In this document: in pieces, positions 1-54,080 of the stretch
How positions within the stretch are numbered: position 1 is the stretch's first letter
Layout of the letters: every line of letters starts with the position of its first letter
From: Desulfomonilaceae bacterium
Lineage (GTDB): Bacteria; Desulfobacterota; Desulfomonilia; Desulfomonilales; Desulfomonilaceae
DNA length: 54,080 bases
Direction: 5' to 3'
Assembly (NCBI GenBank): GCA_041741735.1
Contig: JBGSJS010000059.1
Location: 1-54,080, forward strand
The notes under the pieces: model-generated
What the model was told of the DNA's origin: nothing
Databases searched by the model: none
Seen by the model: the letters and a program-made list of their open reading frames with translations, nothing else
Translations under genes and position numbers: made by a program

Positions 1-874
1 TGCGTGCGGCGGACACGCGTTCGATCTTTTCTTCGAGGTGGGCTTTTTGAACCGTGAGATACTCCTTTTCCGGAATTGTCCCCTTCTCCAGGAGGTTCCG
101 GGCTCGATCGAAATTGTAGCTCGCAAGCTTCTCACGCTCCAACGCAACCAAGTATCGACTGCGTGCTTCCGCTAGCTCCCGGCTCTCTATAACGGCCACC
201 ACTTCTCCGGACGTGACGGAGTCCCCAAGATTCTTGCGTGATTCCACGACAAACCCTGAAACTCTGGGTACGAGATGAGAGACTCGATCGGCGTTGAAAG
301 CGATCTCGCCCGGCAATTCCAGAAAGGAACGTATCGTCTTAGGTTCGGCTAATGCCGTCTGGATGCCCATCTGCCGGGCAAGTTCCTCCGGAAGCGTCAG
401 ACGCCCGTCATATTGGGAATATTCCCACTCAAAGTCCTCTTCTTGCCACCGAGCCGAGGCTTTGACGAAGAATGAGAGGGGCCTATCGATCTCACGGTTC
501 CCGAACAGAAAACCCGGGCCGGGCTTGAGCTCGTAGACTTCCACGTTGTCCCCCAGACGCTCCAACCGGATGGAGACAGCTATTTCCTCCGGATCTATCG
601 GTCGGCCGTTCCGAGAAGCATAGACTCGAAAGTGAGGGCGGCATCCCTTCTCGTACGTCACGATTTCAAGCACAAGGTCACCTTCCCGCAGCAGTTTGCC
701 GCCGTGGGGCCCTTTGTCCTCGCATTCTCCGTGGCCGTCACCGTGCGAGTCGTGTTTGTGCGTGGAATCCCGATCGTGTGACGTACCTGACCTTATCGAA
801 GAAACGCCTCCGTTGAGAGCAACAAAGAGGCCGATCACAAGTACCGCACATAGTCCCATGATTATTTTCTTCAT
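1..874 (-). CDS. Efflux RND periplasmic adaptor (membrane fusion protein, CusB/CzcB-like). Partial: the 3' end runs off the window.
   Basis: Continuous minus-strand frame from the ATG at 872-874 to the window edge. The N-terminus reads MKKIIMGLCAVLVIG (signal/anchor) followed by a His/Asp-rich metal-binding stretch (HDRDSTHKHDSHGDGHGECEDKGPHGG), then a biotinyl-lipoyl-like/beta-barrel region (VTSGEVVAVIESRELAEARSRYLVALEREKLASYNFDRARNLLEKG) typical of HlyD-family adaptors for heavy-metal efflux. Not in the ORF track because it is truncated by the window edge. Confidence 0.75.
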   Translation of the reverse strand, partial: MKKIIMGLCAVLVIGLFVALNGGVSSIRSGTSHDRDSTHKHDSHGDGHGECEDKGPHGGKLLREGDLVLEIVTYEKGCRPHFRVYASRNGRPIDPEEIAVSIRLERLGDNVEVYELKPGPGFLFGNREIDRPLSFFVKASARWQEEDFEWEYSQYDGRLTLPEELARQMGIQTALAEPKTIRSFLELPGEIAFNADRVSHLVPRVSGFVVESRKNLGDSVTSGEVVAVIESRELAEARSRYLVALEREKLASYNFDRARNLLEKGTIPEKEYLTVQKAHLEEKIERVSAAR

Positions 875-1096
875 ATTCTTCACTCATTGTAGATTGCGAG
901 ACCATCGGCCCAGGAATCCTCCATTACCTCTCACCGGCGGGGTGCGGTTCAGATTCCGGCAGTCCAACAGGCTGCAGTGACGGGATAGGCTTTCAACGGA
1001 GCCGGCACAGAGGCCGTTTCGAGCCATGGGTTATCCGGTCTTGTCCCGGAGCATCCCCGGGACAAGACGCCCTACCTCCTCATTTATTTCAGAGGG

Positions 1097-1294
1097 TTAC
1101 TTGTTCTTGTTTGCGCTCTTGGCTGCCTCTTCCTGTTGAACTTTCTGCTTTTCAGCCTCGGCCTTCTGCTGTTTCTTCACCTGCTGGACCATGACCCTGG
1201 ACATGTTTTCCGCGTTCATGTCTTTGGCGCAGACGGAAGTGGCACCGGCAGCCACGAATACTGAGAGGGCGATCGCTACGAATATCTTTTGCAT
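1097..1294 (-). CDS. Small secreted Lys/Gln-rich protein (hypothetical).
   Basis: 65-aa ORF with a clear signal peptide (MQKIFVAIALSVFVAAGATSVCA) followed by a charged KQQKAEAEKQK tail. No recognisable domain. Confidence 0.35.
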   Translation of the reverse strand: MQKIFVAIALSVFVAAGATSVCAKDMNAENMSRVMVQQVKKQQKAEAEKQKVQQEEAAKSANKNK

Positions 1295-2468
1295 TTACTT
1301 TCTCTCATTTCCAAGAAGTGGTATAAGCGCACGCCCGAGACGCTTCGGAAGACAGATGAAAGTAAACCTCCGACTTAAACATCCGGCTCTATAGGATGTG
1401 AGCGGAGATCTGAAGCCCCAGCGCGTTTGAACGGCCCTCACCGAGGTACATCAAGACCGTTGCTCGGAAACGTTCATCGCGCGACGCAACACTGCTTCAT
1501 CAATGTCGTCCTTGGGCCATGCGACATGAATGTCCAAATGCGCCCATACAATCGCTCCGGCTTACGAAAATGCCGAGCCGATCATCGTATGGACTGCGGC
1601 TGTTTTGTTAGGATTTGAGGACAGAAAATGAAAGGATCAAATGATGAGAACAGTCGTCGGGTCCGGGCCACCCGGAACCTTCGATCGGTCCTTACAAGCA
1701 AGGTTAGAGACTATAGGGGCCTTACCAAAGAAGAAGGAGCAAGCGGGCACTGAAGCAACGGCAAAGGCGTGAGGCAACCTTTCGTCACCACCAGCCAGTC
1801 TCTCACTATATCGCGTGACTCCATCCGTGTCGATGGATACATCCGTACAGTCGGGTCCGGCTGCATCGCCACGCTCACCAGGACAATGCGATGACGATTC
1901 GGTACACGGCGACGCCGCCTTGATTCGGATATTACCGTCCCGCTGGAAACACCAGACTGCCGGAAAGGTCCACAGCATGGCCAACAGCGAAGTCACTGTT
2001 ATCAAAGACACGTAGGATGCGCGTCGAATTGCCATGCCGTCTGGTTGCTCCGTCCAAGGAGAGATCGATTTTTCCCAGGCGAAGGGTTCGCCCCAAACAC
2101 CTACACTTTAATGAATATCGCGGAACGGCTTCTGTGTCAAGTGTCTTGTCAGTGGCGGCACAAGATGGGTGTCCGAAGAAGTTGCCTGTTAGGAAAAAAG
2201 TGTGGAAAAATAGGGTGATCTTATCTCAAAATCGTTATGCGTCGGGACTTGGCGCGGAGTGGGAGAATGCGGCTTCCTTGGCCTTACAATGCGGTATGGC
2301 GGTCATTTCTCAGTCCGCAGTCCACGAGTACGCTGAGGGACGGGAGGAGTTGGGGAATGCATGTTGTGGTCCACTCTCGGGATCCTGGGATGAAATTGAA
2401 GCCGTCCGCCTCACGCTGGTGATCAAGACACTTCGGAAATTCCCCGTCTCCTCAGACCGAGCGTAAAC

Positions 2469-2658
2469 TACAGTGCAGCTCTTTGAAATTCGCTGCATTC
2501 TTTGAGTTGAAGGCCAATGAGCCTTCGGTGACATCATCCCCGGAGATCGGCGCCTGTTTGAGGCTTGTGGCAGATCCGATAGGGGAGCGCAGAAGGCTAT
2601 CCATAGGATTCCTTCTGACCTCAGGTCTCGTTGCTTCCCTCAATCTCCAAAGCGCTCC
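2469..2658 (-). ncRNA. Copy A of a dispersed conserved ~200-230 nt element (putative structured leader RNA or miniature repeat); see findings.
   Basis: Reverse complement of the element seen at 14597-14825, 19768-19980 and 30981-31190. Shared blocks: GAGCGCTTTG..TTGnGG at the 5' end; CCnCTATCGGnnTGCCAnAAGyCTCAnnCAGGCG; a variable GC hairpin; GATCTCCGGnGAnnATG; GAAGGCTCATTGGCCTTCAACTCnAAnAATGCnGCGAATTTnAAnGAGCnGCAC at the 3' end. Confidence 0.4.
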
Positions 2659-2683
2659 ACAGCAATTGCCGCGATATTCGCGA

Positions 2684-3748
2684 TCACTTTACCTTAGCAG
2701 ATAGAAATTCGAATGGCTGAGCCGATTCGAACTTGCTTGCAGCGCTGCCGGAATAGGTCTTGCGACCGGTGAGGGTGAGCTTCTTGACCGGGGCACCCTC
2801 CTTCAAATCCAGTTCCGCCAACGGCACCCAAAAGGTGGTGGGGCTCGTAGCGGAATCATAGTAATAAACCTTGGTCTTGTGATCGGAGACCGTGCGCCAC
2901 AGGGTCGACGCAATGTTCGGTTGCCCCGGGGTGGTGATGCCCAACGGCACGGAGACGCTCCGAATTACGCCGAATGTGCCGGCCACGGCCTGGAACATGT
3001 CGGCTGTCTTGGGGATGGCGTTGATGAAAAACGACGCTCGCGCAAAGCGATCCGATGCCCGGATGGTGCCCGGAAGGAAGATCATCCCGCCGATTTGCTC
3101 CCAGTACTTGTTCAGGGCCAGTTGCTGGTCAAACACGGGTGAGTTGGTCATGACCTGATACTTCTTGCCATGATGAACGACCAGCTTGCCGGCGATGTAT
3201 TCGAAAATTGCCGAGTCGCCGGTGGGGTCCGAAATCGCCAGATGTCCCGCAGCCGGCTTACCATCAGGCAGCACCGGTGCAATCACCACGAACGGATCGT
3301 CGCTCAAGGCCTTTACCGCTTCGTCTACGGACGCGTAGCTGTCGAGGACATATTGCGCCCAAGCCCCAATGGAGATGGTCGGTCGCTTGCCGTCCGGCTT
3401 GCCGTACTCGGATTCGGTGAGATAGAGAACGTTCGCAACCAGGCCCTTCTCATTCATTCCGTCGACAGTGGCGACGTTATAAAAAGAGCAGACCACGCTG
3501 CCGTATTTCGACACCCATTTGAGCGAGGTGGACCCGGCCGCGCCGTTGCGCTTCATGCCGCGGGGAAACGCCCAGAGGTCGGTGCCCGTATCTTCCGCCC
3601 AGTCCATCGACCGCGCGGTGATGATCGTGCCGTTAGGCCCCAGGTACACGGCTCGGGTGCACGCGTCGGCCTGCTGCATGGGAGCAAGGGCCAGGATCAG
3701 TGCGATAAGTGCCGCACACATTGCCTCCATGAAAGTTTCACGGGTCAT
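2684..3748 (-). CDS. Choloylglycine hydrolase / penicillin V acylase family (Ntn hydrolase, linear amide C-N hydrolase), secreted.
   Basis: 354 aa. The signal peptide is followed directly by the nucleophile Cys (...APMQQADA|CTRAVYLGPNG), the hallmark of the Ntn-hydrolase CGH family (PF02275-like). AAGGAAG SD 7 nt upstream of the ATG at 3748. Confidence 0.85.
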   Translation of the reverse strand: MTRETFMEAMCAALIALILALAPMQQADACTRAVYLGPNGTIITARSMDWAEDTGTDLWAFPRGMKRNGAAGSTSLKWVSKYGSVVCSFYNVATVDGMNEKGLVANVLYLTESEYGKPDGKRPTISIGAWAQYVLDSYASVDEAVKALSDDPFVVIAPVLPDGKPAAGHLAISDPTGDSAIFEYIAGKLVVHHGKKYQVMTNSPVFDQQLALNKYWEQIGGMIFLPGTIRASDRFARASFFINAIPKTADMFQAVAGTFGVIRSVSVPLGITTPGQPNIASTLWRTVSDHKTKVYYYDSATSPTTFWVPLAELDLKEGAPVKKLTLTGRKTYSGSAASKFESAQPFEFLSAKVK

Positions 3749-4101
3749 GGGTCACTTCCTTTTTCGTTTTTTTGGTTGGGATGATGAATTGAGTAATGCC
3801 GGACTAAGTACCAGTTCGTTCCATATATAGGCCGTAATTATGAGGGGGACTTGCCATTGGGCAGATATTCGAGGCCGATGATTCGCCGAAAGATATTTCC
3901 CCTGACATCAAAGAAGCCCGTCCCCGGTCCCCCGCAAGACCCGACGTATGCAAAACAGTTATCACGGTACTGAAAGAACCAATAGTTTCTTTCTATTCAG
4001 ATTACTTCATCGAACGGACTCGGTCAAGTGCGATTCCTTTGGTGAATCCTCGGATGTGACGCTTGACTACCGATGGATCGCCATCCACCTTGGAAAATGA
4101 T

Positions 4102-4656
4102 CTATGCGGGCTCCGACACTAACTTCTTGGCTGTTTCTCTCATCTCGTCAACTTCTTTCACCGCTTCCAGGGCCGATTCGAGCGTGACATGCGGCTTCAG
4201 GGAATGAATCCGGTCGGCTCGGGCCTTGTTCCCACCATTCTTGGCTTCGATAGTAACATAAAGAGCCGTTGCCAACCGTTCCAGGTCGGCAACTCCCTTG
4301 TTTCCCAGCGCCTCGGCCACAAACACAAGATGTTCCCGATAGTCATTCAAGGTCTTGGTAAAGCGAGTCTTCAGGTCCTCTGCATTCTGGGTCGGTGCCA
4401 GACTGGGCCCGTAAGGAATTGGCCTTGGCTCAAGCCGGAAAAGCTCATAGGCCCTTAATTCGGTGATCTCGTCGCGGAGGTCGAACGAGAAAGGGCCATG
4501 CTTGTACAGAATGTATCCGTATTCCAGGGGCACCTTGAGCAGTTCTTGCAGGAAGTAGACGGCCTTTTGTAGGTGGGTCTCCCCGCACCAACTGCCGTGC
4601 TTTCTCATCCGATCGGCCAGTTCAGCCAATATTACAGCCCTTTGGAGTCTCTTCAT
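4102..4656 (-). CDS. Panacea/SocA-like (DUF4065) domain protein, putative antitoxin or immunity partner of the upstream HD hydrolase.
   Basis: 184 aa starting MKRLQRAV. The start ATG overlaps the upstream stop as ATGA (ATG 4654-4656, TGA 4653-4655). The core HLQKAVYFLQELLKVPLEYGYILYKHGPFSF matches the DUF4065 signature (K-L-Q-K-L-L-Y-x-a-q ... kyGPV). The ORF track's extended 215-aa version overlaps the HD gene and was trimmed. Confidence 0.6.
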   Translation of the reverse strand: MKRLQRAVILAELADRMRKHGSWCGETHLQKAVYFLQELLKVPLEYGYILYKHGPFSFDLRDEITELRAYELFRLEPRPIPYGPSLAPTQNAEDLKTRFTKTLNDYREHLVFVAEALGNKGVADLERLATALYVTIEAKNGGNKARADRIHSLKPHVTLESALEAVKEVDEMRETAKKLVSEPA

Positions 4657-6005
4657 GGGGTTTCCGCCTCCAGCCGGATAATCGAGGCTTTGTGCTCTGC
4701 AAGCCAACTTTTCGCTTTGGTGAGCAATTTTCTGTCCACGAATACGCAATCCACTGATGCTAGGGGCATGGATCCCAGCACTTGAGAGATGGAGGTAGAG
4801 GACACGGATCTGTTCTCTTGTGTGAGGACCGGGAATTCGTAGACCTGTCCCTTTTCTGCGTACTGATCATAGCGGACTTTCTCAGACCCGAAATCATGTT
4901 TGACGCACGAAAATACGGCAAGTCCAGCTTCAGGGTTAATCTTCAGGTCATCCCCTGATGGAACGTACAACCGCTTGAAATGCTCGTGCGAGACGATGCG
5001 TCGGGAATGCTCGTGGCCTTTTTGCGACGAATCGCCGCTGCTCTTCGACAAAGCCGCACCGATCTCATTGTCAGTCCAGGCCAAGTGACCTTCGAGGTCG
5101 GTCGGAAACACTCCATTCGACAACCATTCTCGCAGAAAATCCCTTAAATGGATGTCGTAGATGCGCCGCACCGGATGAAGATAGACCTGGGAATACATGA
5201 AGTAACGTGCCAGCAGCAAGGCCTCCGCCGATTGAAGTCCGCCTTCTTCCACACCCAATGCAGGCTCCCTGGAGCCGCTGCGATCCGGTTCGGACGTGTC
5301 CGAAGGGGGGGCAGTAAGTATTCGAAGCGTGTCGATCAGCCTATAATGGTCGAACCTGCCGTAGGCCACACCGGTGTGATGGGAATCCCGAAGGAGATAA
5401 TCCATACGGTCCACTCCGAAAGCATCACCCACGATAATCTCGGCAAGAACGGACTCTCCAGGAGTGAAAATGAGGTCAGCCGCCTTCTCAGGCCCCACAG
5501 CCAGCTTCACCAAGTCCCCATTGCGCAAAGGTGGGGTAGCCTCGTCCCAAATGTCCTGCAACTCCCTACCACAAATTAACTCGCGAGTCAGCTTTTCATG
5601 ATCCCAGCCTTCCGGAAGAAGTTCCTTTTCGGCAGCATGAGAAAACGGAAGATGACCAAGGTCGTGACATAGCGCCGCCATGCGGAGCACTCGACGCCAA
5701 TATCTCCTCTTGTCCTCGTCGGCAATCTCCGGCAAGAGGTTCCGAATTTCATCAGTAAGTGCATCTGGCCGAGTGACGACATCAAATACCCTGGAGGCCA
5801 ACTCCATTACACCGAGCGAATGCTCGAAGCGTCTATGGGTGGCACCCGGGTAGAGCAGATAAGTCATCCCAAGCTGATGGATGTGACGGAGGCGCTGAAA
5901 AGGGCGAGAATCCAGTACCTTACGCTCCGTAGAATCAAGTCGAACGAACACGTGGATCGGGTCCCGGATTTCATGCAAGTTCTTCTTCAGCACGTTGCCC
6001 CTCAT
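4653..6005 (-). CDS. HD-domain phosphohydrolase of the dGTPase/SAMHD1-like (dNTP triphosphohydrolase) family, with a ~250-aa C-terminal region of unknown function.
   Basis: 450 aa. N-terminus IRDPIHVFVRLDSTERKVLDSRPFQRLRHIHQLG...HRRFEHSLGVMELA...AALCHDLGHLPFSH gives the H..HD..D metal-binding motifs of dGTPase-like HD hydrolases. ATG confirmed at 6003-6005. Confidence 0.8.
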   Translation of the reverse strand: MRGNVLKKNLHEIRDPIHVFVRLDSTERKVLDSRPFQRLRHIHQLGMTYLLYPGATHRRFEHSLGVMELASRVFDVVTRPDALTDEIRNLLPEIADEDKRRYWRRVLRMAALCHDLGHLPFSHAAEKELLPEGWDHEKLTRELICGRELQDIWDEATPPLRNGDLVKLAVGPEKAADLIFTPGESVLAEIIVGDAFGVDRMDYLLRDSHHTGVAYGRFDHYRLIDTLRILTAPPSDTSEPDRSGSREPALGVEEGGLQSAEALLLARYFMYSQVYLHPVRRIYDIHLRDFLREWLSNGVFPTDLEGHLAWTDNEIGAALSKSSGDSSQKGHEHSRRIVSHEHFKRLYVPSGDDLKINPEAGLAVFSCVKHDFGSEKVRYDQYAEKGQVYEFPVLTQENRSVSSTSISQVLGSMPLASVDCVFVDRKLLTKAKSWLAEHKASIIRLEAETP

Positions 6006-6168
6006 ATTCTTGGGACGATTAAAGCCAAGCCTTTACAGGTTGCTTGCGGAGAGGGAATTTGCCGGCAAGACCTTGAGGATTCCAGCACATCCCAAAGAGA
6101 GCACGGTGTCGGCTGGAAGTACCAAGAACGCCCAACCATTTCGATCATCCTGGTTGGGCTATGCCCGT

Positions 6169-6681
6169 TTAAGATATCTTAAGATTCCCTCTGTACACGT
6201 CCAGATCTTTCTCGGAAAAGAGCACGAACACCACCCGGCGGATATTCGGGAACCGCTCCAATTGCGCCAACGTGGTCGAAATGGCTATTTTCGAGGCGTC
6301 AGTTATGGGATATCCGTACACGCCGGTGCTGATGGAAGGAAATGCAATGGAGGTAATTCCATTCTCATTCGCGACTTCGAAACATCGCCGGTAGCAACTC
6401 TCAAGGAGTTTCGGCTCCCCTGAAGTCCCCCCTCGATAGACCGGCCCGACCGTGTGGATGACATGCCGGGCGGTGAGATTGTATCCCTTGGTAATCTTCG
6501 CGTCCCCCGTGTCGCATCCGCAGAGAGCTCGGCACTCGACGAGGAGCTCGGGGCCGGCCGCGCGGTGAATGGCTCCGTCCACCCCGCCTCCGCCGAGGAG
6601 GCTCTTGTTGGCAGCGTTAACAATGGCGTCAACGTCCATGGCTGTGATGTCGCCCCGTACGAGCTCGATTCCGTCCTTCAT
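6169..6681 (-). CDS. Macro domain protein (O-acetyl-ADP-ribose deacetylase, YmdB/MacroD-like).
   Basis: [40 protein letters not shown]...VIHTVGPVY is the classic macro-domain signature. Start set at MKDGIEL (ATG 6679-6681) because GGAGG sits 8 nt upstream. The longer track ORF (to 6885) adds a Pro/Arg-rich, non-domain extension. Confidence 0.8.
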
Positions 6682-6893
6682 CGTGGTCCCCTCCTCAAGA
6701 ACGTCAGACAGTTTCCTATGCGTGATCACGGCACGAGGCCGACAAAAGTCGTCCCCCGGACACCGGTCCACCTCCATCGATTGCCAAGGGAGAGGATCTT
6801 CGGGGTCGGTAACCGCTACGAGCGTGTAACGAATTGGACGGAAGACCCCCGTGCCGGGCGGCAAAGGAGCTCTTCCGTGTGTCACGGTTCCAT

Positions 6894-7574
6894 TTACTCG
6901 AAGATCTCCCGCTCATTCTCTCTATGGTCCACTATGTAGAGCAGCTTGGCTTTTTCCGCGACCTCTTTTTTCAATTGAGGCAGCACATCGCGATCGATGT
7001 CGAACACTCTAATATAGAGGTGACGATGGCCCTCCGGCGCTTTTTCGTAGGATGTCAGGATGCTCACCAGACGGGCATTGAAACTCCGGATCACGTCGGT
7101 AACGTCCTTGATGGACCCCGGTCGATCCTCAATGAGGAATCCGAACTGGACACCTCTCTTGGTGAGGCCGCTCAAGGAGATCATTGCCTTGAAAAGGTCG
7201 CTTTTCGTGATGACTCCAACGATGACCCCCTGGGCGTCGGCCACGGGTGCACCCGAAATCTTGTTATTGAGAAGAACCTCCGCGGTCTCTTCAATGGTGA
7301 AGTCAGGCGGAACCGTTATCGGATAACGACTCATGATCGCGCCGACTTCAAGGCGAGACAGGTGATAGAGAATCTGTTGGATGTCCAGCATCGTGGCGTC
7401 CGAGGGAGAGGCCCGTTTGAGATCGCGATCCGTAACGACGCCTACAAGCTTGCCATCCTCGAGGACGGGCATGATGCTGACATGGCGCTCCATCGAGAGG
7501 TTGATGGCGTGCTGCATGGTGTCGCTGACGTCCAACGTGACGACGTCCGTGCTCATCCAATCTTTGACCAGCAT
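6894..7574 (-). CDS. CBS-pair domain protein with C-terminal ACT-like region (AcuB-like).
   Basis: 226 aa. [19 protein letters not shown]... contains two CBS motifs ([22 protein letters not shown]). AGGAGG SD upstream of the ATG at 7574. Confidence 0.8.
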
Positions 7575-8321
7575 GGGAATCCTCCTTGGTGGGCGACAGT
7601 CTCGATCGGTATTGAGGCTCCTCCGTCCGACGATCGAGCCCCCCGTCGCTTCCGAGACGGTTTACGCATATCGGAGCACACAGAAACATGTGTGCGAATA
7701 AGGAGAATCATACAGTCAACCGGCAAGTCGGTAAACACGAATTTTCACGCGTGGACCGAGTCATTACAACCACTGACGTTGCGGGCCCACTTTCGGGAGG
7801 GAGACCGATTCCGGAAACAACCGGAAGGGGTTTCCAGTTCATTGCCGTCATGTCCTACGATCGACCCAATACCGTGACAGGGGGAGGGAATCTGCAGTGC
7901 CCAGCGAGCCGCACTGCTGCCGGGACGGGCCCGGCCCTTGCTACAGCGGTTTCCGCGTCTTACTATAAAACATGACAGAGGTGTCCCTCCACGGCACTTA
8001 TGGATGACCAACGAAACCGAAAGGCTTGCATTGCGGGCTAAGGTTGTCAAAAAGCTGGGAGGTGCGGCAATGGGCACTCAATGGGACGATCGATTCGACG
8101 TTGTGTGCGGCGCAGTCATCGTAGGTCGGGAAAGCGAGCCGTTCGAAGATTCGGGACTCTGGGACTTGGTTCATGGGCCTAAAGGGCCCCCGAGCCACTG
8201 TTCTTCGTCGCCGATTGGCTCCGCAGGCACCGAAGATCCTCTCTGCGCAAAGCTCGAGAATCACACACAGCGCGCATGGCACGTAGTTCGAGAATACCCC
8301 GAGCGTACGCGTTAAAGCTCG

Positions 8322-8771
8322 TCAGACCTTGGATCTCACGATGAGGACGGGACAATCTGCCGTCCTCACCACGTTCTCTGCGGTACTCCCAAGGATGAGG
8401 TGTCGAGCCCCGGTCCAGCCATGGGTTCCCATGACCAGCAGGTCTATGTCTTGTTCCTGTATGAATCGTAAGATTTCCTCAGCGGGAGCGCCGTCACGAT
8501 AGTAGGTTTGAACCTCATCGAGTTCACGGCGGCAATCATTCGCGATCAATTCCAATTCTTCTTCGACTCCCTCGCGGATCGTCTCCTGAATCACTCCCAT
8601 CTCATCGGAAAGCTTCGAAGCAAACGAGGGATAGCCGAGCAGCCGGGAGTTTACCACGTGAAGGACGGCCAGTTCGCTTCCAAAGGCCTTGGCATATTCG
8701 ATGGCCACGATGCGGGCCGGAACGGAATTCTCCGAAAAGTCAGTACATACGGCGATCTTCTTTGGGGTCAT
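8322..8771 (-). CDS. uspA: Universal stress protein (UspA family).
   Basis: 149 aa. KKIAVCTDFSENS...LLVMGTHGWTGARHLILGSTAENVVRTADCPVLIV matches the UspA ATP-binding fold. Confidence 0.85.
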   Translation of the reverse strand: MTPKKIAVCTDFSENSVPARIVAIEYAKAFGSELAVLHVVNSRLLGYPSFASKLSDEMGVIQETIREGVEEELELIANDCRRELDEVQTYYRDGAPAEEILRFIQEQDIDLLVMGTHGWTGARHLILGSTAENVVRTADCPVLIVRSKV

Positions 8772-8815
8772 GAATCGATATCTCCTCTATCCGGCCTACA
8801 TACTTCCGAACAGCG

Positions 8816-9523
8816 TCAATCTTCGGGCAAGAGCTTAACGAGAGCTTTGGCCATCTGCCGGATGTGACGGCAAATGGACTGGGTGGATTCCAAAATGTCC
8901 AAGTAGAGGGACGACATCTGAGGTGTCGCCGATCCCTCCAGCAAACGCTCCACATGGCTCAACTGCCATTCCTGACACATTCGATCCAGGTCATGTGCTT
9001 GGGAAATCGTATGAGTAAGCAAAAATTTGTTTGGTACTATCAGGCTGTCCCGGACGTTGGTCATCATGGTGAGCATGTCCTTGAAAAGCACGTCCATCTC
9101 TTCAACGGACCTGTCGGAGAACGGGACGCCATCCCGACACTTGATATGGCAGCACTTAACGATGCTTTCAAGGAAGTCGCCGATGCGCTCAAGGTGACCC
9201 GGGAAGAGCACCACTGTTCGGCACATCTCCGGCGGCTCGGTGATGGCACAGACCAGATTCGAGGTCAAAATCTTTTCCTGCGCATGCACGTCGTTGGCGA
9301 GCTTGTCGCAGATATCCAGTTCCTGGGGGGTATCGGTCACCAAGGCCACACGGATACGCCGAGTCATCTCCATCAGCTTGCTCAGCATGACCAGCAACCC
9401 TTCCTCAAGGGTAAAGGACTCGGACACGGGAGTTTCGTACAACTTCTCGAGCCGCGTAGCCACTGCGTCGAACTTGGGACTGATCATACGAAAAGGGTTG
9501 AAGAAGATGTGTTTGTCCTTCAT
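8816..9523 (-). CDS. PhoU-domain protein (phosphate-uptake regulator-like).
   Basis: 235 aa with two PhoU-like repeats (GHLERIGDFLESIVK and LDILESTQSICRHIRQMAKAL). AAGGAGA SD upstream. Confidence 0.55.
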   Translation of the reverse strand: MKDKHIFFNPFRMISPKFDAVATRLEKLYETPVSESFTLEEGLLVMLSKLMEMTRRIRVALVTDTPQELDICDKLANDVHAQEKILTSNLVCAITEPPEMCRTVVLFPGHLERIGDFLESIVKCCHIKCRDGVPFSDRSVEEMDVLFKDMLTMMTNVRDSLIVPNKFLLTHTISQAHDLDRMCQEWQLSHVERLLEGSATPQMSSLYLDILESTQSICRHIRQMAKALVKLLPED

Positions 9524-9895
9524 GTTCTCGACTCTCCTTCTATTCCGGGTAGAGGGCGTGATTACGCCGGGTCCGTTTGCGAGATCTCACTCATTCATTC
9601 GTAACAGAATTTACGGGCCGACACAAGATCGGCCTCCGCGGGACGCACCGGAATCCGGCCTCGCATTCATTTGTCATCGACCGCGGAGAGAATCATCATC
9701 CTCCTTTGAGAATGCGACACCGAATCCGTGAGATCAAGCGGCGAGGGGAGAAAGGAACCGTGTAGGGATTGCCGTTTTGAGGGATGGTAATCTTCGTGTT
9801 ATGTTCTCGTTCGGAAAAGCTCCCTTGCGAAAGGAAGCGACGGTCCCGACGGTGTCGGGCTCACGATCCGGGGTTTCTCACGCTGGAGTTGATTC

Positions 9896-10315
9896 ATGAT
9901 AGTACGAAACACGGTACTGAAGCTGCGGACTCAAGGCTTTGCGGATTGTCAGGACATCACGGCCGAGCTTGACCGATGCCTCGGAGAGTCCGGCGTCAAA
10001 GAAGGACTCCTCACGGTATTTGTTTCCGGTTCCACGGGCGCGGTGACCACCATAGAGCTCGAATCCGGCGTCATAAAGGATTTGAAGGACGCTCTGGACC
10101 GCATTGCCCCCATGGACATCGAGTACGCCCACAACCTGCGCTGGGGTGACGGCAACGGCTTTTCCCACGTCAGAGCGGCCTTGATGAAACCGTCTCTCGG
10201 CATTCCCGTCGTGGAGGGGAAGCTCATTCTCGGGACCTGGCAGCAGGTGGTTTTTCTCGATTTCGACAACAGGCCGAGGAACAGATCCCTGATCGTGCAG
10301 GTCCTGGGAGAGTGA
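9896..10315 (+). CDS. YjbQ/UPF0047 family protein (secondary thiamine-phosphate synthase-like).
   Basis: 139 aa. Full-length match to the YjbQ pattern (...H.TA.L..NE..DP.....Y.H......GNGHSH...AL...S..IPV..G.L.LGTWQ.V...DFD). Confidence 0.75.
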   Translation: MIVRNTVLKLRTQGFADCQDITAELDRCLGESGVKEGLLTVFVSGSTGAVTTIELESGVIKDLKDALDRIAPMDIEYAHNLRWGDGNGFSHVRAALMKPSLGIPVVEGKLILGTWQQVVFLDFDNRPRNRSLIVQVLGE

Positions 10316-10336
10316 TCCATGAGGGAGGAGCGAGCA

Positions 10337-11290
10337 ATGAAAGCCCTGGTATTCGACGAAGAATTGAGGCTCAAGGAGATCCCCAAACCGCAGATCCCTC
10401 CGGGAGAGGCACTGGTTAAGGTTCTCATGGCGGGCATATGCAACACCGACGTGGAGATCAGCCGGGGCTACATGAATTTCAAGGGAGTTCCCGGACACGA
10501 GTTTGTGGGAGTGGTGGAGAGCTCGCCTGATGCAGAGCAGGTCGGAGCCCGCGTCGTGGGTGAGATTAACGCCGGTTGCGGCGAATGCTCGTCGTGCAGG
10601 GCATCTATGGCGCGCCATTGCCCGAACCGGACGGTGCTGGGCATATTGGGCCGGGACGGGGCCTTTGCAGAGTATCTCACGCTTCCCGCAGAGAATCTCA
10701 TCCCGGTGCCCGACAGCGTCTCCAATGAAAAGGCGGTCTTCACCGAGCCTCTCGCCGCGGCGCTGGAAATCCTCGAACAAGTGAAGATAAGGCCTGCCGA
10801 TCGGGTGCTTGTGATCGGGGACGGCAAGCTGGGGCTCCTCATCTGCATGGTGCTGCGTCTCACGGGGTGCCGGTTGACTTTAATGGGAAAGCATCCGGAA
10901 AAACTGAAGCTGTTTGGGGACATGGGCGGGGAGGTCATCACGCCGACCGGGCTTGCTGAAACTGCGGCGCGATTTGACGTAGTCGTGGAAGCATCAGGCC
11001 ATCCCTCCGGTTGGAGCACTGCGGTGCAGCGAGTAAAGCCGCGCGGCATTCTGGTTTTGAAAAGCACCTATCATGGCGACCTCTCGTTCAATCCCGCGCC
11101 CCTTGTCATCAACGAGATAACCGTGGTAGGCTCTCGATGCGGCTTGCTCGCTCCTGCTTTGAGGCTCATGGAGAATGGTCTGGCCGACCCGACGATCCTG
11201 CTGTCGGAGGTCTTTCCCTTTTCGGAGGCGGAGAAGGCCTTCAAGAGATCCCAGAACGCTGGAGTGTTTAAAATTCTCCTGCAATTCTGA
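10337..11290 (+). CDS. Zinc-dependent alcohol dehydrogenase (MDR superfamily).
   Basis: MKALVF...GICNTDVEISRG...GHEFVGVVE..G...C..C..C (structural-Zn Cys cluster), then the GDGKLGLL Rossmann motif. GGGAGGAG SD 7 nt upstream of the ATG at 10337. The track ORF started 18 nt earlier. Confidence 0.9.
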   Translation: MKALVFDEELRLKEIPKPQIPPGEALVKVLMAGICNTDVEISRGYMNFKGVPGHEFVGVVESSPDAEQVGARVVGEINAGCGECSSCRASMARHCPNRTVLGILGRDGAFAEYLTLPAENLIPVPDSVSNEKAVFTEPLAAALEILEQVKIRPADRVLVIGDGKLGLLICMVLRLTGCRLTLMGKHPEKLKLFGDMGGEVITPTGLAETAARFDVVVEASGHPSGWSTAVQRVKPRGILVLKSTYHGDLSFNPAPLVINEITVVGSRCGLLAPALRLMENGLADPTILLSEVFPFSEAEKAFKRSQNAGVFKILLQF

Positions 11291-11358
11291 ATGCAACGAC
11301 ATTTGGCATTGATTTTTCGGCCGGCGCCGGGTAGAATGACAACGCTGAGGTGATTGCA

Positions 11359-11619
11359 ATGAAACGTGTCGTGGTTGTTTGTTTGACCCTGATCGTGGCC
11401 CTTTCCGTGGGTGCGGCGGTCAGTCTCGCTCAAAGTCCGATGCCCGGTCCCGCCGCTGCCGGTCCGGTTCAAGCCCCACCTGTTTCAAAAGTTCACCCGA
11501 AGGCGGCGTACGGGTACGTTCCTCCTCCCCCCATCCTTCATACGTGGCCCGGTGGCTACAAGGTCATCATTCACGAGATGACCAATACCCTCATCGATCA
11601 TATTCTCGGCAAATACTAA
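11359..11619 (+). CDS. Small secreted Pro-rich protein (hypothetical).
   Basis: Signal peptide MKRVVVVCLTLIVALSVGAAVSLAQSP; GAGGTGA SD before the ATG. Confidence 0.4.
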   Translation: MKRVVVVCLTLIVALSVGAAVSLAQSPMPGPAAAGPVQAPPVSKVHPKAAYGYVPPPPILHTWPGGYKVIIHEMTNTLIDHILGKY

Positions 11620-12380
11620 TCCGCAGAGTGATGCGTCCGCAGAGTGATGCGTCCGCAGATGAAGAGGCAAAGCGCCTGGAGTTTCCAGAGGACTTTGCAG
11701 GGTGCGCCGTTGCCTCCGTACGTTTTCTTGTTCTTGAATCTGCGCAATCTGTGGATACTCTTGATCTTCAGACAGACTTCATCCGCAGATGACACAGATG
11801 GAAAGACAAAGGCTTAAGGTCTCCGGAGGCTATTACCGGAAGATGTGTATGAATAGGCCTGGTGTGGACACCTGTGTCGGCTCTTTTGCCTTCCTAATCT
11901 GCGTGTATCTGCGCAATCTGTGGATAGTCTTCTCTGGATTTTCCGAAAAGATCTCATCCGCAGATGACGCAGATGTCCACAGATGAAAAGACATAGGCAA
12001 CAGAAGTTTGCTGAGGACATTGCGGTCCTGTGCACTGTTGATGGCTTGGCGTGGGATAAGGCCGCCTCCGTAAGATCTTCTCTTCTCAAATCTGCGTGAA
12101 TCTGTGCAATCTGTGGATTCTCTTTTTCGGATTCTTGGGAAAGATTTGATCCGCAGATGACGGAGATGTTCACAGATGAAAAGACGAAGACAGTTGAAGT
12201 CTCCGGAGGCTTTTACCGGAAATGCGTATAAGCAGGCTTGGTTTGGACGTCTATGTAGGTCTTGTTGTTTTTGAGTCTGCGTGAATCCGGGCCATCTGTG
12301 GATTCATTTCTTCAGTGAAACAATCTCACCCACGGATGTCCCCGAGGTTCGTGGATGAGAAAACACAAAACGCTTGAACT
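11620..12380. repeat. Tandem array of ~4 units of a ~190-bp repeat, each with a conserved ~100-bp dyad-symmetric core; extends into the 5' region of the GxxExxY ORF.
   Basis: Core consensus: AATCTGCGTGTATCTGCGCAATCTGTGGATAGTCTTCTCTGGATTCTTCGGAAAGATTTCATCCGCAGATGTCACAGATGTCCGCAGATGGAAAGACA. Units begin near 11741, 11897, 12085 and 12270; the last is degenerate. The cores are separated by diverged ~90-bp linkers. Confidence 0.85.
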
Positions 12381-12732
12381 CTAGTCTAGGGCGGCCAAAA
12401 TTCAGCAGGAGTCCTCGCTTGAGATGTGTTGCCTTAAGGTAGTTCAGGAGCTGCGCTTCCTCGATTCCGGTGATCGCATTGAGTGCCTTCAATTCGACTA
12501 TCACCTCATTGTAGCAGACAAAATCGGCACGGTAGGAGCAGTTGAGCTGCTCGCCCTTGTAATAGACCGGCAACTCCACCTCGCGGGCGAATGGAATGGC
12601 TCGGGCCGACATTTCGATCGCAAGCGCGTGCTGATAAACGGCCTCCAGGAATCCTGCACCGAGCTGTCGATGAACCTCCATGGCCGCACCGATAATTGCG
12701 TGAGTCTGTTCGTCTCTTGCATCTGTACTCAT
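12304..12732 (-). CDS. GxxExxY family protein (PD-(D/E)XK-like), embedded in the repeat array.
   Basis: Start at MSTDARDEQTHAIIGAAMEVHRQLGAGFLEAVYQHALAIEM...VYYKGEQL...RADFVCYNEVIVELKAL...AQLLNYLKATHLKRGLLLNFG, a full match to the ~125-aa GxxExxY family. The upstream 76 codons of the track ORF are repeat-derived, so they are excluded. Confidence 0.7.
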   Translation of the reverse strand: MSTDARDEQTHAIIGAAMEVHRQLGAGFLEAVYQHALAIEMSARAIPFAREVELPVYYKGEQLNCSYRADFVCYNEVIVELKALNAITGIEEAQLLNYLKATHLKRGLLLNFGRPRLEFKRFVFSHPRTSGTSVGEIVSLKK

Positions 12733-12879
12733 CCGGGAAAAACCCAAATTCCTTTCTTGACCGGATGACGCCACCTCGGATAGGAGCGTTCTTATCCGTA
12801 GATTACGCAGATGATCGCCGCTGAGTAAAGAAGAAACCTTGGACATGGAGAGGCGAAGATCTCGTGATCGACCAGCGTC

Positions 12880-13300
12880 CTTTTGAGGCTGTGGGTTAGC
12901 TTCCGGATTCAGAGAGGTTTCATCCGCAGATGACACAGATGTCCGCAGATGAAAAGACAATGCGTTTGAAGCCGGGTCGAGAACAACTACAGTTTACGTG
13001 GACTTTCGCAACACACGTGTAACCACGCATTCGTTCCGGCTTCTTTAATCTGCGTGTATCTGCGTCATCTGTGGATACTCTTCTCTGGATTCTTCGGAAA
13101 GATTTCATCCGCAGATGTCACAGATGTCCGCAGATGGAAAGACAAGAGTGACTGAAGTCTCCGAAGGGCTTCTAGCGTCCGGCCAGGTCGTTGATGAATT
13201 TCCATCGCCTGACCGGAGATTCCGCGAGCTATTCTGCTTTTTGAATCCGCGTTGATTTGTACTGGTTCAGCGTGAATCGGACAAATCCGGTTTGGGTTTA
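12880..13300. repeat. Left copy of a ~350-400 bp direct repeat (two hairpin-core units plus a diverged linker) flanking the 13.3-18.8 kb segment.
   Basis: ~95% identical over ~350 bp to 18885-19265, including the stretch ...gaaagacaatgcgtttgaagccgggtcgagaaca(a/g)ctacagt(t/c)tacgtggactttcgcaacacacgtgtaaccacgcattcgttccggcttctttaatctgcgt.... Confidence 0.85.
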
Positions 13301-13540
13301 AGCTACTCCCGGCACCCTGTGTTCCGAGAGATTTGCCACGTGAAGAGACCCTGGGGCTCCGCCCCAGACCCCGGAGTTTTCTGAGGCATCAGGGGTCTAT
13401 CGCCCGATGGGTTTGGGAAGGGACGCGGAAGCAATGTCCTCCACGCCCTGCCATCGGTTCGATGAGCCCCACCGGGTTATTCCTCGACGGGTTGCCCTCC
13501 GGCAGAGCCCGTCTCCGCTTCACCCGGCACGATTATTTCA

Positions 13541-14238
13541 TCACGGGTGGGGCTCATTTGTCAACTCCTCGTGACGACGCTGCTTTCTCGTTTCGCGGGC
13601 TGCTTCGAGCTTTCGGTCACGAGCCGCAAGGATCTCAGGCGCTCGACCTTCCAGCATGGCTTTCGGCGTCACGTAGCCGATGGCGCTGTGCAGACGTACC
13701 CCGTTGTAATGCTCGATGTAACCTGCAACCAGGCGCTTGGCGTCCTCAAGTGAGAGCGGCGTGCCCGGCCGGATGCATTCACGCTTGAGGGTGCCGTGCC
13801 ACCGTTCGATTTTGCCGTTGCTCTGCGGGTAGTAGGGGGAAGTCCGGTCGGACCAGTACCGAACGTAATCTACCACCTCATCGCGTTTGTCCGGCTCCAC
13901 CCAAGACCTGTTCAGCTTTCCCCAAGACTTTTTTTTAGTGCCACGTGAGACTCCATGATCTCCGCGATCACCTCGTCCTTGTGGGCGATCTTGACCTTGA
14001 GTGCTCTGTTTTCCTTCTCCAGACTTCGTTCCTTGCCGTCCTTGCCTCGCTCGAAGGCGGCAGCCCCGTTCTCGAAGAACTCCTTCTGCCACTTGTAAAA
14101 CAACGTCGGGTGAAGACCCTGCTCGTCGCACAGGTCCGAGACCGGAACCTTCTCAACCAGATGCCGCCTGAGAATCCGCACCTTGTCCTCGGCTGAAAAA
14201 CTCCTCCTCTTTCTGGTCACGGCCAATTCCTCCTTCAC
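13541..14238 (-). mobile_element. Decayed IS3-family element: intact OrfA, a -1 slippery site, and an OrfB that keeps only the C-terminal part of the rve/DDE core.
   Basis: OrfA (complement 13912-14220, GTG start with AAGGAGGAA SD) reads MTRKRRSFSAEDKVRILRRHLVEKVPVSDLCDEQGLHPTLFYKWQKEF..., the IS3/IS911 HTH transposase. A8G slippery run lies at 13929-13936 (minus strand AAAAAAAAG). The OrfB frame continues ...SPYYPQSNGKIERWHGTLKRECI... (C-terminal integrase-core motif), but only ~35 aa separate the frameshift from it, so the D,D part of DDE is deleted. Terminal inverted repeats were not confidently located; a 13-bp inverted repeat TGAGCCCCACCGG/CCGGTGGGGCTCA lies at 13449-13552. Confidence 0.65.
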
Positions 14239-14596
14239 GGTTATATGCTAACCGATCATGGGGAATTGTCCAATTCCGACTGAAGCAAAACAAACAAACT
14301 TCATGTGCGGCAGCGGTTTTTTTGTTTTTTCTTCAATGATTTTTTGTCACGTGCGAGGTAGCATCCCGGGGCGGCTTCAACCTTTCCGTTGGCTGGACTC
14401 TATAGGGCTTTGGCAGTGTTCCGCGCCGCCGCGGGTCTTTTTGATTGACTGGGAACCAGTGGTAAAGTACGCTCAGAAAGAGGAAACAAAGCAGGCTTTC
14501 TCGGAAGGGTGATGACGGTTCTGACTTCCACCAGCCTTTTGGGGATACACATGGGCCCTTTTCTGGGTCAGAGGAACTATTCCGCGACCTATATTG

Positions 14597-14825
14597 GAGC
14601 GCTCTGAAAATTGCGGGAGAACGAAGCAAAACCATTGGCTGATTCGGAAGCATACGGATGGGCCGCCTGCGCTCCACTATCGGATGTGCCATAAGTCTCA
14701 GGCAGTCGGCCATGCTCTTGGATCGACCGAGCCCATCTCCAGCGATAATGCGGTCCAAGGCTCATTGGCTTTCAACTCGAACAATGCCGCGAATTTAAAT
14801 GAGCGGCACTATAGCACGGCGCAAA
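14597..14825 (+). ncRNA. Copy B of the dispersed conserved element, as the 5' leader of the radical SAM gene.
   Basis: See findings. Ends ~85 nt upstream of the rSAM ATG (14912). Confidence 0.45.
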
Positions 14826-14911
14826 CAGGCCGGGAACTGCACGGGGCCCCATAATTCCGGATTCCTGAAGTAATCGGATTTGTATCATGCTTCCATGGGG
14901 AGACGCGTTTC

Positions 14912-16501
14912 ATGAGAGTCCTGCTTATAAGCCCTAAATTCCCGTTGTCGTACTGGACGATGGAGCCCTCTTGCAGGATCTCCGGCAGCAAAACCTTCAT
15001 GCCTCCTCTCGGTCTGCTCACTGTGGCGGCCTTGCTGCCCCGGGAGTGGGAACTTCGGCTGGCAGATCTGAACGTGCGGAGCCTGCGAACCGATGACTGG
15101 ACTTGGGCCGATATAGTCATGATTTCAGGCATGTTCATACAAAGAGAAGGTGTGCTGGCAGTTCTCCAACAAGGCAAGAACCGCGGAAAGACCGTTGTTG
15201 TGGGAGGCCCGTACGCCACTTCTATGCCGTATGAGGTCCTGGAAGCCGGGGCCGATTTTGTCGTCGTGGGAGAAGGCGAAAACACCGTTCCATTTTTGCT
15301 TGCGGCTCTCCATGAGGGCAAGGCAAAAGCAGTGGTCAAGAACGAAGTCAAGCCGGAAATGAGCACGTCACCCGTTCCACGGTTTGATCTGCTTCGACTT
15401 GAAGATTACGCACTTCTCGCAATTCAGACTTCGCGTGGTTGCCCGTTTAACTGTGAGTTCTGCGATATTGTGAATCTCTTCGGCCGGAAGCCCCGCTACA
15501 AGAATCCAGACCAAGTCCTTCTCGAGCTGGATGCCTTGCACAATCTTGGATGGAGATCAGAGGTCTTTATTAGCGATGACAATTTTATTGGTAATCCCCA
15601 GCGGGCCGAGGCCATACTTGAGAAGATAATTCCATGGACAAGAGACAAAGTTGAAGAATTCACATTTTCAACACAGGTTTCGCTAAATCTGGCTAGGCAC
15701 CCCAAGCTGATGGACCTCATGTATCGAGCAAACTTCAGAGGGGTTTTCAGCGGTATTGAGACCCCTGACGAAGAAGTGCTCTTACGTAACCGAAAGTACC
15801 AAAACATAAGAAACCCGGCTGCGGAATCCGTTGCGAAAATCCAGAGCCATGGCATATCAGTGGTCGGCAGTTTCGTGATCGGGTTCGACGGTGAGAAAGA
15901 GGGCGCCGGTGACCGGATATGCTCTTTAGTAGAGCAAGCGGACATCCCTATCGTCATGATCGAGTTGCTGCGGGCGTTTCCCAATACCGACCTGTACGAC
16001 CGGCTTAAACGAGAGAATCGCCTCATCCAGGTGAGGAACATTGGCACCGGCATTGAAAGCGAGAGTCTGAACTATATACCCACGAGGCCTGAGGAGCAAA
16101 TATTGGCGGAGTATGCCACGTCGTGGGACTATCTGTACGACCGTTCACGTTTCCTGGCTCGTGCTTACAGGCATTTCCTCGCACTACCTCCTGTAGCCAA
16201 AAGTCCCCGGCAGTCAAACAAGTACCTTATCGCCCAGAATGGCCTGTCTTCGCGAGGGCGAGGCAGAAGAGGCTTCAACGAGGCTGTTGGTTTCACCCTT
16301 CTTGTCTGGTGGCAAGGCTTGAGCTCCAGGTGCAGACGTCAATGGTGGACCCAGCTTGTCGGTATGTGTTGGAAGAACCCGACCCGAGTTCGAGAGTATC
16401 TTATTGTAGCGGGATTCAGCGAGCACATGTTTCGGTTAAGAGGAATTATCGGAAAGAGATCTGAAGATGCAAGGAAAAACCAAAGCTCCACTGGAGGTTG
16501 A
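14912..16501 (+). CDS. B12-binding domain-containing radical SAM protein (class B rSAM with a DUF4070-like C-terminal region).
   Basis: N-terminal cobalamin-binding Rossmann region (LLISPKFP...PPLGLLTVAALL...VVVGGPYAT). The CPFNCEFC CxxxCxxC radical-SAM motif falls inside the ALLAIQTSRGCPFNCEFCDI context. 529 aa. The C-terminal ~90 aa are Arg-rich/low-complexity and overlap the convergent MNT gene, so the 3' end may be shorter. Confidence 0.85.
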   Translation: MRVLLISPKFPLSYWTMEPSCRISGSKTFMPPLGLLTVAALLPREWELRLADLNVRSLRTDDWTWADIVMISGMFIQREGVLAVLQQGKNRGKTVVVGGPYATSMPYEVLEAGADFVVVGEGENTVPFLLAALHEGKAKAVVKNEVKPEMSTSPVPRFDLLRLEDYALLAIQTSRGCPFNCEFCDIVNLFGRKPRYKNPDQVLLELDALHNLGWRSEVFISDDNFIGNPQRAEAILEKIIPWTRDKVEEFTFSTQVSLNLARHPKLMDLMYRANFRGVFSGIETPDEEVLLRNRKYQNIRNPAAESVAKIQSHGISVVGSFVIGFDGEKEGAGDRICSLVEQADIPIVMIELLRAFPNTDLYDRLKRENRLIQVRNIGTGIESESLNYIPTRPEEQILAEYATSWDYLYDRSRFLARAYRHFLALPPVAKSPRQSNKYLIAQNGLSSRGRGRRGFNEAVGFTLLVWWQGLSSRCRRQWWTQLVGMCWKNPTRVREYLIVAGFSEHMFRLRGIIGKRSEDARKNQSSTGG

Positions 16502-16739
16502 GATACTTGGGGTTAACTACATCCACCTTCCTCTCGCCGAGCAGAGATGACAGCTCTTCCTCAATATCCACGATTTCCCACCCGGGAGTGTGACCCGGAG
16601 CAAACTCGACAAGGAGATCCACGTCGCTGTCCGGTCTGAAATCACCTCGAACGGCCGAGCCAAAGCAGGCCATCCACCGAATATGACGGCTGCGGCAGAA
16701 TGCCGTGAGCTTTTCCCGGGGCACATTGAGGTGCATCAT
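16446..16739 (-). CDS. MNT-type nucleotidyltransferase (type VII/II TA antitoxin-like, Pol-beta superfamily); no HepT partner recognised.
   Basis: MMHLNVPREKLTAFCRSRHIRWMACFGSAVRGDFRPDSDVDLLVEF is the GS..RG...SD.DLLV minimal-NTase signature. Start at the first ATG (GGAGA SD upstream) rather than the upstream GTG used by the track. Confidence 0.65.
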   Translation of the reverse strand: MMHLNVPREKLTAFCRSRHIRWMACFGSAVRGDFRPDSDVDLLVEFAPGHTPGWEIVDIEEELSSLLGERKVDVVNPKYLNLQWSFGFSLHLQISFR

Positions 16740-17009
16740 CTTATCGGGTCTCCTGCGTGCTGGAAGTCTCACTCACTTGGATGCATTGATTGAATAGCAC
16801 GGCAGAGAATCACCATGATACGGCACCTCTCGCTGATGCCCTCTCTAACCGAGCTAGGCAAAAAGCAAGCCGTTCCCAATAGCTGTCCGGGGCTTGCACG
16901 TTTCTCTTTCCAACATCGAAGGAATGATCTAATGTTGAAGGAAAGATGCTAGTCTAAAGGGTTCGAGGGCCCGGGCTCGTACGCCAGAGGTAAGTTAAGG
17001 AGAAGTATC

Positions 17010-17744
17010 ATGGAAAATTCCGAACTGGATACTGTCCTCGAAGAGAGGATGCGTAAAGTATTGCGGCACTGGTCCCTCATATACGGAACGCCTCTAGCGA
17101 TAATCCTATTCGGGCTCAATCTGGCCTGGACCGAACTAGTTAGGCCTTCCATTATCAGGGCATATGCAAATGAAGCTGAAGCTGCGAGGGACCGTACCAT
17201 TGCAACTTCAAGAGAGACAAAGGAGATTCTCTTGCAGACCAAAGCTGACTTACTCGGAATTGAATCCATGAAGAAGCAGGTTCAAGAATCTTTGAAGGCA
17301 ATGAAAACTGGCAAGTTGGCGCAAGAAGTTGCTAAGGAACTTGCTGCCAATGACCGTTTCACTGAGAAATTCAAGACATTGAGCGCCAAGGTCAACAAGG
17401 TTCGAGAAGATGTCCACAACTCGATGGAGCAGCTCCGGGATGATATGAGGCTTGGATTTCGTTATGGGGTCATATCAGGAACTTCGTCGGGTACGCAAAC
17501 GGAAACGCACAAATTTGATTTTCCAGTGAAGAACTCCTGGGTGGAGCTTCCTTTTGTGAATTGCGTAGACTCGATTAGAATAGTTAATACAAAACAGTCG
17601 GAAGTTACTGTGGAAATCGTTTACCCTAAGGAAAGGCGCTGCAATGTGATAGGGTATTACAAGGTGTGGGCTACTTCATTATGGTCCGTTGGGTCCATCA
17701 ATTCGACGATGCGTTCGCTTTCTTCTCCGAAGGGCACCCAATGA
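17010..17744 (+). CDS. Hypothetical membrane-anchored coiled-coil protein in an AT-richer island.
   Basis: 244 aa. One N-terminal TM helix (LIYGTPLAIILFGLNLAW), a central coiled coil (EAEAARDRTIATSRETKEILLQTKADLLGIESMKKQVQESLKAMKTG...) and a C-terminal beta-rich region. AAGGAGAAG SD. Base composition is visibly AT-richer than neighbouring genes. Confidence 0.55.
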   Translation: MENSELDTVLEERMRKVLRHWSLIYGTPLAIILFGLNLAWTELVRPSIIRAYANEAEAARDRTIATSRETKEILLQTKADLLGIESMKKQVQESLKAMKTGKLAQEVAKELAANDRFTEKFKTLSAKVNKVREDVHNSMEQLRDDMRLGFRYGVISGTSSGTQTETHKFDFPVKNSWVELPFVNCVDSIRIVNTKQSEVTVEIVYPKERRCNVIGYYKVWATSLWSVGSINSTMRSLSSPKGTQ

Positions 17745-17953
17745 CCGCGCACTCGGCCTATGGCAGAGGGTAGACCGGTGCAAGTCCCTGTTGAAAAGAA
17801 TGTAACGTTTGATTTTGCCTCACGGGGTCCGTAACCGCTGTGTCCAAGTTGCGGCAAGACAAATTGAGTTTCTAAACCCATGGAACCATGTCGTGAACGA
17901 GGGCACTCCGGCCAATTTGGCCTGAGACAAGGGGAGTATCGGCTCCGGATTGT

Positions 17954-18349
17954 TTACCTCGCTGCCTTTCCCACGCTCTTGTCGGTCTCCAGCGTGTACT
18001 CGGCAATGAGCACTTCGGAGGAAATACCGAGGCCAGCGCAGAGCTTGCGAATCATGTCAATACTCAGCCCTCGTTTTCGATTCAGAACTTCGGCAACCCG
18101 GCCACGATGTCCGATAAAGGGTTCAAGATCCTTCCGGGTCAGTTCCATCTGTTCCATACGAAACTTGATCGCTTCGATCGGGTCCGGAGGGTCGATGGGG
18201 TAGTGCTTCTCTTCATAAGCCTCCACGAGAATCGAGAGTACATCCAGCTCATCGGACTCCCGTGTACCGGGTTCCGCGTCCCAGATCTCTTCAATTCTTG
18301 CCAAAGCAGCGTCGTAATCTTTTTCGGTTCTGATGGGTTTGACGTCCAT
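17954..18349 (-). CDS. higA: HigA-family antitoxin (HTH-XRE).
   Basis: MDVKPIRTEKDYDAALARIEEIWDAEPGTRESDELDVLSILVEAYEEKHYPI...IKFRMEQMELTRKDLEPFIGHRGRVAEVLNRKRGLSIDMIRKL matches HigA downstream of HigB. GGAGGTG SD 6 nt before the ATG at 18347-18349. Confidence 0.8.
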   Translation of the reverse strand: MDVKPIRTEKDYDAALARIEEIWDAEPGTRESDELDVLSILVEAYEEKHYPIDPPDPIEAIKFRMEQMELTRKDLEPFIGHRGRVAEVLNRKRGLSIDMIRKLCAGLGISSEVLIAEYTLETDKSVGKAAR

Positions 18350-18389
18350 GATCGCACCTCCGGGGTCGAAGGATACGCTCGATACCTTA

Positions 18390-18680
18390 GCCAGTAAGGG
18401 CATCGACCTCATCGTATTGCGCGTGAGCTCCGACAAATCGAATGAATACTAAGCCCTTGTCATATCTAATAGCCACTATCAAGCGGTAGTCATTGCCTTA
18501 TATTTTGAAGATCGCCCGGTCCTTCCCGATGGTACGAGCAGTGCGGAAATACCCTGTAATGTCAATCGGTGCTCTCCACTGAGCCTTCTTGGCTTCTCGG
18601 CACCAAGCACGCAACGGTTGTTCCGCATCTGGATGCTGAGCCCAAAACTCCCGGAGCGTTCTCACGGCAATGATTCTCAT
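18390..18680 (-). pseudogene. higB: HigB-family toxin interrupted by an in-frame TAA (nonsense) at codon 61.
   Basis: MRIIAVRTLREFWAQHPDAEQPLRAWCREAKKAQWRAPIDITGYFRTARTIGKDRAIFKI-TAA-GNDYRLIVAIRYDKGLVFIRFVGAHAQYDEVDALTG. The reading frame continues perfectly through the TAA at 18498-18500, sitting where HigB homologues have Lys (IFNIKGNDYRL), i.e. an AAA/AAG to TAA change. Confidence 0.7.
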
Positions 18681-18799
18681 AGACGGATTTTACTACGATC
18701 CCGCTTTGGGTGCAAGCCTGCTCGTGTTCTGATCCTCAACTGACACGGATGTTCACAGACGGCAAGAGGAGGGCAACTGAAGTTTGCGGAGCTTTAACC

Positions 18800-19265
18800 C
18801 GAGAGGTGTGTGAACAGACGGGGCTGTGCCTCCCATGCGGGCTTTCTTGCCTTCCTGATCTGCGCTAATCGGCGCAATCTGTGGATAGTCTTCTCTGGAT
18901 TCTTCGGAAAGATTTCATCCGCAGATGTCACAGATGTCCACAGATGGAAAGACAATGCGTTTGAAGCCGGGTCGAGAACAGCTACAGTCTACGTGGACTT
19001 TCGCAACACACGTGTAACCACGCATTCGTTCCGGCTTCTTTAATCTGCGTCAATCGGCTCAATCTGTGGATAGTTCTCTCTGGATTTCTCGGAAAGATTT
19101 CATCCGCAGATGTCACAGATGTCCGCAGATGGAAAGACAAGAGCGACTGAAGTCTCCGAAGGGCTTCTAGCGGCCGGCCAGGTCGTTGATGAATCTCCAT
19201 CGCCTGACCGGAGATTCCGCGCGCTATTCTGCCTTTTGAATCCGCGTTGATCTGCGGATTCTTTT
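18800..19265. repeat. Right copy of the ~350-400 bp direct repeat (two hairpin-core units).
   Basis: See 12880-13300. Cores begin near 18846 and 19036, with a degenerate third at ~19225. Confidence 0.85.
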
Positions 19266-19306
19266 CCTTGCTTTCGGAATTGCAGGTGAAGGCTGAGACT
19301 CGCCCC

Positions 19307-19519
19307 TCAGCCGAGCTTGATTTTTCCCGAAAGAAGATTGTCGTAAAATGCACACGACGTTCTGCACTTCGCAATCTTATCGTCGTACGATCCTTGTTTC
19401 TCGCCTCTGCACTCGGTCCCGGTAACTTTATAGCAGTCAAATCCGTGGTCCGGGTACGCGGGGCAGTCTTTTTCTCTCCCGCATTTCAAGAAATCCCAGC
19501 ACTTTCCGCTCTGATTCAT
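19307..19519 (-). CDS. Small Cys-rich protein with a CW...CG...CP motif (hypothetical metal-binding).
   Basis: 70 aa from MNQSGKCWDFLKCGREKDCPAYPDHGFDCYKVTGTECRGEKQGSYDDKIAKCRTSCAFYDNLLSGKIKLG. GGAGGGGGAA SD right before this ATG. Eight Cys. Resembles the CW-type Cys modules seen N-terminal to deltaproteobacterial sensors, but that is recalled from memory and not verified. Confidence 0.5.
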   Translation of the reverse strand: MNQSGKCWDFLKCGREKDCPAYPDHGFDCYKVTGTECRGEKQGSYDDKIAKCRTSCAFYDNLLSGKIKLG

Positions 19520-19767
19520 TTCCCCCTCCTGCATCGGCTTGTTCAGATTTTGTGCCGTCGGTCCCTCAATCCGAAGTCCTGACGGCCAACCTATCTCTCG
19601 ATCCTCCAGGTGTGGAAGGTACCCTACCACAACGGTCGATGCGCCTTCCCCAAGCACCTCGACAAGTTTCCTAGGCTTTCACCACGGGAAGATAACGGGT
19701 AATCCGAGAAATTCTGTACATTATTGTCCACATTTCCTTTCTTTTCGTCAACATAAGTTTTTATAAC

Positions 19768-19980
19768 GGAGCGCTTTGAAAATTGCGGCAAACGGAGAGC
19801 GCCCTGGAGTCATAAGGAAGCCTACGGATAGCCTCCTTCGCTCCACTATCGGGCTGCCATAAGTCTCAAGCAGGCGTCGCTAATCCGGGAAAAAATGCGC
19901 CGATCTTCGGCGACAAGGTTGTCGAAGGCTCATTGGCCTTCAACTCGAACAATGCCGCGTATTCGCGGAACGATAGCACG
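19768..19980 (+). ncRNA. Copy C of the dispersed conserved element, as the 5' leader of the downstream Cys-motif gene.
   Basis: See findings. Confidence 0.45.
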
Positions 19981-20082
19981 TATGACCGTTTCGCTTTCAT
20001 AGCTATTCATCACCCGTTCGTTTTGACTCTTGGCCGTCCGATGATTAGGATTAGACCAGATCAAGCAACGGAGGTGATCGCC

Positions 20083-20442
20083 ATGGTCAATACCACGGAA
20101 GAATTCATTGCCGACTGCGGATGCAATCCCGTTCCGCCGACGGGAGACGGTGACGTGTGCGGAACCTGCGCACCCAAATTGGCTTTGTCGGTGGAGGAAG
20201 AGGCCGTGCTCACGCAGATGAGGGCTCTCAAGGAACGGGTTCGTCCCATTGCCGACAGGATGAAGCAGATCCGGGAGGATCTCGCCGGGTCGGTTGAGGG
20301 AGACCGGACAGTACTGCAAAGCGAGTGGGGTGAGCTATCGGGCCAACTGGACGCCCTGAGAGGCCAGTGGAAAGAATGGGAATTCAAGCTGGACGAGGCC
20401 ATCCACCGAAAGCTCGTTATGCTGGGGCACCGGGAAGCGTGA
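20083..20442 (+). CDS. Hypothetical protein with an N-terminal CGC...CGTC four-Cys motif and a C-terminal coiled coil.
   Basis: MVNTTEEFIADCGCNPVPPTGDGDVCGTCAPK... then a heptad-rich tail. GGAGGTGAT SD 7 nt upstream. The track ORF starts 150 nt earlier, inside the conserved element, and was trimmed. Confidence 0.55.
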   Translation: MVNTTEEFIADCGCNPVPPTGDGDVCGTCAPKLALSVEEEAVLTQMRALKERVRPIADRMKQIREDLAGSVEGDRTVLQSEWGELSGQLDALRGQWKEWEFKLDEAIHRKLVMLGHREA

Positions 20443-20719
20443 ACATATGCGCGTACGGCAGTTTTAAGGCACGTGCGCGGCGGGTTTTGTCTCCGGGCGG
20501 GTGAAGTGCGCGAATCGAAGCGAAGGCCGGGCAAGAAGGGATGGCAGGACGAACGAGGCTTTCTCCCTAGGGATCGCGTTTCATGTCCCGGTTCCTCTTG
20601 TTAAAGAAGTCTTTAATAGCATCGGTGTCTATTAAAACACGGACGCGCCTTTCTTAATAGGGCGGACTCCCTTGCTGGACCATGATTACGTTACGGCTCC
20701 TTATTCTTGCCGATAAGCG

Positions 20720-21559
20720 CTAAGCCACCTTCTCCCTCAGATTACCCAATGCGGCCAGGTGGCCCTTCTCTTCTTCGGCGATCTTAAAGAGCATCTCCTT
20801 GGTTTGGGTGTTGTTCGTCTTTTGCGAAAAGCGGAGGTACAAGTCCAGAGCCTGGGTCTCCAGCATCATTGAGATGTCGAGCAGGCTGCCGACCGAGTGG
20901 AGGTACCTCTCGTTGCGCTGCATGAATTCGTCGCTGCGGAAACCGCCTTCCATCACTTTGGCCGAGACCTGGGCCTCAAACTCCTCGGGAGCGATCTCTC
21001 CGGGCCCGATGGAGCGATACAGCTCCAAGAGATACTGTTTGTGCTTGTCCTCGATGGATGCCAACTTCTCCAGAAGACTCGCGAGCTCCCCTGCCTCGGT
21101 GTCGGCCAGGACGGCCCGATAGAAATCTCCCAAACTCTGTTCCATTCCGTAAGCCAGCTTGATGATTCCCACGGGCGTCTCGTCGGCCCTGACGAGGTCG
21201 AGGTTCAATGCAACAGGTCCTTCGGCTACGCCGCTATCCCAGGCCTTGATTCCCCCGCTCAAATTGTAGACCTTCTTGAATCCTTGGCCGGCAAGCAATT
21301 GAGCCGCAACTCGGCTCCTGCCGCCCACGGCTCAGTAGACGATTACCGGTTTGTCCGGGTCAATTTTGTCGTAGGAATCGGTCAATTGCGGCAGGGGTAT
21401 CAGTTGGGCGCCGGGAATATGCTCCCCTTCATACTCGGAGGGCTGTCGCACGTCGAGGAGGGTGTAGGAGCCTTCCGGGTTGTCTTTCATGAAGGCCCGG
21501 GCTTGGTCCGCGTCGATGGACTCCACCGGAGTAAAGAGCTTTTTCAGCGAATCGAACAT
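20720..21559 (-). CDS. Selenoprotein: rhodanese (sulfurtransferase) domain with Sec (UGA at 21332-21334) at the catalytic Cys position, fused to a C-terminal rubrerythrin/ferritin-like domain.
   Basis: The track splits this into 21332-21559 and 20720-21328, which are in the same frame and separated only by TGA. Read-through gives ...LLDVRQPSEYEGEHIPGAQLIPL...DKPVIVY-U-AVGGRSRVAAQLLAGQGFKKVYNLSGGIKAW, the rhodanese active-site loop C-X2-G-X-R, with U in place of C. A hairpin GAGCCG-AGUUG-CGGCUC (21301-21317) starts 15 nt after the UGA (SECIS-like). The C-terminal half has ferritin-like E..H motifs (EEEKGHLAAL). Confidence 0.75.
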
Positions 21560-21621
21560 GTCTCTTCTCCTTGTGAATGGGATTTAGAACGTTGCAGGGA
21601 CTGCTCCCCAAGATGCGCCCG

Positions 21622-23139
21622 TCATTTTGCGGCCCATTTCTTCACCGGACCCGCGGCCACGAGATACAGGAGCCGGCTCGCGTCGTTGAGCCCGAGGAGG
21701 CGTGCCGCCTCATCGTCGTAGAATGCGCCGATCCCGCAACATCCCAGACGCATGGCCGTGGCCGCCACGTAAAGCCTTTGGCCCAGGCGTCCAGCGGCCA
21801 GCATGGCATGACGGTATCCGCGTGGACCCCGGTTGGACTCCAGGAGCTCCATATTGGTCAAGAAAAGAAAATGCACGGCGCAGTTGGCCAGCCAAGCCTG
21901 ATCCAAACAAATGTGCATCATGTCGCCGATGACGGACTTGTGAAACACGGTCGAGACCGTCTTCCTTTCCCTGTTCAGGAGATAGAAGCCGGGCTCCAAA
22001 CCCTCGACCTTCCCTGCAAGAAACCCTACCGCAACGGCGTCGTTTCCGGGAAATAGCGCTGCCGACCCCGAGCCGCCGTCCGAGGAGAGCACGGTGAGCA
22101 GCGCGGACAGGCAGTCGGCGGACAGGGCGTCCTGCACGAAATTCCTCATGGAACGCCTCTTGAAAACGGCTTCAGCGTACCCAAGAGACTCGGGCCATGG
22201 TTCCGGGGAAAATATCTTTCGTTCGTCGTGAGACACAACACCGAGGCTTGCAGCCATGGACGCCCCAGTCCTGCTATGCTCCACCACCCTGGACGTTGCG
22301 GCATGAACCTCCAATATGGGAGGGTACTCAATCTCTCTTGGGGAGACTCGGCTCGCTTCCGCCAGCCCCTCAACAGGATCTCCCAGGCTCGCGTCGCCCA
22401 CGTCCGACTCGTCGGCGGGTGTCCAAACGGCCACAGCGGCAAGACAAACCTCACGGGAAGGGTCCACCCCCATGAGGGAATTAACGGCTTGGTCGTCGAA
22501 ATCGTAGAAGAAACGATGGGCCAACCGCTCCGATCTCAGAGCCGGCCCAAGGTTTTCCGCCAAATGTCCCGTGTCCAGCAGATGGTAACGGTATGCCCGA
22601 TCCCGGTACTTCCATGAGCTTCGAAAGAAAATCGACGTGAGGAGAAAGATCAGGGCAGGGGGAGAGGAAGGGGCCGGGGAGAGCATCGGAGCAAGTGCTC
22701 CCATAACATTACCCTCTCGAATGAGGGTAATGGATTGGTCGGCAACGTCTTGATGGTAGAGACCGGGGGCGATTCCCTGCACGTCGAGGATCGATGCGTA
22801 CAGCTCGAACGGGTACAGGGCACCCGCCGACGCTACACTCCGATAGTAGAAATCCGCACCACCGTGTCGTGCTTTGGCGGTCAACGCATGGGCGAGCAAC
22901 ACAATGCGACCGAGCCGGTCCGCGTCAAGCGATCCCTGGGCATCAACTGAAGCCTCGCCCGTGAAGAGATCCGACAGTCGTTTCTCCTGCAGCGCCGGTT
23001 CTCGGGAAAGTGGAACGTTCCTGATGCCGGGGCATTTCTTGAAGACGTTCGGCTGATTCGACCAGTCCATAAAATGCCCGCCCATATCCTGCCGACGGTA
23101 GCTGGTCAGGTCGTGATAATCCCGAGCGGACTCCATCAT
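21622..23139 (-). CDS. SagB-type dehydrogenase / tandem nitroreductase-like domain protein.
   Basis: 505 aa. Two nitroreductase-fold halves (...RRSMRNF...ALSADCLSALLTV...; ...AGALYPFELY...) typical of the SagB/ThcOx family. AGGAG SD before ATGATG. Confidence 0.7.
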   Translation of the reverse strand: MMESARDYHDLTSYRRQDMGGHFMDWSNQPNVFKKCPGIRNVPLSREPALQEKRLSDLFTGEASVDAQGSLDADRLGRIVLLAHALTAKARHGGADFYYRSVASAGALYPFELYASILDVQGIAPGLYHQDVADQSITLIREGNVMGALAPMLSPAPSSPPALIFLLTSIFFRSSWKYRDRAYRYHLLDTGHLAENLGPALRSERLAHRFFYDFDDQAVNSLMGVDPSREVCLAAVAVWTPADESDVGDASLGDPVEGLAEASRVSPREIEYPPILEVHAATSRVVEHSRTGASMAASLGVVSHDERKIFSPEPWPESLGYAEAVFKRRSMRNFVQDALSADCLSALLTVLSSDGGSGSAALFPGNDAVAVGFLAGKVEGLEPGFYLLNRERKTVSTVFHKSVIGDMMHICLDQAWLANCAVHFLFLTNMELLESNRGPRGYRHAMLAAGRLGQRLYVAATAMRLGCCGIGAFYDDEAARLLGLNDASRLLYLVAAGPVKKWAAK

Positions 23140-23181
23140 GATAGCGCTCCTCGCCTTCGGTGCAGCGACATTGAACGGTTG

Positions 23182-23691
23182 TCATCCTCCCCAAGGCATA
23201 TTCGCGTACACTTCCGACAATCGGTCGCGATAGTCCCGGAAGAACTGTTCGTGCTGCTTTTCCCAGTCAGCCAGCATCTTGAGGGCCTGTGAGGCCTTGC
23301 CTTCGGTCTGTTCCGACATCTTTCCGTAAAATTCGCTCAAATCCTTCTCAATGAGCCATGCGGTATTGAAGACGGTCACGTCCGGCACCATCGAGCCTTC
23401 GACGCACTTCTCAAGAAACTCGGATTTGGCTCGTTGGTCGAAGTAGTCCGTCGGCGGGAGGGCGACTTCCCGGGCTCTCGCCAGATCGATCTCTGCATCT
23501 TGCTTGAGGTCGGCGAGAATCAAGGAGATGAACTCGATATGTTTCTCCTCCTCCTGTATCAGGCGTCGCAACGCGGTTACCGCCGCGCCGATCCCCATGC
23601 TTTCAAGAGAAGTCCGGAAGAAGTTCATACCGGTCTTCTCCTGATTCAGGGCGTACTCGAAAATCTTAATCAGCCTTTTGTTATCACCCAT
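23182..23691 (-). CDS. Rubrerythrin-like ferritin-like domain protein (no rubredoxin domain).
   Basis: 169 aa with E..H diiron-type motifs (LIQEEEKHIEFISLIL; LIEKDLSEFYGKM...ADWEKQHEQFF). Paralogous to the C-terminal domain of the Sec-rhodanese fusion. Confidence 0.65.
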   Translation of the reverse strand: MGDNKRLIKIFEYALNQEKTGMNFFRTSLESMGIGAAVTALRRLIQEEEKHIEFISLILADLKQDAEIDLARAREVALPPTDYFDQRAKSEFLEKCVEGSMVPDVTVFNTAWLIEKDLSEFYGKMSEQTEGKASQALKMLADWEKQHEQFFRDYRDRLSEVYANMPWGG

Positions 23692-24915
23692 ATCCGATTC
23701 CTCCTCCGATCTTTGGTTAAAGGTAACCTCTCCGGCAACTCGAGTGACATCATAGCAGTTCGGGAGACCGGAAGTAACGTCAAAGCGCGTTGAGACGGTG
23801 TAACTGCGGATCGAAACCGTTCCTGTTCCGGCCGATTACATTCCCCATTCAAGAGCCGCGCATGATTTGATTTCGGCCACCCCTCCGCATGAGCGATCCA
23901 TGACGCGCCTCCCTTGGCTGCTCATTACCGGAACATCAGAGCAAGCCCTCACAAACCACACCTTTAGTGGAAAAGAGTATAGTGGCTCGGACGCTGCGAG
24001 GCAAGTAGCAGAATGAAAGGATATATAACGAGTGTGAAGGGGCCTATAAGCGAGGGCACGATAGGAAGTCAAAAGGAGGCCGATTGTTGGCGGTGGACTC
24101 GGCCCGACCCCGAAGTTCCATCAATCAAGCAAGAATTCCGGGAATCAGGTTCATGTCGACGTAAGGCTGACCTTATAATTTAGTATCGGGAGTCGTCTTC
24201 ACCATTTCAGCATCAAGTTGGCCAGCCGACGGTAAATTACTTCCTGAGCAATACTGTCGACTCATTCCTCTTCCGGGCCGACGAATCGGATCCGGGGTCG
24301 GGTCCAGTCCGCCGATCGTCTCAAACGATCGGCCTCCTCTCAGGTAAGTTACGACAGGTCATCTCCCGGTTGGTTTCATGCTCTTCGAAAGATTTTTTCG
24401 GCCTTCGGGCAATTTTCCACGATCTCAGTACGTTATGCACTTTATTTTTTTGTGATAAAGTCGTCTATTTCCTCCGAGCGGTCAAGTAAGGGATGTTGTT
24501 GTGATATGGGGAAGAGGCCTTTCCCGCTCCCCGGAAAAGATTACCCAACAGGAGCGGGAACACAGTCCAGCAGCGGCCGGTTTTCTTCCTTACCCATTCC
24601 CCATAGGCACGGTAAACATGTGAACAACGTGTTCTACGGGAAACCCGCGAGAACTCCCTCCGCAGTCACTCTCTCAAAGGGCTCCGAGAGTCCTTAGCTC
24701 ACGATTGCGCATTTTTGGCCCCGGCGGCATTCCCGAGGCATCATCTATTAACGATCGAACGCTCTCTCCGTCATTCCTACGGAGGCAGGAATCCAGGCTG
24801 TTCCGAACACCTGGACCCCGGCCTTCGCTCGGGGTGACGACCCGGGACCATGAGGGGTCATCTTGAAATCGACTGCCTTATTCAACCGTATTTCAGAAAT
24901 GGAATACTTACAGTC

Positions 24916-26433
24916 TCATCCGTCGGTCTTCTTTGTCTCACCTGAAGAAGATTTTGCGAGAGACTCTTTCTCGTGGGGCACGGCCCTGCCGAGGTATTCG
25001 GGAAGCTCCAGGCCGACCATCTTGGCCAATTCGTGCATGGGAGGAAGAACCGACATGAGCCGGCCGCCGAGATTGGACATGCCGCCGCTGCCTCCGCCGT
25101 CCCATACCACGATCTTTTCGATGGGGAGATTCCTCACCGCATCGGCCTGAACCCTGGCCACTTCCATCATCTTCTCGATGAGCAGAAGGGCCGCGGTCAT
25201 GGAGGTCTCGCCGCCGCAGGCTTCCACGAGGGCACGGTAACCTTGTGCCTTACCGTCCAGGATGGCCTGCAAGCCTTTACCTTCCGCCTGCATCTTCACC
25301 AGATTGCCTTCCGCCTCACCCTGGGCCACGAGCACGCGCTTCTGTCGTTCGGCATCCGCCTCGACCACGGCTTTCTGTTTGGCCGCCTCAGCGGGAACAA
25401 CCACCTCCGCGTTGAGCCGAGCCTGCTCACGCCGGCTCTTGGCCTCTTCCGCCGCCTTTTGCGCTTCCTCCTGGGCAACCCGAATGGTTCCGTCCGCTTT
25501 CATGGCAGCAGTCTGGCTCTTGGCCCTTGCTTCTTCTTCAGCGACTTTCTGGCCTGCCTGAAAACCGGCCTTCCTCGCGTTGGCCCCGGTTTCGGTTTCC
25601 ACTGCCTGGGCGTCCAACAGGGAAACCTGTTGCCGCTGGTCACGTTGCGCGGTGGCTTCACCAACGGAAGCGTCGGCATTGGCTGCGGCAATTGACTTCC
25701 TCTTTTCCCGTTCAGCCTCCGCTTCTCCCACGGAAGCCTCGGCATTGGCCGAGGCCACGGCGCGCCTCTGGTCCCGTTCCCTCTGGGCCACACCTATTCT
25801 TCCGAGCTTCTCCTGTTCCGCAACGTCCACCAGCGCCTGGTTAATGGCCTCAGCAGCGGCTTTCTTGCCCAGGGCTTTGATGTACCCGCTTTCATCTTCA
25901 ATGTCCTTGATGTTGACGTTGATGACCGCGAGGCCGATCTTCTCCAATTCAACGGACACGGCCTCGTTCACTTTGGCCATGAACGCCTGACGGTCCTGGT
26001 TGATCTCCTCGATCCGCATTGTGGCAATAACGGCTCTCATTTGCCCGAGGATGATATCTTGAGCCTGCTTCTTAACATCGTCCATACTCTGGCCGAGAAG
26101 CCTGACCGCAGCGTTCTCCATAATCCCGCTCTCGGTGCTGATCGCAGCAGTCACCGTGGTGGGAACGGAGACCCGGATGTTCTCCTGAGACAGGGCGCTT
26201 GCAAGCTCTATGGGAACGACGAACGGCTCAAGATTCAGCCAATCGTACGATTGAAATACGGGCCACACGAATGCGGCACCGCCATGAACACACTTGGCCG
26301 CACCCTGACCCGTTTTGCCGTACACAACAAGAATCTGGTTGGACGGGCAGCGTTTGTACCTCCCCACAAAAAAACAGACGACCGCTATAAGCATCACCGC
26401 AAGCACGGCCGTCAAGATAAGCCATGTCAACAT
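24916..26433 (-). CDS. Flotillin-family SPFH/band-7 protein (FloT/YqiK-like).
   Basis: 505 aa. N-terminal TM helix, SPFH domain, then a long Ala/Glu/Gln-rich coiled coil (EAEAEREKRK...AQRDQRQQ...) and a Gly-rich C-terminus. Confidence 0.9.
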   Translation of the reverse strand: MLTWLILTAVLAVMLIAVVCFFVGRYKRCPSNQILVVYGKTGQGAAKCVHGGAAFVWPVFQSYDWLNLEPFVVPIELASALSQENIRVSVPTTVTAAISTESGIMENAAVRLLGQSMDDVKKQAQDIILGQMRAVIATMRIEEINQDRQAFMAKVNEAVSVELEKIGLAVINVNIKDIEDESGYIKALGKKAAAEAINQALVDVAEQEKLGRIGVAQRERDQRRAVASANAEASVGEAEAEREKRKSIAAANADASVGEATAQRDQRQQVSLLDAQAVETETGANARKAGFQAGQKVAEEEARAKSQTAAMKADGTIRVAQEEAQKAAEEAKSRREQARLNAEVVVPAEAAKQKAVVEADAERQKRVLVAQGEAEGNLVKMQAEGKGLQAILDGKAQGYRALVEACGGETSMTAALLLIEKMMEVARVQADAVRNLPIEKIVVWDGGGSGGMSNLGGRLMSVLPPMHELAKMVGLELPEYLGRAVPHEKESLAKSSSGETKKTDG

Positions 26434-26434
26434 G

Positions 26435-27061
26435 TCATACCCCCTCTTGATTCTCCATCGGAACTACTTCAACAGTTCTGTTATCCACAATGCCGACAAC
26501 TCTAACCTTGGTCCCGGCCACCAAAGGGCCCCGGTCCGCTGAGCGCGCATCGACGAAGCTAACGGTGCCGCTCACTTTGACCCGGATCTTGCCGAGTCCC
26601 CCTTCAGGCACGTTCATGTACACCGACCCCTCTTCACCCACGGCAGTCCATATGGACGCGTTGCCGATCTCCTGGAGCTGCACGAGCTTGAACACGAGGT
26701 ACGACACGCCAAACATGGCCGCCAGCCCCCAGGCGAAGCTGTACGCCAGAGCGAGAGCCGTCTCGATGCCTGAGGTCAGATAGAGAGTCCCCGCCCAGGT
26801 GAATAGGGTCGCAAAGGCAATTGCCGATCGTATAGAGACAAGAGAGAAGGATGCTCCTGCGCCATTTGCTCGCGTCTCGTGATCTCCCCCATCCTGATCG
26901 TGACCCATATCGGACTGATCGTGGGCTGTATCGGCCTGATGATGGCTGTCCAGTCCGAGAAACATGCCGACGATTTGCCAAAGAAAAAGCACTCCGAAGA
27001 AAAGCGCGCCCACTGCGAAGGCCTTGTTGAGGGCGCTTATCCCCTCCCACCAGGCTTCCAT
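26435..27061 (-). CDS. NfeD/YqiJ-like membrane protein (flotillin partner) with a His/Asp-rich loop and a C-terminal OB-fold.
   Basis: Multi-TM N-terminus, HHQADTAHDQSDMGHDQDGGDHE loop, and a C-terminal VKVSGTVSFVDA...VVGIVDNRTVEV OB-fold (NfeD-like). Immediately upstream of and adjacent to flotillin. Confidence 0.75.
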   Translation of the reverse strand: MEAWWEGISALNKAFAVGALFFGVLFLWQIVGMFLGLDSHHQADTAHDQSDMGHDQDGGDHETRANGAGASFSLVSIRSAIAFATLFTWAGTLYLTSGIETALALAYSFAWGLAAMFGVSYLVFKLVQLQEIGNASIWTAVGEEGSVYMNVPEGGLGKIRVKVSGTVSFVDARSADRGPLVAGTKVRVVGIVDNRTVEVVPMENQEGV

Positions 27062-27316
27062 TGCATTTCTCCCTCTGTTACTGCCTGTCCGTTCAAGGTG
27101 TGTGCATTGATTCCCGTGGACTCCCGGGATACGTATCCCTAATTCATCATACTACATTACGGTGCGTCGGGAAAGCGTCTGCTCGAAACGTTGATGCCCC
27201 ATTGCGAAGTGAAAAGGTTCCGGAAGCCCGGTACATCCTATGCCTACACGGAAAAGCCCCCCCTGAAGTTCGCGTCTAGATCTGCCGATCCACCTTAAGA
27301 AAGCCCGAGTCCCCTT

Positions 27317-28384
27317 CTATTTGAGGGTGATGGCCTTCTCGGGACAGATCTCCTGACAGCAAAAGCAGGTGATGCATGTGTCGGCATCGACCTCGGGGAC
27401 CTGCTCGCCCATCGACAGAGCCGATACGGGGCACTGATCCACGCAGGTGCCGCAACTCGTGCACAGATCCGGGTCCGCTTGAGGTCGAACAAGGGTCCTG
27501 CCGTGAATCATCTCCTGAATAGCTGAATTTTCGAAAATCGCCTCGCCGCCCAAGGGAGGAAGCTTGAAATCGGGAAGTGGTTTCAATTCTCCCACGATAT
27601 CGATCCCGTCGAGGTCGTAATCTCCCAATCCCAGCTCTTTTGCCCGCTGCAGGAATCGCAGGCGTCCGGGATCGCACCCCATCATGACGGCTATGACTGA
27701 ATCAAGCGCTACGGCATTGTCGGAAGCCAAAATCAGGCCGATGTCTCTGAGATCCGGGGAAGCCGGACCGTTGCCCTCCATGCCCACAATGGCGTCTATC
27801 AGAAAGAAGTCGGGCACCCGGAGCCGAAACACGTCCACCACGGCCTCATGGAATCGAGCAGGACCTCCGGCGGCTTTGTGGAGCTGGGCCTTCTGAGCAC
27901 CGGGTAAGAAGCCGTAACTGTTCTTGATCGCTCCGGTTACCACGGTCAAACCGTGTGTCTTGAATTTGGGTAGACTGATGATGACATCCGCTTCCAGCAC
28001 TATATTGGAGATGCTCACCGTGGGAAGGAAATCAGGATTGAAAGCAACTTGTTGCGATTCGTTTCCGATGTTTCGGTAGTACCCTTTGGCAGCGTCCATA
28101 AGGCCTGTTACCCTGAAACTCTCCTCGTTGGCGCCATAGCTCATAAGACCCGGATTGTCCCCCACGACAATTGAGGAGGGTCCCATGGTCTCCACCTTCT
28201 CAACCACAGCGCGGAGGACGGCAGGGTTCGTGACTATGCCTTCGTCCCGGTCCGATCCCCTCAGGACGTTGGGTTTTATCAAAACGCTCTTCCCCTGCAA
28301 TTCCGGGGGAAAAAGCTCGAAAGCTCGGTCGACCGCTTCACGAACGTTGTCATAAGTAGAAGGATGAATCATTACCTTTGGCAT
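27317..28384 (-). CDS. DUF362 domain protein fused to a 2x[4Fe-4S] ferredoxin domain.
   Basis: 355 aa. DUF362-like N-terminal region, then C-terminal CTSCGTCVDQCP and CITCFCCQEICP ferredoxin motifs. Confidence 0.75.
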   Translation of the reverse strand: MPKVMIHPSTYDNVREAVDRAFELFPPELQGKSVLIKPNVLRGSDRDEGIVTNPAVLRAVVEKVETMGPSSIVVGDNPGLMSYGANEESFRVTGLMDAAKGYYRNIGNESQQVAFNPDFLPTVSISNIVLEADVIISLPKFKTHGLTVVTGAIKNSYGFLPGAQKAQLHKAAGGPARFHEAVVDVFRLRVPDFFLIDAIVGMEGNGPASPDLRDIGLILASDNAVALDSVIAVMMGCDPGRLRFLQRAKELGLGDYDLDGIDIVGELKPLPDFKLPPLGGEAIFENSAIQEMIHGRTLVRPQADPDLCTSCGTCVDQCPVSALSMGEQVPEVDADTCITCFCCQEICPEKAITLK

Positions 28385-28585
28385 GGTCTACACCTCTCAT
28401 CATAAAGTAAAAAACAGGTCGCTTCGTTGTGTGTGCCCTCCGGCCCGGATCGTCGATAGCATTTGCCGGGGACAAGGCTTCCCCAGGGCAACTCTTCAAT
28501 TGTGCTGCAACAGGATTCTATTTTCAAGCCGAGGAACCGGCGGGTAATGTACTCAGGTAAGGTGGACAAATCATTCCGCATCGGC

Positions 28586-30532
28586 TCAGGCGGTCCCGGG
28601 ACCTTCGTACCTGACCGCAAGCATAGTGATGTCGTCCGCACGGGGGGCGTCTTGTGCAAAGGACTCCACAGCGAACATCACTGCCTCGATGATCTCGGGA
28701 GCAGACTTCCCCTTCATCTCCTGCAATACGCCGTGAAGCCTCTCTTCGGAAAAGAGCTCGTCCTGGGGGTTGAAGGCCTCGGTGACTCCGTCGGTGAACG
28801 TGAACAGGGTTTCGCCGGGATTCATGATGAGACTCTCTCTTTTGTAAGCCGCCTCCTCCAGCACGCCGACCACCGGCCCGCCGGGCGGCCCCAACTCAAT
28901 TACCTCCTTCTCACGCAGCAGCATGGGGGGATTGTGTCCTCCGTTGGCGTACAAGAGCTCGCCTGTCTTCAGATTCAGTATCCCGCAAAACATGGTCACG
29001 AACATGCACGAATCGTTCCCTTTTGAGAGCTGTCTATTGAGATGATGGAGAATCTCCTCAGGGGGCACCCCGCCGGCCGCCGCCGAGCGGAGGAGAAATG
29101 TGGTCACAGCCATGAAAAGGGCAGCAGGAACCCCTTTGCCGGAGACGTCACCGATAGCGAAACAGAGACGATTGTCGTCCAGGAGAAAAAAGTGATAGAG
29201 GTCCCCACCTATTTCCTTGGCAGGCTCCATGATGGCGTGTATGTCGAAATCCTTGCGTTCGGGAAACGCCGGAAAACGTGAGGGCAGCATGCTCCTCTGA
29301 ATGCGCGCGGCCACGGAAAGCTCGCCTTCAATTCTTTCCCTCGCGGCCGTGGCTTCAGTGAGCTGCTGAATGTAGTGGGTCAGATCGACGGTCATACGGG
29401 CAAACGCCTGGGCCAATCGGCCTATCTCATCGGCCCTTTGGATTTCCGACAGATCCACATCCAGGTGACCTGTAGCCACGTTGGCGGTAGCTTGCTCCAG
29501 GCGTCGCAAAGGCTTGGTAACGGAACGGGCCGCGATCAGGCTCACCGCAAAGAGAAGAATCGCTCCGGCCACGCCCAGCAAGGCGCTCCTTCTCAGTAAA
29601 CCCTCGATGGGAGCAAAAAGCCGGCTCTTGCGGAAGAGCACCCCCAGCGACCAGCCGTTAACCTTGAATCGTGAATACGCGAGGAAGGAGTCGCCGCCTG
29701 GAAAAAGGTCGCCACAGTCAACGAAGCCCGATTCATTGGCCAGCATCTCTCTGCCGATTTTTTCAAGCTTCTTTGACCCCATCTTCTCGGCGATGGAGAA
29801 GACCGACTCCCTCATGATCCATTCTTCTCGCGGGGCCGTGATAAACGTCCCCTGTCGTGAAATGACAAAATAGGTGCCTGAGTCGCCGATGTGGAGGGAT
29901 GCAAGTTTCTCCGTCAGCCAATTGACCGACACGTCCGCAGTGACCACCCCTTTGAATTCTCCCTGCTTACCGTCCTCTGCAAGGTGGTAAAAGGGAAAAG
30001 AGTAGGTGCACATGATCACGTCGCCGCCGCCCTCGTCGTAATAGGGCTCGCTCCATACGGCTGCTTCACGTTGCTTTGGTATCTTGTACCAATCCTTGTT
30101 GAAGTAATCGTAAGAATCGCTCCCCAGTTGGATGTACTTCACACCATCGGGACTCTTGTGGAAATACGGCGAGAACGCGCGGACTTTCGGTTCGAATGTG
30201 TACGGCTCAAACGCGACGGTTGACCCGAAAATTTCCTCCTGACCAGTGACGACCGCACGAATCAAGAGAAGAAGGTGCAATTGGTCCAGCCGTACCGTCT
30301 CGACGCACAGGGCGAAGTTTCCCGTAATCTCTGCGACTGCCCGGAGCTCCTGCTGCATGGTCAGGGCCTTCGATTCCGCCAGATTCCGAGCTTCCTTTTC
30401 CGCGTTTGCCACGATGATCTTGCGAGAAACCCTGTAGCTGTCGGCAAGAACCATTGCCAAGACAAAAGAGGTGCCGATCATGACCAGAAGGGTGACCTCA
30501 ACCGCCAAACTATGAAAACGGGGTAACTTCAT
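28586..30532 (-). CDS. Membrane sensor phosphatase: dCache-like periplasmic domain, HAMP, and a PP2C-type Ser/Thr phosphatase (RsbU/SpoIIE family).
   Basis: 648 aa. TM helix, extracellular Cache-like region (..YFHKSPDGVKYIQLGSDSYDYFNKDWY..), second TM and HAMP (RSVTKPLRRLEQATANVATGHLDV), then PP2C motifs (LSVAARIQRSMLP...EIGGDLYHFF...FAIGDVSGKGVPAALFMA...DGVTEAFN). Confidence 0.9.
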   Translation of the reverse strand: MKLPRFHSLAVEVTLLVMIGTSFVLAMVLADSYRVSRKIIVANAEKEARNLAESKALTMQQELRAVAEITGNFALCVETVRLDQLHLLLLIRAVVTGQEEIFGSTVAFEPYTFEPKVRAFSPYFHKSPDGVKYIQLGSDSYDYFNKDWYKIPKQREAAVWSEPYYDEGGGDVIMCTYSFPFYHLAEDGKQGEFKGVVTADVSVNWLTEKLASLHIGDSGTYFVISRQGTFITAPREEWIMRESVFSIAEKMGSKKLEKIGREMLANESGFVDCGDLFPGGDSFLAYSRFKVNGWSLGVLFRKSRLFAPIEGLLRRSALLGVAGAILLFAVSLIAARSVTKPLRRLEQATANVATGHLDVDLSEIQRADEIGRLAQAFARMTVDLTHYIQQLTEATAARERIEGELSVAARIQRSMLPSRFPAFPERKDFDIHAIMEPAKEIGGDLYHFFLLDDNRLCFAIGDVSGKGVPAALFMAVTTFLLRSAAAGGVPPEEILHHLNRQLSKGNDSCMFVTMFCGILNLKTGELLYANGGHNPPMLLREKEVIELGPPGGPVVGVLEEAAYKRESLIMNPGETLFTFTDGVTEAFNPQDELFSEERLHGVLQEMKGKSAPEIIEAVMFAVESFAQDAPRADDITMLAVRYEGPGTA

Positions 30533-30590
30533 GACGGAGCCTCAGGCCGCAGGAATCTCGGTCTCTTTCAATGCAGCCGGCATAAATCAT

Positions 30591-30920
30591 TCATTGGCCG
30601 AGCGCCTTATCCAACGACTCATATATGGGGAGGATGTTTGCGAATCCCGAGACATCGAACACTTTCTTCACCACTCCGTGGAGAGAACAGCATGCAATGC
30701 CCCCACCCGCCGCCTTAGCCTTCTTTGCCACTGAGAGCACAATGCGCAGACCCGCACTGCTGATATAATCGAGCCGGCTCAGATCGACAATGAAATCCCT
30801 ATGCCCTTTCGCCATGCATTCCAACATGCACAGCTCAAACTCGGGAGCGTTAACGGTGTCAATTCTTCCTTCCACGGTGACCACGGCAACAGTGCCGACG
30901 GTGCTTACAATCGTATTCAA
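30591..30920 (-). CDS. STAS-domain anti-sigma-factor antagonist (SpoIIAA/RsbV-like).
   Basis: 109 aa from a TTG start preceded by GGGAGG (LNTIVSTVGTVAVVTVEGRIDTVNAPEFELCMLECMAKGHRDFIVDLSRLDYISSAGLRIVLSVAKKAKAAGGGIACCSLHGVVKKVFDVSGFANILPIYESLDKAL). The longer track ORF extends into the conserved leader element. Confidence 0.75.
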   Translation of the reverse strand: MNTIVSTVGTVAVVTVEGRIDTVNAPEFELCMLECMAKGHRDFIVDLSRLDYISSAGLRIVLSVAKKAKAAGGGIACCSLHGVVKKVFDVSGFANILPIYESLDKALGQ

Positions 30921-30980
30921 ACAAGCCTCCCGGACCCTATTCTGTTTTGTGAAGAGCCGCTCCTCGCGGCGGCTGCAACC

Positions 30981-31190
30981 GTGCCGCTCATTAAAATTCG
31001 CGGCGTTCTTCGAGCTGAAGGCCAATGAGCCTTCGACGACATTGTCGCCGGAGATCGGCGCAATTTTTCCGACAGGAGCAGCGCCTTCTTGAGACTTATG
31101 GCAGACCCTATAGTGAAGCGTTAGAAGCCATCCAAAGGGTCCCTGATGACACCACGGCTCTTTTCGTTTGCCGCAGTTTGCAAACCGCCC
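30981..31190 (-). ncRNA. Copy D of the dispersed conserved element, as the 5' leader of the STAS gene.
   Basis: See findings. Confidence 0.45.
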
Positions 31191-31250
31191 TACTATAGGC
31201 TTACAGCGGTCTCTCCCTTGTGTCAACAATCGGTTGGAACGTGCCCCGTC

Positions 31251-32306
31251 TTACGCTGAACCGCCGGTTTGGGTGCGCTCCCAATCCATTTTTACCATCT
31301 CAAAAATCCGGTGCGCGGCTTCCGAATAGAGCTTGATCTCTTCAAAATCGGGCCGGCAGAGGATCTTCTGCATCAACAGTCCATCTCCGTCGAACCAACG
31401 GGGAAGGAGACCTCCGAAGAAAAATCCTCTTGCCCTGCACGAATCCACTGCAGCGACGACGGACGGAGAGTCCAATTTCAGCCATACCTGGAGCACTTCC
31501 ACCTTTTGGGCAACGGCGCGGTTTTCCAGGTCGGAAAGATACGCTCCGAAGTCCGAACCGACCGTCCCCACCGCGATGCGGGCCACCCGCGCAAAATCGA
31601 AAATCGTCATGTCGGCTCTCGATGGGCCTTCAACGTCCACAGCCCCTTCTGCCACGATCAAGTCCCGCTCGTCGTCGAGGCTCGCAAAGAGGAAGCGCAA
31701 TTCCTCCTCGTACACCTTGGGGATAACTACCCGGAGATGTTTGGGTTTGAAGCACCGAAACGCCAGTAGAGCGGCTACTCTGCCGGTGGCGCTTCTTTCG
31801 GCGGTGTACGCCTGGGCCGGCATGAGCGCGACTTCCAAAGCCGTTTCCACGTGCTTGAATTCGATTACGGACTTCTGCATGGTTAGATGATTGCACACCG
31901 GCTCGCCGAAGGTCTCCTCCACGGATTGACAGCTCGTCACCCACTTTTCATACACGAACTCCAGCAGGCGGCGGTTGATGCCCAATTTACGATACTCCCG
32001 CAAGACCAAGCCGGCACCTGCTTCGTAAAGGGAGGAGAACGGTGCGGACCTGAAGAGGTTCTGCACTCCTACCACATCCCCCTTGGGAGCTCGTGCCACA
32101 AAGGTATAGGTGTGACCTGAGGCGTTGGCTTCCATTAGCGCCTCGGGATCGTAGAAGAGTCTTATCGGATATCCTTCTCCATACACCGCACGGAAAAGAC
32201 AAACGATTCCTGGGGCATCTTCAGGGCGAAAGTTGTCCACTTCGAACGGTTGTCCGGGTTCCACCGTTTTGTCAGGTTCTCTTACCGACATGCAGGGCTC
32301 CTTCAC
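31251..32306 (-). CDS. Hypothetical protein with tandem GNAT-like acyltransferase folds.
   Basis: 351 aa. The N-terminal half has an acetyltransferase-like core (GIVCLFRAVYGEGYPIRL...VVGVQNLFRS...AGLVLREYRKLGINRRLLEF). The second half repeats the fold (..ARGFFFGGLLPRWFDGDGLLMQKIL). No strong family assignment. Confidence 0.45.
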   Translation of the reverse strand: MKEPCMSVREPDKTVEPGQPFEVDNFRPEDAPGIVCLFRAVYGEGYPIRLFYDPEALMEANASGHTYTFVARAPKGDVVGVQNLFRSAPFSSLYEAGAGLVLREYRKLGINRRLLEFVYEKWVTSCQSVEETFGEPVCNHLTMQKSVIEFKHVETALEVALMPAQAYTAERSATGRVAALLAFRCFKPKHLRVVIPKVYEEELRFLFASLDDERDLIVAEGAVDVEGPSRADMTIFDFARVARIAVGTVGSDFGAYLSDLENRAVAQKVEVLQVWLKLDSPSVVAAVDSCRARGFFFGGLLPRWFDGDGLLMQKILCRPDFEEIKLYSEAAHRIFEMVKMDWERTQTGGSA

Positions 32307-32319
32307 TTCTTGACGTGCA

Positions 32320-33429
32320 TCAGCACGGGAGAATGGCTTTCAAGGCTTCAACGAATGCTTCCAGGGCTTCCATCTTCGAAACGGTGACTCTGATGTGGTT
32401 GGGAAACCGAAAGCCCGTCATGGTGCGTATCATGATTCCTTTAGTCATCAGCTTGCGATAGGCCAGGGTGTCGCTCATGGGAAGCTTTACCATGAGATAA
32501 TTCCCTTCGCCGACAACCAGCGGGAGATTCAGTTGCGTCAATTCCTTTCGGAGGAATTCCTTTCCTTGTCTCACAAGATCCCTGGTATTCCTGATGTGCA
32601 GTTCGTCGCCCGCTGCAGCAAGCGCCGCCTCCTGAGCCAATGCGTTGACCGAGTAGACGATGCAGGTCCGCCTGATGACGTCCACCACCTCACGAGTGCC
32701 GGCAAGATATCCTATTCTCAACCCCGCCAGACCGTACATCTTGGAGAACGTCCTGAAAACCACCAGGTTGGGATACTCGTCGATCAATGACATCCCATCG
32801 GGATAGTCATCCTGCTCCACAAACTCATAATAGGCCTCGTCAATCACCACAATGCAGCGGCCGTCGATTGCATCGAGGAATCGCCTCATCCCGGCAGTGC
32901 TCCAGTATGTTCCCGTTGGATTGTTGGGATTGCAGACGAAGACTATCTTGGTCCGTTCATCGACCTCCCCGAGCATCGCTTCATCGTCGAACGCGTAGTC
33001 CCTGAGGGGCACCAGTCGAGCCTCGAACCCCGAAAATTGTGCCACCCATTCGTACACGGCAAACGTCTTGTCCCCGGTAACGATGTTGTCTCCTTTCTCG
33101 CAGAAGGCCTTGATGACGAAGCTTATCACCTCATTGGCGCCGTTGCCCACCAGGAACTGTTCGGGATCTTTATGGAAAAGCTCCGCAAGTCGTTGCCGCA
33201 GGTAGTAACAATCGCCGCTGGGATAGACCGCGGCCTTTGGAGGAGGGAATCTCCGGAGAACCTCCTGGGCTGCGAGCGGCGGCCCGAGGGGATTTTCATT
33301 ATTGTTCAGCCGAAACAACCGGGAACAACCGAACGTCTTCATCAGCTCCCGGTCGGGTTTGCTCGGCACGTACGCCGTGAACTGCTTGACGTACTCGGGC
33401 AAGAGGTTATCCAGGGGGCACGACTTCAT
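32320..33429 (-). CDS. hisC: Class I/II PLP-dependent aminotransferase, histidinol-phosphate aminotransferase-like.
   Basis: Start MKSCPLDNLLPEYVKQF; contains LNNNENPLGPP, FRTFSKMYGLAGLRIGY (PLP-Lys) and the C-terminal IRVTVS. The ATG overlaps the upstream gene stop as ATGA (33426-33429). The track ORF begins 38 codons earlier. The HisC versus CobD/other call is not certain. Confidence 0.7.
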   Translation of the reverse strand: MKSCPLDNLLPEYVKQFTAYVPSKPDRELMKTFGCSRLFRLNNNENPLGPPLAAQEVLRRFPPPKAAVYPSGDCYYLRQRLAELFHKDPEQFLVGNGANEVISFVIKAFCEKGDNIVTGDKTFAVYEWVAQFSGFEARLVPLRDYAFDDEAMLGEVDERTKIVFVCNPNNPTGTYWSTAGMRRFLDAIDGRCIVVIDEAYYEFVEQDDYPDGMSLIDEYPNLVVFRTFSKMYGLAGLRIGYLAGTREVVDVIRRTCIVYSVNALAQEAALAAAGDELHIRNTRDLVRQGKEFLRKELTQLNLPLVVGEGNYLMVKLPMSDTLAYRKLMTKGIMIRTMTGFRFPNHIRVTVSKMEALEAFVEALKAILPC

Positions 33430-34835
33430 GAGCGGGACTCGCCGGTAGTAAGCTGGAATATCACGAGATCCCCTTTTCCCGCGTAAGGAAGTATGAGGCG
33501 CGGCTGGAACCCGTTCTCCACGAGCGCCGGAGTAAAATGGCACTGCCAGGATTTCCCCACATCCATTTCGAAGAAGATGCTTGAGATCAGTTCCCTTCGA
33601 AGGGTCTCCACATGGTCGGCCAGGCAGAAGTGAGCATCTTCACCCCACCAGACCGGACGAAGGGTCACTCGATTCCGGCCTCGGTCGAATTCCGCCGAGA
33701 GGACCGAAAATGGCGAGCATGATTCACCAGCTCTCTTGACCGGGAGAATCTCCCTGGCAAAGAAAAGCTTCCGATACTGATGCTGAAGAAACCCTTCCAG
33801 CAAAGGATGCGACCAGACGGTACCGCCAAGGTCTTCTTCAAGGTGTCGGTAATAGGCAACCAGTTCGGCGGCTTCCCCGTCTCCGGCCTGGAACGTCAGG
33901 GACCCGAGGGGCTCGAAGTACTCTTTAGGGAGGTCGGGTGTGGGAAAACGGTTTATGAGACCTTTCGCCCCTGTTCTCGCAATATCTGCAATGCAACTGT
34001 CCAACAGCGCACTTCCCATGGTCGAGTCCGCGGGCTGCCCGAACAGGTACGGGCCGAAACACTCAATCAATCCCGTTCCTTCCCATTTCCAGATGATTCC
34101 TCCGCCGATGTGGCCCATCTTGTCCACGGCAAGGGCGACTTTGTAGTCTCCGGCAGCCACGATGTCCACCATCAAACCGGGTGCCCTGCAGATCTCGGGA
34201 AAGACCTGTCCCGCGCACTCGGTATTGATTCTGCGGACTAGAAGCTTCAACTCCTCCGGGTCTACCGCTTCCTTGATCGAGAAGCCTTTCAAAGGAGATG
34301 CCGGCGGAAGGTCGGGGACGCAATGGTCAGGGTAGGTCTTGGCTTTGGTGAGGGTCAATCTCAACTTTTGCTCGATCTCTTCAAACCTGAACTGCTCGAC
34401 CATCCGCGATGCGATCAGCAGACCCGTTTCGGAGAAGTCCGCGTCAGGGTCCAGGCTCGCCTTGGTCGTGATGTTGAATGACTTCATGTCAAAATCTTCA
34501 GCCGGGAAGAGGAACTCGATCTCCACAAAATATCCCCCACCACGGGAATAGATCCGCACTTCTCCTCCCGGACAGGCAGTTCGAGACAGGTACACGAATA
34601 TCTCTTCCACCGCCAAGGTAAGGGAGAGAGCCTCCGGTTCCTCCAGGCCGAACGCAATGGCCGACTTCTCCGCGAAGGCGGTGGCCAAAGGCAAGAAGGT
34701 CATGTCGGCCCGCAAACGCAACACGACTTCCGGTTTGAACGAAGGTTTCAACGAGGCCTCCTCTGAGCTGGACTCGGTCCGGACCGAAGGAAAGGTATAC
34801 CATCTCAGAAATTTGAAGGCAAACTTAAGGCGCAC
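33426..34835 (-). CDS. Hypothetical protein with an N-terminal anti-sigma-factor-like HATPase (RsbW/SpoIIAB-like) region plus acyltransferase-like C-terminal domains.
   Basis: 469 aa. The N-terminal ~140 aa (..FGLEEPEALSLTLAVEEIFVYLSRTACPGGEVRIY..) resemble GHKL-type anti-sigma kinases; the remainder is unassigned. The start is uncertain (M1 or M45). Confidence 0.4.
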   Translation of the reverse strand: MRLKFAFKFLRWYTFPSVRTESSSEEASLKPSFKPEVVLRLRADMTFLPLATAFAEKSAIAFGLEEPEALSLTLAVEEIFVYLSRTACPGGEVRIYSRGGGYFVEIEFLFPAEDFDMKSFNITTKASLDPDADFSETGLLIASRMVEQFRFEEIEQKLRLTLTKAKTYPDHCVPDLPPASPLKGFSIKEAVDPEELKLLVRRINTECAGQVFPEICRAPGLMVDIVAAGDYKVALAVDKMGHIGGGIIWKWEGTGLIECFGPYLFGQPADSTMGSALLDSCIADIARTGAKGLINRFPTPDLPKEYFEPLGSLTFQAGDGEAAELVAYYRHLEEDLGGTVWSHPLLEGFLQHQYRKLFFAREILPVKRAGESCSPFSVLSAEFDRGRNRVTLRPVWWGEDAHFCLADHVETLRRELISSIFFEMDVGKSWQCHFTPALVENGFQPRLILPYAGKGDLVIFQLTTGESRS

Positions 34836-35307
34836 TCGCTTGCAACCCTGTAAGAGTGATTCCGAATCTCTTCCTGAGAAAGGCCGACCGACCGTTCAAG
34901 AGTCTCGCCCAGCATGACTGATGCAAGATGGCAGGAGGTCTGAAAAGGTGCCGTGCTAAACTCTATGATGCCAAGACGTGGCTCCCGCGGGACGTCGAGA
35001 AGTCCCCGTTGATCTTCCTTTCGCCCTTATCTAGTTAATAGCATTACCCAATATCACCGGATCCGTCGGCCGGCAGTTGGGGACACGTGTCAAATTTACC
35101 TGTGCCATGTGTCAGAAATCCACATTCAGCAAGAATGCGAGAATGAGTGTTCACGGCCTCATTGCATGCCCCGCCTGCCTCAACCTCGATTATGTGTGGC
35201 AGGCACACGCCTGAGAGGTGGATCTTGCCACTTGGTGTCCCTTGTGACTGCCGATGGAAATGGAAATAACATAGGAAAAACCAATTGAAATGACTGTGTG
35301 TGATCAG

Positions 35308-35323
35308 TGGCACTAAAATTGCT
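35308..35323 (+). promoter_or_regulatory. Sigma-54 (-24/-12) promoter: TGGCACtaaaaTTGCT.
   Basis: Exact GG-N10-GC spacing (GG 35309-10, GC 35321-22) with 14/16 consensus matches. Points towards the + strand sORF / V4R / PstS-like cluster. Confidence 0.6.
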
Positions 35324-35399
35324 GTCAAGTTCTTAGGCCACGGTCAATTGAGGGGATCGCCGATTTATCCGTCGGAACAACTATTTGGCGAAAGGAGAA

Positions 35400-35546
35400 A
35401 TGACTGCCCGGTCGGATCGTTGGTACGAAATTCAAGAGACGCGGTCTCTTCTGTTTGAAGAGACGTCCACACGTGGGATGAGTGCCGGACTGACAGGGGG
35501 ACTCACCACGACTAACTATTGCCGCGGGAAGATCAGGCTTTCTTAA
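35400..35546 (+). CDS. Small ORF (48 aa) with a strong SD, ~65 nt downstream of the sigma-54 promoter.
   Basis: AAAGGAGAA-ATG; MTARSDRWYEIQETRSLLFEETSTRGMSAGLTGGLTTTNYCRGKIRLS. Below the 60-aa cutoff of the ORF track. The same SD context (cgaaaggagaa) precedes the next gene. Confidence 0.3.
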   Translation: MTARSDRWYEIQETRSLLFEETSTRGMSAGLTGGLTTTNYCRGKIRLS

Positions 35547-35734
35547 AGCTCGGAATTACTCAGTTGGTCGTCAACCAAAAGATATCGACACATCAAAGCC
35601 GATGAGTCATGAGTGAGGAGTCGTAAGAAACCCGCATTATTCCGGAGGTTTGTCCATCCACTGACGTGGGCGGTATGCCTCCCATCTACCAACACTCTGC
35701 CCCAAGGGGGCAGAGTGTGCGAAAGGAGAACCAT

Positions 35735-35941
35735 ATGGGACTTAGGTTAGTAGAGTACTTTAACAGAATGGACCGGGAATCCATCGCGTTGGGTGAAGCC
35801 CGGATGCAATTGAAGCTCGGCATGTCGCGTAAGCGGGCGGCTGAAGTGGATGACAAGCCGGACCTCATCGAAAAGGCTGAACGAATCCTCAATGAGCTGA
35901 TCCGGACCAAAGATCTTTTCAAGGCACCAAGGAGGTCATAA
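35735..35941 (+). CDS. Small hypothetical protein (68 aa).
   Basis: AAAGGAGAA SD; MGLRLVEYFNRMDRESIALGEARMQLKLGMSRKRAAEVDDKPDLIEKAERILNELIRTKDLFKAPRRS. The stop abuts the next gene start (35941/35943). Confidence 0.5.
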   Translation: MGLRLVEYFNRMDRESIALGEARMQLKLGMSRKRAAEVDDKPDLIEKAERILNELIRTKDLFKAPRRS

Positions 35942-35942
35942 C

Positions 35943-36467
35943 ATGACGGTTACTCTCAATCTGACTCACAGATTTGATCCCAGTGTCAGAAGGCACTATC
36001 TGAACGAAGCGCTATCGGTACTTCACTGCCATCATTACGCCACGCTCTACACCCAATTGGCATTGGACGCTGAAGATCTCGGCGGTGTGAAGAATCTCAT
36101 CGAAGCCGGAGCGGATGTCTTCGGCGGTTTTCTCAATGATTATTATGCAAAGCAAGGAATCACTTCAGCCGCGGATCGGATAGATATCGCGCAGCAGTAC
36201 TGGAAGACGGTCGGCATGGGACTCATTGACATCTCCAGCTCTGATGAGAAGTCCGGAAAAGCCACAATGGAATACTCCCACCTCGACGAGGGATGGCTCA
36301 AAAAATGGGGCGGCATTGACCGGCCGATCAATTTCTTTACGCAGGGATTTCTTGTAGGGGTCTTCTCCGCCGTGTACGGCAAGAGCCCGGATTCATACGA
36401 AGTCTCCGAAACCAAAAGCTTGGTTAAGGGCGACGACATCTCCGAATTTACCATCACACTGAAATAG
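35943..36467 (+). CDS. V4R (4-vinyl reductase-like) domain protein, Cys-less variant.
   Basis: The C-terminus FTQGFLVGVFSAVYGKSPDSYEVSETKSLVKGDDISEFTI fits the V4R terminal pattern (E.kC.a.GD..CeF.I) with Cys replaced by S/L/I. Confidence 0.55.
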   Translation: MTVTLNLTHRFDPSVRRHYLNEALSVLHCHHYATLYTQLALDAEDLGGVKNLIEAGADVFGGFLNDYYAKQGITSAADRIDIAQQYWKTVGMGLIDISSSDEKSGKATMEYSHLDEGWLKKWGGIDRPINFFTQGFLVGVFSAVYGKSPDSYEVSETKSLVKGDDISEFTITLK

Positions 36468-36477
36468 GGAGAACCTA

Positions 36478-37071
36478 ATGGCCATTGATAGAGAGAAGAT
36501 CATAGACGAAATGTCAAAGATTAAGGTCGTGGGGAATGACGAAGGGCTGATTCCTGCGCTGGGCGTATATGTGCAGCAGCTTCCCGCGGACTTTTGGAAT
36601 GGCTTCGCGACACGAATGATCAAGAGCATCGATCCTGAGCTTGCGGACGCAGTTGAGACGATGCTCGAACGTGCCGCCCATGAATGCGGCTATTACACAG
36701 GTCATGGAATCATAACCTCTGAGGAGTGGGACAAGGTAGTCAAACCCATGGTGGAGAAAGTTCCCGAAGATATTCTCTACGGGGCATACGCGGTCTTTTC
36801 CGCGTGGGGTTGGGCGAATTCGGAAATCGTGGAGTTGGTTCCCGGCGAAAAGATGGTGGTGCGAGCCTACAACTATTACGAGGCCGACGGCGCAAAGGCT
36901 GCAGGAATCGTGAGGCCGTTTGCCCACATGATAAGAGGGGTTTCGGCGGCCTTCATGGATCTCGCCTACGGCGATCAGTTTCCCAACGGTCTGGACACCT
37001 TTACCTGCGAGCAAACCAAGGGAATTGAGTGCGGTGACGAATATGGGGAATTTGTGGTGACCAAGAAGTAG
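36478..37071 (+). CDS. V4R domain protein (canonical Cys-containing).
   Basis: The C-terminus TFTCEQTKGIECGDEYGEFVVTKK matches the V4R E.kC...GD..CeF motif. Confidence 0.6.
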   Translation: MAIDREKIIDEMSKIKVVGNDEGLIPALGVYVQQLPADFWNGFATRMIKSIDPELADAVETMLERAAHECGYYTGHGIITSEEWDKVVKPMVEKVPEDILYGAYAVFSAWGWANSEIVELVPGEKMVVRAYNYYEADGAKAAGIVRPFAHMIRGVSAAFMDLAYGDQFPNGLDTFTCEQTKGIECGDEYGEFVVTKK

Positions 37072-37268
37072 TGCCCTGCGAAAGGTCTTCCATCCGAATA
37101 TCGGATGATGCTGCTTTTGGAGAAGAAGAATATCACTTTCAACTGAGGTAGGCACTTCGGGAAACGCATCCGCTCCCGGATTCTTGCCGGGTCCGGTATC
37201 AAGTTCGGCGAACCGGAAATGTAAGCCGGCCGGAAGTGTTCCCGGAAGTGCCCACCCACGGAGATTGC

Positions 37269-38078
37269 ATGAAGAGAATAACGATAACTCTTATCATATT
37301 GGTGTTGTCCGCTCCCCTGGCGTTTGCCCAACCCGACATAGTTAAGATAGGCGGAGCAGGACTCTTAAGCGACCTGACCGTGCCTCTGAGTGAGGAATAC
37401 GTTGCCGGAGGATCAAGCTGCAAGTTTGCAATGGTGCCGTCGACGACCGGCGGCGGATTCAAGAAATGGATTGCGAACGAAGTGCAGTTAGTTCAAGCGA
37501 CCCGGAAGATTACGGACCGGGAAATGAAACAAGCTACGGACAACGGCTTGGTACCGAGTTTCAAATTCATCGGAGTGGTCCCCGTAGCCGTAATCTGTAA
37601 AGCTGATAATCCCGTTGAGAATCTTACCATTGAGCAACTGAGAAGGATCTTCACGGGAGAGATCACCCTCTGGTCGGAAGTAGGCGGCCCGGACCAGAAG
37701 ATATTGGTAACGACAAGGGAAGTGCCCAAGACCGGAACCGGTGTGGTCTTCCAGAGGGAAGTTTTGCGGGGCGCTCCTTATGCCTCCGGCCACAAGGTGA
37801 TGTCAAGCTACGGAACGACGGTTAAGGTATGCGGCAAGTCGTGGGCCATCGGGTACATTCCCACATCGACTGCATACTTCAAGCATTTTGAAAAAGAGGG
37901 CATAAAGATTCTTGGCATAAAGAAAACCGACGACGGTCCGCCGATGAAACCCACATACGGAGCAGCCAAGCAGACCGATTACCCCGTAAAAACGATGTTC
38001 TTTTACTATTGGAATGCCAAATCGGATGACAAATGTCTCGCCGGTTTTGCGGATTTTGCCGATAAGACTGTGAAATGA
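37269..38078 (+). CDS. PstS-family (PBP-like) periplasmic substrate-binding protein, orphan (no adjacent pstCAB).
   Basis: Signal peptide MKRITITLIILVLSAPLAFA, then IVKIGGAGLLSDL... and overall PstS-like topology. GGAG SD 6 nt upstream. Confidence 0.6.
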   Translation: MKRITITLIILVLSAPLAFAQPDIVKIGGAGLLSDLTVPLSEEYVAGGSSCKFAMVPSTTGGGFKKWIANEVQLVQATRKITDREMKQATDNGLVPSFKFIGVVPVAVICKADNPVENLTIEQLRRIFTGEITLWSEVGGPDQKILVTTREVPKTGTGVVFQREVLRGAPYASGHKVMSSYGTTVKVCGKSWAIGYIPTSTAYFKHFEKEGIKILGIKKTDDGPPMKPTYGAAKQTDYPVKTMFFYYWNAKSDDKCLAGFADFADKTVK

Positions 38079-38274
38079 CGGCGGCGGTGCAATCCTTGAG
38101 ACCAGCTTTATTCTTGACTTCGGGGATGAAGCAGGAAAGCAATCTCGTGACTCGTGCTTTTCGCGTCCAAAGCCGGGTCTCAAATCCCTGCCTGCCTTGC
38201 CCCGGACTGAGGAAGAGGCTGAGCCATCTTTCTCATGCCGGGTGAGGCATGGTTCTCCATGAACGGGATCCTAT

Positions 38275-39177
38275 TTAGAAGACCAAAGAGGCCACTATCC
38301 CCACGGTTCCGAAAGTTTGGCGCAAGAGCAGGTCGTACGACACGGAATTGGCATATTGATTGTCATTGCCTTCGAATCGGCCATACACTTCCTGGTACGA
38401 AAAACGACCGTCAAGGCCCAAAGAAACCCACTGAGAAACTCTCACCGTGCCGCTCATCCGCAGGTCCACAAAACCGCCGGTATTGCCGTATCCTGTGTAG
38501 CTCACAAACAGAGAGTCCTCGTTCCAACGTCCGTCAACCGTTCTCTTCATGAAGAAGGAGCCCAATACCTCAAATCTGCTGCTCCAGAAGGGAAAGGACA
38601 TGGTGGTCTGCAAGCCCACAAACGGCATGTAGGACGCTGTTTTGTCGTCCAGAATGGAGCCGCCGCCTGCGGTCCCTGTCTCCTTACTGCCGGAATTAAG
38701 CCACTGCTCGTATCGATATCCGCCAAGCAGGCTGAATCGGTATCCGCCGCCTTCCCACAGGTGGTAAAGGCCTGCGACTTCCCAGGCGGAGAATTTGGAC
38801 TTCATGCTCCAGTCGTCGGAAACGTCCCCGATGGTTGCTCCGGACGAGTAGATAGATCTGTGGGAACCGACTTTGCTTTCAAGCGCGTTGACGCCGAATA
38901 TGCCCCGGGCGGAGAAGGGCAACCCGGTCACGATTTCCAATTCGCCTTCAATGACCGGGAATCGCGGTTCGGTGTCGACCCGATAGTATCGAGGAGGTCT
39001 GGTGTAAGGTGGGTTATACGGTTTGACAAATGGATGAATAATCTGGGTGCCGAACAGGTACTGCACGCGAACCTGGGAATCCGCTCGAATGTTCCACGGC
39101 AGAAGCTGCCCTTGGCAGTCCCCGATCAGACCCCAGAGAACAAACAGGGTTCCCAAAGCCCTCATACAACTCCGCAT
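38275..39177 (-). CDS. Outer-membrane beta-barrel protein (porin-like), hypothetical.
   Basis: Signal peptide MRSCMRALGTLFVLWGLIG; alternating amphipathic beta-strands rich in Y/G/S/F; the C-terminal residue is Phe (..VGIVASLVF), as in OMP beta-signals. The N-terminal 64 codons of the track ORF were trimmed. Confidence 0.65.
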   Translation of the reverse strand: MRSCMRALGTLFVLWGLIGDCQGQLLPWNIRADSQVRVQYLFGTQIIHPFVKPYNPPYTRPPRYYRVDTEPRFPVIEGELEIVTGLPFSARGIFGVNALESKVGSHRSIYSSGATIGDVSDDWSMKSKFSAWEVAGLYHLWEGGGYRFSLLGGYRYEQWLNSGSKETGTAGGGSILDDKTASYMPFVGLQTTMSFPFWSSRFEVLGSFFMKRTVDGRWNEDSLFVSYTGYGNTGGFVDLRMSGTVRVSQWVSLGLDGRFSYQEVYGRFEGNDNQYANSVSYDLLLRQTFGTVGIVASLVF

Positions 39178-39633
39178 CACCCTACCTCCACTGAATCGAC
39201 CCTTTACCGAATACTCGGAGTCTATACGATCGCGCAAGAGGTTGCAACCAAGAATGTGCGGACAACTGTCAACATGGTGGTAGCCGGTAGCCGAAAGGGA
39301 TCGGCCACGCTGTTGCGCAAGCCGGTGAGCAGCCTCACATGGCGCTCTCCTTGTTACCACAGCGGACATGACCGATGCCCGATTTGGGGGTCGCTGGTGA
39401 TAGACGGACGCCGTGAGAATTGAATTATTTGTGACCGGTCTCCCGGGTGCGCTGCAAAGATCTCCGACCAGTCTCGCCGTCGATACTGAATCTCTTGGAT
39501 CAGGAAGCTCGCCTTGTCTGCCGGTCCCATCGATGCGGCAGAATGGGGAGCCGATCCCTCCGGACCTTCATGGAGTCCTATGTGCTGAGCTCCTGAGCCC
39601 TCTTCGATCCTCCTTACGTCCCCCTTTTGCCGC

Positions 39634-40431
39634 TCATTTCATTTTGGTCATCTCGAAAATCCCGCATCCATAGCTGCAACCAAAATTGCTCGTTGCCTTT
39701 TCCGGCGTTAATTCGACGTTCTCAAAGAGATCGCCTTTGTCATCGACGAAGGAAAACGAGTCAAGCGCAAATCTGTCACCAAGGAGCTCCAACAAATAGG
39801 CAACCGAGAAGACCCTATGAGCGTTGAACTCGATGCGTTGGTCGCCGATGGGGACGGACAAATAGAACTTGCCGCCCACTTTCAAGAGTTTGTGAAGGTT
39901 GTCAATGCCGACCTTATGGCCTTCAAAATCCAGCCGATCGCCATACCTTCCCAGACCGAAATGCTCGAGCGCGTGGAGGCAAGACAACGAATCGCAACAC
40001 TCCGCCATTGATGCCGGAATGTCTCGCGTTAAATCGGATTCCGCAAATGCAATATTACGCACGCCGCCTTTCATGGGCCTCACATCAAGTACCACGATAG
40101 ATCTGAACGATGCGACGTGGCCTACAAAGCCATCAATTCGCGATCCCACATCAACGTGAGTCTCCGGAGCATTTCTGAAAATCCTTCGCGCGACAAGGAG
40201 GTCCTGATGAAAATAGTGACCGCTTGCGGTACCGCCCTCGGAAAACCTATCGTGCAGACAGGGGTAGGGCAGACCTACGCTAAAATGGTCCCGAGAGCTT
40301 GCCTGCTGTCTTTTGAACTCCGCCAAGTCCCTGAGATAAAGCGGCAATGCCTGGAGGCCGCGCACCATTTTGAAGGGGTCTATCCCGAACGACCTTATAA
40401 CGGCATAGATCCGCCGCAAGATCTCTACCAA
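39634..40431 (-). CDS. Class I SAM-dependent methyltransferase-like protein (DUF268-like).
   Basis: 265 aa. VDVGSRIDGFVGHVA..VVLDV.. Rossmann-like core. The call is moderate. Confidence 0.5.
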   Translation of the reverse strand: MVEILRRIYAVIRSFGIDPFKMVRGLQALPLYLRDLAEFKRQQASSRDHFSVGLPYPCLHDRFSEGGTASGHYFHQDLLVARRIFRNAPETHVDVGSRIDGFVGHVASFRSIVVLDVRPMKGGVRNIAFAESDLTRDIPASMAECCDSLSCLHALEHFGLGRYGDRLDFEGHKVGIDNLHKLLKVGGKFYLSVPIGDQRIEFNAHRVFSVAYLLELLGDRFALDSFSFVDDKGDLFENVELTPEKATSNFGCSYGCGIFEMTKMK

Positions 40432-40794
40432 TTTCCCTCCAGTCCGCCACCGTTATCGACACAGCTCCGTCATCCTTGCCATCAACTTAGTCAACTGCGG
40501 TGCCGCACTCTTCGTGACCGATACCCGGACAAGCCCCTGACCCGACTTCTCGCTGTCGGTTGAAGCGGTTCATCGCCTGTTCCCGGCTGTTTTCCATGTC
40601 GAGAGCATACGCGGTAGTCTGTCCGTCTTGCCCCCGCTCACGGAGGATGGCTCTTGCTGCAGACGAGAATAAGGCCGGCACGAAAAAAAGACAAGGAGTG
40701 TCTTCCGTTCTTGTGCTCCTCGACGTTTTTTCGGTTATTGTCGACCTGAACGGAGCCCATCGCGGACCTGTTGTGCAATGAATCGTAACGAGTT

Positions 40795-41817
40795 ATGATG
40801 ACTCAGGATGACCGGCTCCAAGCATCGGGAGGCCTCGAATTGGTACACCGAATCTCTCGTGCTCTCCCCGGCACCTTACCTTGCCCAGAGAAGGCCACCG
40901 TTATGCCGGAACCGGCAAAGAGAACCATCAAAGTCAAACCCATACTCGCCGATCTTCGCGCCGGATTGGACCCGCCGGCTCTGAAGAGCAAGTACGGCCT
41001 CTCAGATCGTGAGCTCAAAGCTGTTTTGAACAAGCTTGAGAGCATGGGCGCTCTGCCCCCCGGCGTCCTGTCCCGCAAGCCGGCTCCGGGTCGCCGGGAA
41101 TCCGGGGTCTCCTCCGGACGGTCGTCCGAGCCTTCCACCACAAGACGAGGGGAGGGGCTGGATTCTCCCGGCCCTGCGATTCAGACGCCGGTGCGATGTC
41201 CCATATGCCATGCCGACAAGAAAACCCTCTCCGCGCCCTGTCCTCAATGCGGTGCTCTCCGGGGCGGATCGCTCCTTCGAGATGCTCCCGGCATTCCCGT
41301 GCCGGAGGGGGACAGGCGCCATGTCGCACGGGTTTCCAGACCGCCGCAACAACGTTCGTCAAATCCGTGGGTGACCATCGGCATCACCACGGTGATATTT
41401 TTCGCTATCGGCTTGGGATTGTTGGCAGTCTCGTCCCATCGGTCCACCGTGACATCCAGTCTGCCCTCTTCCCTCTCAACGGCCGGGTCTGAAGGCATCA
41501 TGAAGATTACCGCGTCGAATTTTCAAACGGACGTGGTGGAAGCTTCCAGAACCAAACCGATACTCATTGAATTCTACGCGGATTGGTGAGGGCCGTGCAG
41601 ACGGATGGAGTCCGTCCTCGCAGATGTGTCCGCAGAGCTCGGTTCCGACGCAGTGATCGGGAAGATTCACGAGAAGGAGCGGGCGCTTTTCGCAAAGTTC
41701 GGGGTGAGAGGGATTCCGGCTCTCTTCATTCTCCGCGACGCTGAAGTGAGGCAGCGCTTTGTGGGCACACAGCCGAAGAGAGTGCTGATCGATGCCTTGA
41801 AGAAGCACGGCTCGTGA
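40795..41817 (+). CDS. Selenoprotein: membrane-anchored thioredoxin with a W-U-G-P-C active site (UGA at 41587-41589) and an N-terminal cytoplasmic zinc-ribbon region.
   Basis: Track ORFs 40795-41589 and 41605-41817 share one frame and are separated by TGA. Read-through gives ...KPILIEFYADW-U-GPCRRMESVLADV...VRGIPALFILRD..., the thioredoxin fold with Sec replacing the first Cys of WCGPC. A hairpin GACGGA-UGGAG-UCCGUC (41600-41616) starts 11 nt after the UGA. Upstream in the protein are a C-x2-C...C-x2-C zinc ribbon (CPICHADKKTLSAPCPQCG) and a TM helix (WVTIGITTVIFFAIGLGLLAV). The true start may be the internal MPEPAKR (40900). Confidence 0.75.
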
Positions 41818-41835
41818 CCCCGATCTTCCATGCCG

Positions 41836-42822
41836 TCAATCCTGCAAATCTTTCCACGCGGGGATGAAACCCAATCCGTCGGCCCTTTGAACGGCATTGA
41901 TCGCGGCTTTTCGCACCACATCGGATGCAAGAAGCCCGATGCGGTTGGGGTCCGCGTCTTCACCGCCCACACTGAGGGCAATGGTAAGGTCTCCGTCCAC
42001 CTGGGTATGGTAGGGTGCGATGACTCTGCCTATTCCGAGGGTGGCCTGTGCGGCTATCCTGGCTGCGGCGACCTTGTCCGCGCCGGCGTTGAATGCAACG
42101 ACAGCGAGGGTGGTATTCTGCACGGAGATCCTGCGGGAACGGGCTTTGCCTTCTCGCAAGAGTCTCGCGGCGTCGGCAAGCTCCATCGAATTCGGGCTCA
42201 CGCGGGCTCCTGCCAATAGACGGCCTTCTTCGTCGGTGACGTCGCCGTAAGCGTTGACCACAACGAGGGCTCCCACGATGAGATCGCCCGATCTAACCGA
42301 TGCCGAGCCCAGCCCCCCCTTCATTCCTTGTTGAATGCCGAAGACTTTTCCCACGCCGGCCCCGGTTCCCGCACCGACGCTGCCTTGCTCGATGGGGCCC
42401 GACGAGGCGTTGACACAGGCCTGACGTCCCATGGCAGCGTCCGGGCGGCGAGAGCCGTCGCCAAGGTTGAGATCGAATATCGCTGCAGTGGGCACAATGG
42501 GAACCGTCTGACCGACAACCTCAAAACCGATTCCCTGCTCCGCCAGATACGCAAGCACTCCTCCCGCAGCATCCAGGCCGAACGCACTGCCGCCGCACAG
42601 ACAGAGCGCGTGCACTCTATTCACCGGATGCGCCGGGCTCAGGGAATCCATTTGTCTGGTGGAAGGGGCGCTCCCCCCCTTGTGTAGACCGGCTTCCGCG
42701 CCTTCAGGCGGCACAAGGATCACCGTCACGCCGGTTGCCGCAATGCGATCGGTTGCGTGGCCGACCCTGATTCCCCGGACGTCGGTGATATCTCCATGCA
42801 AAGTGGTTGTGCTCGGGGTCAT
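41836..42822 (-). CDS. DmpA/ArgJ-fold (P1/S58 family) aminopeptidase.
   Basis: 328 aa. ..GIRVGHATD...GVTVIL......GGSAFGLDAAGGV...IVPTAAIFDL matches the DmpA L-aminopeptidase/D-esterase family. Confidence 0.8.
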   Translation of the reverse strand: MTPSTTTLHGDITDVRGIRVGHATDRIAATGVTVILVPPEGAEAGLHKGGSAPSTRQMDSLSPAHPVNRVHALCLCGGSAFGLDAAGGVLAYLAEQGIGFEVVGQTVPIVPTAAIFDLNLGDGSRRPDAAMGRQACVNASSGPIEQGSVGAGTGAGVGKVFGIQQGMKGGLGSASVRSGDLIVGALVVVNAYGDVTDEEGRLLAGARVSPNSMELADAARLLREGKARSRRISVQNTTLAVVAFNAGADKVAAARIAAQATLGIGRVIAPYHTQVDGDLTIALSVGGEDADPNRIGLLASDVVRKAAINAVQRADGLGFIPAWKDLQD

Positions 42823-42856
42823 ATTCGTTCCTGCCGTGCCGATTGATAACAGGCGC

Positions 42857-43450
42857 CTATCGAGTGAGGTCGCATTTCATCAGGAAACAGCCCCCTTCGT
42901 GGGGGATAAGCTCGTGTGACCCGATCTCTACGCGTTGTACTACCTCGAACCCGCATCGTTCGTACAGCGGCAAGGCTGTCGCGTTATCGGCAAAGGCCAC
43001 GAGACAGAGGCTCCCGAATCCGTTTTGCACGGCCCTGGCCTTGGTTCGGGCAATGAGCTCGCCTCCTACACCTTGCTTTCTCACACCGGCGTCCACGGCC
43101 AAGGAATCGAGAAACCAGCTCTCGTCAACCCGCAGCTCGAAAAAATCATTGAGAAAATCGAGTCTTTCCTGAGGGAAGAACTTGCGGTTCTCTTCGGTCA
43201 ATCCGTAATAGCGGCCGGCGTAGGAGAGCGACATCCCCACAATCTTCCCGTCTCTCTCCGCGACGATGGCACTCTTGTACGAACGGTGGGAGTCACCGTC
43301 TTCCATAACATGAGCCATCACTTCCACCGGGGTGAATCCGGGGATCAGGTCGTGAAAGAGGTATTCAACGACACCTCCCGAGGCGATGCTGATGAGCTCG
43401 GCCAGACGCACGGCGTCTTTTTTCTTTCCGTCTCGATAAGTTATCTGCAT
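42857..43450 (-). CDS. GNAT family N-acetyltransferase.
   Basis: Start MQITYRDGKKKD; acetyl-CoA binding motif (RKQGVGGELI..). The track ORF has a 16-codon Cys-rich upstream extension. Confidence 0.7.
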   Translation of the reverse strand: MQITYRDGKKKDAVRLAELISIASGGVVEYLFHDLIPGFTPVEVMAHVMEDGDSHRSYKSAIVAERDGKIVGMSLSYAGRYYGLTEENRKFFPQERLDFLNDFFELRVDESWFLDSLAVDAGVRKQGVGGELIARTKARAVQNGFGSLCLVAFADNATALPLYERCGFEVVQRVEIGSHELIPHEGGCFLMKCDLTR

Positions 43451-43494
43451 GTGGAGAGACCTCCTACAAGCTTTGCAGATTTCACAGCAGCGTT

Positions 43495-44694
43495 TCAATT
43501 AGGCCCGACGGTCATCTCGCCCTCCGTCTTGACGCGGAGCAACGGGGCAAGGGCCAAACCGGCCAGCAGCATCCCGCTGCAAGCGTAGTAGAGAGTCGGA
43601 TAGCCCCAATGAGCCAACACGGGTGCACCCACGACGGGACCTACGAACCAACCGGCCTGAAACATCTCCATGGCCAAGTTGGTGTTTAGAGGGCGGAACC
43701 TGGGTTCGGAGACATCGAAGAGCAGGGCGCTCAGCATGGGCATGACCACGCCCCATCCAAGGCCCAGAACGATTCCCATGCCGTAGAATGATACCGGTCC
43801 GGAGAGATGGGCCATTGCCGCGCATCCCAAACAGAGCCAGGCAATGGACCCCAAGAGAAGCTTGGGTTTGTCCAGTCGATCGAAGAGATGTCCGGCGAAG
43901 ACCCGGACCCCGATCTCCGTCATTGTGGAAAGGGTAAAGAACCAGCCGGCATTGGCAACGCCGATGCGATCGCCGAAGCCCTTGAGGAAATAGAAGACCG
44001 GGGTGAAGGAAGCCCACACCAACAGCGATAGAACGAGGATGGCCACCACCCGGGGATTTCTCAAATTTTTGCCGAGCTCTTTGAGGTTGATTCCCGATTC
44101 GGGGCTTTTTGCCGAGTCTTTCGGTTGAGACCCCACGAGCCCCAAAAGAGGGAAGGTCAAAACCATGGCAATCGCACAGAGCTCCAGCACGCCGTCGAAA
44201 CTCCCCAGGCGGCGGGTAAGTGGGTCCAGGAGGGGTGGAAGAACCGCGTACGGCAACAGGGTAATGACGGAAAAGAGGCCGAAAGCCTGGCCGCTCATGC
44301 CCGGCGGAATGCAACCGACCATCCGGCTGACAATGGCGGTCACCATGACGACGTAGCCTGCGCCGTGCGCCACGCGCAGCAGGGCCATGGTCCGGAAGTC
44401 TCTGGTCTCATTGTAGAGCAGCAGGCATGCAATCACGGGAACACACCCGACGGCTATCCACCGCCTTGCATTGTCCGGATGAAGAAACGGGCTGATAAAG
44501 GGCCTGATTGCCAATACAGACAAGGAGAAAAGGGCGATGAGCAGGCCGAACCATTCCTTGTCGATAGGCAATGTGCCGAGGTACTCGTGGAATTTGAAGA
44601 AGACCGCAATATTGCAGAACGCTAGAAAAACGATCCCGTTGAGGGCGAGAAACTCACGCGTGAAGAGGGCTCTAAGATCGGCCATACATGGCAC
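43495..44694 (-). CDS. MFS transporter.
   Basis: 399 aa, ~12 predicted TM helices, MFS-like loop motifs. Confidence 0.8.
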   Translation of the reverse strand: MPCMADLRALFTREFLALNGIVFLAFCNIAVFFKFHEYLGTLPIDKEWFGLLIALFSLSVLAIRPFISPFLHPDNARRWIAVGCVPVIACLLLYNETRDFRTMALLRVAHGAGYVVMVTAIVSRMVGCIPPGMSGQAFGLFSVITLLPYAVLPPLLDPLTRRLGSFDGVLELCAIAMVLTFPLLGLVGSQPKDSAKSPESGINLKELGKNLRNPRVVAILVLSLLVWASFTPVFYFLKGFGDRIGVANAGWFFTLSTMTEIGVRVFAGHLFDRLDKPKLLLGSIAWLCLGCAAMAHLSGPVSFYGMGIVLGLGWGVVMPMLSALLFDVSEPRFRPLNTNLAMEMFQAGWFVGPVVGAPVLAHWGYPTLYYACSGMLLAGLALAPLLRVKTEGEMTVGPN

Positions 44695-44754
44695 CGTCCG
44701 GTATTCCGAGGGTAGGAGAGGCCGGACCGTCCCGTCTCGTCCCGATTGGGGAGG

Positions 44755-45615
44755 TCACGCCTCGGTCACGGGCACGTTCGCATAATCGTTGAGGCGAAGC
44801 AAGAGAGCCCCGGCGAGCGTCTTGCGATACTCTGCTCCCGCTCGAACGTCGCTGATGGGGGAAACCGTCTTTTCCACGAGAGCTGCCGCTCGCCGCAGGG
44901 TATCGGGGCACAGCTTTTCACCACAAAGCGCTTCCTCGACCTCCGCTGAGGTGACCACCGTAGGTCCCACGCTCCCCCACGCGAGCCTGACCGCTTGGAT
45001 CACACCCGAGTCGGATACTTCCATAAGTGCAGCCATGCTCGCTACCGAGCAGGCCTGGGCTTTACGCCTCCCGACTTTCTCATAGTGCTGAACATTCCAC
45101 CGCGCATTCTTGCCCAGCCGGACCCCTGTTACAACTTCACCCTTTTCCAGAGCCGCCATCCCGGGGCCTTGGATGAAATCGCCGATCGGAGCTCGTCTCT
45201 CCCCATCGGCCGATCGGATCTCCACCTCCGCCTTCAACGCGTAAAGCGGCGGCAAGGTGTCGCCCGCCGGGGAAGCGGTCACGATGTTGCCCCCTATGGT
45301 TCCCATGTGTCGGATGGGTGGGGAGCCCAAAACTGCCAGGGCTTGAGCCAGAACGGGGAACTCCCGTTGAATGAGAGTAGTCTCCAGCAGGCGGCTATGA
45401 GTGGTAGCAGCGGCTATGAAAACCTCTTCACCTTCGTCCCTCACGCCGATGAGCTCCTCGACGCGCTCCAGACAGATCAAGCATTCCGGCGCTTCCAACC
45501 CCGACCGCATCTTGACCAGGAAATCGGTGCCGCCCGCATAGAGCGCCGCATCGGGCTCATTGCCGAGGACCGTCCAAAGCTCCTCAAAATTTCTTGGCAG
45601 ATGAACCGATCTCAT
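44755..45615 (-). CDS. FAD-binding (medium) subunit of a xanthine dehydrogenase/CO dehydrogenase-family molybdoenzyme.
   Basis: Start MRSVHLPRNFEELWTVLGNEPDAALYAGGTDFLVKMRSG (CoxM/XdhB FAD-binding PCMH fold). The ATG overlaps the upstream stop as ATGA. The 263-codon N-terminal extension in the track ORF is antisense or overlap noise. Confidence 0.85.
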   Translation of the reverse strand: MRSVHLPRNFEELWTVLGNEPDAALYAGGTDFLVKMRSGLEAPECLICLERVEELIGVRDEGEEVFIAAATTHSRLLETTLIQREFPVLAQALAVLGSPPIRHMGTIGGNIVTASPAGDTLPPLYALKAEVEIRSADGERRAPIGDFIQGPGMAALEKGEVVTGVRLGKNARWNVQHYEKVGRRKAQACSVASMAALMEVSDSGVIQAVRLAWGSVGPTVVTSAEVEEALCGEKLCPDTLRRAAALVEKTVSPISDVRAGAEYRKTLAGALLLRLNDYANVPVTEA

Positions 45616-46088
45616 GATTCCTCGCCTGCTTTGCAGTACGGAATGGCCTTTTCCACGGCATCGACGATCTTCTGGTATCCGGTGCACCTGCAGAGATTCC
45701 CTGCCAGGCCCTGCCTGATTTCTTCCCTGGTCGGCTCGGGGTTGCGATTCAACAGATCCACCGAGGCCATGACCATGCCCGGAATGCAAAAGCCGCACTG
45801 TACTGCGCCGTGCTCGATGAATGATTCCTGGACCGCGTGGAGGCTTCGGCCGCCGTCCAGCCCCTCCACGGTGGTGATTTCGCATCCGTCCAGCTGCACC
45901 GCAAGCATGAGACACGACAGTCGGCTCTCCCCGTTGACGAGAATCGTGCAGGCTCCGCAATCGCCGGCTCCACAAGATTCCTTTGTTCCGGTCAATCCCA
46001 TGTCTTCCCGCAGCAGATCCACTACCCGACGGTCCGGCCTCACATCGATATTGGTGTCGGTTCCATTGAGCTTGAACGAGATCCTCAC
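45612..46088 (-). CDS. [2Fe-2S] (small) subunit of the XDH/CODH-family molybdoenzyme.
   Basis: GTG start; C-x4-C-x2-C...C plant-type cluster (CGAGDCGACTILV) and a second C-x2-C...C-x-C cluster (GAVQCGFCIPGM...CRCTGY). Confidence 0.9.
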   Translation of the reverse strand: MRISFKLNGTDTNIDVRPDRRVVDLLREDMGLTGTKESCGAGDCGACTILVNGESRLSCLMLAVQLDGCEITTVEGLDGGRSLHAVQESFIEHGAVQCGFCIPGMVMASVDLLNRNPEPTREEIRQGLAGNLCRCTGYQKIVDAVEKAIPYCKAGEES

Positions 46089-48454
46089 TCTCTACCTCCA
46101 TCCCTTTCTTTGCTTTCCAGCGCGGCCTTGACCCGCTCCGGAGTGAGAGGGAATTCCGAGCAGCGGATACCGCAAGCATCCCGGACGGCATTGGCCACAG
46201 CAGGGAGAGGGCCGTTGGTAGCGATCTCTCCCACCCCTTTGAGTCCGAAGGGGCCTGTGGGCTCGTGGATCTCCACGGCAAGGGTCTCCATTTCGGGAAC
46301 ATCCGGTGCCGTGGGAACGAGGTAGGTGGTAAAATCCGGGGTGAGCACTTGCCCGTTGAGCACGTCGAACGATTCGGAAAGGGCGAATCCCAGGCCCTGG
46401 GCAATCCCCCCCTGAATCTGCTGCTCGTACACCTGCGGGTTGATCACCTTGCCGCAATCGCTGATCGCCACATAGCGTTTCACATCGACAATACCGGTTA
46501 TCTCGTCCACCTCCAGGGCAGCCGCATGCGCTCCGTACGAAAAGAGCGTGTGAGGCAATCCGTGAAGGCTCAGGTTCTCTTCAACCCCGAGGCCGTCCCG
46601 CGCAACCGGTGCCCTGAAGTGATGAACGGCAACCCGTTCGTCGTCGTTGAGGAATGCCGCCAGTCTCGACAGCGGCACCTCTCGACCCGACGGGAGGTGT
46701 TTCACCGCTCCGGGCACAAGGACCATGTCGTTCGTGTCACGGATCATGAGCAGATCGGCCGCGCGCTGAAGAATCCGATCCTTGAGAATTTCCGCGGCGC
46801 CGATCAAGGCGTTGCCGAAGGTGTACGTGCAGCGGCTCGCCGATGCGGACCCGCTCGGAAGTGTCCGGTCCGTATCCGGTTGAATCAAGTCTATGGCGTC
46901 GGCGTTCTGGTTGAGCAGCGCCCCTACTATCTGCAGATTGGTGCTCGCGTTTCCCTGACCCATATCCACTACACCGCAGTAGACGACTATTCGTCCCTCT
47001 CTCGTCAATTCGAGCTTTGCATTGGCGTAATCGGGCACCACCGGACCGTACCCGGAAGCGTGCATCAGCGCCGCGATCCCTACGCCGCGACGCTTGGAAG
47101 AGCCTGCACCGGCCTTCCAGGCTTCACGGTCTTTCCAGAGTTTGTGCTTCGACAGTGTTTCGAGACAATCAGTCAGGCCGGTGGAGGAGACCAGGGTCTT
47201 ACCCACGCAGTTCCTGTCGCCGATCTTCAGAGCGTTTTTCAGGCGGAGCTCCACCGGGTCCATTCCCAGGCGCGCGGCGAGGATGTCCATCATCTGCTCG
47301 ACGGCAGCGGTCACCTGCGTCACTCCAAAGCCCCGAAAAGCACCGCCGATGGGATTGTTGGTGTACACGCACCATCCCCTGAGCGCGGCATGGGGGATGC
47401 GGTAAGGACCGCCGGCGTGCTCCAGGGCAAGAGCGAGAACAACTCCTCCGAGATGATCGTACGGCCCTGTATCAAGATAAAACTCCACATCCAGAAAATG
47501 GAGTGTCCCGTCATTTTTGGCGCCAAGCCGGTAGCGCATCTTCGCCGCATGGCGTTTCGTCCCGGCCAGGAACGATTCTTCACGGTCCCACCACATCTTG
47601 ACCGGTCGGCCCCCTGAATTGAGGGCAGCGAGTGCGAGAAGGCTCTGCACCGTTACTCCATCCTTGCCTCCGAAAGCGCCGCCGACATAGGGCGCCACGA
47701 CCCTTACCCGGGACGAATCCAGACCCAGAGCCTCGCAAACCTCCGCACGGTCACGGAAAGGCGTTTGGGTCGAGCAGGTAATGACGATCTTGCCGTCCGC
47801 TTCCGTGCAGGCCCACCCGGATTCGGTCTCCAGGTACGCGTGCTCCTGCCTCGGCGTCTCGAAGCACCCCTCAACAATCAGATCGCATTCCAGCTCGGCA
47901 TCCGACGGCGATCCTATGCTCAGATCTCCTTTGAGGAGGATATTCCCTTCCGGGCTGTCTTCGTGAACGAGAGGGGCACCTTCCGCCAGGGCTGCTTGCG
48001 GATCGAACACGCCGGGCAGCGGCTCGCAATTGACACGGATCAAGCGGATCGCCCTCCGGAGGACCTCTCTGCTCTCGGCCAGGACGAGGGCCACCGGGTC
48101 CCCGCAATGCCTTACCTTGTCGTCCACGAGGACTGGCTGGTCTTTTCTCACGACCCCTTGACGGTTGGTCCCCAAAACATCTTTGTGCGTGAGGACGCGA
48201 AGAACCCCCGGCATCTCCGCGGCTCGGGCGGCGTCAATACCAACCAGTCGACCGTGAGGCAGACCGGCCCTTTTCACCCCGGCCCAAACCATGTCACTGG
48301 AGTAGAAATCTGCCGCGTACAACTCTCTGCCCGTCACCTTGTCCAGTGCGTCGGCCCGCGGAAGCGTGACTCCAATTTGTGGTGTGCCATGGCGCTCGCC
48401 TGCACGAGAAATGCCCGATGATCTCGGGAGCACGTTTGACGTTACCTTGGACAA
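46085..48454 (-). CDS. Molybdopterin-binding (large) subunit of the XDH/aldehyde oxidoreductase/CODH family.
   Basis: 789 aa. ..RADALDKVTGRELYAADF.. N-terminus typical of the family; its stop overlaps the FeS subunit start. The start codon is TTG in the track and the true start is uncertain. Confidence 0.85.
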   Translation of the reverse strand: MSKVTSNVLPRSSGISRAGERHGTPQIGVTLPRADALDKVTGRELYAADFYSSDMVWAGVKRAGLPHGRLVGIDAARAAEMPGVLRVLTHKDVLGTNRQGVVRKDQPVLVDDKVRHCGDPVALVLAESREVLRRAIRLIRVNCEPLPGVFDPQAALAEGAPLVHEDSPEGNILLKGDLSIGSPSDAELECDLIVEGCFETPRQEHAYLETESGWACTEADGKIVITCSTQTPFRDRAEVCEALGLDSSRVRVVAPYVGGAFGGKDGVTVQSLLALAALNSGGRPVKMWWDREESFLAGTKRHAAKMRYRLGAKNDGTLHFLDVEFYLDTGPYDHLGGVVLALALEHAGGPYRIPHAALRGWCVYTNNPIGGAFRGFGVTQVTAAVEQMMDILAARLGMDPVELRLKNALKIGDRNCVGKTLVSSTGLTDCLETLSKHKLWKDREAWKAGAGSSKRRGVGIAALMHASGYGPVVPDYANAKLELTREGRIVVYCGVVDMGQGNASTNLQIVGALLNQNADAIDLIQPDTDRTLPSGSASASRCTYTFGNALIGAAEILKDRILQRAADLLMIRDTNDMVLVPGAVKHLPSGREVPLSRLAAFLNDDERVAVHHFRAPVARDGLGVEENLSLHGLPHTLFSYGAHAAALEVDEITGIVDVKRYVAISDCGKVINPQVYEQQIQGGIAQGLGFALSESFDVLNGQVLTPDFTTYLVPTAPDVPEMETLAVEIHEPTGPFGLKGVGEIATNGPLPAVANAVRDACGIRCSEFPLTPERVKAALESKERDGGRE

Positions 48455-48812
48455 TCTTTATCCCCTTGCTCCAGGTCCGAAATGTGGAGCCTTCAGACCT
48501 TGGGCAGTCAATCAGGGCAATCAGCGGCTTCTGGATCGTCGCTGTCTACCGTGGCGGAACTATAACATTTGGGGACGGAACGTCGGTATGATTTTCTCCA
48601 AAGCCTTCACGTCGACAGCCCGCAATCCTACCCTGGCAGATCCGATCATACCCTACCCCACAGACATGTCTTTTCGCGGCTCCCAGCGTTTCTCACGCTC
48701 TGAGTGCTTCCGTCAAATGCGTTGACAGAAAGGAGCGAATGGTCGATGAATACCGGGGTGAGAAAAGAGTGAGAAACTTGAAACGATACGTTGAGAAGAG
48801 AAAGGGAGCGGC

Positions 48813-50417
48813 ATGGTCAAGGTTACCTGTTTTGGAGGCGCCGGGTCGGTGACCGGCTCGAATTATCTCGTTGAGACTTCCGGAGGAAGCAAGGTTCTCG
48901 TGGATTGCGGGCTCTTTCAGGGCGGCAGGGAGATGGAGCAGCGCAACCGGGGTCAATGGGGTTACGACCCCAAAAACATCGACACCCTGATCCTCACCCA
49001 TGCCCACATCGACCACAGCGGCCGAATTCCCAAATTGGTGAAGGACGGTTTTCGGGGAAGGATCATTACGTCTCCGCCGACCGCGGAGCTCTGTGAGATC
49101 ATGCTTCTCGATTCAGCCCATGTGCAGGAAATGGAAGCCGAATGGCAATCCAGAAAGAAGCGTCGGCAAGCACGGAAGGGTCTTCAACCGCTCTACACCA
49201 CGGCTGACGCCGAAGAGAGTCTGAAGCTGCTGGTTCCGACCGAGCTCAATCAGGTCATCGATATCGAACCGGGGATCAGGGCGCGGCTCAGAAACGCGGG
49301 GCATATCCTCGGTTCCTCCATTGTGGAGCTGTGGATTGAAGACGAAGGAAAGACAACCAAAATAGTCTTTTCCGGCGACCTGGGGAAACGGGACCAGCTC
49401 ATTGTCAAAGACCCCGAGGAAGTGTTTGAGGCGGACTACCTCTTCATCGAATCTACTTACGGCAACCGGTTGCACCGAAGCTTTGAAGAGAGTAAGGCCG
49501 AGCTCCTCGAAGCCATCCGGTACGCCTATTCTCATGACGAAAAGGTAATTATCCCTGCATTCGCCGTGGAGCGAACCCAGGAAGTGCTGTACATTCTCGG
49601 AGAGTTTTCACGAGCCGGGGAGATCCCCAACATACCGATTTTCCTCGACAGCCCCCTCGCGATAAAGGCAACCCAGATTTTCATTGAAAACAGGAAGTAT
49701 TTCGACGAAGAAGCACGGGAGATCGTTGCAGCCGGGGGCGATCCTTTCAACATCCCCAATCTCAAACTGACAGCAAGCGCCAACGACTCCATGAAGATCA
49801 ATCAGTTGAAGGAGTCGGCGATTATCATTTCCGCCAACGGTATGTGCACGGCAGGGCGGATCAAGCATCACCTGAAACACAACCTTTGGCGAGCAGGGGC
49901 AAGTATCGTCATCGTCGGATTCCAGGCCCAAGGCTCCACCGGAAGGCAGATCGTGGACGGGGCAAAAAACGTGACCATCTTCGGGGAGAAAATTGCCGTT
50001 CGCGCAAAGATCTTCACCATCGGCGGCCTCTCCTCTCACGCGGACAGAGACGACCTCCTCGAATGGGTGGGCAACTTCACGCAAAAGTCGAGTCCCCAAG
50101 TCTTTGTGATCCACGGGGAGCCGGTGTCGAGCGCGGACCTGGCGAAAACCATCAGAGAACAATTGAATCTTGAAACCTATGTGCCCCGGTGGCGCGAAAC
50201 CCTGCGTTTGGAGCCGGGGGAATGGACGCCGGAGAAGTTTCCCGAGGCCCCGGTGGTCGATGTGCGCCACAATATGCTCGTGGTGGCGGCCGAGCTCGAA
50301 GCCGAGCTCTCCGAATTGAGGGAGCATCTGGTCGATACGGAGAAAGAGATTTCGGACAGCGAGGTGAGCGCGTTGGCGAATATTCGGGACCAGTTGAGGG
50401 CTCTCATGTCGAAATAA
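48813..50417 (+). CDS. MBL-fold beta-CASP RNA-metabolising hydrolase (RNase J / CPSF-like).
   Basis: 534 aa. HAHIDHSG motif, then beta-CASP motifs and the C-terminal RNA-specificity region (..IFTIGGLSSHADRDDL..). Confidence 0.85.
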   Translation: MVKVTCFGGAGSVTGSNYLVETSGGSKVLVDCGLFQGGREMEQRNRGQWGYDPKNIDTLILTHAHIDHSGRIPKLVKDGFRGRIITSPPTAELCEIMLLDSAHVQEMEAEWQSRKKRRQARKGLQPLYTTADAEESLKLLVPTELNQVIDIEPGIRARLRNAGHILGSSIVELWIEDEGKTTKIVFSGDLGKRDQLIVKDPEEVFEADYLFIESTYGNRLHRSFEESKAELLEAIRYAYSHDEKVIIPAFAVERTQEVLYILGEFSRAGEIPNIPIFLDSPLAIKATQIFIENRKYFDEEAREIVAAGGDPFNIPNLKLTASANDSMKINQLKESAIIISANGMCTAGRIKHHLKHNLWRAGASIVIVGFQAQGSTGRQIVDGAKNVTIFGEKIAVRAKIFTIGGLSSHADRDDLLEWVGNFTQKSSPQVFVIHGEPVSSADLAKTIREQLNLETYVPRWRETLRLEPGEWTPEKFPEAPVVDVRHNMLVVAAELEAELSELREHLVDTEKEISDSEVSALANIRDQLRALMSK

Positions 50418-50488
50418 GAACGCGCTCAGAGAAGAGAGTTCACGGCATAACCATTCACTCTTGCGGGGGAAGAACTGAACCACCAATT

Positions 50489-50574
50489 TGTCATTGCGAG
50501 CGAAGCGAAGCAATCTCGTTGATCTGACTGCGCAAATTGAGAGATTGCTTCGTCGCGTGGCTCCTCGCAATGAC
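50489..50574. repeat. Long imperfect hairpin (nested inverted repeats GTCATTGCGAG...CTCGCAATGAC and GAAGCAATCTC...GAGATTGCTTC).
   Basis: ~25-bp stem potential, 70 nt downstream of the RNase J-like gene. Confidence 0.6.
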
Positions 50575-50838
50575 GGACTGCCGCGCGTAGTCAATGGATG
50601 CGTCACGGCTTCTCCCTTGCCGGCATTGAAAGTGTAGGAAATCGCCACTCTCCTGTAGGAATTATCAACAGTCCATAAAGTGCGGTTATAATCAATATAT
50701 ATACCGATTTCTGTATTTTGCCACACCCTCGTGTGGTGTTTTCCCTCAACACCTGCCGAGATTTTTTTGTGGCATTAATCCCGCCTAAACATCAACAATT
50801 CAACAAGTTGCGTCTCTCCGTTACCGCTGCATTTAAGT

Positions 50839-50854
50839 TGGCATGCATCGTGCT
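50839..50854 (+). promoter_or_regulatory. Possible sigma-54-like promoter TGGCATgcatcgTGCT (imperfect).
   Basis: GG-N10-GC spacing is correct, with 3 mismatches to TGGCACG-N4-TTGCW. Lies ~90 nt upstream of the 50943 gene. Confidence 0.25.
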
Positions 50855-50942
50855 CTATACGTGGGCAAGACGACGGAAAAACAAACCAACATGCCGTCGT
50901 CAACTTACGACCGATCATTACCGAACATGAAGGAGGCCCACA

Positions 50943-51164
50943 ATGCCCAGAGTAGAATTCCTCGAAAAGACGGCAGCGGATCTCGGCACGGCCATGCGAC
51001 ATCGTTGCTGCGTTCACGCGGTAAACGGAAGGGCCCCCATCGTGAAGAAATGTGCAAACAACTACGAGTGCGGCGCCTGTGAGTACGATCAAATGTTGGA
51101 TGACATGGATGTGGCGGCAAGGCCGGAAACACCCGGACAGACGCAGGCTTCACTGGCTGCATGA
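50943..51164 (+). CDS. Small protein carrying one Cys-rich CANN(F/Y)(D/E)CGAC.YDQMLDDM module (hypothetical metal-binding).
   Basis: AGGAGG SD 8 nt upstream; MPRVEFLEKTAADLGTAMRHRCCVHAVNGRAPIVKKCANNYECGACEYDQMLDDMDVAARPE.... Confidence 0.55.
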   Translation: MPRVEFLEKTAADLGTAMRHRCCVHAVNGRAPIVKKCANNYECGACEYDQMLDDMDVAARPETPGQTQASLAA

Positions 51165-51569
51165 GCAATCGGATTAATAATGCCGCCGGCGAATGGTAGA
51201 AGTGAGATTCTCTCGCAGGGGCAATCAAGAGAAATGCGACATCGAAGGAGTCATCTACGACCGCTGTTTCGAGCAAGTAATGTTAGCCACGTCAGGCGGC
51301 CCCGTTTGAAACGGACGACACTTGCCCGAAACAGCAACCTTCTCGACCCTGAAGCACCCCGAGTTACATTCGCATAGCATCAACAGTTTGCCCTGAAGTG
51401 CGCTTACATTCCTTGCGGCATGGACATCGCCGTACGCGAAGTATCACCCGCCCGAACCGGCATCACTACCGCATGCGGACGGGCAGCACAGGAAGATTCC
51501 GGGCTTCTTTTCCTCTCGGAGGGTCAGAGTCCGGTGAACAATCACGAGCGAAAGCGCAGGAGGCCCTAC

Positions 51570-52466
51570 ATGGAAACGAAAGAAAAGAGGAGGAGCACCG
51601 TTACCGGATTCAACTTCTCGCAAAGGGAATGCATTTGGATGAAAGCGAGAGTTGTTCCCACAAAGTACTGTGACAATGCGTTCGATTGCAACACCTGTGA
51701 GTTCGACAAGGCCATGGGGAGGAAGTTGGCAAAAGCGACTCCCAAGACTGACTGGAACGACTCCATGAACATGCTTCCAACAGCCGATCGCCGATGTCGT
51801 CACGCGCTCACCGGCAACGCGCCCGCCGGCAAAGTGTGCGCGAACAACTTCGACTGCGGAGCATGTGCCTATGACCAGATGCTTGACGACATGAGCCAGG
51901 TGGATCACACTCTGTTCGGACCGCCCCAGTACCTGAGGGCCCACGGGTACCTCGTGCCCCGCGACTATTACATCCACAACGGTCACGGCTGGGCCCGGGT
52001 CGAATATGGGGGAAGAATTCGCATCGGGTTGGACGACTTCGGCAACCGACTGGTCGGCCAAGTCGAGAAGTTCCGCCTTCCTTCCCTGGGAACCCGCTTC
52101 GATACAGGAGATGAATCGTTCATTCTCCGACGGGAAGACCATGAAGCCGGCGTGAGGGCTCCCCTGACCGGAGTGGTCACCGCATTGAATCAGAAGCTGC
52201 TCGACCATCCGGAATGCTCCCAGGCGGACCCGTACAGCGGCGGGTGGGTGATGCTTATCGATCCCACGGAGCTGCGTTCCGACCTGAAAGAGCTCTATTT
52301 CGGTCTGGACAGCGTCAAGTTCATCGAATCGGAGGCCGAGCGGCTCCTGTCCCTCATCACCGACGACCCGGCTGCGGCGGCGGCCACAGGTGGTGAGCCC
52401 ATCACCGACGTGTACGGCGCATTTCGCGATATGGGCTGGGAGAACCTTGTCAAACGGTTTATCTGA
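51570..52466 (+). CDS. Protein with two copies of the same Cys-rich module fused to a GcvH-like (lipoyl-domain-fold) C-terminal domain that lacks the lipoyl-Lys.
   Basis: AGGAGG SD 7 nt upstream. METKEKRR...YCDNAFDCNTCEFDKAM...RRCRHALTGNAPAGKVCANNFDCGACAYDQMLDDM..., then YLVPRDYYIHNGHGWARVEYGGRIRIGLDDFGNRLVG...DPYSGGWVMLIDP (GcvH-like). The ESVK lipoyl-attachment position reads ILRRED. Confidence 0.6.
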   Translation: METKEKRRSTVTGFNFSQRECIWMKARVVPTKYCDNAFDCNTCEFDKAMGRKLAKATPKTDWNDSMNMLPTADRRCRHALTGNAPAGKVCANNFDCGACAYDQMLDDMSQVDHTLFGPPQYLRAHGYLVPRDYYIHNGHGWARVEYGGRIRIGLDDFGNRLVGQVEKFRLPSLGTRFDTGDESFILRREDHEAGVRAPLTGVVTALNQKLLDHPECSQADPYSGGWVMLIDPTELRSDLKELYFGLDSVKFIESEAERLLSLITDDPAAAAATGGEPITDVYGAFRDMGWENLVKRFI

Positions 52467-52592
52467 TGCCGATCGGCACTTAAAGATGGGATGTTACGGC
52501 ACGGGCGGCATGACTCGGAAGCGAAGCAGGTTTGGGACTTCGCTCCGGAAGAGACATGCCGTCCGCGTTACGTGTTTGGTCGCAAAAGCAGA

Positions 52593-53948
52593 TTAGTTTA
52601 CTTTCCTCTCTCTACCTGCCCATTCCTTGTTTCTCAACTCGTGCTTCTTGATCTTGCCCGTGGCGGTCTTGGGAAGCTCACCAAATTCAATGGCCTTGGG
52701 CACTTTGAACCTTGCCACCTGCTCCCTGCAGAAAGCTATGATCTCATCCTCCGTCGGGGCGTGCCCGGGCTTCGGAACGATGAAGGCCTTGGGAACCTCA
52801 CCCCACTTCGGGTCAGGCACTCCGACCACCGCCACCTCCAGAATGCCGGGGTGTTGGTACAGCACGTTTTCCAACTCGACGCTGGATATGTTCTCACCAC
52901 CGCTGATGATGACGTCTTTGGATCTGTCCTTGATTTCCACGTACCCCGTGGGATGGACCACGGCCAGATCGCCGCTGTGGAACCAGCCTCCGCGGAAGGC
53001 ATCGTCGGTTGATTGCTCCTGCTTGTAGTAACCCAGCATGACGTTGTTGCCCCGCATGACGATCTCACCCATTGTCTGTCCGTCTCTGGGGACCGGTTCC
53101 ATGGACGATTCGTTGACCACGTCCATATGAGCCGCGGTGACGTACGCCACTCCCTGACGGGCCTTGATCTTGGCCTTCTCGTCATCGGACAGGGTGCCCC
53201 ACGATTCCTGAGGGGCGCAAATGCTGTGGGGCCCGTACACCTCGGTCAGACCGTACACCTGCGTCACATCGGCTCCGAGGGCCTCCATGTTCTTGATTAC
53301 CGTTGGTGAGGGGGGCGCACCTGCGGTAATCACATTGAGCTTCCTCTTCATCTTCACGTCCTTGGCCCCGGGATAGCCCGACATGCCGATGAGAACCGTC
53401 GGGGCCGCGCACAGGTGAGACACCCCTTCCAGTTCCACGAGGCGATAAATTTCCTCGGGAACCACCTTCCGCAAACAGATGTGTTTTCCTCCTACCGCGG
53501 TCACTCCCCACGGGAAGCACCAGCCGTTGCAGTGGAACATGGGCAGCGTCCACAGGTAGACCGAACCGGAGCTCATCCCGTGCTCCAGGCCCTCCCCCAG
53601 AGCGTTCAGGTATGCCCCGCGATGGTGATACATGACTCCCTTGGGACGACCCGTTGTCCCGCTGGTATAGTTGAGGGTAATGACTTCCCGTTCGTCTTCG
53701 ATGGGGAACGGTACCGCCCCGTCGGATCCTGTTGCGAGAAATTCCTCGTATTCCATCCCTGCCAGAGGTCGATCCCGGGAGAGATCGCAAATGTTCACCA
53801 CGGTCTTGATCTCCGGCAGCTCATCCATCTTTGAGGCAACAAGGCCGGCGAGCTCGTTGTCCACAAAGAGTGCTTTGGAATCCGAGTCGTTGAGAATGTA
53901 GACCACTTCTCCCGGGGCCAGTCGGATATTGACGCTTACCGAGTGCAA
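52593..53948 (-). CDS. AMP-binding acyl-CoA synthetase, apparently N-terminally truncated (the start lies near the window edge).
   Basis: Contains LNYTSGTTGRPKGV (AMP-binding motif I), YGLTE, GWFHSGD, and ELPKTATGKIKK at the C-terminus. The ORF begins with TTG immediately after an in-frame TAG. About 100 aa of the usual N-terminus are missing, or lie in another frame upstream. Confidence 0.6.
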   Translation of the reverse strand: MHSVSVNIRLAPGEVVYILNDSDSKALFVDNELAGLVASKMDELPEIKTVVNICDLSRDRPLAGMEYEEFLATGSDGAVPFPIEDEREVITLNYTSGTTGRPKGVMYHHRGAYLNALGEGLEHGMSSGSVYLWTLPMFHCNGWCFPWGVTAVGGKHICLRKVVPEEIYRLVELEGVSHLCAAPTVLIGMSGYPGAKDVKMKRKLNVITAGAPPSPTVIKNMEALGADVTQVYGLTEVYGPHSICAPQESWGTLSDDEKAKIKARQGVAYVTAAHMDVVNESSMEPVPRDGQTMGEIVMRGNNVMLGYYKQEQSTDDAFRGGWFHSGDLAVVHPTGYVEIKDRSKDVIISGGENISSVELENVLYQHPGILEVAVVGVPDPKWGEVPKAFIVPKPGHAPTEDEIIAFCREQVARFKVPKAIEFGELPKTATGKIKKHELRNKEWAGRERKVN

Positions 53949-54080
53949 CTACTTCGCGTCATTCCTCAGGCGGCCCGGGGCAGTTCATTTGTGTAGAAGT
54001 CGTTATTGGCTTCGCTGGAAAGCCCGTAGAGGCGAGTTCTCTCTGATTTTCTTCTGAATCTCCAGAAGTCGGCCCAGTCT

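Follow-up and report, generated by a model that had tools for sequence, protein, structure and literature searches.

Nucleotide depletion by SAMHD1-type enzymes is an antiviral strategy common to animals and bacteria, and SAMHD1-like enzymes also fulfil housekeeping roles in dNTP homeostasis. To our knowledge, neither SAMHD1 nor its homologs EF1143 and O67745 have been described with a dedicated protein partner. In the DarTG system, the C-terminal domain of DarG binds and blocks the partner enzyme DarT. The title of Deep et al. 2023 states that this domain keeps DarT inhibited via ssDNA mimicry (pmid 37167974). Restraint of a defensive dNTPase by a partner, which limits self-toxicity, is found in the two-gene module Clover (CloAB) (PMC12265719), and a role as sensor or neutraliser has been proposed for Panacea (PMC10440598). 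SAMHD1-like dNTPases such as EF1143 have been described as regulating bacterial dNTP pools (PMC3190883), and prokaryotic SAMHD1-like genes as being auxiliary and moving horizontally (PMC7854603). The locus analyzed here combines elements of these systems: a gene for a SAMHD1-like homolog is coupled to a gene for a homolog of the DarG C-terminal domain. It is located in a window, i.e., the whole stretch of DNA analyzed, of 54,080 nucleotides from a Desulfomonilaceae bacterium, and has the following features.

4653..6005, minus strand: HD gene, encoding a SAMHD1-like (COG1078-type) HD-domain dNTP triphosphohydrolase homolog of 450 aa, counted from the ATG at 6005
4102..4656, minus strand: small gene, encoding a 184-aa stand-alone homolog of the DarG C-terminal (DarT-binding) domain
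4653..4656, minus strand: ATGA stop/start overlap, read from the sequence
4667..4671, minus strand: GGAGG, Shine-Dalgarno-like, within the final HD-gene codons, read from the sequence
6006..6168, minus strand: intergenic stretch 5' of the HD gene, presumed promoter region

The two open reading frames and the ATGA overlap had been noted in the original prediction and were confirmed on the minus strand, with products of 450 aa and 184 aa. Within the overlap, the ATG of the small gene corresponds to positions 4656-4654 and the TGA of the HD gene to positions 4655-4653. The GGAGG is found 10 nt upstream of this ATG, and many related loci have GAGG or GGAG strings ahead of the start of their small gene. 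The HD gene probably starts at the GTG at 5993, which has GAGGGG ahead of it and would give a protein of 446 aa; the corresponding NCBI product is also 446 aa long. A promoter scan of positions 3700-7700 returned no sigma-70-like sites, and neither a tRNA, an Rfam match, a compositional anomaly nor notable repeats were detected around the locus.

Judged by its sequence, the HD protein is a full-length homolog of the SAMHD1-like (COG1078-type) dNTP triphosphohydrolases. The proposed assignment to SAMHD1/dNTPase-type HD enzymes was borne out by an HMM check, in which Pfam HD was matched at 1.5e-08, and the motifs on which it had been based were located at residues 57-66 (HRRFEHSLGV) and 113-123 (CHDLGHLPFSH). 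The top match among solved structures was that of the tetrameric Aquifex protein O67745 (PDB 2HEK; 1.9e-52), which aligned over residues 11-435, and the next matches in the PDB were EF1143 (2O6I) and then SAMHD1. The C-terminal half had been regarded as uncharacterized, but the 2HEK alignment and a match to Pfam HD_assoc_2 (1.7e-12) identify it, at the sequence level, as the known C-lobe of the SAMHD1-like family. Residues that do not vary in 55/55 homologs are R59, H62, H114, D115, H118, H123, H136, E137, D199, Y203, D207, and H210. All of these align to SAMHD1, among them the HD metal ligands (H...HD...D), namely, H62, H114-D115, and D199, and the residues that align to SAMHD1 R164, H210, H215, and Y315. 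In SAMHD1, D137, Q142, and R145 act as a guanine-specific allosteric site (PMC7854603). The HD protein conserves their counterparts: D32, a position that is D or N across the family, and Q37 and R40 of this putative allosteric site, which are kept in 54-55 of the 55 homologs. SAMHD1, EF1143, and O67745 agree with the HD protein in fold along the full length, in catalytic and guanine-site residues, and in having the C-lobe. Like the HD protein, the Dgt-type anti-phage dGTPases, which serve nucleotide-depletion defence, belong to the HD superfamily, but they form another clade (Dgt-like, COG0232, as opposed to COG1078). The NCBIfam model antiphage_dGTPase (NF041026) scored 14.2 bits on the HD protein versus a cut-off of 400 bits, and the PADLOC dGTPase model was matched at positions 46-122 of 395 only, corresponding to some 100 residues around the HD motif.

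The sole significant characterized relative of the small protein, by sequence as well as by fold, is the DarT-binding C-terminal domain of DarG. Residues 7-158 matched positions 165-311 of the 329 positions of the PADLOC DarG model (1.6e-08), and NCBIfam antitoxin_DarG (NF048014) was matched at model positions 171-317 (3.9e-07). The latter match reached 29.6 bits versus the 250-bit cut-off for full-length DarG, which has a fused macrodomain that the small protein lacks. A profile of the small-protein family identified 7YK3_B in the PDB (E 0.008); DarG was reached by the family profile only, and a single-sequence phmmer search of the PDB gave nothing meaningful. Foldseek aligned the AlphaFold2 model of the small protein (pLDDT 97.3) with 7YK3_D/B at a probability of 1.00 and a TM of 0.67, and this fold match covers the entire protein, so that HMM, profile, and fold comparisons relate the whole small protein to the DarG domain. 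The median pI of the family is 6.4, i.e., not markedly acidic, and DNA mimicry by the whole protein is therefore not evident. In IMG the family bears the name 'uncharacterized protein YwgA', and in the core chromosome of B. subtilis, ywgA presumably adjoins ywfO, an HD gene.

The small protein had been predicted to be akin to an antitoxin domain, and its relative is indeed a domain that binds and blocks a toxin. The more specific assignment to Panacea was not upheld: a missing match to SocA_Panacea/DUF4065 (PF13274) had been named beforehand as the outcome that counts against it, and this is what was found, since Pfam returned no family for the small protein at E<=0.1 nor at E<=10. Among 127 family members, 8 gave PF13274 matches, all of which were below the gathering score of 25.7 bits (best match, 19.1 bits, E 0.0025), and the family consensus scored 15 bits (E 0.05). 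These weak alignments of relatives have a consistent register and extend over about 85 of 113 positions. The Panacea fold is defined as compact, with helices alpha1-alpha7 and strands beta1-beta2. The model of the small protein consists of helices and one beta-hairpin (residues 49-56); by this model, it would share with Panacea antitoxins the small size, the alpha-helical make-up, and the beta-hairpin. A Foldseek search of the BFVD viral structures retrieved only uncharacterized Sulfolobus-virus proteins, none of which is named Panacea. A Panacea link was not obtained by way of DarG, as a 130-aa fragment of Mtb DarG had no PF13274 match. By these alignments, the small protein is only remotely similar to Panacea, below the Pfam threshold.

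The pairing of both genes is nearly obligate, and the two proteins co-evolve. A tightly coupled pair had been proposed, and the neighbourhood check revealed the HD gene immediately 5' of the small gene in 77/78 genome loci; conversely, the small gene is the next gene after the HD gene in 71/73 metagenome loci. This arrangement is kept even at 39-41% identity, and it distinguishes the HD protein from SAMHD1, EF1143, and O67745, which are not known to have a near-obligate coupled partner gene. Exceptional partners of the small gene are an ATPase (locus L066) and a PolB (L081), and orphan small genes, which are viral copies, were found at L083 and L084. Stop and start overlap at the junction in 70 of 77 related loci (by 4 nt in 34 loci, 8 nt in 18, 1 nt in 10, and more in 8), and the genes of the remaining 7 are separated by gaps of 1-5 nt. 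The distance matrices of the HD protein and its partner correlate with r = 0.80, a value that none of 2000 permutations reached. The pairing had been assumed to be rare, but the cassette was identified in at least 510 species genomes of bacteria and archaea, and its small protein already carries an IMG label. In the literature consulted on YwgA/YwfO, Panacea with HD/dGTPase, SAMHD1-like defence, and 2HEK/COG1078, the pair is not described. Longer database proteins were considered as natural fusions of the HD protein and its partner and were rejected, as they look like frameshift or assembly artefacts.

The relationships among the cassettes depart from taxonomy, and the distribution is patchy, with horizontal movement. 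Archaeal HD copies share 52-59% identity with the HD protein of the window and are interleaved with bacterial ones, and flanking genes vary between species of the same genus. Only 1 match, distant and without an HD neighbour, was obtained in a search of 72,556 plasmid records, no family match was found in 50,697 phage records, and IMG/VR, where the family is rare, contributed 6 loci. The window copy lies by itself amid metabolic and stress genes and outside any defence island; its flanks comprise Macro, CBS-ACT, Usp, PhoU-like, and choloylglycine-hydrolase-family genes and are devoid of Hma genes. In agreement with the original prediction, the Macro and choloylglycine-hydrolase-family flanks are not conserved, as neither adjoins the pair in 80 related loci. 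The upstream Macro protein together with the small protein was also considered as a split DarG. This idea was rejected because the Macro protein, with 231 bits versus a 200-bit cut-off, belongs to the O-acetyl-ADP-ribose deacetylase equivalogs, and because Macro is absent from 80/80 related loci.

Links with defence emerge from the copies elsewhere. Hma genes, namely, HmaA (SNF2 + NOV_C), HmaB (DUF1156 methylase), and HmaC (DUF499 ATPase), flank the pair in 19/79 genome loci, usually in the order HmaA, HD, partner, HmaB, HmaC and often with overlapping junctions, and HmaA is present 5' of the pair in 9/44 metagenome loci. Around 20-24% of the copies, from bacteria as well as archaea, sit between hmaA and hmaB, a gap reported to be a hotspot of inserted defence systems (PMC11232893). 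The neighbours of stand-alone copies include BrxL, PglZ, DpdF, type I S subunits, AriA, and PsyrT. Of the two functions considered in the original prediction, the anti-phage one thus gains guilt-by-association from the Hma-embedded copies, whereas the toxin-antitoxin one loses ground owing to the near-absence from plasmids and phages and to the effector-first, translationally coupled gene order.

We consider it plausible, with about equal room for doubt, that the cassette is a mobile two-subunit nucleotide-depletion module in which the partner regulates the dNTPase and which probably serves defence. For this module we infer that the two proteins form a complex, that the HD protein is an active dNTPase, which way the regulation runs, and that the module acts in defence. 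The pair in the window would be one stand-alone representative of a mobile cassette of two genes that is present in bacteria and archaea. From homology, the enzyme encoded by the first gene is predicted to hydrolyze dNTPs into deoxynucleosides and triphosphate and to be under the control of a guanine-nucleotide allosteric site. The second gene would be translated via coupling to the first, and the two proteins may assemble stoichiometrically, with the small protein as a regulator that most likely restrains the dNTPase or serves as its sensor. A cue such as phage infection would then release dNTP depletion, stalling the replication of invader DNA. Several observations speak against this reading: the metabolic and stress-related surroundings of the window copy, the scarcity of the family on plasmids, in phages, and in IMG/VR, the partner that is not markedly acidic, an effector-first order and a coupling that are more in keeping with subunits staying together in a stable complex than with a labile antitoxin, and the fact that SAMHD1-like enzymes also have housekeeping functions. 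In addition, mean identities across the domains of life of 60% for the HD protein and 50% for the partner are high for a component of an arms race. Only tentatively do we advance the more specific reading that a SAMHD1-type dNTPase has the stand-alone DarG-C-terminal-domain-like protein as its dedicated protein regulator, be it an inhibitor or a sensor. The two would constitute an immune module that depletes nucleotides, is widespread in bacteria and archaea, and operates either alone or as a built-in second effector of Hma/BREX-related systems, with the orphan partners of some viruses as possible counter-defence.

Alternatively, the pair may be a housekeeping module for nucleotide-pool or DNA maintenance, in which the HD protein trims dNTPs or sanitizes nucleotides in non-replicative states and the partner serves constitutively as its regulatory or targeting subunit, without a dedicated role in immunity. 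This explanation, which we consider rather unlikely, agrees with the context of the window copy, the near-absence of the family from plasmids and phages, the strong purifying selection on both proteins, a translational coupling that is typical of complex subunits, the regulation of bacterial dNTP pools by EF1143-like dNTPases, and the derivation of the IMG name from B. subtilis YwgA. Against it stand a patchy distribution at odds with taxonomy, flanks that vary within genera, the copies within Hma defence operons in bacteria and archaea, the frequent presence of defence genes among the other neighbours, and the auxiliary, horizontally moving nature of prokaryotic SAMHD1-like genes.

A classical type II toxin-antitoxin addiction module, composed of a growth-arresting HD toxin and a labile, proteolysis-prone Panacea/DarG-like antitoxin that would free the toxin when lost, appears improbable. 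The homology of the partner to the toxin-neutralizing domain of DarG, its weak, register-consistent likeness to Panacea, the compact and horizontally moving two-gene operon, and the small genes with other or no partners (the four exceptional loci given above) are in its favour. However, the toxin would be a 450-aa allosterically regulated enzyme whose conserved homologs are not toxins, a downstream and translationally coupled partner does not yield an excess of antitoxin, plasmids and phages, where addiction modules thrive, carry the family only very rarely, and Panacea membership failed; the main texts of the PanAT/NetFlax papers mention no HD-domain or phosphohydrolase toxin either. More improbable still is that the HD protein, instead of acting on free dNTPs, has nucleic acids or a different nucleotide as its substrate and is a nuclease or hydrolyzes signalling nucleotides, with the small protein as a winged-helix-like nucleic-acid-binding targeting factor or transcription regulator. 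Cas3-HD models match the HD protein weakly, a helicase-nuclease and a methylase adjoin the pair in Hma operons, and the allosteric sites of SAMHD1 bind oligonucleotides by residues that are conserved in prokaryotic homologs (PMC7854603). For the small protein, Foldseek listed low-probability MarR/PadR-type folds in its N-terminal part, but these are non-significant (E > 0.5) as compared to the whole-protein match to the DarG C-terminal domain, and the complete dNTPase catalytic set of the HD protein, including the H136-E137 dyad, is invariant.

With one enzyme and one small relative of a known toxin-blocking domain, the cassette is a simple and widespread case in which it can be tested how cells restrain dangerous SAMHD1-type enzymes. 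If the partner regulates the enzyme directly, this would represent a new control logic for dNTPases beside the nucleotide signals of Clover, show that the DarG C-terminal domain is used outside DarTG, and account for two unannotated genes that recur in Hma/BREX-related operons. Should the immune-module reading be true, the cassette would be the first case of a prokaryotic SAMHD1 homolog under the control of a protein and would link SAMHD1-type immunity with the evolution of antitoxin domains. If the function is a housekeeping one, the YwgA-type proteins, long uncharacterized, would gain a role.

Among the known systems, the Hma/DUF499-centred BREX-related type 1 systems are linked to the cassette by position, since approximately one-fifth to one-quarter of the related pairs are inside one operon with hmaA and hmaB, but the pair is not included in the published Hma and BREX-related definitions. 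With type II toxin-antitoxin systems the cassette shares the compact bicistronic organization, the overlapping genes, and the horizontal mobility, but not the enrichment on plasmids, phages, and mobile elements. Whereas Panacea in PanAT has many partners, the small gene has almost always the same one, and this partner is a homolog of HD dNTPases, both in the window and in the genome loci surveyed, as opposed to the DarT ADP-ribosyltransferase that is the partner of DarG. The CloB partner of Clover is a Pol-beta-type nucleotidyltransferase whose product is an inhibitory nucleotide, whereas the small protein possesses neither a nucleotidyltransferase signature nor any Pfam domain; its resemblance to a protein-binding antitoxin domain would imply, by analogy, that control in this cassette is exerted by direct protein-protein contact, unlike that in Clover.

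The HD gene, which encodes a 450-aa SAMHD1-like dNTPase homolog, and the small gene, which encodes a partner protein of 184 aa, overlap by their stop and start codons and are flanked as follows.

Features at the locus of the pair
2684-3748: choloylglycine-hydrolase-family gene by Pfam, one flank of the pair
4656 to 4102, minus strand: small gene, 184 aa
4656-4653, minus strand: stop/start overlap read from the sequence, small-gene ATG (4656-4654) over HD-gene TGA (4655-4653)
4671-4667, minus strand: GGAGG, 10 nt upstream of the small-gene ATG
6005 to 4653, minus strand: HD gene, 450 aa counted from the first ATG
6169-6885, minus strand: Macro-domain gene, other flank of the pair, listed ORF of 238 aa

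The NCBI product of the HD gene on this contig has 446 aa, and a GTG at 5993 is the likelier start because it is preceded by GAGGGG. The original prediction was right about the two genes, their overlap, the quoted HD motifs (HD-protein residues 57-66 and 113-123) and the flanking genes, which Pfam bore out, but not about the C-terminal half of the HD protein or the Panacea label of its partner. The NCBIfam O-acetyl-ADP-ribose deacetylase model aligns from residue 73 of the Macro ORF; a start at an ATG near 6684 (about 171 aa) is therefore likely, and the listed ORF is probably over-extended. Beside the locus, positions 1-2683 form a stretch of about 2.6 kb with short ORFs alone, the longest of 132 and 149 aa; a Pfam scan of the 132-aa ORF gave no match, and searches of this stretch for tRNAs, Rfam families and notable repeats came up empty.

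The pair is widespread. The small-protein family was found to have 3,742 matches in a 90%-clustered database (1,371 clusters at 50% identity) and to be present in at least 510 species when one genome per species was scanned. Carriers include Thermodesulfobacteriota, Planctomycetota, Acidobacteriota, Bacillota, Alpha- and Gammaproteobacteria and Actinomycetota among the bacteria, and Methanosarcinales, Methanomicrobiales and Methanoperedens among the archaea. In 77 of the 80 best loci the gene immediately upstream, in the same orientation, encodes an HD homolog; two of the three exceptions have no upstream DNA. The genes overlap in 70 of these 77 loci (by 4 nt in 34, 8 nt in 18, 1 nt in 10 and more in 8) and are separated by 1-5 nt in the other 7. 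Even three members at mere 39-41% identity keep the HD gene upstream. When metagenomes were searched from the HD side, the small gene was present in 71 of 73 loci with enough downstream DNA, the only two others being L120 and L168; in L168 a methyltransferase-like ORF lies about 400 nt past the HD gene. Pairwise distances of the HD and small proteins are correlated (Pearson 0.80; as high in 0 of 2000 permutations). Co-occurrence in other genomes, on which the original prediction hinged, is therefore decisively established by conserved adjacency, overlap and distance correlation.

The HD protein matches Pfam HD (1.5e-08) and, at residues 249-353, HD_assoc_2 (1.7e-12). Its top match among solved structures is Aquifex O67745 (2HEK; 1.9e-52, residues 11-435), followed by Enterococcus EF1143 (2O6I, 9e-28) and, at about 1e-22, a large number of SAMHD1 entries. 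The C-terminal half, formerly described as uncharacterised, is thus the known C-lobe of the family. 2HEK, EF1143 and SAMHD1 belong to one SAMHD1-like family (COG1078), separate from the Dgt-like enzymes, and its prokaryotic members are auxiliary, horizontally moving genes (PMC7854603). Invariant in 55 homologs are R59, H62, H114-D115, H118, H123, H136-E137, D199, Y203, D207 and H210, which align to the metal ligands and catalytic residues of SAMHD1; the guanine-specific allosteric site (D or N at 32, Q37, R40) is also retained. A Dgt-type identity was rejected, since the scores fall far under the cut-offs of the anti-phage dGTPase model (14.2 vs 400 bits) and TIGR01353 (30 vs 152 bits). As judged from sequence, the enzyme is of the SAMHD1 type, not the Dgt type, and is predicted to be an active dNTPase.

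The small protein had been labelled a Panacea (DUF4065) protein, but it matched no Pfam family even at E<=10. Links emerge instead to DarG, the antitoxin of DarTG, always to the C-terminal part of the models: residues 7-158 match positions 165-311 of 329 of PADLOC DarG (1.6e-08), and NCBIfam antitoxin_DarG is matched at positions 171-317 of 338 (3.9e-07; 29.6 bits, cut-off 250 bits). A profile from 127 family members retrieved 7YK3_B from the PDB (E 0.008), the C-terminal domain of M. tuberculosis DarG bound to DarT. A very confident AlphaFold2 model (pLDDT 97.3) had 7YK3 chains D and B as its sole significant structural neighbour in the PDB (probability 1.00, TM 0.67, about 188 aligned columns), the remaining matches being non-significant winged-helix noise. 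According to the title of its report, this domain holds DarT inhibited via ssDNA mimicry (Deep et al. 2023, pmid 37167974). PF13274 is the sole Pfam family recurring in more than two of the 127 members; 8 match it, all sub-threshold (best 19.1 bits, E 0.0025), as does the consensus (15 bits, E 0.05). One register, at profile positions of about 22-106 of 113, is shared by the three matches compared (the consensus and the members P0357 and P0385), which makes a remote relationship to Panacea plausible. The Mtb DarG fragment did not match PF13274, and none of the viral structure matches of the small protein is Panacea-named. The protein is filed here as a stand-alone DarG C-terminal domain homolog whose resemblance to Panacea is only remote. 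Conservation across the family is high: many polar residues are invariant, and several strings recur (SWCGETHxQK, YKHGPFSFDLRDE, PYGP, LERLATALYV, LKPH). The protein is not acidic overall. Many members are named 'uncharacterized protein YwgA' in IMG; B. subtilis ywgA presumably adjoins the HD gene ywfO. A distant member, P0376 (L169:814-1356), weakly matches Pfam DUF3978 (E 0.001, residues 17-155 to positions 6-132 of 144); further relatives of this domain may go unrecognised among uncharacterised DUF families.

Some homologs occur apart from an HD enzyme. In Candidatus Methanoperedens sp. (L066:4711-6543), a close homolog (51% identity) follows a 395-aa P-loop ATPase with weak AAA_22, AAA_16, KAP_NTPase and nSTAND3 matches, which may be a partner swap. 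On the 285-kb archaeal plasmid pMETHO01 of Methanomethylovorans hollandica (NC_019972.1; L081:2123-5543), a distant homolog (25.7% identity) follows a 'DNA polymerase elongation subunit' (PolB) gene. Only six IMG/VR contigs carry the family, and in two (L083:4464-4988 and L084:8001-8558) neither an HD gene nor a remnant of one lies upstream; in L084 the preceding stretch of roughly 1.7 kb (6334-8001) has ORFs of about 70 aa at most. Orphan DarG-like antitoxins have been reported in phages, and by analogy the viral orphans could be anti-defence genes.

The most telling context had not been expected. Genes of the hma operon flank the pair in 19 of 79 genome loci, in bacteria and archaea, typically in the order HmaA, HD, partner, HmaB, HmaC and often with overlapping or near-overlapping junctions. 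Upstream lies a SNF2 helicase of about 1,140 aa with NOV_C (PADLOC HmaA, 1.5e-198), and downstream a DUF1156 methylase (HmaB, 3e-124), then a DUF499 ATPase (HmaC, 4.6e-115). Such embedded pairs include L004 (1254-12492), L005, L008, L009, L019, L025, L055, L061, L068 and L075; among metagenome loci with enough upstream DNA, HmaA precedes the pair in 9 of 44. PADLOC put Hma forward as a candidate defence system (PMC8565338). Anti-phage defence by HmaA was demonstrated experimentally, and insertions of defence genes, for instance Septu, PARIS and Ppl, occur in about two thirds of hma operons (PMC11232893). A 2025 preprint reclasses Hma as a DUF499-centred BREX-related system; term searches of its text turned up neither an HD nor a YwgA-type insert. 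No partner recurs among 150 immediate neighbours of stand-alone copies, but genes of defence systems are frequent there (BrxL, PglZ, DpdF, type I S subunits, type III methylase, AriA, PsyrT, AAA_21/AAA_15 ATPases).

The window copy is surrounded by MacroD-type deacetylase, CBS-ACT, Usp, PhoU-like, UPF0047 and alcohol-dehydrogenase genes, and none of the genes flanking it is found again in the 80 genome loci. A PD-(D/E)XK nuclease superfamily protein (12304-12960, minus strand; PDDEXK_3, 4.3e-42) is encoded about 6 kb away, the sole nuclease-type gene seen near the pair in the window. Flanks vary between species within Methanoculleus, Methanothrix, Methanoperedens and Isosphaeraceae. Archaeal HD copies (52-59% identity to the window HD) interleave with bacterial ones, and a Symbiobacterium copy and an alphaproteobacterial copy (64%) are nearer to it than several from Deltaproteobacteria. 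With varying flanks and similarity that crosses taxonomy, the cassette is therefore horizontally mobile. Other observations point the opposite way: the surroundings of the window copy described above, the near-total lack of the family on plasmids (the single match in 72,556 records being the pMETHO01 homolog), its absence from the phage records searched and its presence on no more than six IMG/VR contigs.

The HD gene is catalytically intact by its residues, its partner gene is nearly obligate, translationally coupled and co-evolving, and the one characterised homolog of the partner is a domain that binds the enzyme it is paired with and blocks it. We infer that the small protein would join the dNTPase in a stoichiometric complex and regulate it, either by restraining it or by sensing a cue, and that the module would deplete dNTPs and so stop the replication of an invader. 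SAMHD1 allosteric sites also bind oligonucleotides, through residues conserved in prokaryotic homologs (PMC7854603); an ssDNA-mimicking partner sitting in such a site is an attractive but speculative possibility. The main rival is a housekeeping role, with which the effector-first, coupled gene order, the high sequence conservation and the rarity on plasmids and phages are consistent. The same three features argue against a labile antitoxin and favour a stable regulatory subunit. The original prediction's reading of the pair as a toxin-antitoxin or anti-phage module is partly supported, the association with defence being its stronger half.

Members are already in databases as hypothetical or 'YwgA' proteins. 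No description of the pair was found in the literature searched, the Panacea and NetFlax main texts mention no HD-domain or phosphohydrolase toxin, and PADLOC v2 has no model for the pair beyond weak DarG and dGTPase matches. The pair is best seen as a variant of the theme of a nucleotide-depletion effector and its regulator. The clearest precedent is Clover (CloAB), in which a defensive dNTPase is likewise restrained by a partner, although the Clover partner acts through a synthesised nucleotide (PMC12265719).

What the first reader, a model, noticed from the sequence alone, without database searches (positions are those of the whole stretch)
11620..12380. Tandem array of ~190-bp units, each carrying a ~100-bp dyad-symmetric core with three phased CAGATG direct repeats
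At least four consecutive units show ~190-bp periodicity. Each core holds an 11-bp inverted repeat (CATCTGTGGAT ... ATCCGCAGATG) around a ~30-bp spacer, plus ATCTGCG/CGCAGAT arms. The 3' arm contains three CAGATG motifs spaced ~9-10 bp apart (CCGCAGATGtCACAGATGtCCGCAGATG), i.e. about one helical turn, which is iteron or centromere-like. Linkers between cores are diverged but recognisably related. Further copies occur at 12880-13300 and 18800-19265. This is not a CRISPR: the period is too long, there are no short unique spacers, and there are no cas genes. Candidate roles are a protein-binding array (partition or replication-like site), a family of sRNA genes or terminators, or a satellite-like repeat prone to recombination.
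Basis: seen in the sequence. Interest (0 to 1): 0.65.

Follow-up and report, generated by a model that had tools for sequence, protein, structure and literature searches.

The report
Palindromic repeat array around GxxExxY gene
The ~190-bp repeats are real: they are a head-to-tail cluster of mostly gene-less copies of a small unit, a GxxExxY nuclease gene bracketed by two 30-base inverted arms, and this unit occurs in at least 14 bacterial phyla and in phages without, as far as I could find, having been described.

Summary
Window 11620-13265 and 18732-19262 hold about 11 head-to-tail units with a period of 175-193 bp. Each unit has two ~30-nt arms in inverted orientation, and each arm carries three CAGATG/CATCTG modules 9-10 bp apart.

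It is an intact GxxExxY nuclease gene (TIGR04256/PF13366, Cas4/RecB-like PD-(D/E)XK; 12304-12732, minus strand). Its own ends are degenerate copies of the same arms.

Elsewhere the canonical unit is R arm-ORF-L arm, about 440 bp.
- Of 74 GxxExxY genes chosen by protein alone, 58 carry an abutting arm.
- Arms are 20 times denser beside the ORF than elsewhere in those loci.
- ORF-less copies occur in at least 14 phyla and in phage genomes.
- They sit close to gene 3' ends and were never found in divergent spacers.
- About a third keep remnants of the ORF ends, as six window units do.

Two syntenic relatives carry the same array with different unit numbers.

I read the array as a BIME/REPtron-like cluster of decayed GxxExxY units. 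Nuclease-driven spread is inferred, not shown. There are no par, rep, integrase or cas genes, no Rfam match and no U-tails, so the iteron, sRNA and terminator readings lack support. No paper found describes the repeat.

The parts
11619..11764 (-). Unit u0. Variant R arm (11619-11662, with the 16-nt tandem TCCGCAGAGTGATGCG, 2.5 copies), interior x (11663-11735) and a two-module L arm (11736-11764). It starts on the last base of the stop codon of the 89-aa ORF.
11781..11926 (-). Unit u1. Two-module R arm 11781-11800, interior 11801-11896, L arm 11897-11926. The preceding junction is 11765-11780.
11956..12119 (-). Unit u2. R arm 11956-11985, interior 11986-12089, L arm 12090-12119. The junction 11927-11955 is itself palindromic.
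12149..12304 (-). Unit u3. R arm 12149-12178, interior 12179-12274, decayed L arm 12275-12304. The interior next to the R arm aligns to the last codons of the GxxExxY ORF.
   Evidence: (hmm 406-455 at 12188-12142)
12304..12732 (-). Intact GxxExxY / PDDEXK_3 nuclease gene (142 aa). The catalytic D...ELK and QxxxY motifs are present. The C-terminal 20 aa are read through a degenerate arm (12329-12365), and the start region lies in a degenerate arm (about 12715-12760).
12793..12900 (-). Unit u5, decayed. Two-module R arm 12793-12815, a short interior, and a degenerate L arm at about 12876-12900.
   Evidence: hmm 389-455 at 12852-12787
12922..13077 (-). Unit u6. R arm 12922-12951, interior 12952-13047 (its R-proximal part encodes ...RPGFKRIVF on the minus strand, an ORF 3' remnant), L arm 13048-13077.
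   Evidence: hmm 397-455, E 5e-10; z -4.5
13107..13265 (-). Unit u7. R arm 13107-13136, interior, partial L arm 13243-13265. This is the end of array A.
18732..18887 (-). Unit v0. Degenerate R arm 18732-18761, interior, L arm 18858-18887. This is the start of array B.
18917..19072 (-). Unit v1, a near-copy of u6. R arm 18917-18946, interior with the ORF 3' remnant, L arm 19043-19072.
   Evidence: D2, 93%; hmm 397-456, E 9e-10
19102..19262 (-). Unit v2, a near-copy of u7. R arm 19102-19131, interior (weak match to the ORF 5' part, E 0.025), partial L arm 19240-19262.
13266..18731 (.). Accessory segment between the two 93%-identical two-unit blocks. It holds IS3-family transposase fragments, a B12-radical SAM gene, an MNT-type nucleotidyltransferase, a 244-aa ORF, and HigA plus an interrupted HigB. 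Most of it is absent from, or replaced in, the relatives.

Best explanation
The array is a BIME/REPtron-like cluster of one widespread palindromic unit.

**The complete unit (shown).** It is about 440 bp, and its only gene encodes a GxxExxY protein, a minimal Cas4/RecB-like PD-(D/E)XK nuclease. Two ~30-nt inverted arms bracket the ORF, each made of three 9-10-bp modules. The start codon lies in the R arm. The L arm is read in frame as the tail NLRxSAxSAD.

**The window's arrangement (shown).** One intact, selectively maintained copy sits on the minus strand. About ten ORF-less units (R-x-L, ~156 nt) abut it head-to-tail in the same orientation. Several still carry the last codons of the ORF.

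**Origin of the array (inferred).** The ORF-less units are internal-deletion relics of full units. The array grew and shrank by unequal recombination or slippage between the arms, or by repeated insertion next to an existing unit. This array has sat at the 3' end of the 89-aa ORF since before the three relatives diverged.

**Mechanism of spread (inferred, not shown).** The arms are the nuclease's recognition sites. They would act as duplex sites phased one helical turn apart, or as an extruded hairpin or cruciform. Cleavage followed by repair copies units to new sites, preferentially just downstream of stop codons, including in phage genomes. When transcribed, the long stems probably sequester the nuclease's ribosome-binding site and start codon, and they behave as 3'-end stem-loops.
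For: **Identity of the window's units.**
- The intact gene sits inside the array and its flanks are arm-like.
- Six window units align 11-29 nt into the ORF 3' end, on the same strand as the gene.

**Arm-gene linkage.**
- Six of 7 GxxExxY genes in motif-selected loci abut the motif.
- Of 74 protein-selected GxxExxY genes, 58 have a canonical arm abutting, and 26 have both.
- Arm density is 10.3 per kb beside the ORF against 0.51 per kb elsewhere.
- The cultured Desulfomonile tiedjei DSM 6799 carries the canonical unit.

**Natural register of the unit.** R-then-L neighbours outnumber L-then-R by 80 to 17. Their gaps are 0-125 nt or 350-475 nt.

**Deletion derivatives.**
- The short copies in L115 are clear internal deletions.
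- Twelve of 35 longer ORF-less elements keep ORF-end remnants.

**Dynamics.** Syntenic relatives carry 1, 3 or 4 units before the gene, and array B has 1 or 2. Other GxxExxY genes are also embedded in arm arrays (L246, L252, L258, L244, L225).

**Spread.**
- The arm is found in at least 14 phyla.
- It lies in phage structural modules, directly after major head protein genes.
- A type I-E CRISPR array carries arm-bearing spacers.

**Placement.** Of 27 ORF-less elements that had a called ORF on both sides, 14 lie between convergent genes, 13 between co-directional genes and 0 between divergent genes. Most lie -12 to +40 nt from a stop codon.

**Nuclease.** The model is confident (pLDDT 91). The D, ELK and QxxxY residues are invariant.
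Against: - No direct target-site duplication was found at the arm ends.
- Interiors of copies within one genome are unrelated, unlike copy-and-paste MITE families.
- The resident gene is vertically inherited under purifying selection (omega 0.11-0.17). That pattern suits a domesticated gene as well as a selfish one.
- Nothing here shows that the protein binds or cuts the arms.
- About 8 of 74 genes have arms in the opposite order.
- Between the window and L080, arms (91%), junctions (85%) and interiors (90%) are about equally conserved. No differential constraint is visible at that distance.
- Gene context rests on crude ORF calls. Twenty-one of 56 elements lay inside ORFs of at least 120 aa that may be spurious.
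Confidence: 0.55

Rival explanations
1. The units are primarily functional RNA elements. Long stem-loops at gene 3' ends would stabilise upstream mRNA or serve as RNase III processing sites, as REPs and rRNA intervening sequences do. On this reading the GxxExxY gene is merely one cargo tolerated inside such a stem.
For: - Elements sit close to stop codons and avoid divergent (promoter) spacers.
- They sit directly after major head protein genes in two related phages.
- Orthologous elements persist at the same gene 3' end in two related genomes, with different loops (L088/L194).
- Flank complementarity extends about 9 nt beyond the conserved arms with variable sequence: 4.30 Watson-Crick pairs against 3.35 +/- 0.16 in the control.
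- Well-formed units fold with strong z-scores.
Against: - A generic stem would not need the same 30-nt sequence across at least 14 phyla.
- There is no excess of G-U-type over A-C-type mismatches, so no strand-specific RNA signature.
- There is no Rfam family.
- There are no U-tails.
- Several window units are decayed.
- This reading does not explain the 20-fold enrichment of arms at GxxExxY genes.
- It is not exclusive of the best explanation.
Confidence: 0.2
2. The array is an integron-like or recombination-site array. Palindromes (L-junction-R) would separate 'cassettes', and the accessory genes between arrays A and B (toxin-antitoxin genes, radical SAM) would have been captured through the repeats.
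For: - The region between the 89-aa ORF and rubrerythrin is a variable island with different toxin-antitoxin and accessory genes in three relatives.
- The 5.5-kb accessory segment is flanked by 300-nt direct repeats 93% identical.
- The palindromes have conserved ends and variable centres, as attC sites do.
Against: - There are no GTTRRRY/RYYYAAC core sites in the arms.
- No integrase is present in the window or in the syntenic relative.
- Stand-alone units elsewhere are R-x-L with unrelated flanks, so the unit is not a cassette between two sites.
- Only GxxExxY is found between arms at ORF-sized spacing.
- An IS3 remnant offers a simpler route for part of the accessory DNA.
Confidence: 0.07
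3. The array is a protein-binding array for replication or partition (iterons or a centromere).
For: Three modules per arm are phased 9-10 bp apart, and the arms are repeated many times.
Against: - The context is chromosomal with housekeeping synteny.
- No Par, Rep or RHH genes were found.
- The same arms occur singly in hundreds of unrelated intergenic sites and in phage structural operons.
- No match was found in 72,556 plasmids or 50,697 phages, though the low-complexity filter may have hidden some.
Confidence: 0.03

Closest known systems
REP / BIME clusters with their RAYT gene ('REPtrons'; also TIRYT 'TIRtrons') (Di Nocera et al. 2013, PMC3733652; Nunvar 2010 and Bertels & Rainey 2011 from my own knowledge)
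   Same: - A dedicated gene is flanked by inverted copies of the repeat.
- Many gene-less copies are dispersed in extragenic DNA at gene 3' ends.
- Copies cluster in alternating orientation with two kinds of linker, as BIMEs do.
- They form hairpins, and copy number varies between relatives.
   Different: - The associated gene is a ~125-aa PD-(D/E)XK (Cas4/RecB-like) nuclease, not an HUH tyrosine transposase.
- It is multi-copy, and the arms overlap its coding ends.
- Each arm is a triple direct repeat rather than a 20-40-nt palindrome with a GTAG or CGTC tag.
- The same arm sequence is shared across phyla rather than being species-specific.
MITEs and palindromic intergenic elements (Correia/NEMIS, ERIC, RUP, Rickettsia RPE) (own knowledge)
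   Same: - Terminal inverted repeats of about 30 bp and total length of 60-260 bp.
- Some copies are internal-deletion derivatives of a gene-bearing parent.
- They can be read through by ORFs.
   Different: - No target-site duplication was found.
- Interiors are unrelated among copies in one genome.
- The parent encodes no known transposase.
Free-standing or intervening-sequence selfish nuclease genes (homing endonucleases such as the PD-(D/E)XK enzyme I-Ssp6803I; ORFs in 23S rRNA intervening sequences) (own knowledge)
   Same: - A small nuclease is the only gene.
- It is bracketed by a long stem that could make the insertion neutral at RNA level.
- There are signs of an invasion-decay cycle, with intact and decayed copies side by side.
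- It is present in phages.
   Different: - There is no intron or intein.
- No single conserved target gene is evident.
- Units pile up in tandem.
Integron attC cassette arrays (own knowledge)
   Same: - Imperfect palindromes with conserved ends and variable centres are repeated along a variable, toxin-antitoxin-rich island.
   Different: - There are no R'/R'' core sites and no IntI.
- The unit is bounded by two half-palindromes rather than carrying one attC.

Membership tests
GxxExxY-bracketing tripartite inverted repeat (unnamed; defined here) | Arms of three CAGAT[GT]/[CA]ATCTG modules at 9-10-bp spacing, ending in ATCC.../...GGAT | tested here: met
   Window arms match an arm HMM built from 223 arm sequences found in the genome and metagenome loci and the window itself. 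The pattern count is 7 against 0.33 expected.
GxxExxY-bracketing tripartite inverted repeat (unnamed; defined here) | Physical linkage to a GxxExxY (TIGR04256/PF13366) ORF whose ends lie in the arms | tested here: met
   The intact gene at 12304-12732 (minus strand) sits inside the array with degenerate arms at both ends. The general linkage holds in 58 of 74 genes, with 20-fold enrichment.
GxxExxY-bracketing tripartite inverted repeat (unnamed; defined here) | ORF-less units retain remnants of the ORF ends | tested here: met
   Six window units extend 11-29 nt into profile positions 389-417, the ORF 3' end. Twelve of 35 longer elements elsewhere do likewise.
REP/BIME with RAYT | Associated HUH (Y1) tyrosine transposase | tested here: not met
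   No Y1_Tnp was found among the window ORFs scanned. The linked gene is PD-(D/E)XK.
REP/BIME with RAYT | Each repeat is itself a 20-40-nt palindrome with a GTAG or CGTC tag | tested here: not met
   Arms are triple direct repeats. The palindrome arises only from arm pairs. There is no GTAG or CGTC tag (PMC3733652).
REP/BIME with RAYT | Extragenic, at gene 3' ends, clustered in alternating orientation with conserved linkers | tested here: met
MITE | Terminal inverted repeats | tested here: met
MITE | Direct target-site duplication | tested here: not met
   For 2-8 nt at the ATCC/GGAT ends, observed counts equal the control. The true ends may lie up to about 9 nt further out.
MITE | Whole-element similarity among copies within one genome | tested here: not met
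   Interiors are unrelated in the six MAGs with at least two elements to compare. The exception is local tandem copies (L115; window u6/v1 and u7/v2).
Integron cassette array | attC core sites RYYYAAC / GTTRRRY and a nearby intI | tested here: not met
   The sequence was read directly. No integrase was found.
CRISPR | Short repeats with unique spacers, and cas genes | tested here: not met
   The period is 175-193 bp, interiors recur between units, and there are no cas genes.
Iteron / centromere array | Adjacent rep or par genes on a replicon | tested here: not met
   The context is chromosomal synteny with no Par or Rep domains.
Intrinsic terminator | GC-rich stem followed by a U-run | tested here: not met
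   Flanks are T-rich upstream and A-rich downstream. The scan gave 5 sites against 2.6 expected, none of them the full hairpin.
Known RNA family (Rfam 15) | Covariance-model match | tested here: not met
   No hit at gathering score over the window and none relevant at E<=5 over the array.

The most novel reading that the evidence does not exclude
GxxExxY genes with their tripartite inverted arms would be a previously unrecognised class of minimal selfish element, present across bacterial phyla. Each is about 440 bp with one Cas4/RecB-like nuclease as its only gene. The nuclease would recognise its own arms. The element would spread to gene 3' ends in chromosomes and phages, and decay into REP/BIME-like arrays such as this one. 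This would be a second, mechanistically independent route to 'REPtron'-type repeats.
Probability: 0.3. Interest if true: 0.8.

Novelty: new variant of a known kind. Interest (0 to 1): 0.62.

Why it matters
GxxExxY/PDDEXK_3 is a very large protein family. It has no assigned function and is almost absent from the literature searched.

Three findings give the family a concrete, testable biology:
- Its genes are bracketed by one conserved, phased, tripartite inverted repeat.
- Gene-less copies of that repeat litter gene 3' ends in many phyla and in phages.
- The units pile up into arrays.

The candidate biology is a nuclease with a candidate DNA or RNA target. This also explains a class of odd 'tails' on annotated proteins (NLRxSAxSAD, SADxAD), and a class of repeats that break metagenome assemblies. 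It also offers a comparison case for how REP/BIME-type repeats arise without an HUH transposase.

Tried and rejected
- **Rfam.** Searches at gathering score (whole window) and at E<=5 (array; second repeat family) found nothing relevant.
- **blastn of a consensus element.** No match against PLSDB plasmids or INPHARED phages. The low-complexity filter may have masked hits.
- **tblastn of the protein against plasmids.** Only 8 records, which was uninformative.
- **Protein libraries.** PADLOC, PHROGs and PDB-sequence searches with the protein gave no hits.
- **Literature.** The repeat sequence appears in no paper. GxxExxY appears in 3 papers and PDDEXK_3 in 1, none about repeats.
- **Strand-specific RNA signature.** G-T against A-C mismatches showed none.
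- **Target-site duplication.** None found.
- **Differential conservation.** Arms against interiors between the window and L080 showed none.
- **Filled/empty site comparison.** The two related phage contigs L034 and L050 are confounded by a 1.26-kb indel.
- **Exact-protein look-up of the window ADH.** It failed until the called start was used.
- **L286 (73% ADH).** It is not syntenic and was dropped.
- **First viral pattern scan.** It was polluted by Q/M-rich coding matches, and only about 25 of 79 loci were true arms.

Full report
**1. Observation**

Reading 11400-13500 and 18400-19500 confirms the description. Two kinds of ~30-nt arm alternate:
- L = AATCTGCGTGWATCTGCGCAATCTGTGGAT
- R = ATCCGCAGATGWCRCAGATGTCCRCAGATG

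Each arm carries three modules, 9-10 bp apart.

R arms start at 11781, 11956, 12149 and 12329 (degenerate), then 12793, 12922 and 13107. A second block has R arms at 18732 (degenerate), 18917 and 19102. The repeat finder groups them into families of 5-8 copies.

CAGATG-N4-CAGATG occurs 7 times against 0.33 expected, and 0 of 100 shuffles reach 7. The ~120-nt cores fold with z-scores of -3.1 to -6.7 on both strands.

The first arm overlaps the stop codon of an 89-aa ORF and contains a 16-nt tandem repeat. The blocks 12908-13207 and 18903-19202 are 93% identical.

**2.

Between 12304 and 12732, on the minus strand and inside the array, lies an intact 142-aa ORF.
- It matches PF13366 PDDEXK_3 (E 1.3e-42, full length).
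- It matches TIGR04256 'GxxExxY protein' (E 1.4e-45).
- Its C-terminal 20 residues are read through a degenerate arm (12329-12365).
- Its start lies in another degenerate arm.

**3. Source and synteny**

The window is a 54,080-bp MAG contig. Its ADH is closest to Desulfomonilaceae proteins.

A relative with 91% identical ADH (L080, Desulfomonilaceae NODE_66) is syntenic on both sides. It has the same array starting at the same stop codon. It has 3 rather than 4 units before the GxxExxY gene and 4 rather than about 2.5 after it. Its orthologue of array B has 1 full unit rather than 2.

A third relative (L285, ADH 83%) has only one ORF-less unit, the gene and one arm remnant.

The stretch between the 89-aa ORF and rubrerythrin is a variable island. 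It holds different toxin-antitoxin and accessory genes in each genome.

The resident nuclease gene is under purifying selection, with dN/dS 0.11-0.17. Orthologous arms, junctions and interiors are 85-92% identical between the window and L080. No differential constraint is visible at that distance.

**4. The repeat elsewhere**

By record title these are:

| Group | Loci |
|---|---|
| Thermoanaerobaculia | 29 |
| Other Acidobacteriota | 6 |
| Planctomycetota | 17 |
| Verrucomicrobiota | 12 |
| Other PVC | 2 |
| Gammaproteobacteria | 12 |
| Latescibacterota | 8 |
| Chloroflexota | 7 |
| Bacteroidota / Ignavibacteria | 5 |
| Riflebacteria / Ozemobacteraceae | 4 |
| Gemmatimonas | 3 |
| Desulfomonilales / delta | 3 |
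| Nitrospirota | 2 |
| Binatia | 2 |
| Others (4 unclassified 'uncultured bacterium', 1 each of Caulobacteraceae, 'Proteobacteria', Altiarchaeales, Bifidobacteriaceae) | 8 |

Source.

In these loci the stand-alone element is R-x-L. The conserved arms face each other across a variable interior, and the flanks are unrelated.

An arm HMM census gives 80 R-then-L neighbours against 17 L-then-R. R-then-L gaps are 0-125 nt or 350-475 nt. L-then-R gaps are mostly 0-50 nt.

In the window the units measure 146-164 nt, mostly 156. Both registers can fold, and several units are decayed.

**5. Link to the nuclease gene**

In motif-selected loci, 6 of 7 GxxExxY homologues abut the motif.

In canonical copies (L115, L127, L130, L167 and the cultured D. 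tiedjei DSM 6799):
- The ORF begins inside the R arm (...SADxxRD...).
- It ends ...KRLVF.
- The L arm follows, read as NLRxSAxSAD.

Eighty GxxExxY loci were then fetched by protein patterns only. Of the 74 with room on both sides:
- 26 have both canonical arms.
- 32 have one.
- 8 have opposite-type arms.

Arm density is 10.3 per kb within about 100 nt of the ORF, against 0.51 per kb elsewhere in the same loci. Many of these genes are themselves embedded in arm arrays (L246, L252, L258, L244, L225).

**6. ORF-less units as decayed gene units**

A profile of 28 canonical units matches the window gene over positions 26-454 (E 1.5e-97). On the same strand it matches six units from positions 389-407 through the L arm. 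These units therefore keep the last 11-29 nt of the ORF. Unit u6, for example, encodes ...RPGFKRIVF.

In an Akkermansia MAG the short copies are plain internal deletions. Twelve of 35 longer ORF-less elements keep 5' or 3' ORF remnants.

Within one genome, however, interiors of different copies are unrelated. No direct target duplication is seen. The family is therefore not a textbook MITE.

**7. Placement and structure**

Of 56 ORF-less elements, 21 lie inside ORFs of at least 120 aa, which may be spurious. Of the rest with both neighbours called, 14 lie between convergent genes, 13 between co-directional genes and 0 between divergent genes. Most lie -12 to +40 nt from a stop codon, and sometimes the stop is the TGA of CAGATGA.

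In phage contigs the elements lie directly after major head protein genes and other structural genes.

Complementarity extends about 9 nt beyond the arms with variable sequence: 4.30 Watson-Crick pairs against 3.35 +/- 0.16. Arms of one element share the G/T variant, with 66 matches against 46 expected. G-T and A-C mismatches are balanced (134 vs 118). Nothing therefore singles out one RNA strand.

Flanks are T-rich upstream and A-rich downstream, the reverse of a terminator.

**8. The protein**

More than 7,900 homologues score below E 1e-10 before the cap. AlphaFold gives pLDDT 91.4.

- the BpuSI nuclease domain (9.1)
- a lambda-exonuclease-like enzyme (8.6)
- Hjc (7.6)

Source.

D71, E81, K83 and Q95...Y99 are invariant or nearly so. 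This is the RecB/Cas4 signature, an assignment from my own knowledge of that family. There are no PADLOC, PHROG or PDB-sequence hits.

**9. Interpretation**

*Shown:*
- The array belongs to a widespread repeat family tied to GxxExxY genes.
- It contains one maintained gene and about ten ORF-less units in the same orientation.
- Unit number changes among relatives.

*Inferred:*
- The ORF-less units are relics of full units.
- The array expands and contracts by recombination between arms, or by insertion next to existing units.
- The nuclease recognises the arms and drives spread.
- The transcribed stems act as 3' stem-loops and sequester the nuclease's start.

The closest analogy is the REP/BIME-RAYT 'REPtron' (PMC3733652), but with a PD-(D/E)XK nuclease instead of an HUH transposase, and with arms shared across phyla.

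*Rivals:*
- A primarily RNA-level function is not excluded and not exclusive.
- An integron-like site array has no core sites and no integrase.
- An iteron or centromere has no par or rep genes, the context is chromosomal, and single copies lie everywhere.

**10. Novelty**

Neither the arm sequence nor a GxxExxY-repeat association appears in the searchable literature or in Rfam. I rate it a new variant of a known kind, namely extragenic palindromic repeats with a dedicated flanked gene.

Noticed in passing
window 2440-2680 (-), 14570-14830 (+), 19745-19985 (+), 30960-31215 (-): A second, unrelated repeat family of ~230-250 nt in four copies (mean column identity 75%). Its conserved blocks include GGAGCGCTTTGAAAATTGCGG...CGCTCCACTATCGG and GAAGGCTCATTGGCCTTCAACTCGAA. 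RNAalifold predicts 45 pairs, 6 with compensatory changes. Each copy lies upstream of, and co-oriented with, a different gene: a 132-aa ORF, the B12-radical SAM gene, a Cys-rich ORF, and Cache-HAMP-SpoIIE. It is a candidate cis-regulatory leader or ncRNA, with no Rfam hit.
   Followed up: partly
L203 (uncultured delta proteobacterium MAG CAVWTD010000014.1), reverse strand about 5779-7990: A type I-E-like CRISPR array with at least 34 repeats (TGTTCCCCACGCGCGTGGGGATGAACCG). One spacer is GGAAAGCGATCCGCAGATGACGCAGATGGACGA, which carries the R arm. A neighbouring spacer ends ...CTTTCTTGATCTAATCTGCGTCA, an interior/L-arm junction. DNA carrying these units has therefore been sampled by CRISPR adaptation.
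   Followed up: partly
L284 (Desulfomonile tiedjei DSM 6799, CP003360) 2897-3000 and 3480-3585: About 105 bp is duplicated (~85% identical) on both sides of a canonical GxxExxY unit. It covers the ribosome-binding site and first ~30 codons of the downstream fucose-isomerase-like gene. It looks like an insertion that brought or copied a replacement 5' gene end. Among 72 other loci, the flanking direct repeats inspected (the seven highest-scoring) were neighbouring repeat units instead.
   Followed up: partly
window 12908-13207 and 18903-19202: Two-unit blocks 93% identical flank a 5.5-kb accessory segment that is largely absent from the relatives. They could mediate its excision, or record its integration by homologous recombination.
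   Followed up: partly
window 13541-14238 (-): IS3-family transposase remnants. An HTH_Tnp_1 ORF lies at 13912-14238, and a fragment with only the rve C-terminus lies at 13541-14131. It appears to be a decayed insertion sequence at the edge of array A.
   Followed up: no
window 17954-18680 (-) and 16446-16772 (-): A HigA-like HTH antitoxin sits beside a HigB toxin ORF that matches only profile positions 1-42 of 74, so it appears interrupted. There is also a lone MNT-type nucleotidyltransferase with no HepT partner. L080 has HepT plus MNT at a different place in the island.
   Followed up: no
L034 1490-1626 and L050 1504-1605 (IMG/VR contigs): In two related phage contigs an ORF-less unit sits directly after the major head protein gene (phrog_334). 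Further units follow other structural genes.
   Followed up: partly
L246 1-190 and 644-825; L252 2227-2460 and 2875-3025: Some GxxExxY genes are flanked by tandem runs of a single arm type with no partner arm: R arms at a ~44-nt period, or L arms at a ~40-nt period. Arms can therefore amplify on their own.
   Followed up: no
window 11620-11659: A perfect 16-nt tandem repeat (TCCGCAGAGTGATGCG, 2.5 copies) forms the first arm of the array. L080 has a single, different version. It is a local slippage variant.
   Followed up: no

What the first reader, a model, noticed from the sequence alone, without database searches (positions are those of the whole stretch)
12880..19265. ~350-bp direct repeats (made of the hairpin units) bracket a 5.5-kb accessory cassette: IS3 remnant, B12-radical SAM, MNT, AT-rich membrane protein, HigBA
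12895-13290 and 18885-19265 are ~95% identical over ~350 bp. The enclosed segment holds a decayed IS, a leader-element copy plus a B12-rSAM gene, an orphan MNT nucleotidyltransferase, an AT-richer hypothetical gene and a HigB/HigA pair, all typical mobile-island cargo. This looks like insertion into, or recombination within, the repeat array. The direct repeats could mediate excision or deletion of the cassette.
Basis: seen in the sequence. Interest (0 to 1): 0.55.

Follow-up and report, generated by a model that had tools for sequence, protein, structure and literature searches.

The report
Repeat-flanked mosaic islet in palindrome array
The two 352-bp direct repeats are real, but they are a recently copied pair of units from a palindromic repeat array next to a GxxExxY nuclease gene, and the DNA between them is a patchwork of separately gained, partly decayed accessory genes rather than one mobile cassette.

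Summary
Observation confirmed with refined limits. Window 12908-13259 and 18903-19254 are 92.9% identical over 352 bp with no indels. Each copy is two adjacent ~185-nt palindromic units (A-B and A'-B').

The units belong to an array found only at 11620-13259 and 18716-19259. The array contains a GxxExxY (PD-(D/E)XK) gene.

Comparative genomics changes the interpretation:
- In distant Desulfomonilaceae relatives the two conserved flanking genes (sec89, hyp119) are adjacent.
- One relative (L084) has only GxxExxY plus 1-2 units between them.
- The closest relative (L081) has the same split array with different cargo.
- So the inserted feature is the whole 8.4-kb stretch 11620-20020, and its content turns over piecemeal.

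Window and L081 share only an MNT fragment, HigA, unit R0 and unit B'. The block IS3 remnant + rSAM (13260-16495) is window-specific and truncates MNT. HigB carries a premature stop.

The A-B/A'-B' cores are 96-97% identical. Orthologous units differ by 8-17% between the two genomes, so the duplication is younger than the cargo backbone.

No collapsed (empty) form, integrase, tRNA or att-like site was found. Repeat-mediated deletion is mechanistically possible but unobserved. The direct-repeat finding itself is ordinary. The GxxExxY-associated palindrome array is the more interesting part.

The parts
11350..11619 (+). sec89: small secreted protein and conserved left flank. The array begins at the base after its stop codon.
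   Evidence: Orthologs lie directly downstream of the ADH gene in L003-L008, L081, L084 and L085.
11620..13259 (.). Left half of the palindromic-unit array. Units: U0 11620-11780, U1 11781-11955, U2 11956-12148, U3 12149-12327, G unit with GxxExxY 12328-12793, short unit U4s 12794-12921, A 12922-13106, B 13107-13259. B's last arm is clipped.
   Evidence: Each unit folds as a long imperfect palindrome (z = -4.8 and -6.4).
12304..12747 (-). GxxExxY / PDDEXK_3 gene. It sits between a degenerate R arm and a degenerate L arm, in the place of a unit core.
   Evidence: PF13366 at 1.4e-42 and TIGR04256 at 1.5e-45. Orthologs occupy the same position in L081 and L084.
12908..13259 (+). Left copy of the 352-bp direct repeat (units A-B). 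This is the derived copy.
13260..14427 (-). IS3-family remnant and its flanks: orfA 13912-14238 is intact, and orfB 13541-14131 retains only the rve_3 C-terminus. No terminal inverted repeats were found.
14428..16499 (+). rSAM block: B12-binding radical SAM + DUF4070 gene (14912-16501) with its native upstream region. It is homologous at about 90% nt to L232-L235. It is window-lineage-specific at this locus.
14590..14818 (+). Copy of the ~228-nt 'leader' element. It is an insertion relative to the rSAM locus of L232.
16446..16772 (-). MNT-type nucleotidyltransferase with no HepT partner. True MNT sequence runs only from 16496 upward; the last ~17 codons come from the rSAM block.
   Evidence: L081 keeps the true C-terminus. 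The junction is confirmed by the independent contig L236.
17010..17744 (+). 244-aa hypothetical protein with low GC (0.465), one borderline hydrophobic segment, and near-ORFan status.
   Evidence: It has 5 relatives among 1.84 billion representatives. L081 has a DUF5677 gene in this position.
17954..18352 (-). HigA-type HTH antitoxin, intact. It is shared with L081 at 90% nt identity.
18390..18680 (-). HigB toxin pseudogene with an in-frame TAA at codon 61 (18498-18500).
   Evidence: It is absent from L081, which has a UPF0175 gene there.
18716..18916 (.). Unit R0. It is not duplicated and lies between the cargo and A'. It is orthologous to L081 14991-15175.
18903..19254 (+). Right copy of the 352-bp direct repeat (units A'-B'). 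B' is orthologous to the L081 unit next to the two-CW gene, so this is the parental-like copy.
19307..19519 (-). Small two-CW-domain protein. It is part of the island: present in L081, absent from L084 and L004-L006.
   Evidence: NF045718 at 1.3e-10.
19762..19980 (+). Second 'leader' element copy, inside the island's right edge.
   Evidence: It is absent from the sec89-hyp119 spacers of L004-L006.
20021..20442 (+). Conserved right flank: promoter-like TTGACT-17-TAGGAT (20023-20051) and the hyp119 gene (20083-20442).
   Evidence: Homology with L084 resumes at 20021.

Best explanation
The region between the conserved genes sec89 and hyp119 (window 11620-20020) is a lineage-specific, fast-evolving intergenic islet. 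Each step below is marked shown or inferred.

1. Seeding. The islet began with a GxxExxY (PD-(D/E)XK) gene carried inside a long palindromic unit whose arms are three tandem ~10-nt repeats (TCCGCAGATG). The graded series of relatives is shown; the seeding order is inferred.

2. Array growth. ORF-less ~185-nt units of the same build multiplied into a BIME-like tandem array (shown). Accessory genes accumulated between an L arm and the next R arm (shown in two genomes).

3. Piecemeal cargo turnover (shown). An ancestral backbone (MNT, HigA, unit R0, unit B', two-CW gene) is shared with the closest relative. In the window lineage a block made of an IS3 element plus a relocated B12-rSAM gene was joined in, which cut off the MNT C-terminus and the tip of unit B. 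Other modules (hyp244, HigB) differ from those in the relative. Several genes are decaying.

4. Origin of the direct repeats. They are two copies of one two-unit block. After the split from that relative, the right-hand block A'-B' was copied to the left edge of the cargo (shown that the copies are younger than the split, and that the right copy is closer to the ortholog). The likely mechanism is ectopic gene conversion or break repair that started in the shared arm or linker homology and ended in a non-homologous junction at 13259/13260 (inferred).

5. Consequence (inferred from general recombination knowledge, not observed). The repeats are a by-product of array recombination, not the attachment sites of a cassette. 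As 352-bp direct repeats with perfect runs of 55-61 bp they could still support RecA-dependent deletion of the 6-kb interval.
For: Empty and graded sites:
- In L004, L005 and L006, sec89 and the hyp119 ortholog are about 100-600 bp apart, with no repeats.
- L084 has only one short unit + GxxExxY + a partial unit, 766 bp in all.
- L081 (ADH 91% aa, flanks about 86% nt) has a 4.85-kb version with a left array, cargo, R0, B' and the two-CW gene.

Mosaic cargo:
- The only cargo DNA shared by the window (W) and L081 (K) is W16496-16574 = K13058-13136 (MNT) and W17957-18365 = K14123-14530 (HigA, 90%).
- L081 keeps the MNT C-terminus that the window lacks.
- rSAM homology to L232 spans W14428-16499, and the gene sits in three other contexts elsewhere.
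- HigB has a premature stop, and HigA is frameshifted in L081.

Age and direction of the repeat:
- Core identities are A/A' 97% and B/B' 96%. The orthologous pairs are W_B2/K_B2 83%, W_B/K_B2 79%, R0 85% and U1 92%.
- The A core occurs only in the window, in its two copies.
- The left end of the repeat falls at a unit boundary in the linker. The right end of the left copy is a clipped arm abutting unrelated DNA.

Other points:
- Both genomes place the cargo between an L arm and an R arm.
- The assembly is sound: L236 is 100% identical to W15478-18179, and L081 was assembled independently with the same architecture.
- GC3 of islet genes is 0.51-0.62 against 0.68-0.75 in the flanks.
Against: - Only two informative relatives (L081, L084) exist, and both are 9-17% diverged. 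The order of events and the ancestral state of unit A' cannot be fixed (lost in L081, or gained in the window lineage).
- The copying mechanism is inferred from end-points only.
- The left A-B copy could instead have arrived together with the IS3-rSAM block from another array locus.
- The L081 unit next to its cargo (K_c) is only weakly B-like (64-66%). An old flanking duplication that was later homogenised in the window lineage is therefore not excluded.
- No direct evidence links the GxxExxY protein to the repeats.
Confidence: 0.6

Rival explanations
1. The 5.6-kb segment plus one repeat copy is a discrete element. It entered by Campbell-type homologous recombination between an A-B block on a circular donor and the chromosomal A-B block, which produced the flanking direct repeats. 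It can leave the same way.
For: The architecture [A-B]-cargo-R0-[A'-B'] is what single-crossover integration predicts. The perfect runs of 55-61 bp exceed typical minimal processing segments.
Against: L081 shares the right part of the cargo (MNT, HigA, R0) in the same order without the A-B duplication. The cargo backbone therefore predates the repeat pair. The left copy ends in a clipped arm, not in a clean homology boundary. No collapsed site, circular junction or second copy of the block was found.
Confidence: 0.1
2. The left A-B copy was imported together with the IS3-rSAM block (12906-16495) from another palindrome array, in this genome or a foreign one. One crossover fell in array homology and the other join was illegitimate, inside MNT. 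The repeat pair then exists only because both arrays carried A-B-type units.
For: Relative to L081, everything from the start of A to 16495 is window-specific and contiguous. IS3 and rSAM are clearly relocated DNA.
Against: The rSAM loci L232-L235 carry no CAGATG repeats. The A and B cores were found nowhere else among 236 fetched loci. At the core sites where B and B' differ, B' is closer to the L081 ortholog (83% against 79%), which fits local copying as well.
Confidence: 0.17
3. The hairpin units are site-specific recombination sites (attC-like). The locus would then be an integron-like cassette array that captures genes through a dedicated recombinase.
For: The units are imperfect palindromes of attC-like size class. 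They separate short segments and accessory genes, including toxin-antitoxin genes.
Against: No integrase or recombinase lies within 10 kb on either side in the window, L081 or L084, and none appears among the top Pfam families of the other window ORFs. The arms lack RYYYAAC/GTTRRRY cores. Cargo genes lie on both strands. Cargo modules are not individually separated by units; five genes lie between B and R0.
Confidence: 0.04
4. The repeat pair is an assembly artefact: a chimeric join or duplicated repeat in a metagenome-assembled contig.
For: The window is a metagenomic contig, and tandem repeats are error-prone to assemble.
Against: The copies differ at 25 positions and sit in different unique contexts. 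An independent assembly from another sample (L081) has the same split-array layout. A Logan contig is 100% identical across the rSAM/MNT/hyp244/HigA junctions.
Confidence: 0.03

Closest known systems
REP/BIME clusters and REPIN-RAYT systems (Bertels & Rainey 2011, PMC3116915; PMC3337134)
   Same: Both are extragenic imperfect palindromes arranged in alternating orientation with two kinds of spacer, as in BIME-2 clusters. In both, a single nuclease or transposase-type gene sits between inverted copies of the repeat, and ORF-less copies far outnumber the gene. The arm motif is in >120 metagenome loci, of which only 7 of 146 fetched have a GxxExxY gene.
   Different: The associated gene is a PD-(D/E)XK GxxExxY protein of unknown function (PMC3424549), not a Y1 (IS200/IS605-like) transposase. 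The units are ~185 nt with arms made of three ~10-nt iterons. In this genome the units are clustered at one locus (one array in 54 kb) rather than dispersed. Mobility has not been shown.
MITEs derived from an autonomous element by internal deletion
   Same: ORF-less units share both arms and linkers with the gene-bearing unit. Their cores next to the R arm still translate to relics such as RPGFKRIVF and DFRRFVF, compared with the gene's C-terminus RLEFKRFVF.
   Different: There are no target-site duplications, and the units lie head-to-tail in one array. Nucleotide similarity of the cores to the gene ends is not significant by BLAST. No transposase is involved.
Chromosomal hotspots or islets of accessory and defence genes between conserved core genes
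   Same: The core flanks are conserved. The content differs between close relatives and includes toxin-antitoxin and MNT modules, IS remnants, pseudogenes and low-GC3 genes.
   Different: Here the hotspot coincides with, and appears to have been seeded by, a palindromic repeat array. There is no tRNA, integrase or att site.
Integron cassette arrays
   Same: Both have hairpin-forming repeats interspersed with accessory genes.
   Different: There is no IntI, no attC core sites, mixed gene orientation, and several genes per interval.

Membership tests
Site-specifically integrated genomic island (att direct repeats) | An integrase or recombinase gene at one end | tested here: not met
   The only mobile-element protein is a decayed IS3. 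No integrase lies within +/-10 kb in L081 or L084, and none appears among the top 25 Pfam families of 35 other window ORFs.
Site-specifically integrated genomic island (att direct repeats) | Insertion at a tRNA/tmRNA or other defined att site, with short direct repeats at the exact island ends | tested here: not met
   There are no tRNA or tmRNA genes in the window. The island ends are at 11620 and 20020, not at the 352-bp repeats.
Site-specifically integrated genomic island (att direct repeats) | An empty site in relatives with a single repeat copy | tested here: not met
   Empty sites exist for the whole 11620-20020 stretch (L004-L006) but contain no repeat at all. No genome has the A-B pair collapsed to one copy.
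Composite transposon | Two copies of the same IS flanking the cargo | tested here: not met
   There is a single truncated IS3 at 13541-14238 with no terminal inverted repeats. The flanking repeats encode no transposase.
Integron | IntI integrase, attI, and attC sites with RYYYAAC/GTTRRRY cores | tested here: not met
REP/BIME-RAYT system | Extragenic palindromes in alternating orientation that flank the associated gene | tested here: met
   For GxxExxY genes in the fetched loci, 5 of 8 have a flanking inverted-repeat score at or above the 99th percentile of random controls. In L001 the repeat sequence differs but the build is the same.
REP/BIME-RAYT system | The associated gene is a Y1 HUH transposase (RAYT) | tested here: not met
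   The gene is PDDEXK_3 / TIGR04256.
REP/BIME-RAYT system | Many dispersed copies within one genome | tested here: inconclusive
   There is only one array in the 54-kb window and one in the 21 kb of L081. The whole genome was not available. The arm motif is widespread across metagenomes.
HigBA type II toxin-antitoxin | A HigB_toxin-domain gene upstream of an HTH antitoxin, both intact | tested here: not met
   The domains are present: PF09907 at 1.7e-26, HTH_3, and PADLOC PD-Lambda-2_A/B. HigB has a premature TAA at codon 61.
MNT-HepT (type VII TA) | An MNT gene with a downstream HepT/HEPN partner | tested here: not met
   The NTP_transf_2 domain is present. There is no HepT, and the C-terminus is replaced at 16496 by the rSAM block.
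IS3 family insertion sequence | orfA plus a full DDE orfB, and terminal inverted repeats | tested here: not met
   orfA is intact. orfB matches only positions 306-367 of 369 of the IS3 model. No inverted repeats were found.
Class B (B12-binding) radical SAM enzyme | An N-terminal B12-binding domain plus a radical SAM core | tested here: met
   PF02310, PF04055 and PF13282 all match. No specific NCBIfam equivalog reached its cut-off.

The most novel reading that the evidence does not exclude
GxxExxY (PDDEXK_3) genes together with their iteron-armed palindromes form a REPIN/RAYT-like partnership built on a PD-(D/E)XK nuclease instead of a Y1 transposase. In this reading the nuclease or the palindromes create breaks, so that such arrays act as self-renewing hotspots. 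Units are copied between array halves, as with the A-B pair, and foreign genes are captured between them.
Probability: 0.2. Interest if true: 0.7.

Novelty: new variant of a known kind. Interest (0 to 1): 0.4.

Why it matters
The direct-repeat 'cassette' by itself is an ordinary outcome of recombination in a repeat-rich accessory region.

The locus does offer a clean natural series in one bacterial family: empty site, then GxxExxY plus one unit, then arrays with different cargo. This series shows a palindromic repeat array associated with a PD-(D/E)XK gene of unknown function seeding a hotspot of gene gain, loss and decay between two conserved core genes.

The available literature lists PDDEXK_3/GxxExxY as 'function unknown' (PMC3424549). 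Only three papers in the library mention GxxExxY at all.

If the nuclease-palindrome link is functional, it would be a second, mechanistically different example of the REP/RAYT type of genome-resident repeat system. It would also give a testable role to a very widespread protein family.

Tried and rejected
- Rfam: no family at gathering threshold in the whole window. At E<=10 there were only noise hits for the hairpin units and the leader element.
- tRNA/tmRNA: none found.
- Exact-protein look-ups: the ADH (long start) and the two-CW protein returned nothing. The closest hyp119 relative (P0242, 87%) has no retrievable DNA, so unit A' could not be polarised with a third lineage.
- Genome-contig scan: gave only relatives at <=72% aa identity, none with the repeat.
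- Promoter/terminator scan: no excess over shuffles. The units are not obviously terminators.
- Small-gene association of the arm motif: ORFs within 200 bp of the motif have the same median size as distant ORFs (230 against 210 aa). A cassette-boundary idea based on neighbours was therefore dropped.
- ORF-less cores against the ends of the GxxExxY unit: blastn-short was not significant. Only peptide-level relics remain.
- IS3 terminal inverted repeats: none found.
- PDB sequence search with the GxxExxY protein: no hit.
- PADLOC: no hit for GxxExxY, hyp244, two-CW, hyp119 or the L081 DUF5677 protein.
- Integron, composite-transposon and tRNA-island readings: rejected (see the membership tests).


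Full report
OBSERVATION

The reported direct repeat exists. The repeat finder returned a two-copy family at 12908-13207 / 18903-19202 with 93% identity and no gaps. A pairwise alignment and a self-BLAST of the window extend it to 12908-13259 / 18903-19254. That is 352 bp at 92.9% identity, E = 1.6e-148.

A direct count gives 25 mismatches (16 transitions, 9 transversions) and no indels. The longest perfect runs are 61, 55 and 33 bp. Eleven of the 25 mismatches are packed into 13056-13093.

The stated 95% holds only for the unit cores.

Each copy is two adjacent ~185-nt units (A-B and A'-B'). The arm motif ATCCGCAGATGNCNCAGATG, with up to 3 mismatches, occurs 13 times against 0.06 expected, all in 11737-13126 and 18917-19121.

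A third unit, R0 (18716-18916), lies between the cargo and A'. It is not part of the duplication.

GENES BETWEEN THE REPEATS

Pfam and NCBIfam confirm the following:
- An IS3-family remnant: orfA is intact, and orfB is reduced to the last ~60 residues of the integrase core.
- A B12-binding radical SAM protein with DUF4070 (14912-16501).
- An MNT-type nucleotidyltransferase (16446-16772).
- A 244-aa protein with no family.
- A HigB/HigA pair.

Several are damaged:
- HigB has an in-frame TAA at codon 61.
- The MNT loses similarity to true MNT sequence at 16496, exactly where the rSAM block ends. The relative L081 still carries the genuine MNT C-terminus.
- The IS has no detectable terminal repeats.

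The 244-aa protein has GC 0.465 against 0.556 for the window. Its one hydrophobic stretch is only borderline. It has just 5 relatives among 1.84 billion representative proteins.

GC3 of the islet genes is 0.51-0.62. In the flanking core genes it is 0.68-0.75.

WHAT THE UNITS ARE

Each unit has four parts:
- An R arm of three tandem ~10-nt repeats (TCCGCAGATG).
- A ~95-nt core with its own hairpin.
- An L arm that is the inverted complement of the R arm.
- A ~30-nt linker whose halves also pair.

A unit folds as one long imperfect palindrome: -140 kcal/mol with z = -4.8 on the plus strand, and z = -6.4 on the minus strand.

The GxxExxY / PDDEXK_3 gene (12304-12747, minus strand) sits between a degenerate R arm and a degenerate L arm. 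That is the position a unit core would occupy.

The ORF-less cores, read on the gene's strand next to the R arm, still translate to relics such as RPGFKRIVF and DFRRFVF. The gene's C-terminus is RLEFKRFVF. This is suggestive of derivation by internal deletion. It is not significant at the nucleotide level.

A 48%-identical GxxExxY gene in another Desulfomonilaceae contig (L001) is bracketed by a 29-45-nt inverted repeat of different sequence but the same iteron build. Among eight full-length GxxExxY genes in all fetched loci, five have a flanking inverted-repeat score at or above the 99th percentile of 400 random controls.

The arm motif itself is very widespread. Most occurrences are stand-alone R-arm/L-arm palindromes. 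Only 7 of 146 loci have a GxxExxY gene. The unit cores are lineage-specific.

No Rfam family matches. In the literature held here, PDDEXK_3 is listed as function unknown with multiple horizontal transfers (PMC3424549), and GxxExxY is mentioned only in passing.

The layout has alternating-orientation palindromes, two spacer types, a nuclease-type gene between inverted copies, and ORF-less copies in excess. It is closest to BIME clusters and REPIN/RAYT systems (PMC3116915, PMC3337134), but with a different protein family.

COMPARATIVE GENOMICS

The organism is a Desulfomonilaceae bacterium. The best genome-collection relatives of the adjacent alcohol-dehydrogenase-like gene are 67-72% identical at the amino-acid level.

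- L004, L005, L006: the order is ADH, sec89, hyp119. Only ~100-600 bp separate the last two, and there is no repeat.
- L084 (ADH 83% aa): sec89 and hyp119 are separated by 766 bp holding one short unit, the GxxExxY gene and a partial unit.
- L081 (ADH 91% aa, flanks about 86% nt): the gap is 4.85 kb. It holds a left array with GxxExxY, then cargo, then R0, B', the two-CW gene, a leader-element copy and hyp119.

Homology between the window and L084 stops at the sec89 stop codon (11619) and resumes at 20021, just before a conserved promoter-like TTGACT-17-TAGGAT. The unit of insertion relative to an empty site is therefore 11620-20020 (8.4 kb), not the 5.6 kb between the repeats.

THE CARGO IS A MOSAIC

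Between the array halves, the window and L081 share only 79 bp of MNT (W16496-16574 = K13058-13136) and HigA (W17957-18365 = K14123-14530, 90%).

L081 differs as follows:
- A DUF5677 gene sits where the window has the 244-aa gene.
- A UPF0175 gene sits where the window has HigB.
- HigA is frameshifted.
- Nothing corresponds to the IS3 remnant or the rSAM gene.

The rSAM gene with 160 bp of native upstream DNA (W14428-16499) is about 90% identical at the nucleotide level to genes in L232/L233, L234 and L235. There it has three unrelated sets of neighbours and no CAGATG repeats.

An independent Logan contig (L236) is 100% identical to W15478-18179. The rSAM/MNT and neighbouring junctions are therefore not assembly errors.

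At least three separate replacement events distinguish two genomes whose flanks are collinear.

AGE AND ORIGIN OF THE REPEAT PAIR

With the arms removed, A/A' are 97% identical and B/B' are 96% identical. Orthologous units between the window and L081 are 79-92% identical:
- W_B2/K_B2: 83%
- W_B/K_B2: 79%
- R0: 85%
- U1: 92%

Non-orthologous units are 50-66% identical (whole-unit values are).

The A core occurs only in the window, twice. L081 has three other units (a, b, c) where the window has A-B, and it has R0-B' without A' on the right.

B' is the positional ortholog of the L081 unit next to the two-CW gene. It is closer to that unit than B is. So the right copy looks parental and the left copy derived, and the duplication (or its last homogenisation) postdates the split from L081.

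The shared cargo backbone predates that split. The repeats therefore did not arise by insertion of the cargo.

The left end of the duplicated block lies at a unit boundary in the linker. The left copy's right end is an L arm clipped 7 nt short and joined to unrelated DNA next to the IS3 remnant.

I infer ectopic gene conversion or break repair between the two array halves, primed in arm/linker homology and ending in an illegitimate join. This may have been the same event that brought in the IS3-rSAM block. Import of A-B together with that block from another array cannot be excluded (rival 2).

MECHANISM AND CONSEQUENCES

Shown:
- The array and its cargo are lineage-specific.
- The content turns over in pieces.
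- The repeat pair is young.

Inferred:
- The long palindromes, or a nuclease acting on them, make this spacer break-prone. Repair then shuffles units and occasionally joins in foreign DNA.

Possible but unobserved:
- RecA-dependent recombination between the 352-bp repeats would delete 5,995 bp and leave U4s-A-B'-two-CW.
- The 7% divergence would lower the rate of that recombination. This rests on general knowledge of homeologous recombination.
- No relative or alternative contig shows that product.

ALTERNATIVES

- Campbell-type cassette: contradicted by the L081 backbone.
- Integron-like system: there is no integrase within 10 kb in three genomes, and none among the top Pfam families of 35 other window ORFs. 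There are no attC cores, gene orientation is mixed, and five genes lie in one interval.
- tRNA/att island: there are no tRNA genes.
- Composite transposon: there is a single truncated IS.
- Assembly artefact: contradicted by L081 and L236.

VERDICT

The repeat-bracketed 'cassette' is an ordinary product of recombination in a hypervariable islet. The more unusual feature is the GxxExxY-associated, BIME-like palindrome array that seeded the islet, which has no described counterpart in the sources I could search. Interest 0.4; new variant of a known kind.

Noticed in passing
window 14590-14818(+), 19762-19980(+), 30981-31188(-), 2468-2658(-); L081 15900-16075; L085 2176-2365: The 'leader element' is a conserved ~228-nt element with four copies in the window (70-81% identical). 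Relative to the rSAM locus of L232 it is a clean insertion between W14589 and W14843, so it looks like a small mobile or inserted element rather than an ancestral rSAM leader. It has no Rfam match even at E<=10. RNAalifold finds three hairpins but only two compensatory pairs.
   Followed up: partly
L232 10001-11653, L234 10001-11569, L235 1106-2686: Orthologs of the B12-rSAM gene (88-91% nt identity) sit in three unrelated neighbourhoods: ECH|rSAM|DsbA, cyclase|rSAM|DMT_6, and ankyrin|rSAM|hypothetical. Homology stops within tens of bases of the gene ends, so this single gene relocates often.
   Followed up: partly
L001 2096-2581: A 48%-identical GxxExxY gene is bracketed by a 29-45-nt inverted repeat made of tandem ~9-10-nt subrepeats (CGCGGAGAG/CGCAGAGAA). 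The sequence differs from the window's arms but the build is the same.
   Followed up: partly
Most occurrences are stand-alone palindromes between ordinary genes. Only 7 of 146 loci have a GxxExxY gene.
   Followed up: partly
L097 6992-7691: A GxxExxY gene (62% identical) is flanked on both sides by direct tandem 39-nt repeats carrying the same CGCAGATG motif. This architecture differs from the inverted arms seen elsewhere.
   Followed up: no
window 12792-12802, 11915-11925 and other arm ends: The arm ends read TTATCCG(C/T)AGA / TCTGTGGATA, which matches the DnaA-box consensus TTATCCACA at 8 of 9 positions. This could be coincidence and was not tested.
   Followed up: no
L081 16896-17573 compared with window 20443-20719: L081 has a HepT-MNT pair inserted between hyp119 and the rhodanese/ferritin-like gene. 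The window lacks it. This is a second small indel hotspot just outside the islet.
   Followed up: no
window 19307-19519(-); L081 15390-15602(-): A 70-aa two-CW-domain protein (NF045718) is part of the islet in the window and in L081. It is absent from L084 and from more distant relatives.
   Followed up: no
window 17954-18680; L081 14111-14890: HigA is conserved at 90% nt identity between the two genomes, but its upstream partner differs: a HigB pseudogene in the window and a UPF0175 gene in L081. HigA itself is frameshifted in L081. The window's HigB and HigA match PADLOC PD-Lambda-2_A and the first 125 positions of PD-Lambda-2_B.
   Followed up: partly
window 17010-17744: The 244-aa protein is close to an ORFan. 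It has 5 hits at E<=1e-3 among 1.84 billion representative proteins, the best at 57% identity.
   Followed up: yes

What the first reader, a model, noticed from the sequence alone, without database searches (positions are those of the whole stretch)
14597..14825. Four near-identical copies of a ~200-230 nt conserved element, three sitting as 5' leaders of unrelated genes (radical SAM, Cys-motif protein, STAS antagonist)
Copies lie at 2469-2658(-), 14597-14825(+), 19768-19980(+) and 30981-31190(-). They share long, nearly identical blocks: GAGCGCTTTGAAAATTGCGGCAAACG at the 5' end; CTCCACTATCGGnnTGCCATAAGTCTCAAGCAGGCG in the middle; GATCTCCGGCGACAATG; and GAAGGCTCATTGGCCTTCAACTCGAACAATGCCGCGAATTTnAATGAGCGGCAC at the 3' end. 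Between GCAGGCG and GATCTCC is a variable-length GC-rich hairpin (10 nt in copy A, ~33 nt in the others, with GGCG...CGCC pairing), the pattern expected for an RNA stem rather than a protein. Copy C carries a 1-nt indel that breaks any common reading frame, so a conserved peptide is unlikely. Even so, several substitutions between copies fall at codon-third-like positions (GCT/GCC, TCG/TCA, TTT/TTC). Three copies end 35-100 nt before the start of a same-strand gene (rSAM at 14912, Cys protein at 20083, STAS at 30920). Four copies in 54 kb at this level of identity is unusual for a riboswitch and more like a mobile or duplicated regulatory cassette (promoter plus leader). I could not match it to any riboswitch or ncRNA consensus I know.
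Basis: seen in the sequence. Interest (0 to 1): 0.8.

Follow-up and report, generated by a model that had tools for sequence, protein, structure and literature searches.

The report
Small mobile inverted-repeat element (MITE) family
The four repeats are copies of a roughly 220-base non-autonomous transposable element (a bacterial MITE) that has landed in front of unrelated genes. They are not a riboswitch or a shared RNA leader, so this is a fairly ordinary finding, though the family itself seems undescribed.

Summary
Four copies lie at A 2469-2664(-), B 14590-14813(+), C 19762-19975(+) and D 30977-31197(-). They are 71-79% identical to one another, with unrelated flanks, so "near-identical" is true only of some blocks.

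Five more copies turned up in metagenome contigs, again at unrelated loci. Each copy has sharp ends and imperfect inverted termini of about 27 nt (TATAGTGGAGCGC... / ...GAGCGGCACTATA). A third, inverted copy of the 13-nt end motif lies inside the element.

Two related genomes lack the element at the matching site. Upstream of the rSAM gene, removing 14590-14813 restores a colinear alignment with a relative about 90% identical. At the STAS locus the shared left flank ends in a single TA where the element begins.

No helix shows covariation: pairing equals the shuffled controls. Rfam gives no match, and no conserved promoter or terminator was found.

The ORFs called over the element have no shared start codon or stop codon and do not share a frame in the 5' half. 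The 3' 70 nt does show a real codon-like three-base periodicity (p about 0.003), which I read as a relic of coding sequence.

Best reading: a new MITE family in a Thermodesulfobacteriota-like genome that inserts at TA and is moved by a transposase not present in this window. Interest is low to moderate.

The parts
2469..2664 (-). Copy A, the short variant (196 nt) lacking the 23-nt internal segment. It lies 19 nt after the stop codon of a CBAH-family hydrolase gene (2684-3748 -) and converges with ORF 2017-2466(+). The 50-aa ORF in it, P0001, is on record from NCBI.
14590..14813 (+). Copy B (224 nt, terminal TA..TA included), 98 nt upstream of the B12-binding radical SAM gene (14912-16501). 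This is the filled site; L008 and L009 are the matching empty sites.
14590..14616 (+). 5' terminal inverted repeat arm of copy B (TATATTGGAGCGCTCTGAAAATTGCGG).
   Evidence: alignment columns 7-33 of A8; in the 9-copy consensus 22 of 27 positions pair with the 3' arm (21 Watson-Crick, 1 G-U)
14669..14681 (-). Internal third copy of the end motif (GATAGTGGAGCGC on the minus strand), in the same orientation as the 3' end. It may serve as an alternative right end.
   Evidence: L014 carries only the 5' module that stops at this motif
14706..14728 (+).
   Evidence: the GGCGC/GCGCC pairing shows no covariation
14729..14797 (+). Best-conserved 3' block (…APISGDNVVEGSLAFNSKNAANF… frame). Its variability has a three-base period, and it contains the GAAGGC/GCCTTC hairpin (CAAGGC/GCTTTC in copy B) at 14756-14773.
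14787..14813 (+). 3' terminal inverted repeat arm of copy B (…GCCGCGAATTTAAATGAGCGGCACTATA).
19762..19975 (+). Copy C (214 nt; 1-nt and 6-nt deletions), 107 nt upstream of the Cys-motif protein gene (20083-20442). An orthologous filled site exists in L010.
30977..31197 (-). Copy D (221 nt; both ends degenerate), 56 nt upstream of the STAS gene (30591-30920 -). The syntenic contig L014 lacks it and has a single TA at the junction.

Best explanation
The repeats are copies of a non-autonomous DNA transposon, a bacterial miniature inverted-repeat transposable element (MITE) of about 220 nt.

Proposed mechanism:
- A transposase encoded elsewhere (none is in this window) recognises the terminal motif TAGTGGAGCGC.
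- That motif sits at both ends in inverted orientation, within imperfect terminal inverted repeats of about 27 nt. A third copy lies about 80 nt from the left end, facing the same way as the right end.
- The element is inserted at a TA dinucleotide, preferentially in a YTAG context, and the TA is duplicated.
- Using the internal copy as an alternative right end would produce the roughly 88-nt short form seen in L014.

After insertion the copies are immobile fossils that decay independently. They accumulate in intergenic DNA just upstream of genes, mostly in the same orientation as the gene. Because one forward frame is usually free of stop codons, gene callers turn them into small 'hypothetical proteins' or false N-terminal extensions.

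Shown here: repetition, sharp boundaries, inverted termini, presence/absence at two loci, TA at the junction, and lack of RNA covariation.

Inferred: the cut-and-paste mechanism, the TA duplication, an IS630/Tc1-like transposase, and any effect on neighbouring genes.
For: 1. Copies and flanks. Nine distinct copies (four in the window, five in metagenome contigs L003, L004, L006, L010, L013) align over the same roughly 220 nt at 67-86% identity. Their flanks and neighbouring genes are unrelated: rSAM, Cys protein, STAS, PBP_like_2, MFS, peptidase S66.

2. Inverted termini. In the consensus, 22 of 27 positions of the 5' arm pair with the 3' arm, 78% of cells overall, against 36-47% when the partner is slid. 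A third inverted copy of the 13-mer is present in all four window copies.

3. Filled versus empty site at B. Window 14428-14589 and 14843-16499 align to L008 9737-9900 and 9932-11585 at 86-90%. Deleting 14590-14813 gives a colinear alignment, and keeping one TA makes it gapless. L009 is the same. L011 and L012 also lack the element.

4. D site. The syntenic contig L014 lacks the element. The shared left flank CTGTAAGCC is followed by TA in both sequences.

5. Post-insertion decay. In the orthologous pair C/L010 the end motif has changed at 5 of 13 positions. This fits decay of the ends after insertion.

6. No RNA signal..

7. Literature. Reviewed bacterial MITEs are small (under about 200 bp), have terminal inverted repeats and 5'-TA-3' termini, show filled/empty polymorphism, and often carry stop-free frames fused to neighbouring ORFs (PMC2229807). 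The Correia repeat begins TATAGTGGATTAA (PMC5039591).
Against: - No autonomous partner with matching ends was found. The only transposase-like ORF in the window is an rve_3 (IS3-type) fragment at 13541-14131.
- Target duplication is not proven. TA is at both ends of every copy, so it cannot be told apart from the repeat itself. The clean empty site (L008) has CG where TA is expected.
- The internal 3' block is better conserved than the termini and shows codon-like periodicity. Plain neutral decay does not predict this.
- In 7 of 8 loci with a known neighbour, the gene downstream of the element lies on the same strand. This hints at selection or function, though the metagenome copies were found through forward-strand ORFs.
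- Copy number in the source genome is unknown.
Confidence: 0.8

Rival explanations
1. The element is a structured cis-regulatory RNA (a riboswitch-like leader or attenuator) shared by several operons. The conserved blocks would form a ligand- or protein-binding fold.
For: - Copies B, C and D and the metagenome copies sit upstream of same-strand genes.
- Several short hairpins are possible. GAAGGC/GCCTTC is paired in 96% of cells.
- One copy (L006) folds better than its shuffles, z = -2.7.
Against: - No Rfam match, even at permissive E-values.
- The RNAalifold covariation term is +2.47.
- Pairing in every named helix equals the shuffled controls: 86.3 vs 86.5% and 81.2 vs 82.6%.
- Copy B folds no better than shuffles, z = -0.76.
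- The element is absent upstream of the orthologous rSAM and STAS genes in relatives.
- The downstream genes share no pathway.
- Copy A has no downstream same-strand gene.
- At copy C the only promoter-like site before the gene lies downstream of the element, in a stretch about 98% identical to L010.
Confidence: 0.06
2. The element carries a genuinely translated small ORF. It would be either a family of roughly 50-90-aa proteins, or a mobile upstream ORF / N-terminal extension that is coupled or fused to the downstream gene.
For: - The 3' 23 codons show three-base periodicity of variation: the third position is 2.3-2.9 times more variable, permutation p 0.003-0.005.
- pN/pS is 0.39 in that frame against 1.1-1.4 in the other two.
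- A, B and D each keep one forward frame free of stop codons, where 3.3 stops are expected.
- The frame runs in phase into the STAS and Cys-protein genes.
- In L003 and on the P0003 and P0016 contigs the ORF's stop overlaps the next gene's start by 4 nt.
- 26 ORFs with this motif are in the protein library.
Against: - There is no conserved start codon, and no stop codon inside the element.
- Indels of 1, 2 and 23 nt put the 5' half in different frames in different copies (LHYR.CHKSQ vs LLRS.IA.CHKSQ vs SPIGSATSLKQ).
- Library ORFs P0025 and P0026 read the same conserved bases in the other two frames.
- C-termini are set by whatever flanks the element.
- The STAS and Cys-protein genes keep their own ribosome-binding site and start codon in relatives, with or without the element.
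- No Pfam family matches.
- Third positions of the block are G+C-rich by my count from alignment A8 (11 of 15, against 6 of 15 at the other two positions). Relic coding sequence plus GC-to-AT mutation bias could therefore mimic selection.
- Stop-free frames and in-frame fusions are a known property of bacterial MITEs (PMC2229807).
Confidence: 0.09
3. The copies are fragments of one duplicated gene or segmental duplications, i.e. pseudogene pieces with no mobility of their own.
For: - There is a relic coding signal in the 3' block.
- Another repeat family near copies B and C shows that local duplication occurs here (D2, 93% identity).
Against: - Similarity stops sharply at the same two ends in all nine copies, and the flanks are unrelated.
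- The ends are inverted repeats of each other.
- An exhaustive profile search of 1.84 billion representative proteins found no longer parent protein. It found only short ORFs and two long repeat proteins; the one checked, P0018, is an MBG-domain protein and a spurious match.
Confidence: 0.03

Closest known systems
Correia / NEMIS elements of Neisseria (CREE)
   Same: - Small non-autonomous elements with long imperfect terminal inverted repeats and TA at both ends.
- Short and long size variants that differ by an internal segment (Correia 107 vs 155 bp; here 196 vs about 220 nt).
- Mostly intergenic, next to gene starts.
- Stop-free frames that become fused to neighbouring ORFs (PMC2229807).
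- The first 9 bases of the terminus are identical: TATAGTGGA (Correia repeat tatagtggattaa..., PMC5039591).
   Different: - Beyond the ninth base the termini are unrelated, and the interior is unrelated.
- The host is a Thermodesulfobacteriota-like anaerobe rather than Neisseria. This taxon hint comes only from the names of neighbour-gene homologues.
- This element is longer.
- It has a third, internal copy of the end motif.
- No IHF site or internal promoter was found. RNase III processing was not tested.
RUP of Streptococcus pneumoniae and other IS630/Tc1-mariner-derived MITEs
   Same: - Insertion at TA.
- Terminal inverted repeats.
- Presumed mobilisation in trans by a transposase encoded elsewhere (PMC2229807).
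   Different: - For RUP the partner IS630-Spn1 with matching ends is known. Here no partner was found.
- Assigning this element to the IS630 superfamily rests only on the TA/YTAG junctions.
Rickettsia RPE and Yersinia YPAL/RU-2 (MITEs with open frames)
   Same: - A contiguous stop-free frame runs through the element.
- The element appears as small ORFs or in-frame extensions of neighbouring genes (PMC2229807).
   Different: - All copies seen here are intergenic.
- None was seen inside a conserved protein-coding gene.
- There is no sequence similarity.

Membership tests
Bacterial MITE (non-autonomous inverted-repeat transposable element) | Small size, with no transposase encoded | tested here: met
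   196-224 nt. The ORFs over it have no Pfam match. A profile search finds no long homologue.
Bacterial MITE (non-autonomous inverted-repeat transposable element) | Terminal inverted repeats | tested here: met
   Columns 7-33 against 206-232: 22 of 27 consensus positions are complementary, with 78% of cells paired against 36-47% in the slid controls.
Bacterial MITE (non-autonomous inverted-repeat transposable element) | Several copies at unrelated loci with sharp common boundaries | tested here: met
   Four copies in the window and five elsewhere, with unrelated flanks.
Bacterial MITE (non-autonomous inverted-repeat transposable element) | Filled versus empty sites between related genomes | tested here: met
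   B site against L008/L009 gives a clean, colinear alignment once 14590-14813 is removed. D site against L014 shares the left junction.
Bacterial MITE (non-autonomous inverted-repeat transposable element) | Target-site duplication | tested here: inconclusive
   By my reading of the nine copies, TA is at the 5' end in 7 of 9 and at the 3' end in 5 of 9. The empty D site has one TA at the junction. The empty B site has CG there. TA cannot be separated from the repeat itself.
Bacterial MITE (non-autonomous inverted-repeat transposable element) | A cognate autonomous IS with matching ends | not testable with these tools
   None in the window. No hit in plasmids or phages.
Correia/NEMIS family | The 26-bp Correia inverted repeat (tatagtggattaa...ccggtacgg or a variant) | tested here: not met
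   Only the first 9 bases agree (sequence, compared with PMC5039591).
IS630/Tc1-mariner-derived element | TA target duplication and ends matching an IS630-family member | tested here: inconclusive
   The junctions are compatible with TA/YTAG. No IS630-family end sequence was available for comparison.
Riboswitch or other curated cis-regulatory RNA | Match to a curated covariance model | tested here: not met
   No hits at gathering threshold in the whole window. Nothing relevant at E up to 10 or up to 1 on copies B, L006, L010 and L013.
Riboswitch or other curated cis-regulatory RNA | A conserved secondary structure supported by compensatory changes | tested here: not met
   Covariation term +2.47. 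Observed pairing and covariation equal the shuffled controls. Only nine sequences were available.
Small protein-coding gene | Conserved start, frame and stop | tested here: not met
   Start codons, 5' frames and C-termini differ between copies. Only the 3' 23 codons share a frame.

The most novel reading that the evidence does not exclude
The 3' 70-nt module is not merely relic sequence. It would be kept under codon-level selection because the element is a mobile, stop-less mini-ORF / leader cassette. Inserted ahead of a gene in the sense orientation, it would be translated and coupled or fused to the downstream gene, or otherwise co-opted to control its expression. That would explain the three-base periodicity, the stop-free frame, the bias toward sense orientation, and the block being better conserved than the transposition ends.
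Probability: 0.07. Interest if true: 0.6.

Novelty: new member of a known kind. Interest (0 to 1): 0.27.

Why it matters
- Annotation. The 50-aa ORF P0001 over copy A and the 175-aa N-terminally extended Cys-protein homologue P0011 are most likely artefacts of this element. About two dozen short ORFs in metagenome protein catalogues belong to the same family.
- Strain typing and genome change. The element marks recent insertion polymorphism between related Thermodesulfobacteriota-like genomes. It adds about 220 nt between upstream sequence and the start codons of an rSAM gene and a STAS/SpoIIE partner-switching operon, which could change their expression.
- Screening lesson. Repeated, conserved, hairpin-containing intergenic blocks upstream of genes are not necessarily regulatory RNAs.
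- Open question. The shared TATAGTGGA terminus with Correia elements, whose transposase is to my knowledge unknown, is a lead and nothing more.

Tried and rejected
- Rfam. Gathering threshold on the whole window and permissive scans on five copies gave nothing. The one hit was a 26-nt viral pseudoknot model at E 2.2, outside the element.
- RNA structure. RNAalifold, single-copy folds and explicit pair counts for five candidate helices showed no covariation.
- Sigma-54 promoter in GGAGCGC...TTGC. Rejected by eye because the spacing is wrong.
- Sigma-70 and terminator scans. No promoter lies inside the element. A terminator-like hairpin plus T-run appears on the antisense strand of copies C and D only, and is not conserved in the other copies.
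- Collection scans with the core motif. Genome contigs gave one hit, an Actinomycetota MAG with unrelated flanks. Metagenome contigs gave none, then one chance hit inside an AT-rich gene. Viral contigs gave none. Plasmids and phages gave none.
- Search for a parent protein or transposase through the peptide. Only short ORFs were found. P0018 is an MBG-repeat protein and a spurious match.
- DGR template/variable repeats and retron ncRNA. Considered and dropped, because no reverse transcriptase was found among the ORFs scanned and the differences are not adenine-specific.
- A weak second nhmmer hit in L003 (4875-4989, E 0.01). Not convincing by eye.
- Exact look-up of the window's rSAM protein. 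Not on record; relatives were reached through its cluster instead.

Full report
**1. Observation**

The four copies are real.
- The repeat finder links all four regions.
- The core 22-mer occurs four times against zero expected.
- A profile built from the copies finds exactly these four in the window, E 1e-63 to 1e-76.

Aligned, the copies are 71-79% identical pairwise. "Near-identical" therefore applies only to some blocks.

Refined limits:
- A: 2469-2664(-)
- B: 14590-14813(+)
- C: 19762-19975(+)
- D: 30977-31197(-)

A lacks a 23-nt internal segment. C has a 1-nt and a 6-nt deletion. B, C and D end 98, 107 and 56 nt before the start codons of three genes: a B12-binding radical SAM gene, a Cys-motif protein gene and a STAS gene. 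A lies just after the stop codon of a CBAH-family hydrolase gene and faces a convergent ORF.

**2. Related copies elsewhere**

DNA-pattern scans of the genome and metagenome collections returned only chance hits. A profile of the peptides read from the element found small ORFs in other assemblies. One of them, P0001, is the 50-aa ORF over copy A, recorded on a contig of 54,080 bases, which is this window.

The contigs of the other ORFs gave five more distinct DNA copies: L003, L004 (identical to L005), L006, L010 and L013. They align over the same roughly 220 nt at 67-86% identity. Their flanks are unrelated, and the neighbouring genes differ again (PBP_like_2, MFS transporter, peptidase S66).

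An exhaustive profile search of 1.84 billion representative proteins found 26 hits.
- Nearly all are 50-230 aa, with heterogeneous N- and C-termini.
- Some contain two copies (P0017, P0022, P0026).
- Some read the same conserved bases in another frame (P0025, N-terminus of P0026).
- No transposase or other long parent protein appeared. P0018 is an MBG-repeat protein and a spurious match.

**3. Anatomy**

All nine copies start near TATAGTGGAGCGCTTTGAAAATTGCGG and end near CCGCGAATTTCAATGAGCGGCACTATA. These two sequences are imperfect reverse complements of each other.
- 22 of 27 consensus positions pair.
- 78% of all cells pair, against 36-47% when the partner column is slid.

A third copy of the 13-nt end motif lies about 80 nt from the 5' end, in inverted orientation (GCGCTCCACTATC, and helix 8-19/87-98).

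The syntenic contig L014 carries, at another intergenic site, only the first roughly 88 nt, ending at this internal motif. This short form suggests the internal motif can act as an alternative right end. That step is inference.

**4. Presence or absence in relatives**

*B site.* The rSAM gene has orthologues about 90% identical in nucleotide sequence in L008 (NCBI GCA_975956545.1) and L009.
- Window 14428-14589 aligns to L008 9737-9900, and window 14843-16499 to L008 9932-11585.
- The element is missing from L008.
- Removing 14590-14813 makes the two sequences colinear. Keeping one TA gives a gapless alignment in which L008 has CG at the TA position.
- L011 and L012 also lack the element.

*D site.* L014 is syntenic with the window over more than 15 kb. 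Between the gene homologous to 31251-32306 and the STAS gene it has no element. The shared left flank ...CTGTAAGCC is followed by TA in both sequences. After that TA, the window continues with the element and L014 with unrelated sequence.

*C site.* L010 is an orthologous filled site. There the 13-nt end motif has already changed at 5 positions, while the ribosome-binding site and start codon of the Cys-protein gene further downstream are conserved.

Together these results show an insertion or deletion polymorphism with sharp ends, and decay of the ends after insertion.

**5. Tests of the RNA reading**

- Rfam has no match at gathering threshold in the whole window, and none at permissive thresholds on five copies.
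- RNAalifold gives an unfavourable covariation term, +2.47.
In all of them the share of paired cells and the covariation score equal the column-shuffle controls: 86.3 vs 86.5% and 81.2 vs 82.6%.
- Substitutions therefore break pairs as often as chance predicts. The complementarity is ancestral, not maintained.
- Copy B folds no better than shuffles (z = -0.76). L006 does somewhat better (z = -2.7) because its termini pair.
- No consensus promoter lies inside the element.
- At copy C a promoter-like site lies downstream of the element, in a stretch about 98% identical to L010.
- A weak terminator-like hairpin on the antisense strand of C and D is not conserved in the other copies.

**6. Tests of the coding reading**

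Upstream of CHKSQ the copies differ by indels of 1, 2 and 23 nt, so different copies read different frames. There is no shared start codon and no stop codon inside the element.

The 3' 23 codons (…APISGDNVVEGSLAFNSKNAANF…) do share one frame.
- In that frame variability is 2.3-2.9 times higher at the third position (permutation p 0.003-0.005).
- pN/pS is 0.39, against 1.1-1.4 in the other two frames.
- The 5' part shows no such signal.
- A, B and D each keep one forward frame without stop codons, where 3.3 stops are expected.

The frame happens to run in phase into the STAS and Cys-protein genes. Both genes keep their own ribosome-binding site and start codon in relatives, so these "fusions" are not needed.

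Third positions of the block are G+C-rich by my count from alignment A8 (11 of 15, against 6 of 15 at the other two positions). My preferred explanation is relic coding sequence plus mutation bias, but weak ongoing selection is not excluded.

Stop-free frames fused to neighbouring ORFs are a described property of bacterial MITEs (PMC2229807).

**7. Interpretation**

The features fit a bacterial MITE: small size, inverted termini, TA at both ends, filled and empty sites, multiple unrelated loci, long and short variants, and open frames.

Junction bases are compatible with a YTAG target and TA duplication (my reading). This is the pattern of IS630/Tc1-type elements and of RUP and Correia elements (PMC2229807).

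The terminus TATAGTGGA is identical to the first nine bases of the Correia repeat (PMC5039591). The rest is unrelated, so the element is not a Correia element.

The window contains no matching transposase. The only transposase-like ORF is an rve_3 fragment at 13541-14131.

Names attached to homologues of a neighbouring gene (Desulfomonilaceae, Desulfomonile tiedjei, Thermodesulfobacteriota) suggest the host lineage.

**8. What remains odd**

- The internal 3' block is better conserved than the ends.
- It shows codon-like periodicity.
- In 7 of 8 loci with a known neighbour, the gene downstream of the element lies on the same strand. This count is partly biased, because the metagenome copies were found through forward-strand ORFs.

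These points keep alive a low-probability reading in which the element, or its 3' module, has been co-opted as a translated or regulatory leader.

**9. Verdict**

This is a new family of a well-known kind of element, and interest is low to moderate.

Noticed in passing
window 11841-13207 and 18730-19202 (+): A second, unrelated repeat family. Seven roughly 100-nt units are spaced 185-193 nt apart in three runs, separated by variable 'spacers' of about 85-90 nt. Each unit is a long, near-perfect hairpin built from ATCTG(C/T)G-type heptads (fold -46.5 kcal/mol, z = -6.3). A PDDEXK_3 nuclease gene (12304-12960 -) lies between two runs. Segments 12908-13207 and 18903-19202 are 93% identical. There is no Rfam hit, and TRF does not report the array.
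   Followed up: partly
L014 14789-14876: A short form of the element. Only the first roughly 88 nt are present, from the 5' end to the internal inverted motif. It sits between a DUF362/Fer4 gene and the next gene. The syntenic window site (27103-27323) has no copy.
   Followed up: partly
window 13541-14131 (-): A 196-aa ORF with only the C-terminal part of an integrase core (rve_3, rve_2), probably a truncated IS3-type transposase remnant. It lies about 460 nt upstream of copy B. Together with the repeats at 11.8-13.2 kb, this region looks like a hotspot for mobile DNA.
   Followed up: no
window 2494-2646 (-) and L010 394-921: Database proteins that are probably annotation artefacts of the element. 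P0001 is a 50-aa ORF over copy A, on record from NCBI. P0011 is a 175-aa version of the Cys-motif protein whose first roughly 56 residues are read from the element.
   Followed up: partly
window 19898-19912 (-) and 31046-31060 (+): On the antisense strand of copies C and D there is a 6-bp G+C-rich hairpin followed by a T-run (terminator-like). It is not conserved in the other copies. If it works, it could penalise antisense insertions and contribute to the orientation bias.
   Followed up: partly
window 31198-31228 (-) and L014 11067-11098: The left flank of copy D (TTGACAC...CTGTAAGCC|TA) is conserved between the window and a relative about 75% identical, although the rest of the intergenic region is not. 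It may be the STAS-operon promoter. If so, copy D would lie at the very start of the transcript.
   Followed up: no
window 11620-11659: A perfect 16-nt tandem repeat, 2.5 copies (TCCGCAGAGTGATGCG), just upstream of the hairpin-repeat array.
   Followed up: no
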